Position numbers and translations under genes: made by a program. Of a DNA stretch of 64,000 bases, positions 1 through 64,000 are shown piece by piece (the stretch's first letter is position 1; each line of letters starts with the position of its first letter). The notes under the pieces were generated by a model, which was not told where the DNA came from, made no database searches, and saw only the letters and a program-made list of their open reading frames with translations. The DNA comes from Selaginella moellendorffii (taxonomy: Eukaryota > Plantae > Lycopodiophyta), in NCBI RefSeq assembly GCF_000143415.4, contig NW_003314293.1:1198431-1262430 (forward strand), given 5' to 3'.

Positions 1-116
1 GTCTAGCAATACCAACCTCCTGTCGTCATGGTAGTAAGGAAAGAGTGTCCGTAAGGACTGGCCGATAGGTAACTTTTGATATCCAAAGTCACATTCGTGA
101 TACTCTCCCCCCCTTA
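1..116 (-). mobile_element. PPT and start of the 3' LTR of an old LTR retroelement (runs off the window)
   Basis: Minus strand reads AAGGGGGGGAGAG (PPT) directly followed by TATCACG, a probably mutated TGTCACG LTR start at 102. 117-3329 is degenerate non-coding sequence with no credible ORF. Confidence 0.45.
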
Positions 117-3100
117 GGGAAGATTGATGTCCTCGTCGATGCATACGCCAGTCTAGACCACTGCAGCCAAGGAAACAAATTCACGGTGATCACACTATGT
201 GAGAAATGCATCAACTTAAATGAGTTAGGGTAACCCCTTTATCTAAAATGGATGTGCTACCAACTTAGACACCTTCCGGCTGTCACCAACAAGGAAATAA
301 CCAATGGAGTTAGCTACCCTTGCTGCTTTGGGTGTGACCCAGCTTACAGAAGTGTGATACACCCCTGCCCACAGGGACATAGAGAGAGAAGCCAGAGGCC
401 CCAACCCTCTTGAGCAAAGAAACCAAACCCGTCGGTAAGGTTTAGATAGACTACTGTAAACAGACACTTAGAGTTGTTTACACAGTCACACCCTTTTAAT
501 AGAATAAGAAACATCGACAAAGAGGCAGGTGATGTGACCAGTTGAGAGTAGCTACCCCATGACTAGAGATTTCACCATGCACATGAAGTGCCAAAGCCAG
601 TTTGCCTATACTGGCCCAAACTCAAAGATCAATAGAGGGACAATATCAAAATCATAGACAATGATATCTTAGAGACTTAATTATCAATGAATAAAGCCTA
701 ATTTAGAACACAAAAGTATTCCAAATAAGTTATCATCCGATAAACCAGTATTTGAGTATAGAAACCACCAAGATCATCATTTTTGGAAACATAGAATTCA
801 CCATCCAACAAAACTTAATAGCAACTGTATCATTAAGAAAACTCAATGATAAAACTTAACTATCAAATATTGTAGAAAGCGTGCTAAACTATTTATAAAA
901 GACAACTAAGAGAATACAAAGTATCATCAACAGGCAAGCACAATGCTTGCGAATGTATCACCCAAAGGAAATAACATTCTAATCTATTAGAATAAACTCG
1001 AGCAACAATCAACATAACAAAATGAATACGGTAATACCAATAAACACTCATTCATATTAACTATCACACTAGCCAATATGAATAGATCCCAGTCAATAAT
1101 ACAATGGAACTAGAGTTGCTCAAGCAAGGGTTAGCAACATTCTATCGATGTCTCGAACTCAAGAGACCAATCCATAGCAAACCACAAAGAACATGTGGTA
1201 ATGCAAAAAGCCAAAAGCCATCAAAGGAAACAACTAACCATCATGAAAGATTATCAATCATCCCATCAAAAAGAGATATGCATAATCATCATCAAAGAAA
1301 GAATCCACCATCCCGAAGAATAATAAATCATTCTATATCAATAATACTCAAGCAAAACCTTTTAATAAAGATAATCAACTATCCTAGATGATAGTCAATC
1401 ATCACCAATGATTGCTAATGAGTTAGCTATGCTTTCCTCAACAACTTTTAGTAAATGGAGCAATGAGCATAAAACCCAAAGAACTAAAAGCTTGAAAAAG
1501 CATATAGCCAAGTCTTGCCTAACAATGATTACAAATTTCGTATGAACTAACTTCAATGTTAAAGAAGAAATCATGGTATAATCCACAATATCCTCTTCAA
1601 TACATCCATAAGTTAAACTTCATAATGCAAAGCTAATGAAGAGCACAATCCAAAAGCTAAACACAATGAAGTTATGCTCAACAAGTGATCATCAAATAGA
1701 TCCTCCATAAATCCATCTATAGCAGATGTAACTCACTTCATAACACGCACAAGAAGAATCATCAATGATTAATATATTCCAACTCAAATCTAATAAAGAT
1801 TCAAATATTTCAATATCAATCACTAACTCTTCCCATCGTAAAGTTAGTATAGTCCACAACTAAATCACTTTTCAAGGAAAAGCTAAAGCTCAACCCCTAC
1901 TAAATAATCTCGTCTAGAACACAACTAACTTAACTTGCCACTCAGCTCATTTGAATGCTAACATAGTTGCTAACTAGCAAATGCACTCAAAACTCAAAAC
2001 TAATCCAACACCAAGCTACTCAAGGAGCAATAACAAAGTTCCCCAGAGAAGAATTGAGCATTGTAACCAAAGCCTTTTAATAACAAACCTAGACAAAATG
2101 ATTTAGCGCTCCACTACTATCTATCCCACAACTCATCACTTGTAAGACCATCATTTCCAATATGCATCATAGTAGGGACTCCTGATTGCATGATATGAAT
2201 ACAAGCAATGAGTCACACCTCATTGCAAATCATCTCTCTAAAAGAGAAAATGATTTACGTGTTTCATCCTTCATCCCTGACGACTCTCTTTTCGGTCTCT
2301 ACTTTGACCAAACCTCAAGCTTGCTTTCACACTGCCTTCAGTCTAATCCAAGAAAAGTTTATAAGAGAGTATAGCAATGACTACTTGAACCAATAGACTA
2401 ATCCCTATAGTCTTGATTGATCCACTTATAATCATGCTTAGGAAGGATCCATTAGTGCCATGCTAAATAGCTACGGACCAGCCTATTTGCCACTCATAGC
2501 AAACCTAGGGGAGGCTTACTTTCACCCATGGTACATGGAATAACTCATGGAACCACTATTAGGCTGACATTAATCCTGCCAACTCAAAGTGTAACCTTGA
2601 GTTGCTAATTCACCTCACTCACGAGCCTAAGTGCAAACTCATGCTAACGTGCCTCACTCACGAGCCCAAGCGTAAACTCGTGCTAACAAAACATCTCAAA
2701 TCCATTTTATGAGCTCAAGAGAAAGCTCATATAATACGGTACAAAAAGGTAACCAAATCCATACCCAAGGAATGATTGCAAAGCCTTTGCACCCAAATGT
2801 GTACCCACTCGGATCATTGTTTTCATCTCTATGTATGCAACGAGACTAGTTGCCCAATCTCATTGGATAATACTCACTAAGGCTCATCCTCTAATACCAA
2901 ATGTAGCGCTCATGGTTTTGACCCTTTATCCTATGGTGATTTACCATAGGATAACACCACGAAGCAGAACTTAAATCCTCTTTATGCCACATGACACATG
3001 CCATGTGTCCAAGGACAATGGTGCAGAACCCGAGTTTCAAAGCCTTGGGCCACTGAATGAAAGAACAGTGCCAAAATCCCAAGTATGGAGCTAAGGAGCA

Positions 3101-3329
3101 ATGGCACTAGGGCACGGAATGACTCCTGAGCATATAGCCCAAGGAGCGAAGGGATAGGAGCATAGAGTGACTTGGAACAATTCTAGAGCATCCAGCATCC
3201 TAATGCTAGGACCAATATGCAAAACGGAGTTAAACGAAGTCTGGCGCTATTTCAGCATACTAGTGGCCTAATACGAAGACATGGGTACTCCATCAGTTAA
3301 CATGGTGTAGAGCTTGGGCTTAGACCCAA

Positions 3330-4003
3330 TGTAGCGCATGTGATCATGGGATGAGATTTGAATATACTGTCACCGTGGATCCTTGGAACCTTGGGGGATA
3401 AATGGGGATAAAATAGCCACTAAGGGCTCTCTCATCAAGCAATTGCCCCTTTTCCAGTTGGCTTAAGGGGAGAGAGATAAGGTGCATTACAGTTGGTATC
3501 GGAGCAAATGACACGGGTTCGATTCCCATTGATTAGTCTACTTAAAAATATAATATACCCTTGAGCAAGGTATATTCCTACCCCTAAATTTGAAATCGTA
3601 CGTATTGGGCATTCATGCGTACGCCTTTCCTCTTGTGTGGAGATCCACGGACGAAGGTATCCACCGTGGGACTACGGTACGGGTGGATGACTAGTTGCCT
3701 CACATGGAATAGCTAGTCTACACAATGGAAGGATTAGTAGATTGAGTGTGGAAATGGAGGTGCTATTTTCCCTTGGCTTAGTAAGAGTTGCTAGTCAATA
3801 GTCAATGAGGACATTGACATCTCTGAAGGGGGTTGAGTGTAGCGCATGTGATCATGGGATGGTATCGGAGGCCAATTGGAAAAGGGGCAATTGCTTGATG
3901 AGAGAGCCCTTAGTGGCTATTTTATCCCCATTTATCCCCCAAGGTTCCAAAGATCCACGGTGACAGTATATCCAAATCTCATCCCATGATCACATGCGCT
4001 ACA
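3330..4003 (+). mobile_element. TRIM-like miniature LTR element with an inverted 3' end
   Basis: LTR TGTAGCG..CATTACA 3330-3491; PBS TGGTATCGGAGC at 3494; PPT GAAGGGGGTTGAG before 3838; 3' LTR start 3838-3860; inverted LTR copy 3871-4003; TSD CCCAA at 3325-3329 and 4004-4008. Confidence 0.85.
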
Positions 4004-4358
4004 CCCAAGCCGGATGCAAAACAAGGACAGGCACGCAAGCAGGAGCTAGACTATGCCTTAGGTTGGTCAGCCATGCCTAACCTACCCACTATCCCTACTA
4101 TACACACTTTGGGCTTTCATCCCAAGCCTCCCTTAGTATCAAGAGTTAGTCTTTGGGACAAGCTTGAAACTTATTAAATATGGAATATCCCTAGATTGCG
4201 AATTTGAAAATGGGACAAACACCATTATGTCCACCATTGACACATGACCGACATTGACCACGTGGTCAAAGTTGGTGCCTAACAATTCTTCCCCCCCAAC
4301 AAAGTCCTTGTCCCAAGGACGAGTTGTACTAGTGATCACCCTTTCTGGGGAACCTTGC

Positions 4359-6640
4359 TCAAGCTCTTGGTCCATCTTCCACAGCTGTATACATCAAGGA
4401 GGCATTGGGCTCGTCACTCTGAGATAGTACACCTTTCAACTGGCTGACATAAAATACCAGATGAATTTTCACCCCAGCTGGCAGCCACACCCAATAAGCC
4501 GCTTTACCAATGCGCTCTAGCAGTTCATATGGACCAGTATATCGATGGGAAAGTTTATCACTCTTCCTTGTCCGTAAAGGCACCAAGGTGTTCCGCTGCT
4601 CACTTGACGAAAAAATCACTCGCACAAAGACGAGATCACCCACCTTATATTCCCGGAATTGGTGATGCTCATTGGCAAACTTCTCCGCTCTATCTTGAGC
4701 TGCTTGCAAATTCCGTTTGCACACCACCAGAATCCCATCAAGTTCTGTGGCCAAATCAGTTGCCTCGGAATCAAGCTTATCTTGAACGTCTTTACTCAAA
4801 TGCAAACCCAACTCCACCACTTTTCGAGGATGCCTTCCAAACATGGCAAAATAAGGACTTAGTTTGGTTCCACTGTGTTGGCTATTGTTGTAAGCAAACT
4901 GCACCAACGGAAGATATAGATCCCACTGTCCTTGCCTTTGACCAATGCTACAACGTAGCATATCCTTCACCACCTGATTCACACGCTTGGTTTGCCCATC
5001 CATCTGAGGATGATCTCCACTCGAGAGTTTCAAAGTCACTTGCATAGCCTTTGCAAAGCTTTTCCAAAATCCACTAGTGAACTTTGAATCTCGATCACTA
5101 ATGATATCCTCCGGCAAACCAAAATCAGGAAAAACCTTCTCCAAGTAAACCGCAGCCAAGTCTGAGGCAATGACAGTCTTCCGAAGAGCCAACAACCGCA
5201 CATACTTCGTCAACCGATCCACTATGACCCATACTTGCTCCTTTTGCCTCTGTGTTCGTGGCAAACAAGTGATGAAGTCCATAGAGATACTACACCAACA
5301 GCTCTGAGGAATAGGTAAAGGTTGCAAAAGTCCCCCCGGCTTCTCCCATGGCACCTTAACCCGTTGACAAAGCTTGTGTGATTTACAATACTTGAGGATA
5401 TCAGCCTTCATATTCCTCCAATAAAAGTTGCGCTTAATCAACTCATACGTCTTTTTCCCCCCAAAATGACCGGCCTCTTGACAATCATGATAGTGGAATA
5501 AAACTTGAGTAATTAACGCATCCATCCATGGCAAATATACATGGCCATTGTAGTAGAGAATCCCATCCACCAATGAGAAAGGGGCTTCCATCTAGTCTCG
5601 CAAAGAGGCCACCTCAGCATCCTGAGCCTGAGCATGCTCAACCAACTGCCCAAACTCGCTGACCACCTTACTCAAATGATGACAAAATCGTGTTTGTAAC
5701 GTCGTCACATGACGAACACGAGATAACGCATCTGCCACCACATTTGATTTTCCCGGACGATGCTCAATAGGAAACTCCCCAAACTTCATGAGTTTGACCA
5801 TCCAACGAGCTTGCCTAGTGTTCAACTCCTTCTGTGTGAAAAGATACACAAGTGGTTTGTGATCTGTCAACACCACAAACATTGCACCATAAAGATAGTG
5901 CCACCACGTCCGCAAAGCATGAACAATAGAGAGTAACTCTTGCTCATATGTGGAATAGCGTTGCTCCGCGGAATTCAAAGTTTGACTCTCATATGCAATA
6001 GGCTGTCCCTCTTGCATGAGAACTCCTCCCAGTGCATAACCACTCGCATCACATGTCACCTCGTAAGGTTTCGATGGATGAACAATGCGAAGCATTGGAG
6101 TCTCGCTCAACAATCGCTTCAGCACCACAAAACTCTCCTCTTGTGGCTTCTTCCACTCGAATGGCACATTCTTGCGTAACAATAGTGTCAAAGGAATAGC
6201 CACCTCTGCAAACTTATGCTGGAAACATCGGTAGAAACTAGCCATACCAAGAAAACTGTGCAACTCAGCCACTGTAGTCGGTGTAGGCCAATTTTCCACT
6301 ATAGCCACCTTCCTTGGATCTGTCTTGACACCCTTAGATGTTACAATATGGCCTAGATATTCCACCTTTGACTTTGCAAATTCACATTTGCTCTTCTTCG
6401 CATAAAGTTTGCTATCTCGGAGTAACAAAAGAACCTTGCGCAAATGTACCCTATGCTCCTCCATATTCTTGCTAAAAACAAGAATATCGTCCAAGAAAAT
6501 CTCCACAAACTCATGAAGATAACGCCCAAATACCTTTGTCATCAACCGAGTAAATGTGGCCGGTGCATTCGTCAAACCAAACGGCATAACTGTAAATTCA
6601 AAATGTCTGAAGCTTGTGTTGAATGCCGTCTTGGTGCCTT
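4359..6640 (-). pseudogene. Ty3/gypsy family B pol fragment (RT-RNaseH-integrase), 5'-truncated
   Basis: Motifs MPFGLTNAPATF, FLDDIL, CDASGYALGGVL, NVVADALSR, integrase H..H, SMDFITCLP, SDRDSKFTS, YTGPY. Internal stop at 5592. PPT GGGGGGGAAGAA before an LTR start TGTTAGG at 4284. Near-identical to 51300-53003. Confidence 0.9.
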
Positions 6641-6701
6641 TTGGATTCTTTCCCATGGTTCCCATGGCTCTTTTCTTAGCCATTAGTCTTTTGCTGCTAT
6701 C

Positions 6702-8452
6702 TGTGAGACACAAAATCCCTAGGCCCCAAAGTGGAGCCGGAAAGGGTGCCACGTGGTAGTGGCCGAAGCGAGAGCCAAACGAGCGTAACACGTTTGGACC
6801 AAAAGCTCCGACTTGAAAAGTCAAGAGCGGGAGTGGAACTCCCAACGAAGTGCTCGAGGAACGAGCACGAAGCGATCAAAAGGCGAGGCTCCAAAAAGGG
6901 ACCCAAAAGGGCCAACACATGACACGTGGGAGTGTCCGAGATGGACTCGAGTTGGAGTCCGAAGTGGAGTCCGAGATGGACCCGAGTTGGAGTCCGAAGT
7001 GGAGTCCGAGATGGACCCGAGTTGGAGTCCGAAGTGGAGTCCGAGATGGACCCGAGTTGGAGTCCGAAGTGGAGTCCGAGATGGACCCGAGTTGGAGTCC
7101 GAAGTGGAGTCCGAGATGGACCCGAGATGGAGTCCGAGATGGAGTCCGAAGTGGAGTCCGAGGTGGACCCGAGATGGACCCGAGTTGGAGTCCGAAGTGG
7201 AGTCCAAGATGGACCCGAGATGGACCCGAAATGGAGTCCGAGATGGAGTCCGAGATGGACCCGAGATGGAGTCCGAGATGGACCCGAGATGGACCCGAGA
7301 TGGAGTCCGAGATGGAGTCCGAGATGGAGTCCGAAGTCGGGACCCGATACCGAGACCGAGGCCGAGGCCGAGACCGAGCCCGAGCCCGAGCCCGAGTCCG
7401 AGCCCGAGTCCGAGTCCGAGTCCGAGTCCGAGTCCGAGTCCAAGTCCGGAGCCTGAGAGGGTGAAAGCCCAAAGCGTTCGTCTCCCAGACCCTGGGGGGT
7501 TTGGTGAGCTCCAAAAGTATAGTAGGGGGAGGACTGCAGTGGAGCCAGTTTGGCCAGGAAAGGCCAGTTTGGCCCAGGACGGCCGGACCCAGTGTTGGGT
7601 GATGAGCTGCCCACTGGGAAGTCCAAGACTAGAGTGAACACGGACCGACAAGCGGGGTAGCTTGGTGAAGTGTTCAAGAGCCGGCTCTAGTTCCCCCGGG
7701 AGATCGACTGGCCGATGCTCCCAGTCCAAGTGTGGGTGGCACTACCTACTTGGATACCTGGTGTGGCTCAACGGAACCTCGCTCTAAGCCCATGGCTAGA
7801 GCACCTAAAGACGAAAGGCGGGGAGAGTACCCATGAGGCTTGCGTAAGGCCACGGTGTTCCGAAATGGTGTCCCAAAGTCCCAGACTGTGGAAAGGAAGA
7901 GGGGTAGCCCTCCGGTGTGGTGACCAAGGACACAGTCACACAGTGAGGAAGTCCTAGAGGATAGTGGGACTTAGTGGTCGGGCCGGTGGGCCTCGATCCA
8001 GTGGCAGTGTTAGCGAACACAGCCAAGGACAGAAAGGGACTTGGTGGGGACCGGAACAGAGATATTGGGGAAGGCTATTCCCCATGTCTGTAGGCATCCT
8101 AAGGATGTTAAGGAGTGGATCTGGGACGACCACTCATGGACGGATGACCCAGTCTTTGAGAGACGGGATTGGAATGTAGGTGGTGTTGGACCACCAGTGT
8201 GACCAAGGTAAATGGGCATGGCCTTAGCGTAACGGGCCGATATGTTGGTGGTACCTTGGGGTGTCGATCATGGGATCGGACACGTGGAGCACTTGGACCA
8301 AGTGCTAAGGTTGAGTGGCATGGATGCCATTCTCGGGGCTAGCAAGCCCCAAGTCCTGAGTTGGGCTTATGGAGGTTGTGAATGAGACTCCTCCAAGTGG
8401 TCGGAGGTGTGGTTAAGTGACTAAAGTAGAATGGAAAATTTAGTCGCTTACA
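6702..8452 (+). repeat. 5' LTR of family A element
   Basis: TGTGAGAC...GCTTACA; direct repeat of 12551-14313. Confidence 0.93.
6930..7450. repeat. Hexamer-based minisatellite inside the LTR (GGAGTC/CGAGAT/GGACCC/CGAAGT, then CGAGTC/CGAGCC)
   Basis: Visible 6/12-bp periodicity. Counterparts at 12780-13310, 18670-19340 and 43830-44080; related arrays in family C LTRs (35270-35500, 36295-36580, 42890-43160). Confidence 0.9.
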
Positions 8453-11400
8453 ATTTGGTATCGGAGCTGTTCCTTAGTCCGACTTTTATTGGTGCTCAAG
8501 TATATCACCACTAGTGTTGGCATCGGAAGGTCCGAGGAGTGGGCCTATCCTTGAGGAGTAGCAAGTCGGGAAGACATGGCTCCCCATTACAGTTCATGTG
8601 TGAACTTGTAGACGAGGTGGTGGATAGAAAAGGGCCAATAATGGAACGACTTTGGGATCTTGGGAACAATGCAAGGTTTTCCTCATTGAGTTGAGGATGT
8701 GATCCAGATGAGCATTTGTCTCAGCAAATTGGCTAAGGTTGTTGTGGTAAACAACTAAAGTTGGGATCACGGGAAAGATAGAGACTCCAAAACAATAAAG
8801 GAGTCACAAGTTTATCCTCACATGGTTGAGGCTGGTGCTCATGAAGGTGAGACCGGAATGGATGACCATGAGAGGTCAAGTATGGATGAGGACACGAGTC
8901 CTCGAAATGGTAGCCGGGGCTACCTCTAATAAATGCTGGAACAACCCAAGGAGTTGGGGGTGTATTAAGTGGATGAGTTGGTATTCTCATCACATGGACA
9001 AGTAGTCCTAAGGGGCAAAGGTTGCCCCCAGAGAACAAAATCAAGTGTCGGAGTAACACCTGTGAAAATAGTCCTTTTGAGTAGGACAGGAATGCAAGAA
9101 GTGTATTCCAGTGAGCTAGTGCCTCACAAGTAGGACCTTACGGGTCTGTGGATTAACCAAGTCCAAAACTGCTGGATGACTCAAATAGAGTCAAGGGATG
9201 GTCCTAAAAGGACTGATGGAAGCATTTGGACTGAGGTGTGTTGTACCCCACAAAGGATGCGGGGGGGATCATAGGATCCAAGGATGAGAACAGAGGGTAT
9301 CTCATCGATGGCAAAATGTGCCATGCTAAAGTCGTGGGAAAGGTGTTCCCAAAAAAGAAAACAACTTTGACACAAAGTTGTGTGTGACCTCTATGGTGTA
9401 GTGCTAACGGATGGTTGGCATGAGAAAGAGTGGCATTGGTCTTGGCAAAGACTTAGACACAAAGAAGAAGTGTCATAGAGGTAGGCTCGTGGAGCCGATG
9501 GTGTGGAGACACCAAATGTGCCAAGGTGTGATACCTTGAGGCTATGTTGGTGGGTTCATGAGAACCCCTTGCCAAAGGAATCCCAATGGAAATGGGAATG
9601 GCATAGCCTAAGCTGGAGAGCATGCAGTTGGAGTGTGGTGACCCAGATAATGATGGAGGTGTGAAAGCACCAAGCAATGAGTTGTAGGACTTGACAACTA
9701 TGAGGCAACTAAGCAAGAGGTGCAAAATAACTGGTTAAACGGGTAGAAGGTAGCTACCCAAGACTTCTAGCATAGGGAAGTCGGATATACCCTTGCGGGG
9801 GATAAGTTGCTTATGTTGCGATATAGTAAGTCAATGTCATAAAAGGAAATACTCATTGTCAAGAAAGCCATCATTGGGACACCTGAACACTCTAGAACAC
9901 CAGAAGGTGGTGTTTGATGTCGCGAGGGCAATGGATAAAGCCCAAGGGACTAAGTCCCTAACGAATGATGGATAGAAGATGCTATCCAAATGTCCAACGT
10001 TGCGGAGACAGGAGAGGACTGTCTACCCAAGTTGGACAAAGCCAAAAATGGAATTTTGGCAAGGCTAGTGATGGGCATGTAAAGGCCCATAAGCAACAAT
10101 GTAATCCCAGTGTGTGGGATTATAAGGTGAGCATACCCGGATTGAGGAACCACTCCCTGGGCTATTGGGTAGGTTCATCCCTAAGAATACTTGCTAAGGC
10201 ATGATAGAAAGTGCAAAGCTATCCTCCTGATCTGGAGGAGAATGACCGAAGGAAAGGTGTGAAGCCAAAGGCAAGTAGTATTGGGATGGAACTGAACCAT
10301 AGAAATCGAAGGGCATAACCAAGGTTGGTTATGCCAGCTGGGAGTGGGGAATCAAGTGGGGGCTCGAGGGTGTTGCCGCTAGCAACCGTGACGCCATGGA
10401 GAGTCTAAGTTATGGAATTGTCCATGTTAGACTATGTGGCATTTGGAAGGCTTGCAAAAGGGAGGCCTTAGCAAGCTGAGGGACAGAGTTCCTTCAAGGT
10501 TCCCAAAGACGATTCTAGGTAGCTTAGTACCTAGAAAGGCCAAGTGTAAATGGTTCATGGAATGCGCGAAATCAGAGTGGCGCAGCAGAAGCGTGGTCTT
10601 GAAGCTTGCCATGAGGCAAGGCTATCAAGGGTAGGGAAGTAGTTCCCGAGTGTTCAAAGAGAGGGCTTTGAACGAAAGTCGATGGTCAAGGATTTTCACG
10701 CTTATGCAGGAACCATGTTACAGTGGTCGGAGAACTTGCCAAGCGAGATTGGCACGTCGGGGGAACAAATACCCTAGTTGAAGGTGATAACTTCAAAAAG
10801 GGTGGGCCATGGGGCCGAGCATGGAGGAGTCCATGCATGATCACAGACATGTCAAGTGAGAGGACTTGGCAGTGTGGAGGAACTAGGTTCCTAAGCTGTG
10901 ATCTGTAGCGTGCTTTAAAAATAAGTTGGTGCACCGGCGTGGGGAGTCACGCCAGGCATCTTGTGTGATGCCGTCCGTAGATGCATATACGGAGGTTGGG
11001 TTCGAGTCCCGACCCTCTAGTGCTTGGGTTCGAGTCCCAAATCACTAGGGCGTGGTGATGGTTTGGAATATGGGGACACTCATATTTCGGTGGTCATGGA
11101 CTCTCAGTGGGGAGACTGGTTTGGGCACACCGCCAAGCGAGGGATGCCTCGGAGTCGTGATGCACGGTTAGATTGCTTAGTGTGAAAGCTTAGCATATCT
11201 AACTTGAACGCTTTGGTGCAAGTGGCACCAAGGTCGTGGTGAGTGAGATGGGGACACCTAATCTCAGTTGCTATGAACCCTTGGCTGTAAAGGCTGGCTT
11301 GGGTGCACCGCCAAGTGTGGGGGATGCCCCCGGGGTTATAGTCAACAACTTGGAGGTCTAGAAGACCAAGTACCTCTTGGCAACTCTGTTAAGGTGCCAA

Positions 11401-12550
11401 GGTGAGATCACTAGGTGATCTTATGGCCAGATAAGGACAAGGTCCTTGGTTGGTTAAGGAACGAAGTTCCTGGTTCAAAATGTTGAAATTGAACTGTTTA
11501 AGGTGGTGTGGCTTGGTCGTGATGACCAAGTGGGAAGAGCACATAAGGGAAATAAACTATGTCCGTGCGATGGCATAGTGAGTCCGAGGAAAGTAGTCTC
11601 TATAAAAGACCCATGGGAGGGTCACGAAGTTGGGCCGTGGATAGAGCCCATAGCAGAAGATGCTAAAGAGACGTACTAGGGGTGAACATCCTCCGGACCT
11701 GGCAAAGAAGAGTCTTTGCTATGGAACCGAAACAATACCTCAAGAAGGGAGGTAGAGATTCGATGTTGCTTGGTGCAACAATCAACGGATAGGAGCAAAA
11801 GATGAGTGGCCAAGATAGGGCCGTGGAATCCCTTGGAAGGAATCCAAGAGACAAAGTTAGGCGAGGAACACTAATGTGTTGGACGCTAACAAGTTGCGGG
11901 AAAGGAAGTGTGTTTCCAATGAGGGATTCCGAAATGCTCCGATTTGGCGAAAGTGGAAGCTCCAAGGGAGGGAGCGGTAAAGTAGCCAAATGATAGGGCC
12001 ATGAACAGCCCTAGCACAAAGTATGATAACTGGAACTTTGGCACGAAATAGAAGAGAGGATGATGGTGCCCTCGAGTAGAGAACTTCCTAGGATGGGAAG
12101 TGGAGTTGCACAAAAAGGTGCAAGGCAAGGTGTCGGAGACACCTAGGAAATTGACTCCAAGAAGTCAAAAGAGTAAAAGTTCCAAGGTGCAAACGTTCAA
12201 TAGATGGAAATTGAGACTACTTGAGAAGGAGTAGTGGGATTGACTTAGAGAAGGGTCTCTAAGAGGTTTAGCGAGAACTAAACCAATAAAAGGAGAGAAC
12301 CACTACATGTGGTCCAATCAGTCTCTAAGTTGGAGAGACTACCCTCCTTAGAGGATAGGCAAGGCATGGTGAGCCTTTGGTGTCAAACCATTGAGGCATA
12401 TGCAAAAGGCATGGTGAGCCTTCAATGTCAAACCCTTGACAAATATTGGCTAGGTGCCAAGGATGGAAATGGTAACACATGCGAGTGTTACTTTACAAAA
12501 TGGCTTACCGTTTGATGAGGACATCGAACTTTGTCTATGGGTGGTGGAGT

Positions 12551-14313
12551 TGTGAGACACAAAATCCCTAGGCCCCAAAGTGGAGCCGGAAAGGGTGCCA
12601 CGTGGTAGTGGCCGAAACGAGAGCCAAACGAGCGTAACACGTTTGGACCAAAAGCTCCGACTTGAAAAGTCAAGAGCGGGAGTGGAACTCCCAACGAAGT
12701 GCTCGAGGAACGAGCACGAAGCGATCAAAAGGCGAGGCTCCAAAAAGGGACCCAAAAGGGCCAACACATGACACGTGGGAGTGTCCGAGATGGACTCGAG
12801 TTGGAGTCCGAAGTGGAGTCCGAGATGGACCCGAGTTGGAGTCCGAAGTGGAGTCCGAGATGGACCCGAGTTGGAGTCCGAAGTGGAGTCCGAGATGGAC
12901 CCGAGTTGGAGTCCGAAGTGGAGTCCGAGATGGACCCGAGATGGAGTCCGAGATGGAGTCCGAAGTGGAGTCCGAGGTGGACCCGAGATGGACCCGAGTT
13001 GGAGTCCGAAGTGGAGTCCAAGATGGACCCGAGATGGAGTCCGAGATGGAGTCCGAGATGGAGTCCGAGGTGGACCCGAGATGGACCCGAAATGGAGTCC
13101 GAGATGGAGTCCGAGATGGACCCGAGATGGAGTCCGAGATGGACCCGAGATGGACCCGAGATGGAGTCCGAGATGGAGTCCGAGATGGAGTCCGAAGTCG
13201 GGACCCGATACCGAGACCGAGGCCGAGGCCGAGACCGAGCCCGAGCCCGAGCCCGAGTCCGAGCCCGAGTCCGAGTCCGAGTCCGAGTCCGAGTCCGAGT
13301 CCAAGTCCGGAGCCTGAGAGGGTGAAAGCCCAAAGCGTTCGTCTCCCAGACCCTGGGGGGTTTGGTGAGCTCCAAAAGTATAGTAGGGGGAGGACTGCAG
13401 TGGAGCCAGTTTGGCCAGGAAAGGCCAGTTTGGCCCAGGACGGCCGGACCCAGTGTTGGGTGATGAGCTGCCCACTGGGAAGTCCAAGACTAGAGTGAAC
13501 ACGGACCGACAAGCGGGGTAGCTTGGTGAAGTGTTCAAGAGCCGGCTCTAGTTCCCCCGGGAGATCGACTGGCCGATGCTCCCAGTCCAAGTGTGGGTGG
13601 CACTACCTACTTGGATACCTGGTGTGGCTCAACGGAACCTCGCTCTAAGCCCATGGCTAGAGCACCTAAAGACGAAAGGCGGGGAGAGTACCCATGAGGC
13701 TTGCGTAAGGCCACGGTGTTCCGAAATGGTGTCCCAAAGTCCCAGACTGTGGAAAGGAAGAGGGGTAGCCCTCCGGTGTGGTGACCAAGGACACAGTCAC
13801 ATAGTGAGGAAGTCCTAGAGGATAGTGGGACTTAGTGGTCGGGCCGGTGGGCCTCGATCCAGTGGCAGTGTTAGCGAACACAACCAAGGACAGAAAGGGA
13901 CTTGGTGGGGACCGGAACAGAGATATTGGGGAAGGCTATTCCCCATGTCTGTAGGCATCCTAAGGATGTTAAGGAGTGGATCTGGGACGACCACTCATGG
14001 ACGGATGACCCAGTCTTTGAGAGACGGGATTGGAATGTAGGTGGTGTTGGACCACCAGTGTGACCAAGGTAAATGGGCATGGCCTTAGCGTAACGGGCCG
14101 ATATGTTGGTGGTACCTTGGGGTGTCGATCATGGGATCGGACACGTGGAGCACTTGGACCAAGTGCTAAGGTTGAGTGGCATGGATGCCATTCTCGGGGC
14201 TAGCAAGCCCCAAGTCCTGAGTTGGGCTTATGGAGGTTGTGAATGAGACTCCTCCAAGTGGTCGGAGGTGTGGTTAAGTGACTAAAGTAGAATGGAAAAT
14301 TTAGTCGCTTACA
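12551..14313 (+). repeat. 3' LTR of family A element
   Basis: Copy of 6702-8452, 12 bp longer through minisatellite unit variation. Confidence 0.93.
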
Positions 14314-17300
14314 CTATCCTTGATTGTTGCACCCAGCAATATCGGATCGCTACTTCCATTTTTGAGGTATCCTTTCGGTTCCATAGCAAAGACTTTGCTT
14401 TGTTAAGTCCAAAGGGTGTTTACCCCTAGTATGTCTCTTTATCATTTTCTGCTATGGCTTTATTCATAGCCCAATTTAGTGACCCTCCCATGGGTCTTTT
14501 ATAGAGACTACATTCCTCGAACTCACTATACCATCGCATGAACATAGCTCATTTCCCTTAAGTGTTCTTCCCACTTGGTCATCTTGACCAAGCGCCACCA
14601 TCATAAACAGTTCAGATCAACACTTTGAATCAGGAACTTCATTCCTTAGCTAACCAAGGACCTTATCCTTATTTAGCCACAAGATCACCTAGTGATCTCA
14701 CCTTAGCACCTCAACAGAGTTGCCAAGAGGTATTTAGTCTTCTAGACTTTCAAGTTATTGACCATGACCCTGGGGGCATCCCCCACACTTGGTGGTGCAC
14801 CTAAGCCAACCCTTACGGCCAAGGGTTCATAGCAATTGAGACTAGGTGTCCCCATCTCATTCACCACGCCCTTAGTGCCACTCGCACCAAGGTGTTCAAG
14901 TTAGATATGCCGAGCCACACTAAGCAATCTAACTGTGTATCATGACTCCGAGGCATCCCTCGCTTGGCAGTGTGCCCAAACTAGTCTCCTCACTGAGAGT
15001 CCATGACCACCGAAAAATAAGTGTTTTCATATTCCAAACCATCACCAGGCCCTAGTGATTTAGGACTCGAACCCAAGCACTAGAGGGTCGGGACTCGAAC
15101 CCAACCTCCGTATATGCATTTACAGAAGGCATCATCCAAGATGCCTGGCGTGACTCCCCATGCCGGTGCACCAACTTATAGTTAAAGCGCGCTATAAATC
15201 ACATTTTAGGAACCTAGTTCCTCCGCACTGCCAAATCCTCTCACTTGACAAGTCTGTGATCATGCATGGACTCCTCCATGCTCGGCCTCACGGGCTACCC
15301 CTTTTGAAGTTAGCACCTTCAACTAGGGGATTTGTCCCCCTAACTTGTCAATCTCACTTAGCAAGTCATCCGGCCACTGTAACATGGTTCATGCATAAGC
15401 GTGAAAGTCCTTAACCATCAACTTTCGTTCAAAGCCCTCTCTTTGAACACTTGGGAACTACTTCCCCAACCTTGATAGCCTCGCCTCATGGCTAGCTTCA
15501 AGACCACGCTTCTGTTGTGCCACTTTGATTTTGTGCGCTCTAGGAACCATTTATGCTTGGCTTTCTAGGTTCTTACCTACCTAGAATTGTCTTTGGGAAC
15601 CTTCAAGGAACTCTGTTCCTTAGATTGTTAAAGCTTCTCCTTTGCAAGCTCCTTACTCACCATATGGTTTAATATGGACGATTCCACATTTTTGACTCTT
15701 TATGGCATCGCAGTTGCTAGTAACAACATCCTCGAGCACTCTCTTGATTCTCCACTCCCAACTTGCATAACCACCATTGGTTATGCCCTTCGATTTCTAT
15801 GGTTCAGTTCCATCCCAATACTACTTGCCTTTTGGCCTCATATGTTTCCTTTGGTTATTCTCCTCTAGACTAGGAAGATAGCTTTGCACATTCTATCATG
15901 CCTTAGCAAGTATTCATAGGGATGAATCTACCCGATAGCTTAGGGAGTGGTTCCTCAATTTGGGCATACTCACCTTATAATCCCACACACCGGGATTACC
16001 GTTGCTACTTATGGGCCTTTATATGCCCATCACTAGGATCTCATTTTTGGATTTGTCCAAATCGGGTAGACGGATTCCTCCCGTCTCCACAACCTTGAAC
16101 GTTTGGATAGCACTTTCTATCCATCATTCGCTAGGGATTTAATCATGTGGGCCTTATCTAATGCCCTTGCGACATCAAATACCACTTCCTGGTGTTTTAG
16201 AGTGTTTAGGTGTCCCAATTATGGCTTTCTTTGGCAATGAGTATTCCCTTTACGACATTGACTTACTTTATCGCAACATAAATAATTTATCCCCAATAAA
16301 GGTATATCTAACTTCTTTATGCCATTAAAAAGTCTTGGGTAGCTACCTTCTACCCGTTTAACCAATTACCTTGCACCTTTTGCTTAGTTTCTTCATAGTT
16401 GTCAAGTCCTACAACTCATTGCTGGTGCTTCCACACCTCCATCATTATCTGGATCACCACACTCTACCACATGCCTTCCAGTTTAGGCTATGCCATTCCT
16501 ATTTCCATTGGGATTCCCCTGGCAAGGGGTTCTCATGAACCTAACAACATAACCTTAAGATATCACACCTTAGCACATTTGATGTCTCAACACTATCGGC
16601 TCCATGAGTCTACCTTTATGACACCTTGCACTTGTGTCTAGGTTTTGGCCAAAACTAGCCCAGTCATTTCTTATACCAACTATCCGTTAGCACTACACTA
16701 TAGTGTTCACACACAACTCTGCACCAAAGTTGCTTTTTCTGGGAACACCTTTCCCACGACTTTAGTATGGCACATTCTGCCACCCATGAGATACCCATTG
16801 TTTTCATTTTTGGATTTTACAATCCTCCCTATCCTTCGTGGGGCACCATACACCTCAGTCCAAATGCTTTTTCCAATCCCTTAGGACCATTCCTTGACTC
16901 TTCTTAAGTCATCCGACATTTTTGGACTTTGCTAAACCACCGATCTGTAAGGTCCTATTTTTGAGGTGCCAGTTCGCTAGAATACAACTTCATGTATTTA
17001 TGTCCAACTCATAAGGACCATCTTGCAAGTGTTACTCCAACACTTTATTATTTCCGTTCTCTGTGGGCTACTTTTGCCCCTTAGGACTATCTGTCCCTAT
17101 GATGAGAACAACGACTCATCCTTTGAGCACACCCCCAACTCCTTGGGTTCGTTCCAGCATTTATAAAAGGTAGCCCCAGCTACCATTTCGAGGGCTCGTG
17201 CCCTCATCTGTTTTTGACCTCTTACGGTTATCAATTTCGGTCTCAAATTCATAAGCACCAGCCTCAACTATGTAAGGATTATCTTTTAACTCCTTTATTG

Positions 17301-19575
17301 TTTTGGAGCCTCTATCTTTCCTATGATCCCAACTGCAGTTATTTACCACAACTACCTTAGCCAGTTTGCTGAGTCAAACGTTCATCCGTATCACATCCTC
17401 AACTCTTTGAGGGAAACCTTATACCATTCCCAAGATCCCAAAGTCGTTCCCTTACTGGCCCTTTTCCATCCACCACATCACGCACAAGTTCACGCATGAA
17501 CTTGAGTGGAGAGCCATATCCTCTCGACATGCTACTCCTCGAGGATAGGTCCATATCTAGGACCTTCCAATTCCAATACAAGTGGTGATATACTTGGCCA
17601 CCAATAAGAGTCAGACTAAGGAATAGCTCCGATACCAAATTGTAAGCGACTAAATTTTCCATTTATAGTTTAGTCAGTTAGCCACACCTCCGACCACTTG
17701 GAGGAGTCTCATTCACAACCTCCTTAAGTCCAATTCAGGACTTGGGACTTGCTAGCCCCGAGAAGGGCATCCATGCCACCCATCCCTTGCACTTGGTCCA
17801 AGTGCTCCACGTGTCCGACCCCCTGACCGACACCCCAAGGTACCACTGACATATCAGCCCATTACACTAAGGCCATGCCCATTCACCTTGGTCACACCAG
17901 TGGTCTGACACCACCTATATCACAGTCCCATCTCTCAAAGACTGGGCCATCCGTCCACGAATGATCATCCCAGATCCACTCCTTAGCATCCTTAGGATGC
18001 CCACAGACATGGGGAATAGCCTTCCCCAATATCCCTTTTCCGGTCCCCACCAAGTCCCTTTTTTGCCCATGGCCATGCTCGCCAACACTGCCACTGGATC
18101 GAGGCCCACAGGCCCGACCACTAAGGCCCACGGTCCTCTGGGACTTCCTCACCACTTGTATATATCCTTGGTCACTACACCAGAGGACTCCTCCTCTTCC
18201 TTTCCACAGTCTGGGCCTTTGGGATGACATTTCGGAACACCGTGACCCTATGCGAGCCTCATGGGTACTCTCCCCGCCTTCCACCTTTGGGTGCTCTAGC
18301 CATGGGCTTAGAGCGAGGTTCCGTTGAGCCACGCCATGTATCCAAGTAGGTAGTGCCACCCACACTTGGACTAGGAGCATCGATCAGTCGATCTCCCGGG
18401 GGAACTAGAGCCGGCTCTTAAACACTTCACCAAGCTACCCCGCTTGTCGGTCTGTATTCACTCTAGTCTTGGACTTCCCAGTGGTCAGTTTATCACCTAA
18501 CACTGGGTATGGCCTTCCTGGGCCAAACTGGCCTTTCCTAGGCCAAACTGGCCTTTCCTAGCCAGACTGGCTCCACTGGGCTCCAATCCCCACACTCTCC
18601 CTACTATAATTTTGGAACCCCCCGCAAGGGGGATGATCGCTTTGGGCTTTCACCCAACTGCCTATATTAGTATTCGGACTCGGACTCGGACTCGGTCTCG
18701 GTTCCGGTTTCGGACTCGGACTCGGTCTCGGTTCCGGTTTCGGACTCAGACTCGGTCTCAGTTCCGGTTTCGGACTCGGACTCGGTCTCGGTCTCGGTCT
18801 TGGTTCCATCTTGGACTCCATCTCGGGTCCATCTCAGACTCCATCTCGGACTCCATCTTGGACTCCATCTCGGACTCCACCTCGGGTCCACCTCGGACTC
18901 CAACTCGGGTCCATCTCGGACTCCACCTCGGGTCCACCTCAGACTCCATCTCGGACTCCATCTCAGACTCCACCTTGGGTCCACCTCGGACTCCAACTCG
19001 GACTTCATCTCGGACTCCAACTCGGACTCCATCTCGGACTCCATCACGGGTCCATCTTGGACTCCATCTCGGGTCCATCTTGGACTCCACCTCGGGTCCA
19101 CCTCGGACTCCACCTCAGGTCCACCTCAAACTCCATCTTGGACTCCACCTTGGGTCCACCTCAAATTCCAACTCGGACTCCATCTCGGACTCCAACTCGG
19201 ACTCCATCTCGAACTCCACCTCAGGTCCATCTCGGACTCCACCTCGGGTCCACCTCAGACTCCATCTCAGACTCCACCTTGGACTCCATCTCGGACTCCG
19301 TTTCGGGTCCATCTCGGACTCCATCTCGGGTCCATCTCTAACTCTTCCATGTGTCATGTGTTGGTCCTTTTTGGGTCCCTTTTTGGAGCCTTGCTTATTG
19401 TTTGCCTCATGCTCACTCCTCAAGCACTTTGTTGGGAGTTCCACTCCCGCTCTCGACCTTCCAAGTCGGAGCTTTTAGTCAAAACGTGTTATGCTCGTTT
19501 GGCTTTCGCTTCGGCCACTACCACATGGCACCCTTTCCGGCTCCACTTTAGGGCCTAGGGATTTTGTGTCTCACA
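14314..19575 (-). mobile_element. Older, diverged family A copy (5' LTR 17641-19575, PBS 17626-17637, interior continuing at about 6635-6701)
   Basis: Reverse-complement homology to 6702-11850. Interrupted by the young A copy; no A-type 3' LTR remains. Confidence 0.88.
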
Positions 19576-21226
19576 TTTTACCTTTGGGTCAACTTCTGGC
19601 TGATCCCACTTAGCAGCTTGAGGTTCTTGGTGTTCAGCCACACTTCTCCCCAGCCTGGAACTCTACATCCCGACGCTTCTGGTTCGCGTATTTGGTTTGC
19701 CTTTGTTGAGCCCGTTCCAAGGAATCCCTCACTATATTCCAAATGCTGAGTCTTTCCGCCGTGAATGCCTTCATTGCGGGTAACTCTCCATAGTACTTGG
19801 CCACACTGAGCTCCATAGGACCTTCAATAGCTCGCCCATTGATGACTTCCCATGGACTTACCCTAATATTCAAATGTGGTGAGTTGTTATAACACATTTC
19901 CACAAGTCCCAAATGACTTACCCAATCGGTCTGGTCTCCTGAGACATAGCATCGCAAATAATCCTCCAGCTGCCTATTTACCCTTTCTATTTGTCTGTCT
20001 GTCAAGAAGTGTTAATGCCATCAAACTTTACTTATTACCCCATACCTGTCTGTGAGTGATAGGCTGTGCTGAATTTTAACTTGGTGCGATATTGTTCCAG
20101 GAGTGGTCTCCAGAGCCTACTAGTGAAGATCTTATCTCGATCTGAGATGATCTCTTCCGGCCTTCCCCGCACTTGAACCACTTGTTCAAAGAACAGCTTT
20201 GCTACACCTTCCGCATCCACTTCCATTGTGGTGGGTATGAAATGTGCCATTTTTGAAAATTGGTCCACCACCACGAATATCGCATCAAACCTCTCGCTTG
20301 GGGGGAGTCCCGTGATGAAGTCCATCGTAAGACATTTCCACAGACGATCTGGAATTGGGATGGTTTGCAACAAGCCCCCACTAGCCTTAGTCATGGCTTT
20401 GACCTGCTGATATGTTGGACATGTCTTTACATAGTCTTGGACGTCTTTAGTCATATCTGGCTAGTGGTACTTCCTCTTGAGTAAGCCCATCGTCTTGGGC
20501 ACTCCGCCGTGTCCCGCAAAGGTCCGTCATGACACTCTTCTAAGGCTACCTTCCTTAGTTCCCCTTCTGGAACATACACCCTCGTTTGCTTATAATAGAT
20601 GAGTCTATTGCATTCCGCATAGCCTATTTTCTCTTCCATTGGCAGCTCACCTCTCTAGTGAGGTTCCCATGCCTCTAGATTCCTCAGCAACACGTTCGAA
20701 AGTAGTCCTCCATATTGTAAAACCAATCCTCCACCACCTTATAGTCATTCACTCCCTTGAAGACTAGTGGGGGCTTTGGTTTGTACTTAGGAACTGCTTG
20801 AGGGACTGATTCCACTTCGGTCTCTTCGACCTTGTTTAGGTTTTGCCTCAGTCCCTGTCGAAGGGTCCACACCTTCTGCGCTGCCAGCATCTGCAGTCTT
20901 TTGCCTTTTCTTCCGCTTCTCGTCACGCTTTAGCTTGCGTACGAGAGTCTCCAGCAGGGCATTGGTCTGTGCCAATTGTTCTTCTAGCATGTCCAATCGA
21001 GCCTTGGACAACCGAACCTCACCACCGGACTTCTTTTTGGAAGTTTCCTCACTAGAGTCCTCTTCATGTAAAGATTCCTCATCTATAGCCTCTTGTTCAA
21101 CTGGAGGCTCCAGCTCTAGAGGAGGTTCCGTCTTCACCTTGGTTCATTTCTGCCCTGCCTTTGCGATCTCTCAGCAATCCGCCTCTATCCTTCGCTAGAA
21201 CTGAGGAAAAGGCTCCGATACCAAAT
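19576..21226 (-). pseudogene. Internally deleted gag/integrase remnant of an older family C chromovirus
   Basis: Homologous to 37490-38610 and 41355-41890. About 2.7 kb (most of gag, protease, RT, RH) is lost at a GCAAC microhomology near 20690. PBS at about 21212-21223. Confidence 0.88.
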
Positions 21227-22179
21227 TGTAAGCCACAAATTTTTCCTTTCCAATTTGCCAGCTTACCTCGTCTATCCGACCAACACTGCCTTGGATTTTG
21301 CTAAGTTCCTTCGCCAAGGTTCCCGCCTATTGTACCAGCTCCTACTTGGTCCTACTTGGTTTCAGCTACTCACTGCACAAGCAACGGAGCGTTAGCCATC
21401 TATTTGGACCCCGGGTTAGACTAGACTTAAGGTTTGGCTACACTCCCCGCAAGCACAAGCAGCCAAGCATACCAAGCCTCTAGGTTCCTAACATCCCTTA
21501 GTATAACAAGACCATATCAATGCTCTATTTCGTTAAAGTGGGATTTATTCAGTAAAATGGGACTAGGTACAAATTTTCAAGTATTTGAAAATGACGTGAA
21601 ATTATATGTTTTTTGTCTAGGGGCTAGACATATCTGGGGCATGGTGACTAGTGCGGTGACTTTGTGTCCAGACTGAGTCCATCTGGTTGTATAATAAATC
21701 TCATTGTCAAGGTGAACAAGCCGAATCTAAAGCTAAAGAAGAGCGATGGCATGCGCGCACACACTATTTGTTTGTTCATTGAGCGTGTGGTGAGCTTTCC
21801 AAGATGAATGTCATTCCTATTAGCCAGACATATAACTTAATGGTGAGAACATTTAGATATTATTCAATGTTATCTTTTTCTAACGAATCTAATTGTGAAG
21901 GTGTAGCAAGAGGCATTGCTAGTCTGGAGAAGTCATTTAACTCATTTGACCCTTAGTGTATTTTCATGAAACTAAATAACATTCATATTATTAAGGAATT
22001 TCTCTAGTACCTTTTTTTTACGACATAGAGGCTTGCATTTCTTTCAAAGGTGATTTAGTAAAAGGCCTGAGGGCACATGCCATTCTATTTCTCAGACCGG
22101 TATTAAGATATACTAGTGCAAAGGGAAAAAGGTATTTGGTGATCAAGTAAATGGCATGAGGGCACACGCCATTATAAGC

Positions 22180-22437
22180 CTAAGCGCTAGTGGACACCTC
22201 CTTTTTGGTACTCTCAGCGGTACTATCATCCTTCTCCGGGTCAGTTGTTTTGCTTTGGATTGTTGTCTCTGACGTTACTGGGGCGTTCTCGATAGTTGTT
22301 AATGTTGCCGTTTGTTCAGAAAAATGATCACCTGGAGTATAGTATGGGGAGTTTGGAAGACTTATATATTCTACATCTTCACCTATCTCCTTCTCCGTCT
22401 CCTTTTCTGCCTCACTTACAGATTTTGTGCTTGCCAT
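22180..22437 (-). CDS. Small acidic Ser/Thr-rich protein with SLPxSPYYTP motif (transposon cargo, unknown function)
   Basis: ATG at 22437, TATA-like TTTTATAA about 40 bp upstream. Clear protein-level similarity to ORF 45863-46183. Confidence 0.6.
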   Translation of the reverse strand: MASTKSVSEAEKETEKEIGEDVEYISLPNSPYYTPGDHFSEQTATLTTIENAPVTSETTIQSKTTDPEKDDSTAESTKKEVSTSA

Positions 22438-23075
22438 GAGAACGCTCTTCACCCTAAAATATGGAATTCGTTGTGTTATAAAAGGAAACCAACACACACG
22501 CTGCAAGGGAATGATGGTACATAAAGCACGTAAGCCCACAATATGGGTTTATGTGCCATTAATATGGGCCACACGCCATATTATTAGATTTATGCACGTG
22601 TGATTGGTAAATGCATATGTCACATCATCTTTGTTTTACCTCACACACTATATCAGGCCTAATGAACCATATCACATGTGTGCACATGCTATATATATGG
22701 AGAAGTATTATGCAAGGATAGAAATTCAATGCATGATTGTGGAGAGCAATGGCATGAAGCCACATGCTAAATAACATTTTAGAGAAAGAATTAAAATAGA
22801 AACATGCAAACAGTACTAAGTGGACCAAGACTTAGAAGTGCACAATTGAATGAGGTATTTCTAATAAATATTTCATTCACCTCATATAGGAATGGCTACC
22901 ACTCTCAAATGGCGTATCGCCTCATGCCATCACCTCGCAATTTGTTATAACAATCCGATGAATTCATATTCGGCTTGTTCACCTTGAACTTTAAGTAAGA
23001 TTTGCTAGAACAACTAAGAATTTATACTTGTTATTTGTATCATCTCACCTAGGAATGGCGTAAAACCACATGCCA

Positions 23076-26000
23076 TCACGCCTCCTCTAATTCAGATTCG
23101 GATTGTTCACCTTGAAATAAAATACATTAGAAACTTAGTAAAGGAATATTAATGAATCTCACCTTGAACCTGGGTTATGAATGCTCTTGCTGCATCTCTT
23201 GCATGGTCTGGCAAGGTGATGGTGGCACTCTGCTTCCACATCCAACCATGCACAACATTATCCACCGATGTGCTCATGCTGGGATCCCTTGGATTCAGCA
23301 CCCATCTCTTTTCTAGGCAATCCTTCGTATATCCGGAACTTGGCTTGAACCACTCCACAGTTACATTGAAGGAGTTAGTTTCCGCGTCCTCCTCTGCATC
23401 AGTGATGCAGCGCCCCACCCATATCATTTGTTTTTTATTATTGGGTCTGACAAGCACGACCATTCCTTTGCAGACCTGTACTGAATTGAATGCTGAATCT
23501 GGCTTCTTGTTCCTCGGCCCACAATAGTGATCCTCAACATTGTTATCTGTCACTGCATTTCCAGAGGACATTGTTCCGCTACTATCTGGTGCTCTGGGTT
23601 CTGGCCAAAAGGACTCTTCCAATTCTTCATATACAACCGGCCCATTTTGGATAGCAGATATAATCTTCTCCCAATATTCGATCAAAGGCTTGCACCTCTG
23701 AAAATAGGATTCTCCACCAAACACCAACCCCCTCTTCCAGAAGGCAATATGCTGTCTAATCCCGGCCACTATACTTTCCTGGTCTTTGAGTCCATCCGGG
23801 TGCATCGGCCGTGGGGAACCCTGAGGAATCATAGGTTCCCTAGTTATGGGATCTCTCTTGAAGAGTTCAATGCCGTCCACTAGCAGCCACACTGTGTCCC
23901 ATTCTCTCATCTTGTACCTCATCACTGGAGCACCGTCACACATGCTGAAATGAAACTGAAGAGGCTTGGAGTGGCCAATCAGCGTTTCGGATCCGTCCCT
24001 GATGTAGCCTCTTACAAACCCCTTAAAGTCTGGAACCTCTGTCAGAAGTGCAGCTTCAACAGTGCCTTTGATGCAATTTTGGAATTCATCGTAGAGTTGT
24101 GGGAGGGTGAGGACATTGGATTGCCGGAGGGACTCTGCCAGGTGACTGAACATGGCATCGACGTCTTCATGAGTGTGCCCAACCATGAGAAAGCCAAGTG
24201 TAACTGTTTCAAATATGCCTTTGGCAACAAGCATCGCCAAGTACGCGAAGACGTACATGTTTTTGTTCTCACTGCCAGCATTGTTTGTTTGGAGCAGAAG
24301 ATGGGGTGGAAGGCCACATCGGCCGCAAGAACTTCCTTGAGATTCTGCTTCGTTTGGATGAGGCTGTGCATTCACCGGGCGACCAGCCTCGTCGGAATGG
24401 CATGAGGCCTCATGTGATAACCCTACAATCTGACGGCCAACATATTCACTGGGATGGCATGGGGCCCCACGCGATACTACAAGCCTTTGCTCCTCCTCCA
24501 GCTGAACCCTGTATGGGGTTCGATCGACAAGGGCCTTATGCAAGGGTTGGCCGTTCAGCTCAGTCTGCGCACTTTGCAGAGACCTTAAGTGTTTTGCTAG
24601 GGACGCAATCATCATGTTTGCACCCCCGCCACCCCATAGAGGTACAAAGAAGTTCCCATAGTTCTGGGCACCATGCCCATGAGCGATTATGCCAAACAGA
24701 GACACAGGCAGCTGCATGGATGAAGAGATTGCCTTGGGGGCAGGATTGAGTCGAGGTAAGCACGTCTTTTTCTGGTCCATTTTGTCGTGGATGATGCAGA
24801 GGTAAGAGTCAGGTCTCTCCATGGAGAGAATCCTGTTATGATAATATGCAGTCCTGCAGCTTCTCTGCTCGATGTTGTGGTCGAGCCGCCTTCTAACCAA
24901 CGTCTCTTGCTCTTGAGCGCTGCAAGAATTCTTCGACAAAGCCATTTTGATAGCAGTGCACTCGTCACACTTTGAAAAGCTGGAGTACTTTCCTATACTC
25001 ACATCCCTGAACCTGTTGCTCCACAATCTACTAAATCTAGATTGGCTCAGCTTCCTGTAGCCATTACTCTGGAGTTCCCGATTCACATCTTCCAATATGG
25101 CCCCCTTGGTATACATGGAAGGGAGAACTCGTTGGGTGTCTCGTGTTCCATCTTCCAAGAGGCGGGTTTTATGTGGTTGCTGCTCGCTACATGTCTCGAC
25201 AAACATCTTGAAGATTGCCTCTCCATATACAACATGACCCCTGGTTTTGTGCGTACCGTCGTTCCCATGGACTGCCTGTTGAACCCTTTGTTCCTCGAAC
25301 TCAGTTTTGATTCTGTAGAATGTGGTTCGAGGGACTCCATAAATGATTCTCCATGCCTTCATGCAGACCAAACCCCTCTGGAAGACCATGCCCCCCACCT
25401 GATGTTCTGAAGCATCAACAGATGACCGTAATGCCTCATACACAAAATTGCGAGCTGCCTTCCAGGACAATGTCTTGTATCTTGCTCTCTCCTCTTCAAT
25501 AGCATCCCAATCAGCATGTTGACAGCACCTCCTCTTGCAACAAGCAACTGTCGAGACCATTCGAACCTCCATCGCCATTTTCTGCCTTTTCAGTTCGTTG
25601 CTCAGATCCCTTTGGCTGTGCTTTAGGAAGGTGTACTTTCTTTTCCCATGAAGAGATGTTCTGTCATCAGTTGTAGTGGTGTTTGATTGTGAATCCTTCA
25701 CATTCTCAAACACTAAGTGCCTCAATTTCCACCGCACAATGCTTCCAATAGTCAGATTGTTTTCTTCTGTGTCAACAACCTCTAAAATCGCAACTCCAAT
25801 ATCATCCCAGCCCAGTTCTTGATTAGCAACCGCATCTCTTGGATCGACAACTGTGGCTAAGCCCTCAGCTACCACCTCCCCCTCGGGGTTGTTTAGAAAC
25901 ACTTTTGCCTGAATCCATGTAGCACGGTTCTTAAGATCCACGGAGGGAACATGCGTCGCACTTGCGCTGTCCCCAACATCTGCTTTCTTCTGAAGATTTT

Positions 26001-26217
26001 TCAAGGCAACAACAACATTTACCCCGACGACCATCTCTCCTCGTTCAATAGCGACCACATTCCCATCGAAGACAGTCTCTACTGATACAGCAGCATTGCC
26101 TTCCCCAAGCCTTTGACAGTGTATAACAAAGTTCCGATCCATAGACACAAATGTCCCTTTTGCAACTCTCTTCCCACCATTCAAAATGTAAACCTTTTCC
26201 CCAACCCTGAAGGCCAT
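23076..26217 (-). CDS. Sola-like DDD transposase with N-terminal tandem TNP1-like domains (copy 1, second catalytic Asp changed to Asn)
   Basis: 1022-aa ORF with CCKRRC, CMKAWRIIYG, FSKCDEC, IHDKMDQ, LQTNNAGSENKN, FLMVGHTHEDVDAMFS. A probable GT-AG intron at 23111-23162 gives C-terminus GEQSESELEEA* ending at 23076. A splice acceptor lies directly before the ATG. Confidence 0.85.
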
Positions 26218-28452
26218 TCTGAAAGTGCAGAAAAGAAGTTAAGACCATACAAAAAATGATTGGAGAATGGCCTAAATCATAACATACCAAACAACCTCAA
26301 TAGCATGAGGCCACATGCCATTATTCAAACATGCTATTGACACCCACGTGAAATTTCGCATTCACAAAATTGGTATAAGGCCTCATGCCATCTTGATAAA
26401 CACACAGCTACAGGCAGGTAAAGAAACTATTGGCAATATGCTAGTGATGAACTTGCAAGCCCCAAGATGGCATGAAGTGGTACTGTAGCGCAGCTCGCAC
26501 CACCGCAACTACTCGTAGCGCCGCTCGCACAAACTGCCACTCGCATAAACTGCCGCTCGCAATGGCGCTCGCAATGCCGCAACCGCTCGTAGACGCATAA
26601 ACCACAGCTCACAACGCCGCTTACACAAGCAGCGCTCACTGTGCTCAGCGGAACCAAGAACATGGCACACAAAAATGATAGACCTAGGAATGAGTTCGAG
26701 AATTCAAAAATAACACACGCTTGAACGTCACATCAAATCCTCTGACAAACCAAATCTTATGATTCCTCTGACAAATTTCAAACTGAGTAGCTTCTAGACT
26801 TTGCTGTCGGAGGTTGAACTTTGTCACATCATGTCCTTGCCTCGATCCAGCTGTGCCATGTCAGTGATTCGAACTTTGCCATGCCATGTCAGCAATCCGC
26901 GCCAAGATTATTCGCCGTGTAAAGGAATAATTGTGCTGTGTGTGTACGTCCATTTATGGCAATATAAGGCCACACGCCATTCAAAGAATAATGCTAGTCG
27001 AGCATTTTTTAGTGCATTTTTGGGTTCAAAATTGCATGAGCCCACACGGTATAAAGTTTACCTGTACCAAAAATAGAAACAGCTTTATTTACTTGGGAAT
27101 TTAAGTGGTTGAGGCATTTTTAAACTTACAAACACATGCCCTACTTACATTCCTTTGGTTGCTTAAAATTCAAAAATATTATAAACCTTTCTTTTTGCAT
27201 TTTCAATGTTTTCAATTAAGGTTTTTGATTTTCGCAGGACCAGCCTAGTAATCTATTTGCATCCCGTCATGTTTATAGCTAGCTTTCATTTGTCCCCTTC
27301 ACTAGCCTGAGATACATCTGCTCGGCATCTGCCTCTTACAGCATTTGCCCAGAAAGGGCATCTTTCTTCACGCAGCATTTGCCACATGTTTAGGGTTTAG
27401 GGTTTAGCAATTCAGTAGCTTGATAAACATGCAAATACAGAACTTGATGCAAAATCCTTTGATATGTCACAATGCCCCTAGGACCATAAACACATTTCAA
27501 TAGAGAGGGTCCTTTCATTTCATAACTCCTTACGTAGATCTTGGTGAAACTAGAGTTAGTGAAGTTGGTTTCTTGTGATCCCGCATCTGATTATGATGTC
27601 CCTTTGCAGTGTCGATGGAAAGGTCAATGCACACCAAACTGTAGAATCTTGGAGCAAAATAACGGTCGGATCTATGGCAAATGCCTTTGAAACATTGTAA
27701 GGCTCGTGTGGTCTCATGTGGTGTCCGATCGAGATGCTTCTTTGCAGAGTCATCAAGAAGGACATCTTTATTTATCTGAACATCTGGCATTTTTGGAAAT
27801 ACAAGATGCTTTGGAATATCCAATCATGCATGGTATAAATATAGCGAGGGTATTAAATGATATCCCAATCATGATCTTTCTTTTGGATTTCGCGTGCATG
27901 TAGTCCGAGGAATGATGACGTTGCGGATTTCTTTTGGATTTCACGTGCATGCATGCGTGCGGCGATCCAGAAATTAATGGTGGCACCCAAGTCCGAGGAA
28001 TGATGACGTGGCGGGATTACCAACCGTCGTGACATTTTGCGCGTGTGAGGTTAGGTTTTGCATCATACTCGCGCTCGCACACTCGTGCTCGCATCGCGCT
28101 CCCACTCGCGATCATGCTCACATTCGCGCTCATCTACCTTCTCTACAGGTTTCTCGTGTACATCGGCATCCACTCGCGCTTGCATCACACTCGCGCTTGC
28201 ATCACGCTCGCGCTCGCATCGCGCTCGTGTGCATCGGCGTCCACTTCAAGACACACCCAGTTTGTAACTTCGCCGCCAACTCCGCCGCCCACTCCGCCAC
28301 CCACACGCAGCCCACTTGGCGTCCCGGGAGATTTCAGCGCCACTCTCCAACTGTAAGTGGCAGAGTAGCCTTGCTGCTACGATCCGCTGCACACAAAGTG
28401 CACATTTGCCAGCGAGTCCGGCTTCGATTGTCACGCCTCCATTCGGCTTCAA
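26218..28452. promoter_or_regulatory. Divergent promoter region between transposase and cargo gene, with telo-box repeats (TTTAGGG at 27389-27407) and CG-rich GCTCGC repeats
   Basis: Head-to-head gene arrangement. TTTAGGG array has one more unit in copy 2 (60626-60653). CG-rich repeats at 26490-26600 and 28065-28240. Confidence 0.5.
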
Positions 28453-31400
28453 ATGGTAAGTCTTTTAATCCAAGTAGAAAATGGCATGAGGCCACATGCC
28501 ATTCAGTAGCAACATTGGCATGCACCGATTGGGCTCTCGAGTGCAGTCCGGTTACAGATGGCGTGTAGCCTCATGCCATCTTAGGATGCAACCTCAAGAC
28601 ATCTGATGCAGTGGTGAATGGCGTGTGGCCTCACGTTATTTCCAGCTGCTAGCTTTTCATCTGTCAGCTCTAATTGTTGTGCATTTCTAAACAGGCGAGG
28701 AATTGCGTTCTTCTTCCAGCCACTGTCAATGTGGATGCAAAGAAGGGGGAGGAGCTCACCAGTTGGACTTTTGGGATGGAAGGCGAGGATCTGAGGCTGT
28801 ACAACACAGATGGTGGGAGAAAAGAATGCATGGGGATCCTCATCCAAGTGACAGACACTCCATGCAGTTCCATGCAAGAATATGGACTGGCTCTTGTCGT
28901 AGAGACAGCGTCCGCCTTCAAGATCCACCTTGCACATCCTAGCGGCTTCCCGGTGGGGGGCAGCGGCTATGAGGAATTCCTAGAGGGAGCTAGGGAGAGG
29001 TTGTCCAGGAGGCCCACAATTTCAAAGACGCTGCGGGTCTATGAAGATCACATGGAATCCACGGACCTCACCTACGGTGATGTTCAAAAACTATATTCCA
29101 ACATTGAGCCGTTGAGAGTGCCTCCAGTTCGCGAAGCGAAGGGGAAGGGGGTCAATCTGGAAACTACCCTGAAGCAGAAAAGGGTGGTCAAGCTCAAGCC
29201 GACGTCCGACTCTTTTGCTCCAAAAAAGAAGCTACTTGGTGATGCCATTGCCTCGGGTTCGAACACTACACCCACCAAAAAGAAGAGCCGCAAAGAGCAG
29301 AAAGAGCAAAAAGAGGCAGCAAAAATCGTTGCAGATAATAGTACTTGTTACTATTCCAACAAAGTATATACAATCAGCATGAGCCGTATCGACATCCAAA
29401 TCAAATACAACCACAGGCTAGTATCGTATGAGTGGGTGGAGAAACTGAAGTAGAAGATGCTGGCAAGTCCAATAACACCCGACATCACAGACGTGATCCC
29501 CTACTACCGAACAATGAAGGGCGACACGAGGTTTCCAGACTTGATCAATAGGAAGGTGTTGGACGATCAGAACATCCGGTTCTATGCCGTCTCCGGGCAG
29601 CATTTTAGCTTGGCGATGCAAGAGATAGTTGTGGATATTATGGTGGGTGAGGAGGTGAAGAAAGTTTTCAAGACAAGAGTTGTCCGCCTGATAAAAGGCA
29701 ACTCGCCCCTCCGATCTATCATATACATTTCCCACGCGCAAAATGTCAAGCAAGAAACGTGCTACAAATCGGGTTTGCACGAGACATTCGCACGAACACG
29801 GAAGCTCTGGGTTCAACTGAAGAAGCCACAAAAACCAGGACAAGGACGTGCACTAACAACTAGCGCCTGGCAGGTAAGCCTCGTTGTATGTGGCATAGCA
29901 TGTGGCCTCATGCCATTTCCATTGCAGGAATTCTCGAGTCTTCTCTCGAAAACACTGGGGGTCAATGATACACTCAGCATCCATAACATTCTACTCACGA
30001 CAAAAGTTGTTTTTGACAAATGGGTAGATGTGCTGAGGAGGTACCATGACGGGGAGTTGCTAAACTCAATGGGTGTGGAGGACGGCCGGAAGCCCAATGA
30101 TTTGAAGCTCAACGCCTTGCGTTTCTCGCGGTCTCTAGACGACGACAACCTTCTGACAGTGGCTAATGCTCTTCTACGTGGTGAGGTAGTCTTCAACAAG
30201 ACCAAAATGACTCCCAGCCATATTGTGACATACGAGGACTTGTGCACAACTCTGAGAGCTCGTGCGCTATTGAAGGATTGGATCTTCGAGCAAGTGGCCG
30301 TGGAGAGGGTGAGCATTGACACCACGCAAGAGATGATGGAAGAGCTAGAGATGTCAAATGAAGACATCGACGAGTACGTGAAGGGGGCCCCCAAGTTCAT
30401 GGATCTGCTGCGGGATGCCACGAAAAGTAAAGCTGAGAAGTTGGATCAGTATCCAAATTTCATTAAGAGGGATGTCGACCGCTGGCTTCAGAAACAGCTC
30501 GACCCCGCAGCAGAGGCCTATCGAGAACGTTACCGGGTATACGTGAATTCGGATGAGGATCAAAGGTGGAGGAGCATCGTTTCCCGCGGAGATGAGCAAG
30601 TCAAGAACATCTTTTGTGTGATGGACTTCACAAACGAGGAGATCACTCATGCAGACGAAGTCAGCTCCATCATTAACTTAATGGTGGGACTTGCGGAGGT
30701 GGAATCTTCAGTCCACTATATGATCTACAACTCCGAATCCTATCACAAGTTCTGGAAGGCCTTGAACGAGGTGAAGGCTCGGTTGAAAGGCAAGGAGATA
30801 TAGGAGATCCATGGGATAATGGCTAAGAAGAAGATACCGACGAATGTCTGCATCTTCACACTCGCCCTTGTTATTTGTCCTACAGCAGAGTGGGACTGGA
30901 GTGACTTCCCAGCTTCGTTCGACAAGGCCGATCGAATTGATCTGAGGGAGGTCAATTTACCCGTGCCTGAGGAACTGAGGAAGGCTATGGAGCTTTCGAA
31001 TCCAGAGAAAGCTCCAGGTGCAGCATGGGAAATGCTCAGCTGGGTCTTCAACGCAATAGCGGGTGGGTCACTTGCTTCCGACTCCAAGGGCAAATGCGTT
31101 GTCGAATACAACTGCGGCGAACTATTCTTTCGAGCCGCACTACTCAAGGGTGTCTCGTGTGTTGCGGTGACAAACTCCATTGAAGAGGTGACTTCAATGG
31201 AGCATATAATTACAGTTGCCAAAGAAAAATAGTATCTTCTCTGCGAACCTGGTGAGTACGCACTTTAAATTTAAATGTTATCTCACAAGCTCTGTATGCA
31301 GAAGCGTGGCCACCCCCAGATGCTGAAACGGCGTTAACAACTACTATTGAAGATACCCATGTTGGGCCGAGCTCACAACCTGCACAAGGTAAGGTCACGT

Positions 31401-34064
31401 GAGGCCTCACGCCATTTTGATTATAGATCGTTGTGAATATTCAGACACGAGGACTGAAAAGCGCACTGGTGGCGCGTCGAAGAAGGACAAACAGACAAGC
31501 ATTAGGAAAAAAGGAGGTACAAATTATATTTGCAATGGCGTGTGGTCTCATGCCATTCCTTGCAGGAGACACTTCTTCAAAGGCAAAACAGGCAAGCACC
31601 AGCCAAGCTTAAACTGACAGTGGTCATAAAAAGCGAAAGCACATTGGACAGTCGTCGGGATCAGAGGCGTTTGATTCGAAAAGGAAGAAGGGCAACGAAA
31701 AGATGATAGGTAATGCCTCGCGATTATGGCGTGTGTGCTCATGCCATTCATTGCAGATCAAGGGCTGAGTGAAAGGAGCCAGTCACCACCTTCTGACTCA
31801 GATTCCTATGGCGGACTCCCCTTCCCCAATCTCAATGGAGAGGTACAATGGATGAGGGATGTTTTTCAAGTCAGGGCCACGTTTTTCTCATCTCGTCGTC
31901 TTCGAAGGGTGCAAGAACGTGCAGAAACCATGTTAAGACAGTCGGGTGAGGATACGGTCCTAGGTCACGCACTAAAACAGGCTATGGATGTCTTGTATTT
32001 TGAGATGGAGACTCAGCCAGATGATTTTCCTAAGATGGTCTTGGAAGAACAAGCCATCCAGCCTGAGCAGCCTATGGAAGAAATGCAGGAGGGGGATGAG
32101 GAGCCAAAGAAAGATAATGAGCAGGAAGAGCAGAAGGACGAAGAGGAGGACAAAGAAGAGGAGGACGAAGAGGACTTGGATGGTCCTCACAATGGTGACG
32201 ATCACAATAACGACGACGACGATGATGACGACGATGGCCAGCCTGAGGTGGCCAAAGAGCAGCAGAGGAAGGTCATACAAGACAAACCATCAGGTAAATA
32301 ATAGTACATCCATTCCTAACCTTTTACCATTTCTAACATTGTCCATATAGGTCACAGAGCAAATGGTAAGTAGAGATTATTCAGTTGAATTAAGATACAA
32401 ACTCTAGCCTTTAGTGTCGAAGAAGGATAGTGCCAAGCAAGGGTTGAAACGTATGTCCAATCCTTCAGAATCAGCAGTGCGCCCAAGTGATATCGGTCCT
32501 AGTTCCTCAATAGCAGTTGATGGTAAATACAGTATAGTCGATTCAATGTGCTAATGAGTTTGTTTTTAGTAGCACGGGAGGATACCATCTCAATCGAAGG
32601 GAGATATTTGGACATGCATATGGATCCGCCAGTGGACTCTACTTGCCTGCAGGAGTCATCAGAGCTGGTGGAGGCTACTATCCATATCAACGCTAAGCAA
32701 GCTGACCACGCTCCACTTGATGCTGCCCATACCACTGAGTCAATCTTGTCCACGTATCCAACTGACGGTGACCAGGCGCCATTGGACCCGCATGAGGCCG
32801 CCCCAGCCGCCGAGCCAGTCGTATCCTCATTTCCAACGAACTCAACGTGTGCCCAATCATCTGACTACGCGCCGTTGGAACCTCCCTACACCGCCCCTGC
32901 TGCCTGTTCGGTCATGTCCACTTTGCCAACGGAGGCACCAGCTGAAATGGTGTGTGATCACACACCATCGGAACCACCCCATGCCACTGTTGAGCCAATT
33001 GTACCAGAGTCTATAGCTGAAATGGCATGTGCCTACACGCCATCGGATGCGATTGACCCCACATTGCAGAGGAGAGTATTTCCGCCCTTCACGTTTCCTC
33101 GACCAAAACCCTCTCAACAACCATCGGGAGCACCATTCGCTAATATTGTAGATGGTAAAATTGACTTGTACCATTTTTTATGCTGACACATTTCATTTCA
33201 GAGTCACGGCGAAGGTACTGTATCGTTTTTGATCTGAACGGTGTCCTTTTCTCCCATGAGCGTGGCTCGTCCTCGAATGTCACTGCACCCTCCAAAGCCT
33301 GCGGTCGCAAGTTGGTCAAACGAGACAAATTCACATTAATCACACGGGAGAAACTGCGGGATCTAATAATGACCATGCGACACTTAAAATAGAGGGCCGG
33401 GTTCAATTTGCAATTGGGAGTTTGGACATCCATGATGCGCCACAATGCATTAACGTTGCTATAGATGATGCACGATCAGACGCGAGTAATATTACCATTT
33501 GACTTTCTCCTAACGCAGGAGGATTGCTTGACTATGGTCCATGTAAGGGGTAGCAAGCCCATCTTCGTCAAGCCAGAGGCTGTAGTGATGAACCGGACTG
33601 CTAGGTCAAGTGAAATCCTCATCATCAATGACTCGCCGATTAAAACTGCATGGAACACGCACACATATGCAGTGCACCCCATCTCTTGCAGTATGGAAAC
33701 TAGGGAGAAGAAACCGTATGTTCTGGGGGACCTTGCAAAACGGCTTGGAGTGATGGTGATAGAAAACCGGCCAGTCCAGGAGGTGGCTGCAGAAATCAAC
33801 CAAATGGCAGATGGAACGGTATATCAGAAGCCATTTGATCGGACAGACACCAGTCATCATTTATGGCATGTATATTGTCTAGCCAAGCACTATCCGCATC
33901 TCCATAATCTGCTCAACCAGATGGGTTCTTCGACCACTAAACATGAGCGTGGACGTATTAGAGAAGAGATGGCATTACTATTGGGTTTAAATCCTGATAG
34001 TGTGGAGAGTGATGAAATTCCAAGATTATTGTATAGCCGTTGGAGGCAAAAAATAACAGTCTGA
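28453..34064 (+). pseudogene. Multi-exon cargo gene of about 1650 aa: ParB-like / amino-MTase-like / acidic linker / FCP1-NIF HAD phosphatase (copy 1, six nonsense codons)
   Basis: Exons 28695-29873, 29928-31251, 31302-31388, 31427(or 31445)-31516, 31566-31709, 31757-32293, 32351-32365, 32415-32522, 32570-33154, 33202-34064 splice in frame via GT-AG introns. Last exon has FDLNGVL, VWTS, TQEDC, KPIFVK, IINDSPIK (IIDDSPIK in copy 2). The 5' micro-exons (ATG 28453) are less certain. Confidence 0.8.
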
Positions 34065-34210
34065 GATGGCATGTATTTATTTAAAAATGTAACTTATTAT
34101 GGCATGGGGCTCCATGCTATTGTATTAATATTAAAAGACAATTCTTTGAGAGGATTTGCATTATACTAGAAGTGTTACAGCATGTTATTGGAAGTCTACG
34201 AAGTTGTTTT

Positions 34211-34497
34211 ATGCTTTATTTCGTTAAAGTGGAACTTTTCATTATCCCACTTATGGTGTGTGGCCACATGCCATTTTTATAACAACAATAAAAAATTAAA
34301 GTTTTAGCTTTATAATTTATAAATTAAAAACTTTTCATATGATTTTGTGTTATAATATTGTGAAATATAAAAAATAAATTAAAAAACTGATAGAAATATT
34401 AATAAATATTAATTAAGTACTAGGAAATGGCATGTGGACACATGCTAATTAATGTCCCACTTTACTGAATAAGTTCCACTTTAACGAAATAAAGCAT
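34211..34497 (+). mobile_element. 287-bp MITE / non-autonomous relative of the Sola-like element
   Basis: TIR ATGCTTTATTTCGTTAAAGTGGAACTT at both ends; TSD TTTT at 34207-34210 and 34498-34501. Precisely absent from copy 2 (empty site near 53290). Confidence 0.92.
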
Positions 34498-37062
34498 TTT
34501 TATTAATAAGGGGAAAGTAAAGATTGAATGGGGACTTGAGCTCCACCTAGACTCGGAGCAACTGAGCCAATATTAAAAGGATGGAAAGAAATTGGACGAC
34601 GATGACAAGGAGAAGAGAGAGGTGAAGCAGTGGCAGGGGGAGGAGAAGTGATTGAGTAGACATTTCCTTGTTTAAAATAAAATGGCATGTGCCTCAATGC
34701 AGTTGAATTTTGTTATATTTATATACTATATAAAGGTTTGGAAACTTTATTTTACAAGTGGGATAATGACAATTCCCACTTTAACAAAATAGAGCTTATC
34801 ATAGGACCCTCTAAATCCCAAGCCTTGGGTGCAACACTTGCTTCGGGACATCGGGGCGAAACACCATGGCCTAACAGCCCGATATGGGTACCTCTACCCC
34901 CCCACTTCCATCCCAAAGGGAAGGCCCAAGCCCCTAGGAAGGGCAAAGGACCAATGAGCCACAAGGTACTCAAGTGGGGCACCACTTCACATGAGCCGAG
35001 AGCACCGCAGTCAGTTTTCCTTTCGGGAGTGAGAGTTGCTCTTGAGCACTTCCTTGGGTGGCCCCTCCAACACCACTTGAGTCCATGCTCACTCCCACCC
35101 AAGGCCCCTTGGCCCCAGTCTCAATCTCAAGTCAGTTTGGAAGCACCATTGGAGAGTTCCTTCAAGACTGGTTCCTGAACTTCACTATCCCTATTATACT
35201 TTTGGAACCCCCTGCAGCCCCGCCCCCTTGGGAGATGCACACTTTGGGCTTTCACCCCTTGACTTGTATTAGTACTCGGACTCGGTCTCAAACTCGATCT
35301 CGGACTCGATCTCGGACCCGACTTTGGACTCAGTCTCGGACTCAATCTCGGACTCGATCTCAGACCCGACTTCGAACTCGACCTTGGACTTGACCTCGGA
35401 CTCAGTCTCAGACCCGATCTCGGATCTCGGACTCTGTCTTGAACTCGATCTCCGAGTCGGCCTCGGACTCGATCTCAGACTCTATCTCGAAGTCGGTCTC
35501 AGAGTGGGTCTTTGTAAGCCACAAATTTTTCCTTTCCAATTTGCCAGCTTACCTCGTCTATCCGTCCAACACTGCCTTGGCTTTTGCTAAGTTCTCTCGC
35601 CAAGGTTCTCGCCTATGGTACCAGCTCCTACTTGGTTTCAGCTACTCACTGCACGAGCAACGGAGTGTTAGCCATCCTTCCACAGATTCCCAAATCACTC
35701 CCAATCCCCCTCCCCGGGTTAGACTGGACTTAAGGTTCGGCTACACTCCCCACAAGCACAAGCAGCCAAGCACACCAAGCTTCCAGGTTTCTAACATCCC
35801 TTGGTACCACAAGACTTGATCATGGGACCCTCTAAATCCCAAGTCTTGAGTGCAACACTTGCTTCGGGATGCCAGGGCGAAACACCGTGGCCTAGCGGCC
35901 CGGTATGGGTACCTCTCGCCCCCCACTTCCATCCCGAAGGAAGGCCCAAGCCCCTAGGGAGGGCGAGGACCAATGAGCCGCATGGTACTCAAGTGGGGCA
36001 CCACTCCACATGAGCCGGGAGCACCGCAATTGGTTTCCCTTTCGGGAGTTGGAGCTGCTCTTGAGCACTTCCTTGGATGGCCCCTCCGGCACCAACCAAG
36101 TCCATGCTCACTCCCACCCAAGGCCCCTCGGTCCCAGTCCCAACCTCAAGTCAGTTTGGGAGCCCCACTGGAGAGTCCCTTCTAAACTGGTTCCTGGACC
36201 TCACTATCCCTACTATACTTTTGGAACCCCCTGCAGCCCCCCCCCCCTGGGGGACGCACGCTTTGGGCTTTCACCCCTTGACCCGTATTAGTATTTGGAC
36301 TTAGTCTCTGGCTCGATCTCGGACCCGATTTCGGATCCGACTTTGGATTCGGGTTCGGACTCGATTTTGGACTCGATCTCGGACCCGATCTCGGACCTGA
36401 CCTCGGACTCGACCTCGGACTCGGTCTCGGACCCGATTTCGGATCTCGGACTCCGTCTTGAACTCGGTCTCGAACTCGGACTCGAACTCGGTCCCCGAGT
36501 CGGTCTTGGACTCGATTCCGGACTCTATCTCGAACTCGGTCCTAGAGTCGGTCTTGGACTCGATCTTCGACTTGGTCCCATCCGATGAACTCTTTGTCAT
36601 TTTGGTCGTGCTTTCGGGGTTCTTTTAGCCTACGACACCTCGGCGAGTTGGTTCCTTACAACACCACCACCCATAGAAGAAGTTCGATGCCCACATTGAA
36701 CGTCTTGTTTTATCCTACGACTTGTTGACCATGTCTCCGGGGGCATCCCCCCACTTAGCGGTGTGCCTAAGTTAGCCTCCCCGGCCAAGAGCCCATGACA
36801 ACGGAATATAGGTGTCCCTATACTCCTCACCTCACCACGCCCTAGTATAGGGTCGGGACTTGAACCCAGCCTTGCTTTACTAGGGGGTTGGGACTCGAAC
36901 CCAACCTCCGTAGAATACGTCTACGGATTCGACATCCCCGCAGGGAGTCGGGCGTAGCTCCCTACGCCTGGTCGACCTAGCTAACCCATGCTAATTAGCT
37001 TACCTTCGGCGCGCCTTCGGGTCCCAACATATGCCATTGCTCAACTTCTCAAATTGATACTT

Positions 37063-40000
37063 TTAATTGAACTTTGCATAAGTACATAGAGTTCTGCCAT
37101 GCAGAAATTCCTCCACTAGATCTCGCGCGTTCGCTAGGTTCTCCTCCGGTTCCCATGTTGCTTCGCAGTGTGGAAATCCTTTCCACTTCACATGGAACTC
37201 TCTCACCTCGCGTCCTTGTCGCTTGCTCTTGCGCGCATTGAGGATGGCCTCGACTTCGTATTCCTCCTCCCCTTGGATAACCTCAGGTAAAGGTCTTACT
37301 TGGTCCTTGCGAAGCGGATCCTCAAAATACGGCTTGAGTAAGTTCACGTGGAACACGGGATGCATCTTCCCCATCTCTCGAGGAAGTCGGAGACGGTAAG
37401 CCACTTTACCAATTCGAGCCTCAATCTCGTAAGGCCCCGCGAACCTGCTTAAGGAACTCAAGATCAATTCATTTACAGGAATACATGCATTTTTACCTTT
37501 GGGTCAACTTCCGGCTGATCCCACTTGGTAGCCTGAGGTTCTTGGTGTTCAGCCACACCTTCTCCCCAGCTTGGAATTCCACATCCCGACGCTTTTGGTT
37601 CGCGTACTTAGTTTGCCTTTGTTGAGCCCGTTCCAAGGAATCCCTCACTAGATTCCAAATGTTAAGTCTTTTCGCCGTGAATGCCTCCACTGCGGGTAAC
37701 TCTCCATGATACTCGGCCACGCCGAGTTCCACAAGACCTTCAATAGCTCGCCCATTGATGACTTCCCATGGACTCACCCCGATGCTCGAATGTGGTGAGT
37801 TGTTATAACACATTTCCGCAAGTCCCAAATGACTTACCCAGTCGGTCTGGTCTCCCGAGACATAGCATCGCAAATAATCCTCCAGCTGCCTATTCACCCT
37901 TTCCGTTTATCCGTCTGTCAAGAAGTGTTAATGCCATCAATCTTGACTCCATACCCATTACCTGTCTGTGGGTGATAGGCCGTGCTGAATTTCAGCTTGG
38001 TGCGATACTGTTCTAGGAGTGTCCTCCAGAACCTACTGGTGAAGATCTTATCTCGATCTGAGATAATCTCTTCCGGCCTTCCCCGCACTCGAACCACTTG
38101 TTCGAAGAACAGCTTCGCCACACCTTCCGCATCCACATCCGTTGTGGTGGGTATGAAATGTGCCATCTTTGAAAATCGGTCCACCACCACGAATATCGCA
38201 TCGAACCCCTCGCTTGGGGGTAGTCCCGTGATGAAGTCCATCGTGAGACATTTCCACGGACGATCTGGAATGGGGATGCTTTGCAACAAACCCCCACTAG
38301 CCTTCGTCACGGCTTTGACCTGCTGACATGTTGGACATGTCTTTACATAGTCTTGGACGTCCTTAGCCATATCTAGCCAGTGATACTTCCTTTTGAGTAA
38401 ACCCATCGTCTTGGGCACTCCGCCGTGTCCCGCGAGAGGTCCGTCATGACACTCTTCCAAGGCTACCTTCCTTAGTTCCCCTTCTGGAACATACACCCTT
38501 GTTTGCTTGTAATATATGAGTCCGTTGCGTTCCGCATAGCCCGTTTTCTCTTCCGTTGGCAGCTCACCTCTCTGGTGAGCTTCCCGCGCCTCCAGATTCC
38601 TCAGCAACACTTCTTGTGCTAGACCATCACTCTCGTATGCGGTCCGCACATCGTCCCAAAAGGTTGCTGTCGCGCTAGATATCGCCAACTTCAAGCTCGC
38701 TTTTCGACTTAGCGCATCTGCCACGATGTTGCTCTTCCCAGGCTTGTACAGGATCTCACAATCAAACTCGGCCAAAGCATTGGCCCACCGACCTTGTTTT
38801 CCCCTTAGGTCGGGCTGTGACAAGAAGTGTTTCGTTGCCACATTGTCTGTGTAAACCTTGAAGTGTCTCCCAAGGTAGTGTCGCCACTCCTTGAGCGCCT
38901 TGACCACCGCAAACAATTCCTTCTCGTGGGCAGGCCACTTCCGTTGAGCCTTGTCCAGCTTCTTCGAGAAGAACGCTACTGGATGGTTGTCTTGCTTCAA
39001 AACTGCGCCCAACGCAAAGTCCGAAGCATCGGTGTCTACCTCAAAGTCCTTACCAAAGTCTGGTAATGCCAACACCGGAGCCTTCCTCAACTTCCCTTTG
39101 AGGTGGACGAATGCCGCCTCGCATTCCGCTGTCCATACCATCTTCCCTTTTTCTGTTTGATCCGTTAAGAGGGCTACTCTCGAATAGTGTCTAATAAACT
39201 TTCGATAGTAGTTGCATAGCCCCAGGAACGCCCTCAACTCATGTACATTCGATGGTCGCTCCCATTCCTGGATCGCTTGGACCTTCTCCGGGTCCACTTT
39301 GAGCCCGTCCTGGCCCACCACATGCCCGAGAAACTTTACCTCTTGTTGAGCAAAGTCACATTTGCTCTCTTTAGCATACAGTTTGTGTTCCCTTAGTTTC
39401 TCAAACACCTTCGCCAAGTGTTCGGCATGCTCCTCTAGCGTCTCGCTATAGATCAGGATGTCGTCAATATAGACGACCACGAAGCGATCCAGATAGGGTA
39501 CAAAGATGTGGTTCATCAATGCCGAAAACGTTGCCGGCGCATTGCACAGCCCAAAGGGCATCACCAGAAACTCAAAGCTCCCATACCTCGTTCGACAGGT
39601 TGTCTTCTCGACATCTTCCTCAGCTACCCTGATCTGGTAGTATCCTGACCTTAGGTCAATCCTCGAGAAGTATTTTGCCTTTCCCAACCTATCGAACAGG
39701 TCCTCGATCCTTGGCAAAGGGTACTTGTTCTTCTTGGTATACTTGTTGAGCAACCGGTAGTCTATGCACATGCGCATAGATCCATCTTTCTTTTTCACAA
39801 ATAGCACCGGCACCCCATACGGCGACTTGCTCAACCTAACATACCCTTTGTCCACCAACTCCTCTAGTTGGCACTTGAGCTCCTTGAGTTCTTTTTCGTT
39901 CAATCGATAGGGTGGACGAACCACCGCCTCAGCACCCTCGACCAGCTCAATCTTATGTTCTATCGGTCGTGCGGGGGGCAACCCCACCGGTAGCTCCTCC

Positions 40001-41832
40001 GGCATCGTATCCTGGAATTGGTCCAGCACCTGCTGGATCACTAAAGGTACTTCTTCCGTTCTTGTCTTTTTGTCACTCTTCACCGAAAGTAAGCACAAAA
40101 AGGCTGCCTTAGTTCCTTTAGTGAGTTGTCCTCTCGTGGACACCAGGTTTAAGCATGACTCTTTGGCCTTGCTTTGCCCTACCTTTAGATCCTGGGCCTC
40201 CACCCTAGATCTTCTTCCTTGGGCATTCGCCAATACCACAAGGTTCCTACCTTGTCCATGCAGGGCTACCACGAACCGATTAAACCAATCCATTCCGAAG
40301 ATCACGTCAAATCCCGCCATGTCCAAGACGGTGAAATCCATGTCCACTTTCCATGTCCCCACTTCGACTCTCGCTTGTCGAAGTACCTCATCGGTGCTTT
40401 GGCTACCTTGAACAAACTCTATAGTCCTTGGTTCGCCTAGCCGCTGCACCGTTAGTCCGGCTTGCCGGACTATGTCTGCAGCCACAAAATTATCCGAAGC
40501 ACCCGTGTCAATAAGGATCTTAACAAAGCTACCTCCGAGCTTCCCTCGGAGGGCTAGTAGATGTCGCGAACGACTCTCTACCAAAGTTGCTCGTGTAATG
40601 AGTAACTTCGAGTTAGGGACTGGATCACATACCTCAGTTTGGACTTCACCCGACTTGATGGCCATATTGGCTCTGGCCTTCTTCGGGTAGGGACATTCCC
40701 TCGAGAAGTGTCCCGCTTCGCCGCAGTTGTAGCATACGTTGTTTCCCACGCTGCTATACAACTTGACCTTCTTATCCGTGGGTTTGTCTTTTTTCGCTTG
40801 ACTCCCCCACGTACTCGCTCGCTGACCACCGGATTTGCCTTTCCGGAACCCCAAGGACTCATTCTTAGAGAAACTCTTTTTGAATTTCCCCTTGCTATAC
40901 GTTCCCCTTGGTTTGGCCCCTTTGCTAAATGTGGATCCCAACCCCGTCGTGTTCCCCTTTCGCAGGTTATCGTTGAAATGCACCTTGATGGCCGCATCCA
41001 ACGCTTCCTTGTAGTTGGTCGGGTTCCACCGCATCACCTCACCGCGAGCCCAGGTTTGCAAACCTGCTATGAAGGCGTGGAACGCATCCATATCCCCCAT
41101 GTCCGTGACAAGTATCCTCTTTGCCATGAACCCATTCACATATTCCTGGATGGTTCCAGTCTGCTTCAGCCTACTCAGCTCATCTCTCAGATGTAGAGTG
41201 GCATTCGGAGGAACGTATGTTGCGCGGATCCTCGCCTTCATCATGTCCCAAGTGGCCACAGGTCCTTTGTTGGCCTCCGTCGTTCTCCACCAAGACTTGG
41301 CATTATCTGCCAAGTATGGTTTTGCACATGGGACCTTCTCCGAGCTCGGTAATCGCAACGCTCGGAAGTAGTCCTCCATATCGTAAAACCAATCCTCCAC
41401 CACTTTATAGTCGTTCACTCCCTTGAAGACCGGTGGGGGCTTTGGTTTGTACTTGGGAACCGCCTGAGGGACTGATTCTACTTCGGTCTGTTCGACCTTG
41501 TCTAGTTTTGCCTCAATCCCGGCCGAAAGATCCGCACCTTCTGCGCTGCCAGCATCCGCAGTCTTTTTCTTTTTCTTCCGCCTCTCGTCACGCTTTAGCT
41601 TGCGTACGAGAGTTTCCAGCAGGGCATTGGTCTGTGCTAACTGTCCTTCTAGCACGTCCAATCGAGCCTTGGACGACCGAACCTCGCCACCGGACTCCTG
41701 TTTGGAAGTTTCCTCACTAGAGTCCTCCTCATGCAAGGATTCCTCATCCATAGCCTCTTGTTCGACCGGAGGCTCCAGCTCCGGCGGAGGTTCCGTCTCC
41801 GCCTGGGTTCGCTTACGCCCTGCCCTTGCCAT
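37063..41832 (-). CDS. Gag-Pol polyprotein (gag, CCHC, protease, RT, RNaseH, integrase, chromodomain) with two introns (37915-37961, 37445-37496)
   Basis: [80 protein letters not shown]. One CAA>TAA stop just after intron 1. Confidence 0.92.
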
Positions 41833-41891
41833 CTCCCAGCAATCCGCCTCTATCCTTCGCTAGAACTGAGATAAAGGCTCCGATACCAAAT

Positions 41892-42290
41892 TGTAAGCTC
41901 CTGAGTTTGGACTTCCCGGGAGGTCACCCAGCCCAGTACTATTCAAACCTAAGGACGCTTAACCCCAAATATCCCAAGACCCTTAACCAATTGGAAAAGG
42001 GGGTGCACTCTTATTCATGGGCCCTTTCCCTCTATATTTGAACCCCTATGGATCGTCTCTCGAGTCGTTCCCTTTGGTTGCTTACAATCCACCACACTTC
42101 CCTGCAAGTTCACGCCCTCGTGAACGGAAGCTGAGAGCCGCAGCTCTCCCGAGAGCCTCGCTCTCTTGACACCCTACCCCTCGGGTCGAGCCCAGCGGGA
42201 GCAAACTGGACCAGCCAGATATCAATCAACATGTGGTGCGATTCCCCTAAGCCAACCAACAGAGTCGGACCCAAAACCGCTCCGATACCA
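41892..42290 (-). mobile_element. Cassandra-like TRIM module (PBS, internal region, PPT, LTR 41892-42086 with 5S rRNA-derived core at about 41909-41963)
   Basis: Minus strand GTTAAGCGT..TAGTACTGGGCTGGGTGACCTCCCGGGAAGTCC matches the 5S internal promoter region and lies within a 195-bp TG..CA LTR. Confidence 0.82.
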
Positions 42291-43588
42291 AATGTAAGCC
42301 ACAAATTTTTCCTTTCCAATTTGCCAGCTTACCTCGTCTATCCGTCCAACACTGCCTTGGCTTTTCCTAAGTTCCCTCGCCAAGGTTCTCGCCTATGGTA
42401 CCAGCTCCTACTTGGTTTCAGCTACTCACTGCACGAGCAACGGAGTGTTAGCCATCCTTCCACAGATTCCCAAATCACTCCCAATCCCCCTCCCCGGGTT
42501 AGACTGGACTTAAGGTTCGGCTACACTCCCCACAAGCACAAGCAGCCAAGCACACCAAGCTTCCAGGTTTCTAACATCCCTTGGTACCACAAGACTTGAT
42601 CATGGGACCCTCTAAATCCCAAGTCTTGAGTGCAACACTTGCTTCGGGATGCCGGGGCGAAACACCGTGGCCTAGCGGCCCGGTATGGGTACCTCTCGCC
42701 CCCCACTTCCATCCCGAAGGAAGGCCCAGTCCCAACCTCAAGTCAGTTTGGGAGCCCCACTGGAGAGTCCCTTCTAAACTGGTTCCTGGACCTCACTATC
42801 CCTACTATACTTTTGGAACCCCCTGCAGCCCCCCCCCCCTGGGGGACGCACGCTTTGGGCTTTCACCCCTTGACCCGTATTAGTATTTGGACTTAGTCTC
42901 TGGCTCGATCTCGGACCCGATTTCGGATCCGACTTCGGATTTGGGTTCGGACTCGATTTCGGACTCGATCTCGGACCTGATCTCGGACCCGACCTCAGAC
43001 TCGACCTCGGACTCGGTCTCGGACCCGATTTCGGATCTCGGACTCCGTCTCGAACTCGGTCTCGAACTCGGACTCGAACTCGGTCCCCGAGTCGGTCTTG
43101 GACTCGATTCCGGACTCTATCTCGAACTCGGTCTTGGACTCGATCTTCGACTTGGTCCCATCCGATGAACTCTTTGTCATTTTGGTCGTGCTTTCGGGGT
43201 TCCTTTAGCCTACGACACCTCGGCGAGTTGGTTCCTTACAGTCTTGGACTCGATCTCAAACTCGGTCCCATCCGATGAACTCTTTATCATTTTGGTCATG
43301 CTTTTGGGGATCCTTTAGCCTATGACACCTCGGGGAGTTGGTTCCTTACATGGTATAGGTTGGTTGCAGCGCAATCATGCCAAGAGTGATTTTGAAGCTT
43401 CTTCCTCTTGTCCTATACTTCTTTATATTTAATCCATTCCTTTCACTTCCATACCTTTTTGTCCTTTTACTTTTACTTTTACTTCCATTACTTTTGTCTC
43501 TATATTACTTCCTCTGATGTTTTAGTCTTGTTCCACTCTTCCCTTTTTTGATCCCTCCAATGATCTTTGTGTTGTAGCAGTTGATTGG

Positions 43589-44121
43589 TGTGAGACACAA
43601 ATCCCAAAGCCCCAAAAGTGGAGCCAAAAGGATGCCACGTGGTAATGGCCAAAGTAGAAGCCAAACAAGCGTAACACGTTTGGACTAAAAGCTCCGACTT
43701 GAAAAGTTTAGAGCAGGAGTGAAACTCTCAACAAAGTGCTCAAGGAACAAGCACGAAGCAAATAATAAATGAGTGTTTAGAAAAGGGACATAAGAGGAAC
43801 AACACATGATATGTGGAAGTGTCAAGATGGACTTAAGATGGAGTTCAAGATGGAGTTCAAAATGGACCCGATATGGAGTCTTAGATGGAGTCTGAGATGG
43901 AATCTGAGAGGGACTCAGAGATGGAGTCCAAGATAAACCTGAAATGGAGTCTGAGATAGAGTCTAAAATGGACCTGAAATGGACCCGAGATAGAGTCTGA
44001 GATGGACTTGAGATGGAGTTCAAGATGGAACCAAGACCAAGTCCGAGCCCGAGCCTGAGTCCAAGCTTGAGTCTGAATACTAATACAGGTTGTTGGGTGA
44101 AAGCCCAAAGCAATCATCCCC
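43589..44121 (+). repeat. Old truncated family A LTR
   Basis: Starts TGTGAGACAC and is a diverged copy of 6702-7480. Breaks abruptly into AT-rich DNA. Confidence 0.8.
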
Positions 44122-45862
44122 CATTTAAAAATAGTATAGATTTAAATTTTTACTCATAAAAAATAACATTTAATTTATAAATATTCTATATCAATCAGAG
44201 AATACTTTCAATCATTTGAATTAATACAATCATTCTGTTCATTTAGTCTTATACAATTAAAATAATCTCAGGACAGTATTAATATCAGTTAAAATTTATT
44301 TTTTTAATATTAAGATATTTTAGGAATCTAATGAATATTCTCAAGCAAGGATTATTACTTTATTATTGAGACCTTTTGTTGATCAATTTTACTATCTGTA
44401 AATGTTTTTAAGAGTACCAGATTATTAATTTAGAAATGATTGTTTTAGATTTCAAAAGTATTGTCATTCATTACTTAAAGTTATTAGACAGTTTTTGTTT
44501 CTTTATATAAATTTTATTTTCATATTTTTATTGTTCCTATTCTTATATCACTATTTTTCTATTTTTTTATCAATTCCTTTATTAATTTTCTTTATGTTTG
44601 TTTCTGATTTTTAGAATACTCCTAAAATTTTTAACACGACTATTTTGTCATATAAAGAATAAGAACACAATTCTAAATATTAAGCAAAACACTTGAAATA
44701 TTTTGCCCTCCATAAAACAACTGCAATGCTCGTCATCTCTATAAATATAAGTGTCTAGGATATAGGAATAAGTATAGTAATTGCAATTTAGACCCTTGCC
44801 AGATCCACAACATATTTCCAGTATTAATTTCAAACTCCATTGCTGATGCAAGTCTTGCTTGAGCTTTATTACCCACTAGATGAGGATTTTGTGAGTTACC
44901 TCCAACCTCAAGGAGGTAAATTATGTTTATTAGAATTTCAATACATGTTCAATTCTATTTTATAGATCACAGTCACTTAGAGTTTCTAGAATTGGAGGCT
45001 TTGGAAGTCTCTCTGACTATACAGAAGCCATGGCTCAACAAATGCAAGGTGAATCTTCCCCAGAATATCAATATAGGAGGAGGCATAAAAGGAATCAATA
45101 TGTTGATAATGAGGTAAAAGAAAGTTAATTGCATCCTTATATGAAATGAAAAGCTTATTATATATATTAGATTGTCTATGAAAGTGTCAAATGTCAGTGA
45201 CAATGTCAATGTTAGATATCATAATTGCAAATTATCATTCTCACCTATCACCATTATTTTGAAGCACTTATGTGTTGCCATCTCCTCCTTCAACACCTTG
45301 TAAATAATTGTATGTGATATGATAGCACCATCTAGAATAGGTATGTTATCTATAGCTAATATCATTTCATTATAGTTTTTTTTTTTAACAGAGACAATAC
45401 TATAGTATAGTAAAGTAATTCTAGATCTTACATTCCACTATAGGGCGATGGTCCAAAGTTGAGTTGAGTTCATGATTTGAGCACAATTCAGCTCAAGTCA
45501 ATGCTAGATAACATAGTCAACCATAAGTCGTATAAGGAAATGTTAAGTCAGAAAAATGTTATTCTTTGGTGAACTTGAAATTTATGAATTTAAGTATCAA
45601 TGGTTCAGAGAAATTTCTATTTTTTGAATCTTTCTAATGCAATTTATACAATAAAATACTGTATCTAGAATTAGAAATTCATCTGAACCCATAGAAAGTT
45701 TTGGGCTTTCTTGGTCCTAAATAAAAATGGGAATATTGAAGTTCAAAAGAACCTGAAATTTTTATTATACATTTCAATATTTTAACATTTTAACAATTAA
45801 CCAGAAATATATAAATAATTTGAAATATTGATTCACTCGTTCATTCTTTAGGGTTTACAGAG

Positions 45863-46183
45863 ATGGGAAGCAAAGAAGACAAAAAATCTATAAATAGTTC
45901 TAGCATACAGAAATGTGAGAATGTTAATTTTGTTTCACTACCACTATCTCCATATTACACACCTAGTCCTTATTACCCATCCGGAAATATAAAGACCATT
46001 ATCACTATTGATAAAAATGCTCATGTTACTTTTGAAACAACAGTCAAGAGTAAGAGAAAAGAAGAAATAGATAGCACACGGAAAGCACTAATAAATCTAT
46101 TTTATAAACCTTTCAATGGCTTTTGTAATCCCCTAAAATATTATAAAAACAATTTTTTTTTATATATATCTTATTCCTTTTGA
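45863..46183 (+). CDS. Small SPYYTP-motif protein homologous to 22180-22437 (3' end uncertain, possibly a pseudogene)
   Basis: ENVNFVSLPLSPYYTP..TIDKNAHVTFETTVKSK versus EDVEYISLPNSPYYTP..TIENAPVTSETTIQSK. TATAAA at about 45810. Confidence 0.55.
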   Translation: MGSKEDKKSINSSSIQKCENVNFVSLPLSPYYTPSPYYPSGNIKTIITIDKNAHVTFETTVKSKRKEEIDSTRKALINLFYKPFNGFCNPLKYYKNNFFLYISYSF

Positions 46184-46562
46184 TATATTTTGTCTTTGCA
46201 AAGAGTATAAGTATGTAGTATATATGATATAGACAAATCAAAGAGTTAAATCTATATATGATTTTGGGATTGAAAGGTAATCTTGCAAAAAGGTATTCTT
46301 ACGTGCCTGTGTGCATTTGCCATTATTATATATGGCAAGCCAGCTATATAAAATAAGGCTACATACTAATTAAATGCTAGTTTTTAGCTTCTGGAACCCT
46401 ATAGCCACTTGTCTCTCATAGTAGGTTGTAATTACTGAGACTAACAATTATGATTCAATATATTGTCATGTCATAATAAAACATCATTCCCGAGATTAAA
46501 ATATAGTATATTAATCAGAAAATTCTTATTGCTGGGAAGTTTAATTCTTCTTGTGTGTTGCA

Positions 46563-47105
46563 ATGGTTAAGAAGAAATTTACTTTTGGTCCCGAAGGCCT
46601 CTCATATGAGTCTCCACCTCCATTTCCAATCTCAACCAATAATCCACCTTCACCTTTACGTAACAATCCTTTTTTTCATTTTGAGGGTTATTGTGAGGCT
46701 CTTCTATTTGTGACCTCAACTACAACTGAATAAGAATTCCTTCTTTATGATGTTATTAAAAGAGATGGATTGCCTCTAATGCTCCAAGAGTGATGTCAAT
46801 ATTTTCTTCAAGATTTTGCTCCAAATATGGCAAGAGAGTTTAATGTAGATACATATTATCTTTGGTGTCCTATATGCAACTTTTATTTAAACAAGACAAA
46901 TGGTTTCATGGGTTTGGTTTACTGAGCATTATCGCAAATGCCCAAGAGCGGGTTTGGAATGTGTGCATGCATAGATGTATAAGAAAATCAAGAAAGAAAT
47001 AAAAACACACAACTATTATGATTTCATGGTGGAGAACAATATTTTATTGGTGAACACTGCATCAGTAAGTGCTAAATATGGGATATTTAGGCCACCCTTT
47101 AATAT
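46563..47105 (+). pseudogene. Putative CxxC..HxxxC zinc-binding protein, paralog 1 (disrupted)
   Basis: Translates across stops and frameshifts as SYESPP..DGLPLMLQE*CQYFLQD..YYLWCPICNFYL..HYRKCPR..MYKKIKKE..YGIFRP. Confidence 0.55.
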
Positions 47106-47269
47106 AATGTGAAAGTCATATATAGTTTTTTCAAAAGTTTAATTCTTTATGAGTAAAGTGGAGAATCTTATATTTTTGAGAATGATAGTATTCTAGCATG
47201 TATAAAGATATTATTATATATACAAGTGGCTAGAGAAAATGTTATTGCTACTCGCACTTAGCCCCCATG

Positions 47270-47773
47270 TATTTCATATGAGTCTCCACTTTTGTCTCCA
47301 ACTTCTACCAACATTCCACTCTTCCCTCCACACAACAATCATTGCGAGGTTTTTCCTTTTGTAGCTCAAGTGTGACTGAACAAGAGATCCCTCTTCTAGA
47401 TAATGTTCTAGATGTTACTACTAAAGATGGATTGCCTCATGTGCTTCAAGAGCAATGCCAGATGTTTCTTCAAGATCTTGCTCCAGATATGGCTAAAACT
47501 TTTGAAAGAATGAACACATATTATCTTTAGTGTCCCATCTGCTACTTTTATTTAGATAAAACGGAAGGTTGTATGGGTCTAGAAACTTTTCTAGAACACT
47601 GTCACAACTGCCCAAGAACTGGTGTGGAAGGTTTGCATAAATGGATGTATAAGAAAATTAAGAAAGAGTTAAGAATACATAACCATTATCACTTCATAGT
47701 GAGGAACAATATTCCGTTAGTAAATCCTATATCCAAAAGTGTTGACTATGGTATTTTTAGGCCATCCTACTGA
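47270..47773 (+). pseudogene. Putative CxxC..HxxxC zinc-binding protein, paralog 2 (disrupted)
   Basis: SYESP..DGLPHVLQEQCQMFLQD..YYL*CPICYFYL..EHCHNCPR..MYKKIKKE..YGIFRP; collinear with paralog 1. Confidence 0.55.
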
Positions 47774-48200
47774 AAATTCTAGCTACTAATAATTCTTACA
47801 CTATGATATTATCCCCCCCCCCCCTCCCTTGCCTTTTTTTTATTAACAAAATTGTATTACCTATAGATAATAAACTCATAATACTTGTAATTATGAAATT
47901 TGACAGAATGACACTAACTCTGTCATCTCTGACACTAATACTGTCTCTATCACTAACACTATCACTGTCACTATCTGCTGAATTGACATTGTCACTGTCA
48001 CAATCATTATCACATTGACATATGACACATCTTTCTCATTGCAAGTGGATGCATTCAATTGTCTTTTAATGTATCATTAATAAATAGATTTTTTATACCA
48101 CTCCTCAATTTACACATTGCATATATTATGCCATGCATACCTAGGAAGACTTTTAGAAAACTAAATATATATTATATATAACTTTTTAAAACATCATAAA

Positions 48201-49092
48201 TTACCTCCTAGAAGCAATTGATAGAGAAGGATAAAAACCTCTAAGATGGCGTTTGAAGAACTCATATTTTTCAGTTGCAAACACCGATCTACCAAAGTCA
48301 TATGCTACCTCAACTATCGAACCACTACTTGTTGTGCAATCGATGGCAACACCCCTAATTGGGCAATAAAGCTCAAGTAGGACATGCATTACTGATGGAG
48401 ATCAGAACCGATACCCAAACAATGTGTTGCAGATGTCGTTGTCTACCAGATTTGGTATGATGTCAATAAAGCTTTCATACCCTGGCAAAACCCTTGTAGC
48501 ATGCTCGCTATCACGAAAACCCTCATTTTCCCTTTTGCAGAACACATGGTAGGTCCACATTATAACCTGAATAATAAAACTTTAGAAACAACCAAAACAG
48601 AAGATGATTTCTTACCTTCTTTGGCATGCCTAGGACGCCTTTGGTCTCAACCCTAACACTATCCATGATGCACCCAGAAGAGAACCTCTTGAAGTTGACT
48701 CGAGTTGCATACCTCATAAGGCAGGACATCCAATGGTGGTCATTTGGGAGAATGAAGGCAACTTGATTGGTTGTGTGAAGGAGAATTGCTACCAAAAGGA
48801 ATGCATCCTTTAAGTGGTCTTTAGTTAGGATGTTCCAGCTTAGGACATCACTATTAGCATCTAGAAGACCATCTGACATATCAAAGAGTAGGAAGATTGT
48901 GCTCTTGAGCAGTCGCCTATGGATCTTCTGACAAAAGTGCTCCCACTTTTGCTAGATAGCCATATTCTTAGCATCCTCCTCGAAAGATGCCATCAATGAA
49001 TTGTAGGAGCCAATAAAGATCCCAACTTCGCCACGGAATGCCACTAGAGAAATAGGGCGAATCTAGGGGAGGCTCAAGGGTATATTAAAGCA
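48201..49092 (-). pseudogene. Beta-class N4-C/N6-A DNA methyltransferase-like gene fragment, interrupted at 49093 by a gypsy insertion
   Basis: IFLLFDMSDGL..DVLSWN (motif IV-like); intron 48567-48615; then SPSVMHVLLELYCPIRGVAIDCTTSSGSIVEVAYDFGRSVFATE, resembling LIxxxSxxGDxVLDPFxGSGTTxxAAxxxGRxxIGxE. Several stops. Confidence 0.6.
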
Positions 49093-52000
49093 TGTTAGGG
49101 TAAGGGACTTAACCTACCCTAGGGCTCACAGTGGAGCGGCGGCACAGTGGAGCTTTTGAGGTAGCTCGGGGGTGGTTGGGTGGTGAGGAACCTCAAGAGG
49201 TGGCATAGCATAGTCTAGGGCGACTAGATCTTTGTCTTTTTGTGCCGGATCATAACATTGGTATCAGAGGAGTTGGTTGTGATGGCCGACCAAGCTGAAC
49301 GCTAGAATCCTAATGTCAATGGTGGTGCCGACGATGGTGCCGACGAAGCTGCGGAGATTTGGACCATTCAAGATGTGGTTCATGAGCTGCGAGCCCTTAA
49401 CCGAAATCAGCAAGAGATGCAAGACGAGATGCATCGCATGATGGATACCATGCGTGGGCGTGTTGAGGCACTCGAGGCTGGACGGGGTAGCGCTCCAAGT
49501 AAGCCTTCTTTGGTAGATCGACTCAAGATTCCAACTTTTTCCGATGATGGTGGTGTGGACGAGTGTCTCACTTGGCTAGCCAATGTGAAGAAGTTCTTGG
49601 CTGCTAGAGGAACTCCCGATGCAGAGGCTTTAGTGGCTATTCCGATGGTTTTGCGTGATGCAGGTCTTCGATGGTGGAATTGGCTTGAGGAGTCCCGTGT
49701 TGCGGATAAGAAACCACCAGTGTCTACCATGGATGAATTTGAGGCTGCTTTCCATTTACATTTTGCCCCTCATTACGATGTGGAGAATGCTCGTACGAAA
49801 CTTCGACATTTCCAGCAAGGGAAAATGACACTCGGGGACTATATTGAGAAGCTTACTCGCTTGATTAGTCGTGTTCCAATGAAGGATCCAGATCAGAACA
49901 AGTCCTACTTCATTGATGGCCTACATAGTGAGAGCATGCGGCAACACTTGCGTCATTCTCAGCCTACAAAGAGTTTGGAGGAGCTCTTTGATGCAGCTCG
50001 TCGACTTGACAATGATAAGCACAAGTCTCGCAAGCGTTCGCGGAGTCCTTCTGTCGAGAATCGTCGTGATGATCGCCGTGGACACAAGGATGGGAACAAG
50101 CATCACAAGTTGAAGTCGATGGTGACTACTTCAAATGCAAAGGGAAGAAGCAGAAGTTCTTTGTGAAGAATTATCGATAGGGTTGTCATAATTGCGGCGA
50201 ACTTGGACACTACAAGGCTGATTGTCCGTAGTTGAAGAACAAGCAGTAGGACAAGAAGAATGGCCAATCTTCTTCTCACGGTAAGTCAGATACTAAAAAG
50301 TTGCAAGCTTTGCAGTGTGAGGATGAGGAGAACGACCATTCTGATTGGAGGAAGCGACTTTCGATCGTTGCTCGTCAACTCAACTGTGTGTGGAACAAGA
50401 TGGAGCTCGAGGATACGCGTGAATCAGCTTTAATGCTGGAGGGCGTGTTCCGTGGCGATCCAGTGCGGATTTTACTGGATAGTGGGAGCAATGACAACTT
50501 TGTTTCGGCAAAGTTTGTTGCGGAGCATAGCCTGGTCACACGCAGCGTTCTTCCATACACAGTGGAAGGTGCAGCTACCTCTACTCAACATTTCGATGCT
50601 TGTGTCGAGGGGCTGGAAGTGTTGGTTGGCAAAACCACACTTGTAGAGACTTTTTATCTCGTGGATATCCATTATGTGGATCTTATTCTCGGGATGCCAT
50701 GGTTGGTGAAGGTGGATCCAGAGATAAAGTGGAGTATTAAGCATATCTCGCTAGAGTATGGTGGCGTTAAAGATGTGTGGTTTAGCGAGGGCGTTCAACC
50801 ACCAATTGTTATGCTCTCTGCTACATCTTTGAAGCAGGCTTGTCGTAATGGAAAAGCACTTTCGAGTTACTTGCTGTTTGTTTGTGACTTGGGGGACCAA
50901 GGCACGTGTGGGGGAGAAGCAGCAGTACGGGATGTACTGGACGAGTTTTCTGATGTTTTTCCATCTGAACTTCCTCATGGATTGCCTCCGTTACGAGGTG
51001 TGGAGCATGGGATTACATTGGAGCCGGGGACGCGACCAATTTACCGGCGTCCATTTTGGTTAAGTTATGCGGAGGAGCAAGAAGTTCAACGACAAGTCAA
51101 GGAGTTACTTGAGTTTGGATTCATTCAGCCAAGTAAGTCTCCATTTGGTGCTCCGGTCTTGCTTGTGAAGAAGAAGGATGGTTCAATGCGGATGTGTATT
51201 GACTACCGCGCTTTGAACAAGAAGACAGTAAAGGATAAGATGCCGATGCCACGTGTGGATGATATCTTGGACAAGCTTGGTGAAGCACAAGTGTTTACCA
51301 AGATTCGGACATTTTGAGTTTATAGTTATGCCGTTTGGTTTGACGAATGCACCGGCCACATTTATTCGGTTGATGACGGAGGTATTTGGGAGTTATCTTC
51401 ACGAGTTTGTGGAGATTTTCTTGGACGATATTCTTGTTTTTAGCAAGAATATGGAGGAGCATAGGGTGCATTTGCGCAAAGTTCTTTTGTTACTCCGAGA
51501 CAGCAAACTTTATGCGAAGAAGAGCAAATGTGAATTTGCAAAGTCGGAGGTGGAATATCTAGGCCATATTGTGACATCTAAGGGTGTCAAGACAGATCCA
51601 AGGAAGGTGGCTATGGTGGAAAACTGGCCTACACCGACTACGGTGGCCGAGTTGCGTAGTTTTCTTGGTATGGCTAGTTACTACCGACGTTTCCAGCATA
51701 AGTTTGCAGAGGTGGCTATTCTTTTGACGCAATTGTTACGCAAGAATGTGCCATTCGAGTGGAAGAAGCCACAAGAGGAGAGTTTTGTGGCCCTGAAGCG
51801 ATTGTTGAGTGAGACTCTAGTGCTTCACATTGCTGATCCATCAAAACCTTACGAGGTGACATGCGATGCAAGTGGTTATGCACTGGGAGGAGTTCTCATG
51901 CAAGAGGGACAACCTATTGCATATGAGAGTCGAATTTTGAATTCTGCGGAGCAACGCTATTCCACATATGAGCAAGAGTTACTCTCTATTGTTCATGCTT

Positions 52001-53003
52001 TGCGGACATGGCGGCACTATCTTTATGGTGCAGTGTTCGTGGTATTGACAGATCACAAACCACTTGTGTATCTTTTCACATAGAAGGAGTTGAACACTAG
52101 GCAAGCTCGTTGGATGGTCAAACTCATGGAGTTTGGGGAGTTTCCTATTGAGCATTGTCCGGGAAAATCAAATATGGTGGCAGATGCGTTATCTCGTGTT
52201 CGTCATGTGACGACGTTACAAACACGATTTTGTCATCATTTGAGTAAGGTGGTCAGCGAGTTTGGGCAGTTGGTTGAGCATGCTCAGGCTCAGGATGCTG
52301 AGGTGGCCTCTTTGCGAGACCAAATGGAAGCTCCTTTCTCATTGGTGGATGGGATTCTCTACTACAATGGCCGTGTATATTTGCCACGGGTGGATGCATT
52401 AATTACTCAAGTTTTATTCCACTATCATGATCGTCCAGAGGCCGGTCATTTTGGGGGGAAGAAGACGTATGAGTTGATTAAGCGCAACTTTTATTGGAGG
52501 AATATGAAGGCTGATATCCTCAAGTATTGTAAATCATGTGAGCTTTGTCAGCGGGTTAAGGTGCCACGGGAGAAGCTGGGGGGACTTTTGCAACCTTTAC
52601 CTATTCCTCAAAGCCGTTGGTGTAGTATCTCTATGGACTTCATCACTTGTTTGCCACGAACACAGAGGCAAAAGGAGCAAGTATGGGTCATAGTGGATTG
52701 GTTGACGAAGTATGTATGGTTGTTGGCTCTTCGGAAGACTGTCATTGCCTCAGACTTGGCTGCGGTTTACTTGGAGAAGGTTTTTCCTGATTTTGGTTTG
52801 CCGGAGGATATCATTAGTGATCGAGATTCAAAGTTCACTAATGGATTTTGGAAAAGCTTTGCAAAGGCTATGCAAGTGACTTTGAAACTCTCGAGTGGAG
52901 ATCATCCTCAGATGGATGGGCAAACCAAGCGTGTGAATCAGGTGGTGGAGGATATGCTACGTTGTAGCATTGGTCAAAGGCAAGGACAATGGGATCTATA
53001 TCT
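49093..53003 (+). mobile_element. Ty3/gypsy family B, 5' part (LTR 49093-49257, PBS 49259-49269), interrupted by DNA transposon copy 2
   Basis: TGTTAGG..CATAACA followed by TGGTATCAGAG, then gag, protease, RT, RH and INT. Confidence 0.88.
49282..53003 (+). pseudogene. gag-pol pseudogene of family B
   Basis: gag 49282-50230 with CHNCGELGHYKADC; ILLDSGS; [11 protein letters not shown]; FLDDIL; integrase core. Has stops, frameshifts and a deletion in RT near 51303. Confidence 0.9.
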
Positions 53004-53421
53004 AAGCTCTATTTCGTTAAAGTGGGAATTGTCATTATCCCACTTGTAAAATAAGGTTTCCAAACCTTTATATAGTATATAAATATAACAAAATTCAACT
53101 GCATTGAGGCACATGCCATTTTATTTTAAACAAGGAAATGTCTACTCAATCACTTCTCACTGCTTCACCTCTCTCTTCTCCTTGTCATCGTCGTCCAATT
53201 TCTTTCCATCCTTTTAATATTGGCTCAGTTGCTCCGAGTCTAGGTGGAGCCCAAGTCCCCATTCAATCTTTACTTTCCCCTTATTAATAAAACAACTTCG
53301 TAGACTTCCAATAACATGCTGTAAATGCAAATCCTCTCAAAGAATTGTCTTTTAATATTAATACAATGGCATGGAACCCCATGCCATAATAAGTTACATT
53401 TTTAAATAAATACATGCCATC

Positions 53422-56400
53422 TCAGACTGTTATTTTTTGCCTCCAACGCCTATACAATAATCTTGGAATTTCATCACTCTCCACACTATCAGGATTTAAA
53501 CCCAATAGTAATGCCATCTCTTCTCTAATACGTCCACGCTCATGTTCAGTGGTCGAAGAACCCATCCGGTTGAGCAGATTATGGAGATGCGGATAGTGCT
53601 TGGCTAGACAATATACATGCCATAAATGATGATTGGTGTCTGTCCGATCAAATGGCTTCTGATATACCGTTCCATCTGCCATTTGGTTGATTTCTGCAGC
53701 CACCTCCTGGACTGGCCGGTTCTCTATCACCATCGCTTCAAGCCGTTTTGCAAGGTCCCCCAGAACATACGGTTTCTTCTCCCTAGTTTCCATACTGCAA
53801 GAGATGGGGTGCACTGCATATGTGTGCGTGTTCGCTGCAATTTTAATCGGCGAGTCATCGATGATGAGGATTTCACTTGACCTAGCAGTCCGGTTCATCA
53901 CTACAGCCTCTGCCTTGACGAAGATGGGCTTGCTACCCCTCACATGGACCATAGTCAAGCAATCCTCCTGCGTTAGGAGAAAGTCAAATGGTAATATTAC
54001 TCGCGTCTGATCGTGCATCATCTGTAGCAACGTTAATGCATTGTGGCGCATCATGGATGTCCAAACTTTCAATTGCAAATTGAACCCGGCCCTCTGTTTT
54101 AAGTGTCGCATGGTCATTATTAGATCCCGCAGTTTCTCCCGTGTGATTAATGTGAATCTGTCTCTTTTGACCAACTTGCGACCGCAGGCTTTGGAGGGTG
54201 CAGTGACATTCGAGGACGAGCCACGCTCATGGGAGAAAAGGACACCGTTCAGATCAAAAACGATACAGTACTTTCGCCATGACTCTGAAATGAAATGCGT
54301 CAGCATAAAAAATGGTACAAGTCAATTTTACCATCTACAATATTAGCGAATGGTGCTCCCGATGGTCGTTCAGAGGGTTTTGGTCGAGGAAACGTGAAGG
54401 GCGGAAATACTCTCCTCTGCAATGTGGGGTCAATCGCATCCGATGGCGTGTGGGCACATGCCATTTCAGCTGTAGACTCTGGTACAACTGGCTCAACAGT
54501 GGCATGGGGTGGTTCCGATGGCGTGTGATCACACGCCATTTCAGCTGGTGCCTCCGTTGGCAAAGTGGACATGACCGAACAAGCAGCAGGGGCGGTGTAG
54601 GGAGGTTCCAACGGCGCGTAGTCAGACGATTGGGCACACGTTGGAAATGAGGATACGACTGGCTCGGCGGCTGGGGCGGCCTCATGCGGGTCCAATGGCG
54701 CCTGGTCACCGTCAGTTGGATACGTGGACAAGATTGACTCAGTGGTATGGGCAGCATCAAGTGGAGCGTGGTCAGCTTGCTTGGCGTTGATATGGATAGT
54801 AGCCTCCACCAGCTCTGATGACTCTTGCAGGCAAGTAGAGTCCACTGGCGGATCCATATGCATGTCCAAATATCTCTCTTCGATTGAGATGGTATCCTCC
54901 CTACTGGCTACTAAAAACAAACTCATTAGCACATTGAATCGACTATACTGTATTTACCATCAACTGCTATTGAGGAACTAGGACCGATATCACTTGGGCG
55001 CACTGCTGATTCTGAAGGATTGGACATACGTTTCGACCCTTGCTTGGCACTATCCTTCCTCGACACTAAAGGCTAGAGTTTGTATCTTAATTCAACTGAA
55101 TAATCTCTACTTACCATTTCTTCTGCGTCCTACATGGACAATGTTAGAAATGGTAAAAGGTTAGGAATGGATGTACTATTATTTACCTGATGGTTTGTCT
55201 TGTATAACCTTCCTCCGCTGCTCTTTGGCCACCTCAGGCTGGCCATCGTCGTCATCATCGTCATCGTTGTTATTGTGATCGTCACCATTGTGAGGACCAT
55301 CCAAGTCCTCTTCGTCCTCCTCTTCTTCGTCCTCCTCTTCTTCGTCCTCCTCTTCTTTGTCCTCCTCTTCGTCCTTCTGCTCTTCCTGCTCATTATCTTT
55401 CTCTGGCTCCTCATCCCCCTCTTGCATTTCTTCCATAGGCTGCTCAGGCTGGATTGCTTGTTTTTCCAAGACCATCTTGGAAAAATCATCTGGCCGAGTC
55501 TCCATCTCAAAATACAAGACATCCATAGCCTGTTTTAGTGCGTGACCTAGGACCGTATCCTCACCCGACTGTCTTAACATGGTTTCTGCACGTTCTTGCA
55601 CCCTTCGAAGACGACGAGATGAGAAAAACGTGGCCCTGACTTGAAAAACATCCCTCATCCATTGTACCTCTCCATTGAGATTGGGGAAGGGGAGTCCGCC
55701 ATAGGAATCTGAGTCAGAAGGTGGTGACTGGCTCCTTTCACTCAGCCCTTGATCTGCAATGAATGGCATGAGCACACACGCCATAATCGCGAGGCATTAC
55801 CTATCATCTTTTCGTTGCCCTTCTTCCTTTTCGAATCAAACGCCTCTGATCCCGACGACTGTCCAACGTGCTTTCGCTTTTTATGACCACTGTCAGTTTG
55901 AGCTTGGCTGGTGCTTGCCTGTTTTGCCTTTGAAGAAGTGTCTCCTGCAAGGAATGGCATGAGACCACACGCCATTGCAAATATAATTTGTACCTCCTTT
56001 TTTCCTATTGCTTGTCTGTTTGTCCTTCTTCGACGCGCCACCAGTGCGCTTTTCAGTCCTCGTGTCTGAATATTCACAACGATCTATAATCAAAATGGCG
56101 TGAGGCCTCACGTGACCTTACCTTGTGCAGGTTGTGACCTCGGCCTAACATCAGTAGCTGTTAACGCCGTTTCAGCATCTGGGGGTGGCCACACTCCTGC
56201 ATACAGAGCTTGTGAGATAACATTTAAACTTAAAGTGCGTACTCACCAGCTTCGTAGAGAAGATACTGTTTTTCTTTGGCAACTGTAATTATATGCTCCA
56301 TTGAAGTCACCTCTTCAATGGAGTTTGTCACCGCAACACACGGGACACCCTTGAGTAGTGCGGCTCGAAAGAATAGTCCGCTGCAGTTGTACTCGACAAC

Positions 56401-59030
56401 GCATTTGCCCTTGGAGTCACCCGCTATTGCGTTGAAGATCCAGCTGAGCATTTCCCATGCTGCACCTGGAGCTTTCTTTGGATTCGAAAGCTCAATAGCC
56501 GTCTTCAGTTCCTCAGGCACGGGTAAATTGACCTCCCTCAGATCAATTCAATCGGCTTTGTTGAACGAAGCTGGGAAGTCACTCCAGTCCCACTCTGCTG
56601 CAGGACCAATAACAAGGGCGACTGTGAAGATGCGGACATTCGTCGGTATCTTCTTCTTAGCCATTATCCCATGGATCTCCCGCATCTCCTTGCCTTTCAA
56701 CCGAGCCTTCACCTCGTTCAAGGCCTTCCAGAACTTGTGATAGGATTCGGAGTCGTAGATCATATAGTGGACTGAAGATTCCACCTCCGCAAGTCCCACC
56801 ATTAAGTCAATGATGGAGCTGACTTCATCTGCATGAGTGATCTCCTCGTTTGTGAAGTCCATCACACAAAAGATGTTCTTGACCTGCTCATCTCCGCGGG
56901 AAACGATGCTCCTCCACCTTTGATCCTCATCCGAATTCACATATAGCCGGTAAGGTTCTCGATAGGCCTCTGCTGCGGGGTTGAGCTGTTTCTGAAGCCG
57001 GCGGTCGACATCCCTCTTAATGAAATTTGGATACTGATCCAACTTCTCAGCTTTACTTTTCGTGGCATCCCGCAGCAGATCGATGAACTTGGGGGCCCCC
57101 TTCACGTACTCGTCGATGTCTTCATTTGACAAGTCCAGCTCTTCCATCATCTCTTGCGTGGTGTCGATGCTCACCCTCGCCACGGCCACTTGCTCGAAGA
57201 TCCAATCCTTCAATAGCGCACGAGCTCTCAGAGTCGTGCACAAGTCCTCGTATGTCACAATATGGCCGGGAGTCATTTTGGTCTTGTCGAAGACTACCTC
57301 ACCACGTAGAAGAGCATTAGCCACTGTCAGAAGGTCGTCGTCGTCTAGAGACCACGAGAAACGCAAGGCGTTGAGCTTCAAATCATTGGGCTTCCGGCCG
57401 TCCTCCACACCCATTGAGTTTAGCAACTCCCCGTCATTGTACCTCCTTACCACATCTACCCATTTGTCAAAAACAACTTTTGTCGCGAGTAGAATGTTAT
57501 GGATGCTGAGTGTGTCATTGACCCCCAGTGTTTTCGAGAGAAGACTCGAGAATTCCTGCAATGGAAATGGCGTGAGGCCACATGCTATGCCACATGCAAC
57601 GAGGCTTACCTGCCAGGCACTAGTTGCTAGTGCACGTCCTTGTCCTGGTTTTTGTGGCTTCTTCAGTTGAACCCAGAGCTTCCGTGTTCGTGCCAATGTC
57701 TCGTACAGACCCGATTTGTAGCACGTTTCTTGCTTGACATTCTGCGCGTGGGAGATGTATATGATAGATCGGAGGGGCGAGTTGCCTTTTATCAGGCGGA
57801 CAACTCTTGTCTTGAAGACTTTCTTCACCTCCTCGCCCACCATAATATCCACAACTATCTGTTGCATCGCCAAGCTAGAATGCTGCCCGGAGACGGCATA
57901 GAACCGGATGTTCTGATCGTCCAACACCTTCCTATTGATCAAGTCTGGAAACCTCGTGTCGCCCTTCATTGTTCGGTAGTAGGGGATCACGTCTGCGATG
58001 TCGGGTGTTACTGGACTTGCCAGCATCTTCTGCTTCAGTTTCTCCACCCACTCATCAGATACTAGCCTGTGGTTGTATTTGCTTTGGATCTCGATACGGC
58101 TCACGTTGATTGTATATACTTTGTTGGAATAGTAACAAGTACTATTATCTGCGACGATTTTTGCTGCCTCTTCTTGCTCTTTCTGCTCTTTGCGGCTCTT
58201 CTTTTTGGTGGGTGTAGTGTTCGAACCCGAGGCAATGGCATCACCGAGTAGCTTCTTTTTTGGAGCAGCAGAGTCGGACGTCGGCTTGAGCTTGACCACC
58301 CTTTTCTGCTTCGGGGTAGTTTCCAGATCGACCCCCTTCCCCTTCGCTTCGCAAACTGGAGGCACTCTCAACGGCTCAATGTTGGAATATAGTTTTTGAA
58401 CATCGCCGTATGTGAGGTCCGTGGATTCCATGTGATCTTCATAGACCCGCAGCGTCTTTGAAATTGTGGGCCTCCTGGACAACCTCTCCCTAGCTCCCTC
58501 TAGGAATTCCTCATAGCCGCTGCCCCCCTCCGGGAAGCCGCTAGAATGTGCAAGGTGGATCTTGAAGGCGGACGCTGTCTCTACCACAAATGCCAGTCCA
58601 TATTCTTGCATGGAACTGCATGGAGTGTCTGTCACTTGGATGAGGATCCCCATGCATTCTTTTCTCCCACCATCTGTGTTGTACAGCATCAGATCCTCGC
58701 CTTCCATCCCGAAAGTCCAACTGGTGAGCTCCTCCCCCTTCTCTGCATCCACATTGACAGTGGCTGGAAGTAGAACGCAATTCCTCGCCTGTTCAGAAAT
58801 GCACAACAATTAGAGCTGACAGATGAAAAGCTAGCAGCTGGAAATAACATGAGGCCACACGCCATTCACCACTGCATCAGATGTCTTGAGGCTGCATCCT
58901 AAGATGGCGTGAGGCTACACGCCATCTGTAACCGGACTGCACTCGAGAGCCCAATCGGTGCATGCCAATGTTGCTACTGAATGGCATGTGGCCTCATGCC
59001 ATTTTCTACTTGGTCTAAAAGACTTACCAT
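53422..59030 (-). CDS. Cargo gene copy 2 (ParB-like / MTase-like / FCP1-NIF phosphatase), nearly intact
   Basis: Same exon structure as copy 1, with all six copy-1 stops as sense codons. One CGA>TGA stop at 56548. Phosphatase exon is open (294-aa ORF with FDLNGVL and IIDDSPIK). Confidence 0.82.
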
Positions 59031-61947
59031 TTGAAGCCGAATGGAGGCCGTGACAATCGAGGCCGGACTCGCTGGCGAATGTGCACTGTGTGTGCAGCGG
59101 ATCGTAGCAGCAAGGCTACTCTGCCACTTACAGTTGGAGAGTGGTGCTGAAATCTCCCGGGACGCCAAGTGGGTTGCGTGTGGGTGGTGGAGTGGGCGGC
59201 GGAGTTGGCGGTGAAGTTACAAACTGGGTGTGTCTTGAAGTGGATGCCGATGCACACGAGCGCGATGCGAGCGCGAGTGTGATGCAAGCGCGAGTGGACG
59301 CCGATGCACACGAGAAACCTGTAGAGAAGTGAGCGTGATCGCGAGTGGGAGCGCGATGCGAGCGGGAGCGCGAGTGTGATGCGAGCGCGAGCGCGAGTGT
59401 GCGAGCGTGAGTACAAAGCAAAATGCAAAACCTAACCTCACACGCGCGAAATGTCACAACGGTTGGTAATCCCGCCACGTCATCATTCCTCGGACTTGGG
59501 CGCCACCATTAATTTCTGGATTGCCGCGCGCATGCAAGCACGCAAAATCCAAAAGAAATCCGCAACGTCATCATTCCTCGGACTGCATGCACGCAAAATC
59601 CAAAAGAAAGATCATGATTGGGATATCATTTAATACCCTCGCTATATTTATACCATGCATGATTGGATATTCCAAAGCATCTTGTATTTCCAAAAATGGC
59701 AGATGTTCAGCTAAATAAAGAAATTCTATCTGTTTCTATTTTTCTTTCAAATCAATATTATAGCGTGTGGGCTCATGCAATTTTGAACCAAAGAAACCCA
59801 AAAAACGTTGGACCCAAAATATTTTGAAAAAACCCAAAAACCCTAAACATTTTAAACCCAAAAATCCAGGAGTCCTGTGACATTATTCCTTGAATGGCGT
59901 GTGGGCGCATGCCATTTTCAGGGCCAAATGCTGAATGGAGAAAAATTCCCTTTCAGTGCAAATGCTGCAAGAGGCAGATGCCGAGCACAAAGGACTGTAA
60001 CTACCTCACATGACACAGATAAACTTTTCTCTATTTGGCAAAGATAAACTTTATAGGGTGTGGGCTCATGCAATTTTGAACCCAAAAAATGCACCAAAAA
60101 ATTCTCGGCGTCATCTGGCATTATCTCTTGAATAGCGTGGGGCTGCATGCCATTTTCAGGGGCACATAGGAGTATATTCCTAGGATATTCTGACACGCGC
60201 GAGATTTTTTTGAGTTTTCTGAAGATCCAACCGTTAGATCGCAACTAGATTTTACAGAATGGTATACAATGTCTTTCTTGATGACCCTGCAAAGAAGCAT
60301 CTCGATCGGACACCACATGAGACCACACGAGCCTTACAATGTTTCAGGGGCATTTGCCATAGATCCGACCGTTATTTTGCTCCAAGATTTTACAGTTTGG
60401 TGTGCATTGACCTTTCCATCGAAACTGCAAAGGGACATCACAATCAGATGCGGGATCACAAGAAACTAACTTCACTAACTCTGGTTTCACCAAGATCTAC
60501 GTAAGGAGTTATGAAATGAAAGGACCCTCTCTATTGAAATGTGTTTATGGTCCTAGGGGCATTGTGACATATCAAAGGATTTTGCATCAAGTTCTGTATT
60601 TGCATGTTTATCAAGCTACTGAATTGCTAAACCCTAAACCCTAAACCCTAAACATGTGGCAAATGCTGCGTGAAGAAAGATGCCCTTTCTGGGCAAATGC
60701 TGTAAGAGGCAGATGCCGAGCAGATGTATCTCAGGCTAGCGAAGGGGACAAACGAAAGCTAGCTATAAACATGACGGGATGCAAATAGATTACTAGGCTG
60801 GTCCTGCGAAAATCAAAAACCATAATTGAAAACATTGAAAATGCAAAAAGAAAGGTTTATAATATTTTTGAATTTTAGGCAACCAAAGGAATGTAAGTAG
60901 GGCATGTGTTTGGAAATTTAAAAATGCCTCAACCACTTAAATTCCCAAGTAAATAAAGCTGTTTCTATTTTTGGTACAGGTAAACTTTATAGCGTGTGGG
61001 CTCATGCAATTTTGAACCCAAAAATGCACCAAAAAATGCTCGACTAGCATTATTCTTTGAATGGCGTGTGGCCTTATATTGCCATAAATGGACGTACACA
61101 CACAGCATAATTATTCCTTTACACAGCGAATAATCTTGGCGCGGATCGCTGACATGGTATGGCAAAGTTCAAATCACTGACATGGCACAGCTAGATCGAG
61201 GCAAGGACATGATGTGACAAAGTTCAACCTCCGACAGCAAAGTCTAGAAGCTACTCAGTTTAAAATTTGTCAGAGGAATCATAAGATCTGGTTTGTCAGA
61301 GGATTTGACGTGACGTTCAAGCGTGTGTTATTTTTGAATTCTCGAACTCATTCCTAGGTCTATCATTTTTGTGCGCCGTGTTCTTGGTTCCGCTGAGCGC
61401 AGTGAGCGCTGCTTGTGTAAGCGGCGTTGTGGGCTGTGGTTTATGCGTCTACGAGCGGTTGCGGCATTGCGAGCGCCATTGCGAGCGGCAGTTTATGCGA
61501 GTGGCAGTTTGTGCGAGCGGCGCTACGAGCAGTTGCGGTGTTGCGAGCGGCACTACGAGTAGTTGCGGTGTTGCGAGCGGCACTGTCTTTGGTGTGGCTA
61601 CCGCTTCTTCTTGATATTCGGCACTTGTGCTTCCTAGTATATTCACCATGGAATGGCTTAGGACCACATTTAGAAATGGCATGAGGCCACATGCCATCTT
61701 GGGCCCTTGCAATTTCATGGCTAGCGTATTGTCATGTATGTTTTTACTTGCCTGCAGCTGTGTGTATATCAAGATGGCATGAGGCCTCATGCCAATTTTG
61801 TGACTGCGAAATTTCACGTGGGTGTCAATAGCATGTTTGAATAATGGCATGTGGCCTCATGCTATTGAGGTTGTTTGGTATGTTATGATTTAGGCCATTC
61901 TCCAATCATTTTTTGTATGGTCTTAACTTCTTTTCTGCACTTTCAGA

Positions 61948-64000
61948 ATGGCCTTCAGGGTTGGGGAAAAGGTTTACATTTTGAATGGTGGGAAGAGAGT
62001 TGCAAAAGGGACCCTTGTGTCTATGGATCGGAACTTTGTTATACACTGTCAAAGGCTTGGGGAAGGCAATGCTGCTGTATCAGTAGAGACTGTCTTCGAT
62101 GGGAATGTGGTCGCTATTGAACGAGGAGAGATGGTCGTCGGGGTAAATGTTGTTGTTGCCTTGAAAAATCTTCAGAAGAAAGCAGATGTTGGGGACAACG
62201 CAAGTGCGACGCATGTTCCCTCCGTGGATCTTAAGAACCGTGCTACATGGATTCAGGCAAAAGTGTTTCTAAACAACCCCGAGGGGGAGGTGGTAGCTGA
62301 GGGCTTAGCCACAGTTGTCGATCCAAGAGATGCGGTTGCTAATCAAGAATTGGGCTGGGATGATATTGGAGTTGCGATTTTAGAGGTTGTTGACACAGAA
62401 GAAAACAATCTGACTATTGGAAGCATTGTGCGGTGGAAATTGAGGCACTTAGTGTTTGAGAATGTGAAGGATTCACAATCAAACACCACTACAACTGATG
62501 ACAGAACATCTCTTCATGGGAAAAGAAAGTACACCTTCCTAAAGCGCAGCCAAAGGGATCTGAGCAACGAACCGAAAAGGCAGAAAATGGCGATGGAGGT
62601 TCGAATGGTCTCGACAGTTGCTTGTTGCAAGAGGAGGTGCTGTCAACATGCTGATTGGGATGCTATTGAAGAGGAGAGAGCAAGATACAAGACATTGTCC
62701 TGGAAGGCAGCTCGCAATTTTGTGTATGAGGCATTACGGTCATCTGTTGATGCTTCAGAACATCAGGTGGGGGGCATGGTCTTCCAGAGGGGTTTGGTCT
62801 GCATGAAGGCATGGAGAATCATTTATGGAGTCCCTCAAACCACATTCTACAGAATCAAAACTGAGTTCGAGGAACAAAGGGTTCAACAGGCAGTCCATGG
62901 GAACGACGGTACGCACAAAACCAGGGGTCATGTTGTTGTTGTATATGGAGAGGCAATCTTCAAGATGTTTGTCGAGACATGTAGCGAGCAGCAACCACAT
63001 AAAACCCGCCTCTTGGAAGATGGAACACGAGACACCCAACGAGTTCTCCCTTCCATGTATACCAAGGGGGCCATATTGGAAGATGTGAATCGGGAACTCC
63101 AGAGTAATGGCTACAGGAAGTTGAGCCAATCTAGATTTAGTAGATTGTGGAGCAACAGGTTCAGGGATGTGAGTATAGGAAAGTACTCCAGCTTTTCAAA
63201 GTGTGACGAGTGCACTGCTATCAAAATGGCTTTGTCGAAGAATTCTTGCAGCGCTCAAGAGCGAGAGACGTTGGTTAGAAGGCGGCTCGACCACAACATC
63301 GAGCAGAGAAGCTGCAGGACTGCATATTATCATAACAGGATTCTCTCCATGGAGAGACCTGACTCTTACCTCTGCATCATCCACGACAAAATGGACCAGA
63401 AAAAGACGTGCTTACCTCGACTCAATCCTGCCCCCAAGGCAATCTCTTCATCCATGCAGCTGCCTGTGTCTCTGTTTGGCATAATCGCTCATGGGCATGG
63501 TGCCCAGAACTATGGGAACTTCTTTGTACCTCTATGGGGTGGCGGGGGTGCAAACATGATGATTGCGTCCCTAGCAAAACACTTAAGGTCTCTGCAAAAT
63601 GCGCAGACTGAGCTGAACGGCCAACCCTTGCATAAGGCCCTTGTCGATCGAACCCCATACAGGGTTCAGCTGGAGGAGGAGCAAAGGCTTGCAGTATCGC
63701 GTGGGGCCCCATGCCATCCCAGTGAATATGTTGGCCGTCAGATTGTAGGGTTATCACGTGAGGCCTCATGCCATTCCGACGAGGCTGGTTGCCCGGTGAA
63801 TGCACAGCCTCATCCAAACGAAGCAGAATCTCAAGGAAGTTCTTGCGGCCGATGTGGCCTTCCACCCCATCTTCTGCTCCAAACAGACAATGCTGGCAGT
63901 GAGAACAAAAACATGTACGTCTTCGCGTACTTGGCGATGCTTGTTGCCAAAGGCATATTTGAAACGGTTACACTTGGCTTTCTCATGGTTGGGCACACTC
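61948..64000 (+). CDS. Sola-like DDD transposase copy 2 (partial, open to window end)
   Basis: ATG GCC TTC AGG at 61948; near-identical to 26217-24170; retains LQTDNAGSENKN with the catalytic Asp. Confidence 0.87.
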   Translation, partial: MAFRVGEKVYILNGGKRVAKGTLVSMDRNFVIHCQRLGEGNAAVSVETVFDGNVVAIERGEMVVGVNVVVALKNLQKKADVGDNASATHVPSVDLKNRATWIQAKVFLNNPEGEVVAEGLATVVDPRDAVANQELGWDDIGVAILEVVDTEENNLTIGSIVRWKLRHLVFENVKDSQSNTTTTDDRTSLHGKRKYTFLKRSQRDLSNEPKRQKMAMEVRMVSTVACCKRRCCQHADWDAIEEERARYKTLSWKAARNFVYEALRSSVDASEHQVGGMVFQRGLVCMKAWRIIYGVPQTTFYRIKTEFEEQRVQQAVHGNDGTHKTRGHVVVVYGEAIFKMFVETCSEQQPHKTRLLEDGTRDTQRVLPSMYTKGAILEDVNRELQSNGYRKLSQSRFSRLWSNRFRDVSIGKYSSFSKCDECTAIKMALSKNSCSAQERETLVRRRLDHNIEQRSCRTAYYHNRILSMERPDSYLCIIHDKMDQKKTCLPRLNPAPKAISSSMQLPVSLFGIIAHGHGAQNYGNFFVPLWGGGGANMMIASLAKHLRSLQNAQTELNGQPLHKALVDRTPYRVQLEEEQRLAVSRGAPCHPSEYVGRQIVGLSREASCHSDEAGCPVNAQPHPNEAESQGSSCGRCGLPPHLLLQTDNAGSENKNMYVFAYLAMLVAKGIFETVTLGFLMVGHT

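Follow-up and report, generated by a model that had tools for sequence, protein, structure and literature searches.

The window analysed here, a 64,000-nt stretch of the Selaginella moellendorffii genome (contig NW_003314293.1), carries on its minus strand an LTR retrotransposon in which TG..CA LTRs, a primer-binding site (PBS), a target-site duplication (TSD) and the gag-PR-RT-RH-IN domain order of the Ty3/gypsy chromoviruses are all present (Table 1), together with a chromodomain at the integrase's C-terminus (PF00385, E = 2.7e-16 in the last exon). Gag-Pol is laid out in three frames, the first of which runs from gag (CCHC) through PR, RT and RH into the front of the integrase, whilst the second holds the rest of the integrase core and the third the end of the SH3/GPY-F module and the chromodomain. 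Aligned over 948 columns, the two LTRs show 11 differences (98.8 % identity, K2P distance 0.012), which places the age of this copy at roughly half a million years; the rate used, 1.3e-8 per site per year, is borrowed and may not be the host's. From the TSD and the LTR identity it follows that the copy integrated with its introns already in place; it is a recent integration carrying all four of the introns described below, and is now integrase-dead. An in-frame TAA at 37909–37907 leaves no stop-free Gag-Pol even after splicing, and therefore no whole integrase can be obtained from the window copy. An earlier note, made from the sequence alone, had the motif G(Q)TER restored across the first integrase junction and described the element as young and mobile; the codon concerned is this TAA, leaving no Q in the window copy, and whilst the near-identical LTRs and intact TSD agree with youth, the copy itself is not mobile. 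At position 39169, contigs from three sequencing runs (X1, X3 and X10, see below) hold 3 extra nt, i.e. compared with the family, the window copy is one codon short in the RT-RH linker region. The element is itself inserted into an older LTR of the same family (34798–35512 and 43241–43350, minus strand, ∼84–90 % identical), which it splits, and its TSD falls within that older LTR.

Table 1. Features of the intron-bearing retrotransposon and of its older relative in the window
Feature	Positions	Strand	Evidence and remarks
TSD AAGAC, 3′ side	35508–35512	-	Identical 5 nt at 43241–43245
3′ LTR, 1148 nt, TG..CA, with poly-G tract	35513–36660	-	
Last coding exon: second part of SH3/GPY-F module and chromodomain, up to stop codon	37063–37444	-	Pfam PF24626, PF00385
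Integrase intron 2, 52 nt, GTAAAA..AAGCAG, phase 2	37445–37496	-	Skipped in X1, X4; present in X9, X10 contigs
Middle integrase exon, catalytic Glu of D-35-E; in-frame TAA at 37909–37907 in window copy	37497–37914	-	
Integrase intron 1, 47 nt, GTAATG..TGACAG, phase 1; in-frame stop if retained	37915–37961	-	Skipped in X1, X4 and one X15 read; retained in X3, X9
gag-PR-RT-RH-IN exon (N-terminal part of IN, two catalytic Asp), ATG at 41832, 1290 codons	37962–41832	-	
Alternative protease intron, 157 nt, GT..AG, coding if retained (DTG active site)	40476–40632	-	Skipped in X1, X3; X10 contig 40405–40674 keeps it, depth 75
Leader intron: U5 donor in 5′ LTR, spans LTR end and PBS	41866–42332	-	Skipped in X1; retained in X3, X10
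PBS TGGTATCGGAGC, tRNA-Met type	41877–41888	-	Type as in PMC3350952
Cassandra-like unit of 401 nt, specific to window copy: PBS, short internal part, LTR containing a 5S-like stretch (41895–41982)	41892–42292	-	
5′ LTR, 948 nt (12- and 188-nt deletions), TG..CA	42293–43240	-	
TSD AAGAC, 5′ side	43241–43245	-	
Older, internally deleted copy, ∼90 % identical; keeps intron 1, intron-2 donor and 66-nt leader intron	19576–21512	-	

The integrase is interrupted by two minus-strand inserts with GT..AG ends in the sense orientation. When both are removed, with an X placed at each junction, the read-through is 1556 aa long and its integrase is colinear with that of relatives. Junction 1 is spanned by 108 of 124 relative proteins (106 of the 108 without a gap within 8 residues) and junction 2 by 89 of the 124, 62 of them without a gap. 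The first junction (residue 1291) has catalytic Asp 1259 on one side and Glu 1295 on the other, with intron 1 located 4 residues ahead of the Glu, and the unspliced frame stops inside this intron; unspliced RNA therefore encodes an integrase that lacks its catalytic Glu. As the full frame needs both introns removed, the proposal that spliced RNA makes the integrase and chromodomain stands, and the requirement of spliced RNA for the complete protein is supported. Short direct repeats, of 5 and 4 nt that fit either side of the joint, flank the integrase introns, the pattern expected had each been inserted at a proto-splice site and a few nucleotides duplicated in the process.

A search for sequencing runs listed 23, with no sequence holder among them recorded as RNA; X1, X3 and X4 are RNA by guess, whilst X9 and X10 are DNA-like, their kind not being recorded. 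Contigs of four runs (X1, X3, X4 and X10) were compared with the window. On the plus strand, CT..AC joints were found at 37442/37495 and 37914/37962 (each in X1 and X4), at 40475/40633 (X1 and X3) and at 41865/42333 (X1), such that all four introns are skipped exactly in contigs of probable RNA, each with GT..AG ends on the sense strand. The two integrase inserts had already been proposed as spliceosomal introns of 47 and 52 nt in the earlier note, and their exact removal in X1 and X4 bears this out. In X10 all four joints have a depth of 0, in a comparison where other joints are listed down to a depth of ∼2, and no joint was seen in X9, although contigs omit rare variants and rare intronless copies could thus go unseen in both runs. 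One X9 contig (37418–37576) contains intron 2 at a depth of 132 with no difference, and X9 contigs carry variants within intron 1 at a depth of ∼110.

In run X3 both intron 1, within a gap-free piece of 609 nt, and the leader intron are present; X1 is without both, and yet the two runs have common variants that are absent from X10 (e.g. at 37532, 37787 and 38224). The presence of one variant set both with and without intron 1 is therefore better explained by one type of transcript being spliced than by an intronless DNA copy. These private variants, shared among RNA-like contigs, may also indicate one expressed locus as their source and not the whole family. It could be argued that the inserts are inactivating indels and that the joined forms were read from genomic DNA of a copy without introns, given that the RNA nature of X1, X3 and X4 is a guess and that duplication or deletion could leave repeats like those at the integrase inserts. 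Such an origin is hardly credible to us, as it would have to produce four separate skips that are all GT..AG on the sense strand, appear in neither X10 nor X9, include one within a recorded RNA-Seq read (see below) and coexist with a retained form bearing the same variants. The conclusion that the four inserts are spliceosomal introns, that spliced forms exist and that the dominant genomic form keeps the introns is supported by these data. The joints come from different molecules: the leader splice was seen in one run of the four (X1, with 66 letters on its short side) and the integrase splices in two, the X1 evidence is spread over three separate contigs, none of which joins leader to integrase splicing, and a Pol isoform with the protease intron kept and the integrase introns removed was not seen on one molecule in the run contigs.

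The earlier note had named RNA junction reads as a check, and we examined three raw RNA-Seq runs with the same species label, ∼12 % of each being read. Over 36900–38500 these gave 6, 2 and 0 reads (X15, X16 and X17; 8 in total), with no joint at the listing threshold. The bin depths of X15, however, reveal one 150-nt read that skips intron 1 exactly (37811–37914 plus 37962–38007), with its mate at 37552–37701; this is the only placement fitting those depths, assuming a 150-nt read, a single skip and the given mate. X16 contributed 2 partial reads and X17 none, and raw support from recorded RNA is accordingly a single read, for intron 1, among the 8. Within intron 2, at 37472, the X4 contig and, by depth arithmetic, partial reads of X15 and X16 leave the element for sequence absent from the window. 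Cleavage inside the intron was considered for the reads ending near this position and rejected, as the X4 contig continues there into unrelated sequence; the break is likely another truncated, transcribed copy.

The remaining two introns lie upstream of the integrase. With the protease intron removed, as in X1 and X3, the frame runs on for one codon beyond the junction and then stops, encoding Gag only (401 aa). The earlier note had set the element apart from copia elements with their gag introns, which holds for the integrase introns, located elsewhere, but not for the element as a whole, since it also has this conventional Gag-making intron. The leader joint connects 42333 in the 5′ LTR with 41865, 33 nt upstream of the gag ATG, and its sites are canonical (GAG/GTAAGC and CTCAG). 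In the family form this intron is 66 nt long, consisting of the last 40 nt of the LTR, the PBS and a short pyrimidine-rich tract, compared with 467 nt in the window copy because of the 401-nt insert listed in Table 1. Under the standard tRNA-primed mechanism, RNA without a PBS cannot start reverse transcription. Leader-spliced RNA, having lost the PBS and the LTR end, can therefore not prime it.

By anatomy, and not by sequence comparison, the element likely belongs to SM1-Galahad, a Galadriel-related chromovirus family of S. moellendorffii (Novikov et al. 2012, PMC3350952). According to its description, the family is 7.5 kb long and numbers hundreds of copies, none of them intact, with 1076/1146-nt LTRs, a PBS for tRNA-Met and poly-G tracts; its 1295-aa ORF lacks the chromodomain, and two short ORFs (316 and 309 nt) lie downstream (PMC3350952). 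With the insert and the LTR deletions discounted, the window element measures 7527 nt against ∼7.5 kb, its LTR 1148 against 1146 nt, and poly-G tract, tRNA-Met PBS and CCHC Gag are common to both. Likewise, its long ORF ends in the integrase core and is followed by two short ORFs, the last of which, with the chromodomain, is 309 nt in both; the differences are an ORF1 of 1304 aa compared with 1295 aa and an ORF2 of 321 nt compared with 316 nt. The main text of PMC3350952, in which the family is read as three ORFs, contains neither 'intron' nor 'splic' (0 occurrences each). The introns explain why SM1-Galahad was published as a family without an intact copy, and ORF-based screens will call such intron-bearing families dead. 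The sister family SM2-Galahad, with a single 1577-aa ORF (PMC3350952) against the 1556-aa read-through of the window element, offers a reference for dating intron gain.

Amongst 83 related DNA stretches (78 metagenome loci, three viral-collection loci and two window copies of another gypsy family), 79 pass junction 1 and 68 pass junction 2 without an intron-sized insert, and none of the 83 has one; 1 and 14 stretches, respectively, do not cover the junctions, and 3 and 1 break nearby, by locus end or shifts of 1–2 nt. The integrase introns therefore represent a gain in the lineage of the element. The 81 metagenome and viral loci are 40–53 % identical to the element and none is close; in scans of metagenome and viral contigs no closely related sequence of a different species turned up. 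When the middle exon was used to look for relatives interrupted at these sites, 17 candidates yielded 4 weak matches (32–53 % identical, ends not inspected). Two distant relatives contain inserts between colinear Pol matches at other positions, of ∼195 nt (L051, ∼768–994) and ∼98 nt (L067, ∼4869–5001). In an RT-RH tree of 164 sequences, built without a named Galadriel reference and leaving out matches that were too short, the element groups with 31 relatives (support 0.80, nearest distance 0.74). The other gypsy family of the window is present as two copies (4359–6875, minus strand; 49306–53049, plus strand) that are 96 % identical to each other and ∼40 % identical to the element in Pol, and in its ORF at 4359–5591 the integrase core and SH3 module share one frame. 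Introns are therefore not universal among the elements of this genome.

The older copy of the element (Table 1) gives a second view of the introns. As the earlier note had claimed, it keeps intron 1 and the intron-2 donor, the latter at 19576–19581, where the copy is cut off; intron 1 occupies 19999–20045, one position off the coordinates first given. The leader donor, PBS and leader acceptor are also retained. Where the window copy has its TAA, the older copy carries a sense codon. The interior of intron 1 had been called diverged, which is correct for its 5′ half, where 7 of the 20 positions from 3 to 22 differ compared with 91 of 1055 in exons (binomial P = 0.001), but not for the 3′ 25 nt, which are unchanged (P = 0.10 at the exon rate, alone not significant). 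A branch-like TTAAC in this unchanged 3′ half is suggestive only. Amongst the exon changes between the two copies, 49 of 91 occur at third codon positions.

Both copies are broken, the RNA-like contigs of three studies have private variants in common, as from one locus, and the 2012 description includes no intact copy (PMC3350952); the introns might, on these grounds, never have passed through retrotransposition, having spread by DNA duplication or belonging to one tamed, spliced locus in a dead family. The window copy, however, has its own 5-nt TSD and highly similar LTRs with all four introns inside, a 90 %-identical copy carries introns at another site, and the intron-bearing form dominates X9 and X10. 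Moreover, the changes between copies favour third codon positions, and the three-ORF reading accounts for the lack of any copy that looks intact. We therefore regard an origin without retrotransposition as very improbable.

The classic demonstration that an element passes through RNA is the loss of introns. The inference that the template is unspliced RNA, which the earlier note had as the packaged form, follows from intron retention, to which the PBS-removing intron likely adds a mechanism. We consider it reasonably probable that the family keeps its introns because the leader intron, spanning the LTR end and PBS, bars spliced RNA from priming reverse transcription, leaving unspliced RNA as the only form that would be copied. 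In this scheme unspliced RNA would serve as the genome and would encode the integrase cut 4 residues ahead of its catalytic Glu, RNA minus the protease intron would yield Gag only, and RNA that retains the protease intron but has lost both integrase introns would yield the full Pol with its chromodomain, whilst loss of the PBS from processed RNA would keep the spliced forms from inheritance. RNA that kept the PBS but had lost the integrase introns should yield viable intronless copies, and the PBS intron alone is therefore an incomplete explanation; the model needs splicing of the integrase introns to be coupled to that of the leader intron on the same molecule.

Coupling would be unnecessary if the introns were real but the PBS intron incidental, with spliced RNA kept apart in a pool of its own or passed over in packaging (owing to a second start site, to missing R, or to Gag capturing the unspliced form). 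The precedent is barley BARE1, for which the available part of PMC3735527 reports that only an unspliced, uncapped RNA pool replicates. Separate pools would explain the absence of intronless copies without coupled splicing, and the leader splice was found in one of four runs compared with two for the integrase splices. The leader intron nevertheless has canonical sites and persists in the older copy, and what it takes out is precisely the LTR end and PBS; we judge an incidental role for it rather unlikely, though a serious alternative. Retaining the integrase introns could also be a regulated means of switching integration on or off, possibly by making catalytically dead integrase. Retained intron 1 does stop the frame ahead of the catalytic Glu, and probable-RNA runs contain the spliced form (X1, X4) as well as the retained one (X3), but the retained X3 form may be pre-mRNA, genomic RNA or DNA, and nothing in the data speaks for regulation over constitutive splicing of the mRNA pool, making such a switch improbable in our estimation. 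Returning to the exclusion of spliced RNA through its lost PBS, we are evenly divided on a wider formulation, namely that this is a fully splice-programmed LTR retrotransposon in which a PBS-destroying intron on every processed transcript would render spliced RNA non-heritable, leaving gene-like introns free to enter an enzyme domain, and in which genome, Gag and complete integrase would be made from three splice states.

Several known systems resemble parts of this arrangement, and are compared here on the available portions of the sources. Plant LTR elements are stated in a 2025 review to be generally without introns apart from Ogre and EVD (PMC12786077), and no conserved splicing is reported for Arabidopsis Ty3/gypsy elements in PMC5580714. 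Gag-only splicing is known from EVD/Evade, Drosophila copia and BARE1, all Ty1/copia elements (PMC5580714, PMC12786077, PMC3735527). As in the window element, an alternative intron at their gag/protease boundary leads to a stop right past the junction and thus to Gag only. Their spliced RNA is not replicated, as is likely for the window element too; in contrast, their unspliced RNA encodes the full Pol, whereas that of the Ty3/gypsy element described here encodes an incomplete integrase, and the PBS-removing intron is a feature of the window element. Ogre, which splices between ORFs (PMC6317226), is likewise a Ty3/gypsy element that needs splicing for its full polyprotein and keeps its intron in genomic copies. 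It is, however, a non-chromovirus with one inter-ORF intron, unlike the two tiny introns within the integrase domain and two elsewhere of the window element.

In foamy viruses a major splice donor lies upstream of the PBS. These viruses make Pol from spliced mRNA (PMC7828637) and so share with our scheme enzymes derived from spliced RNA and a genome of unspliced RNA, but one large intron removes gag and there are no introns within the integrase. Penelope-like elements retain introns for a cause stated as unknown (PMC8557442); they too are retroelements with spliceosomal introns, one of which extends across the boundary of repeat and body, but they have no LTR, tRNA priming or DDE integrase. 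Within the literature covered, with Repbase, most subscription journals and supplements outside its scope, no report was found of a Ty3/gypsy element with introns in its integrase or spanning the PBS, and the available portions of PMC2864245, PMC12130899, PMC12477816, PMC6875170 and PMC7730604 describe no integrase introns in LTR elements. A four-intron expression scheme in a known family is thus apparently undescribed before. With a high-copy family that has introns in the integrase catalytic core and a candidate built-in reason for keeping them, the separation of genome RNA from mRNA becomes testable.

The 401-nt unit of the window copy sits exactly between the 5′ LTR and the PBS, with the PBS and the LTR end GCTTACA common to the unit and the chromovirus. 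It comprises one PBS-internal-LTR unit only; neither the older copy nor the main form in X10 and X3 contains it, whilst tandem joins of the unit occur in these two runs, with very high depth in X3. Its match to 5S rRNA in Rfam (E = 1.9e-4) scores 35.7 bits, below the gathering score of 38. Cassandra TRIMs are defined by a 5S rRNA-derived stretch in a short LTR, a PBS and no coding capacity, and their autonomous partner is stated as unknown, in the available part of PMC10886601; the features of the unit hint at the chromovirus as Cassandra's helper. A CT..AC skip of 80 nt inside the unit (42046–42125) also occurs in X3; three other letters lie between its two sides, and its depth is low compared with that of the unit.

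Further repeats occupy much of the remaining window. Inverted copies of a ∼10-kb repeat, 95–98 % identical, lie at 24171–34798 and 53003–64000 and contain a 1029-aa DUF7869 frame (23149–26238), a 753-aa frame without a Pfam match and a NIF-like phosphatase fragment; this repeat is possibly a large DNA transposon. Finally, nested copies of an element with ∼1.75-kb long terminal repeats, 98 % identical, were found at 6702–14313 and 14314–19575; the terminal repeats consist of 12- and 35-nt tandem units with open frames in all six phases, and there is no long coding frame inside.
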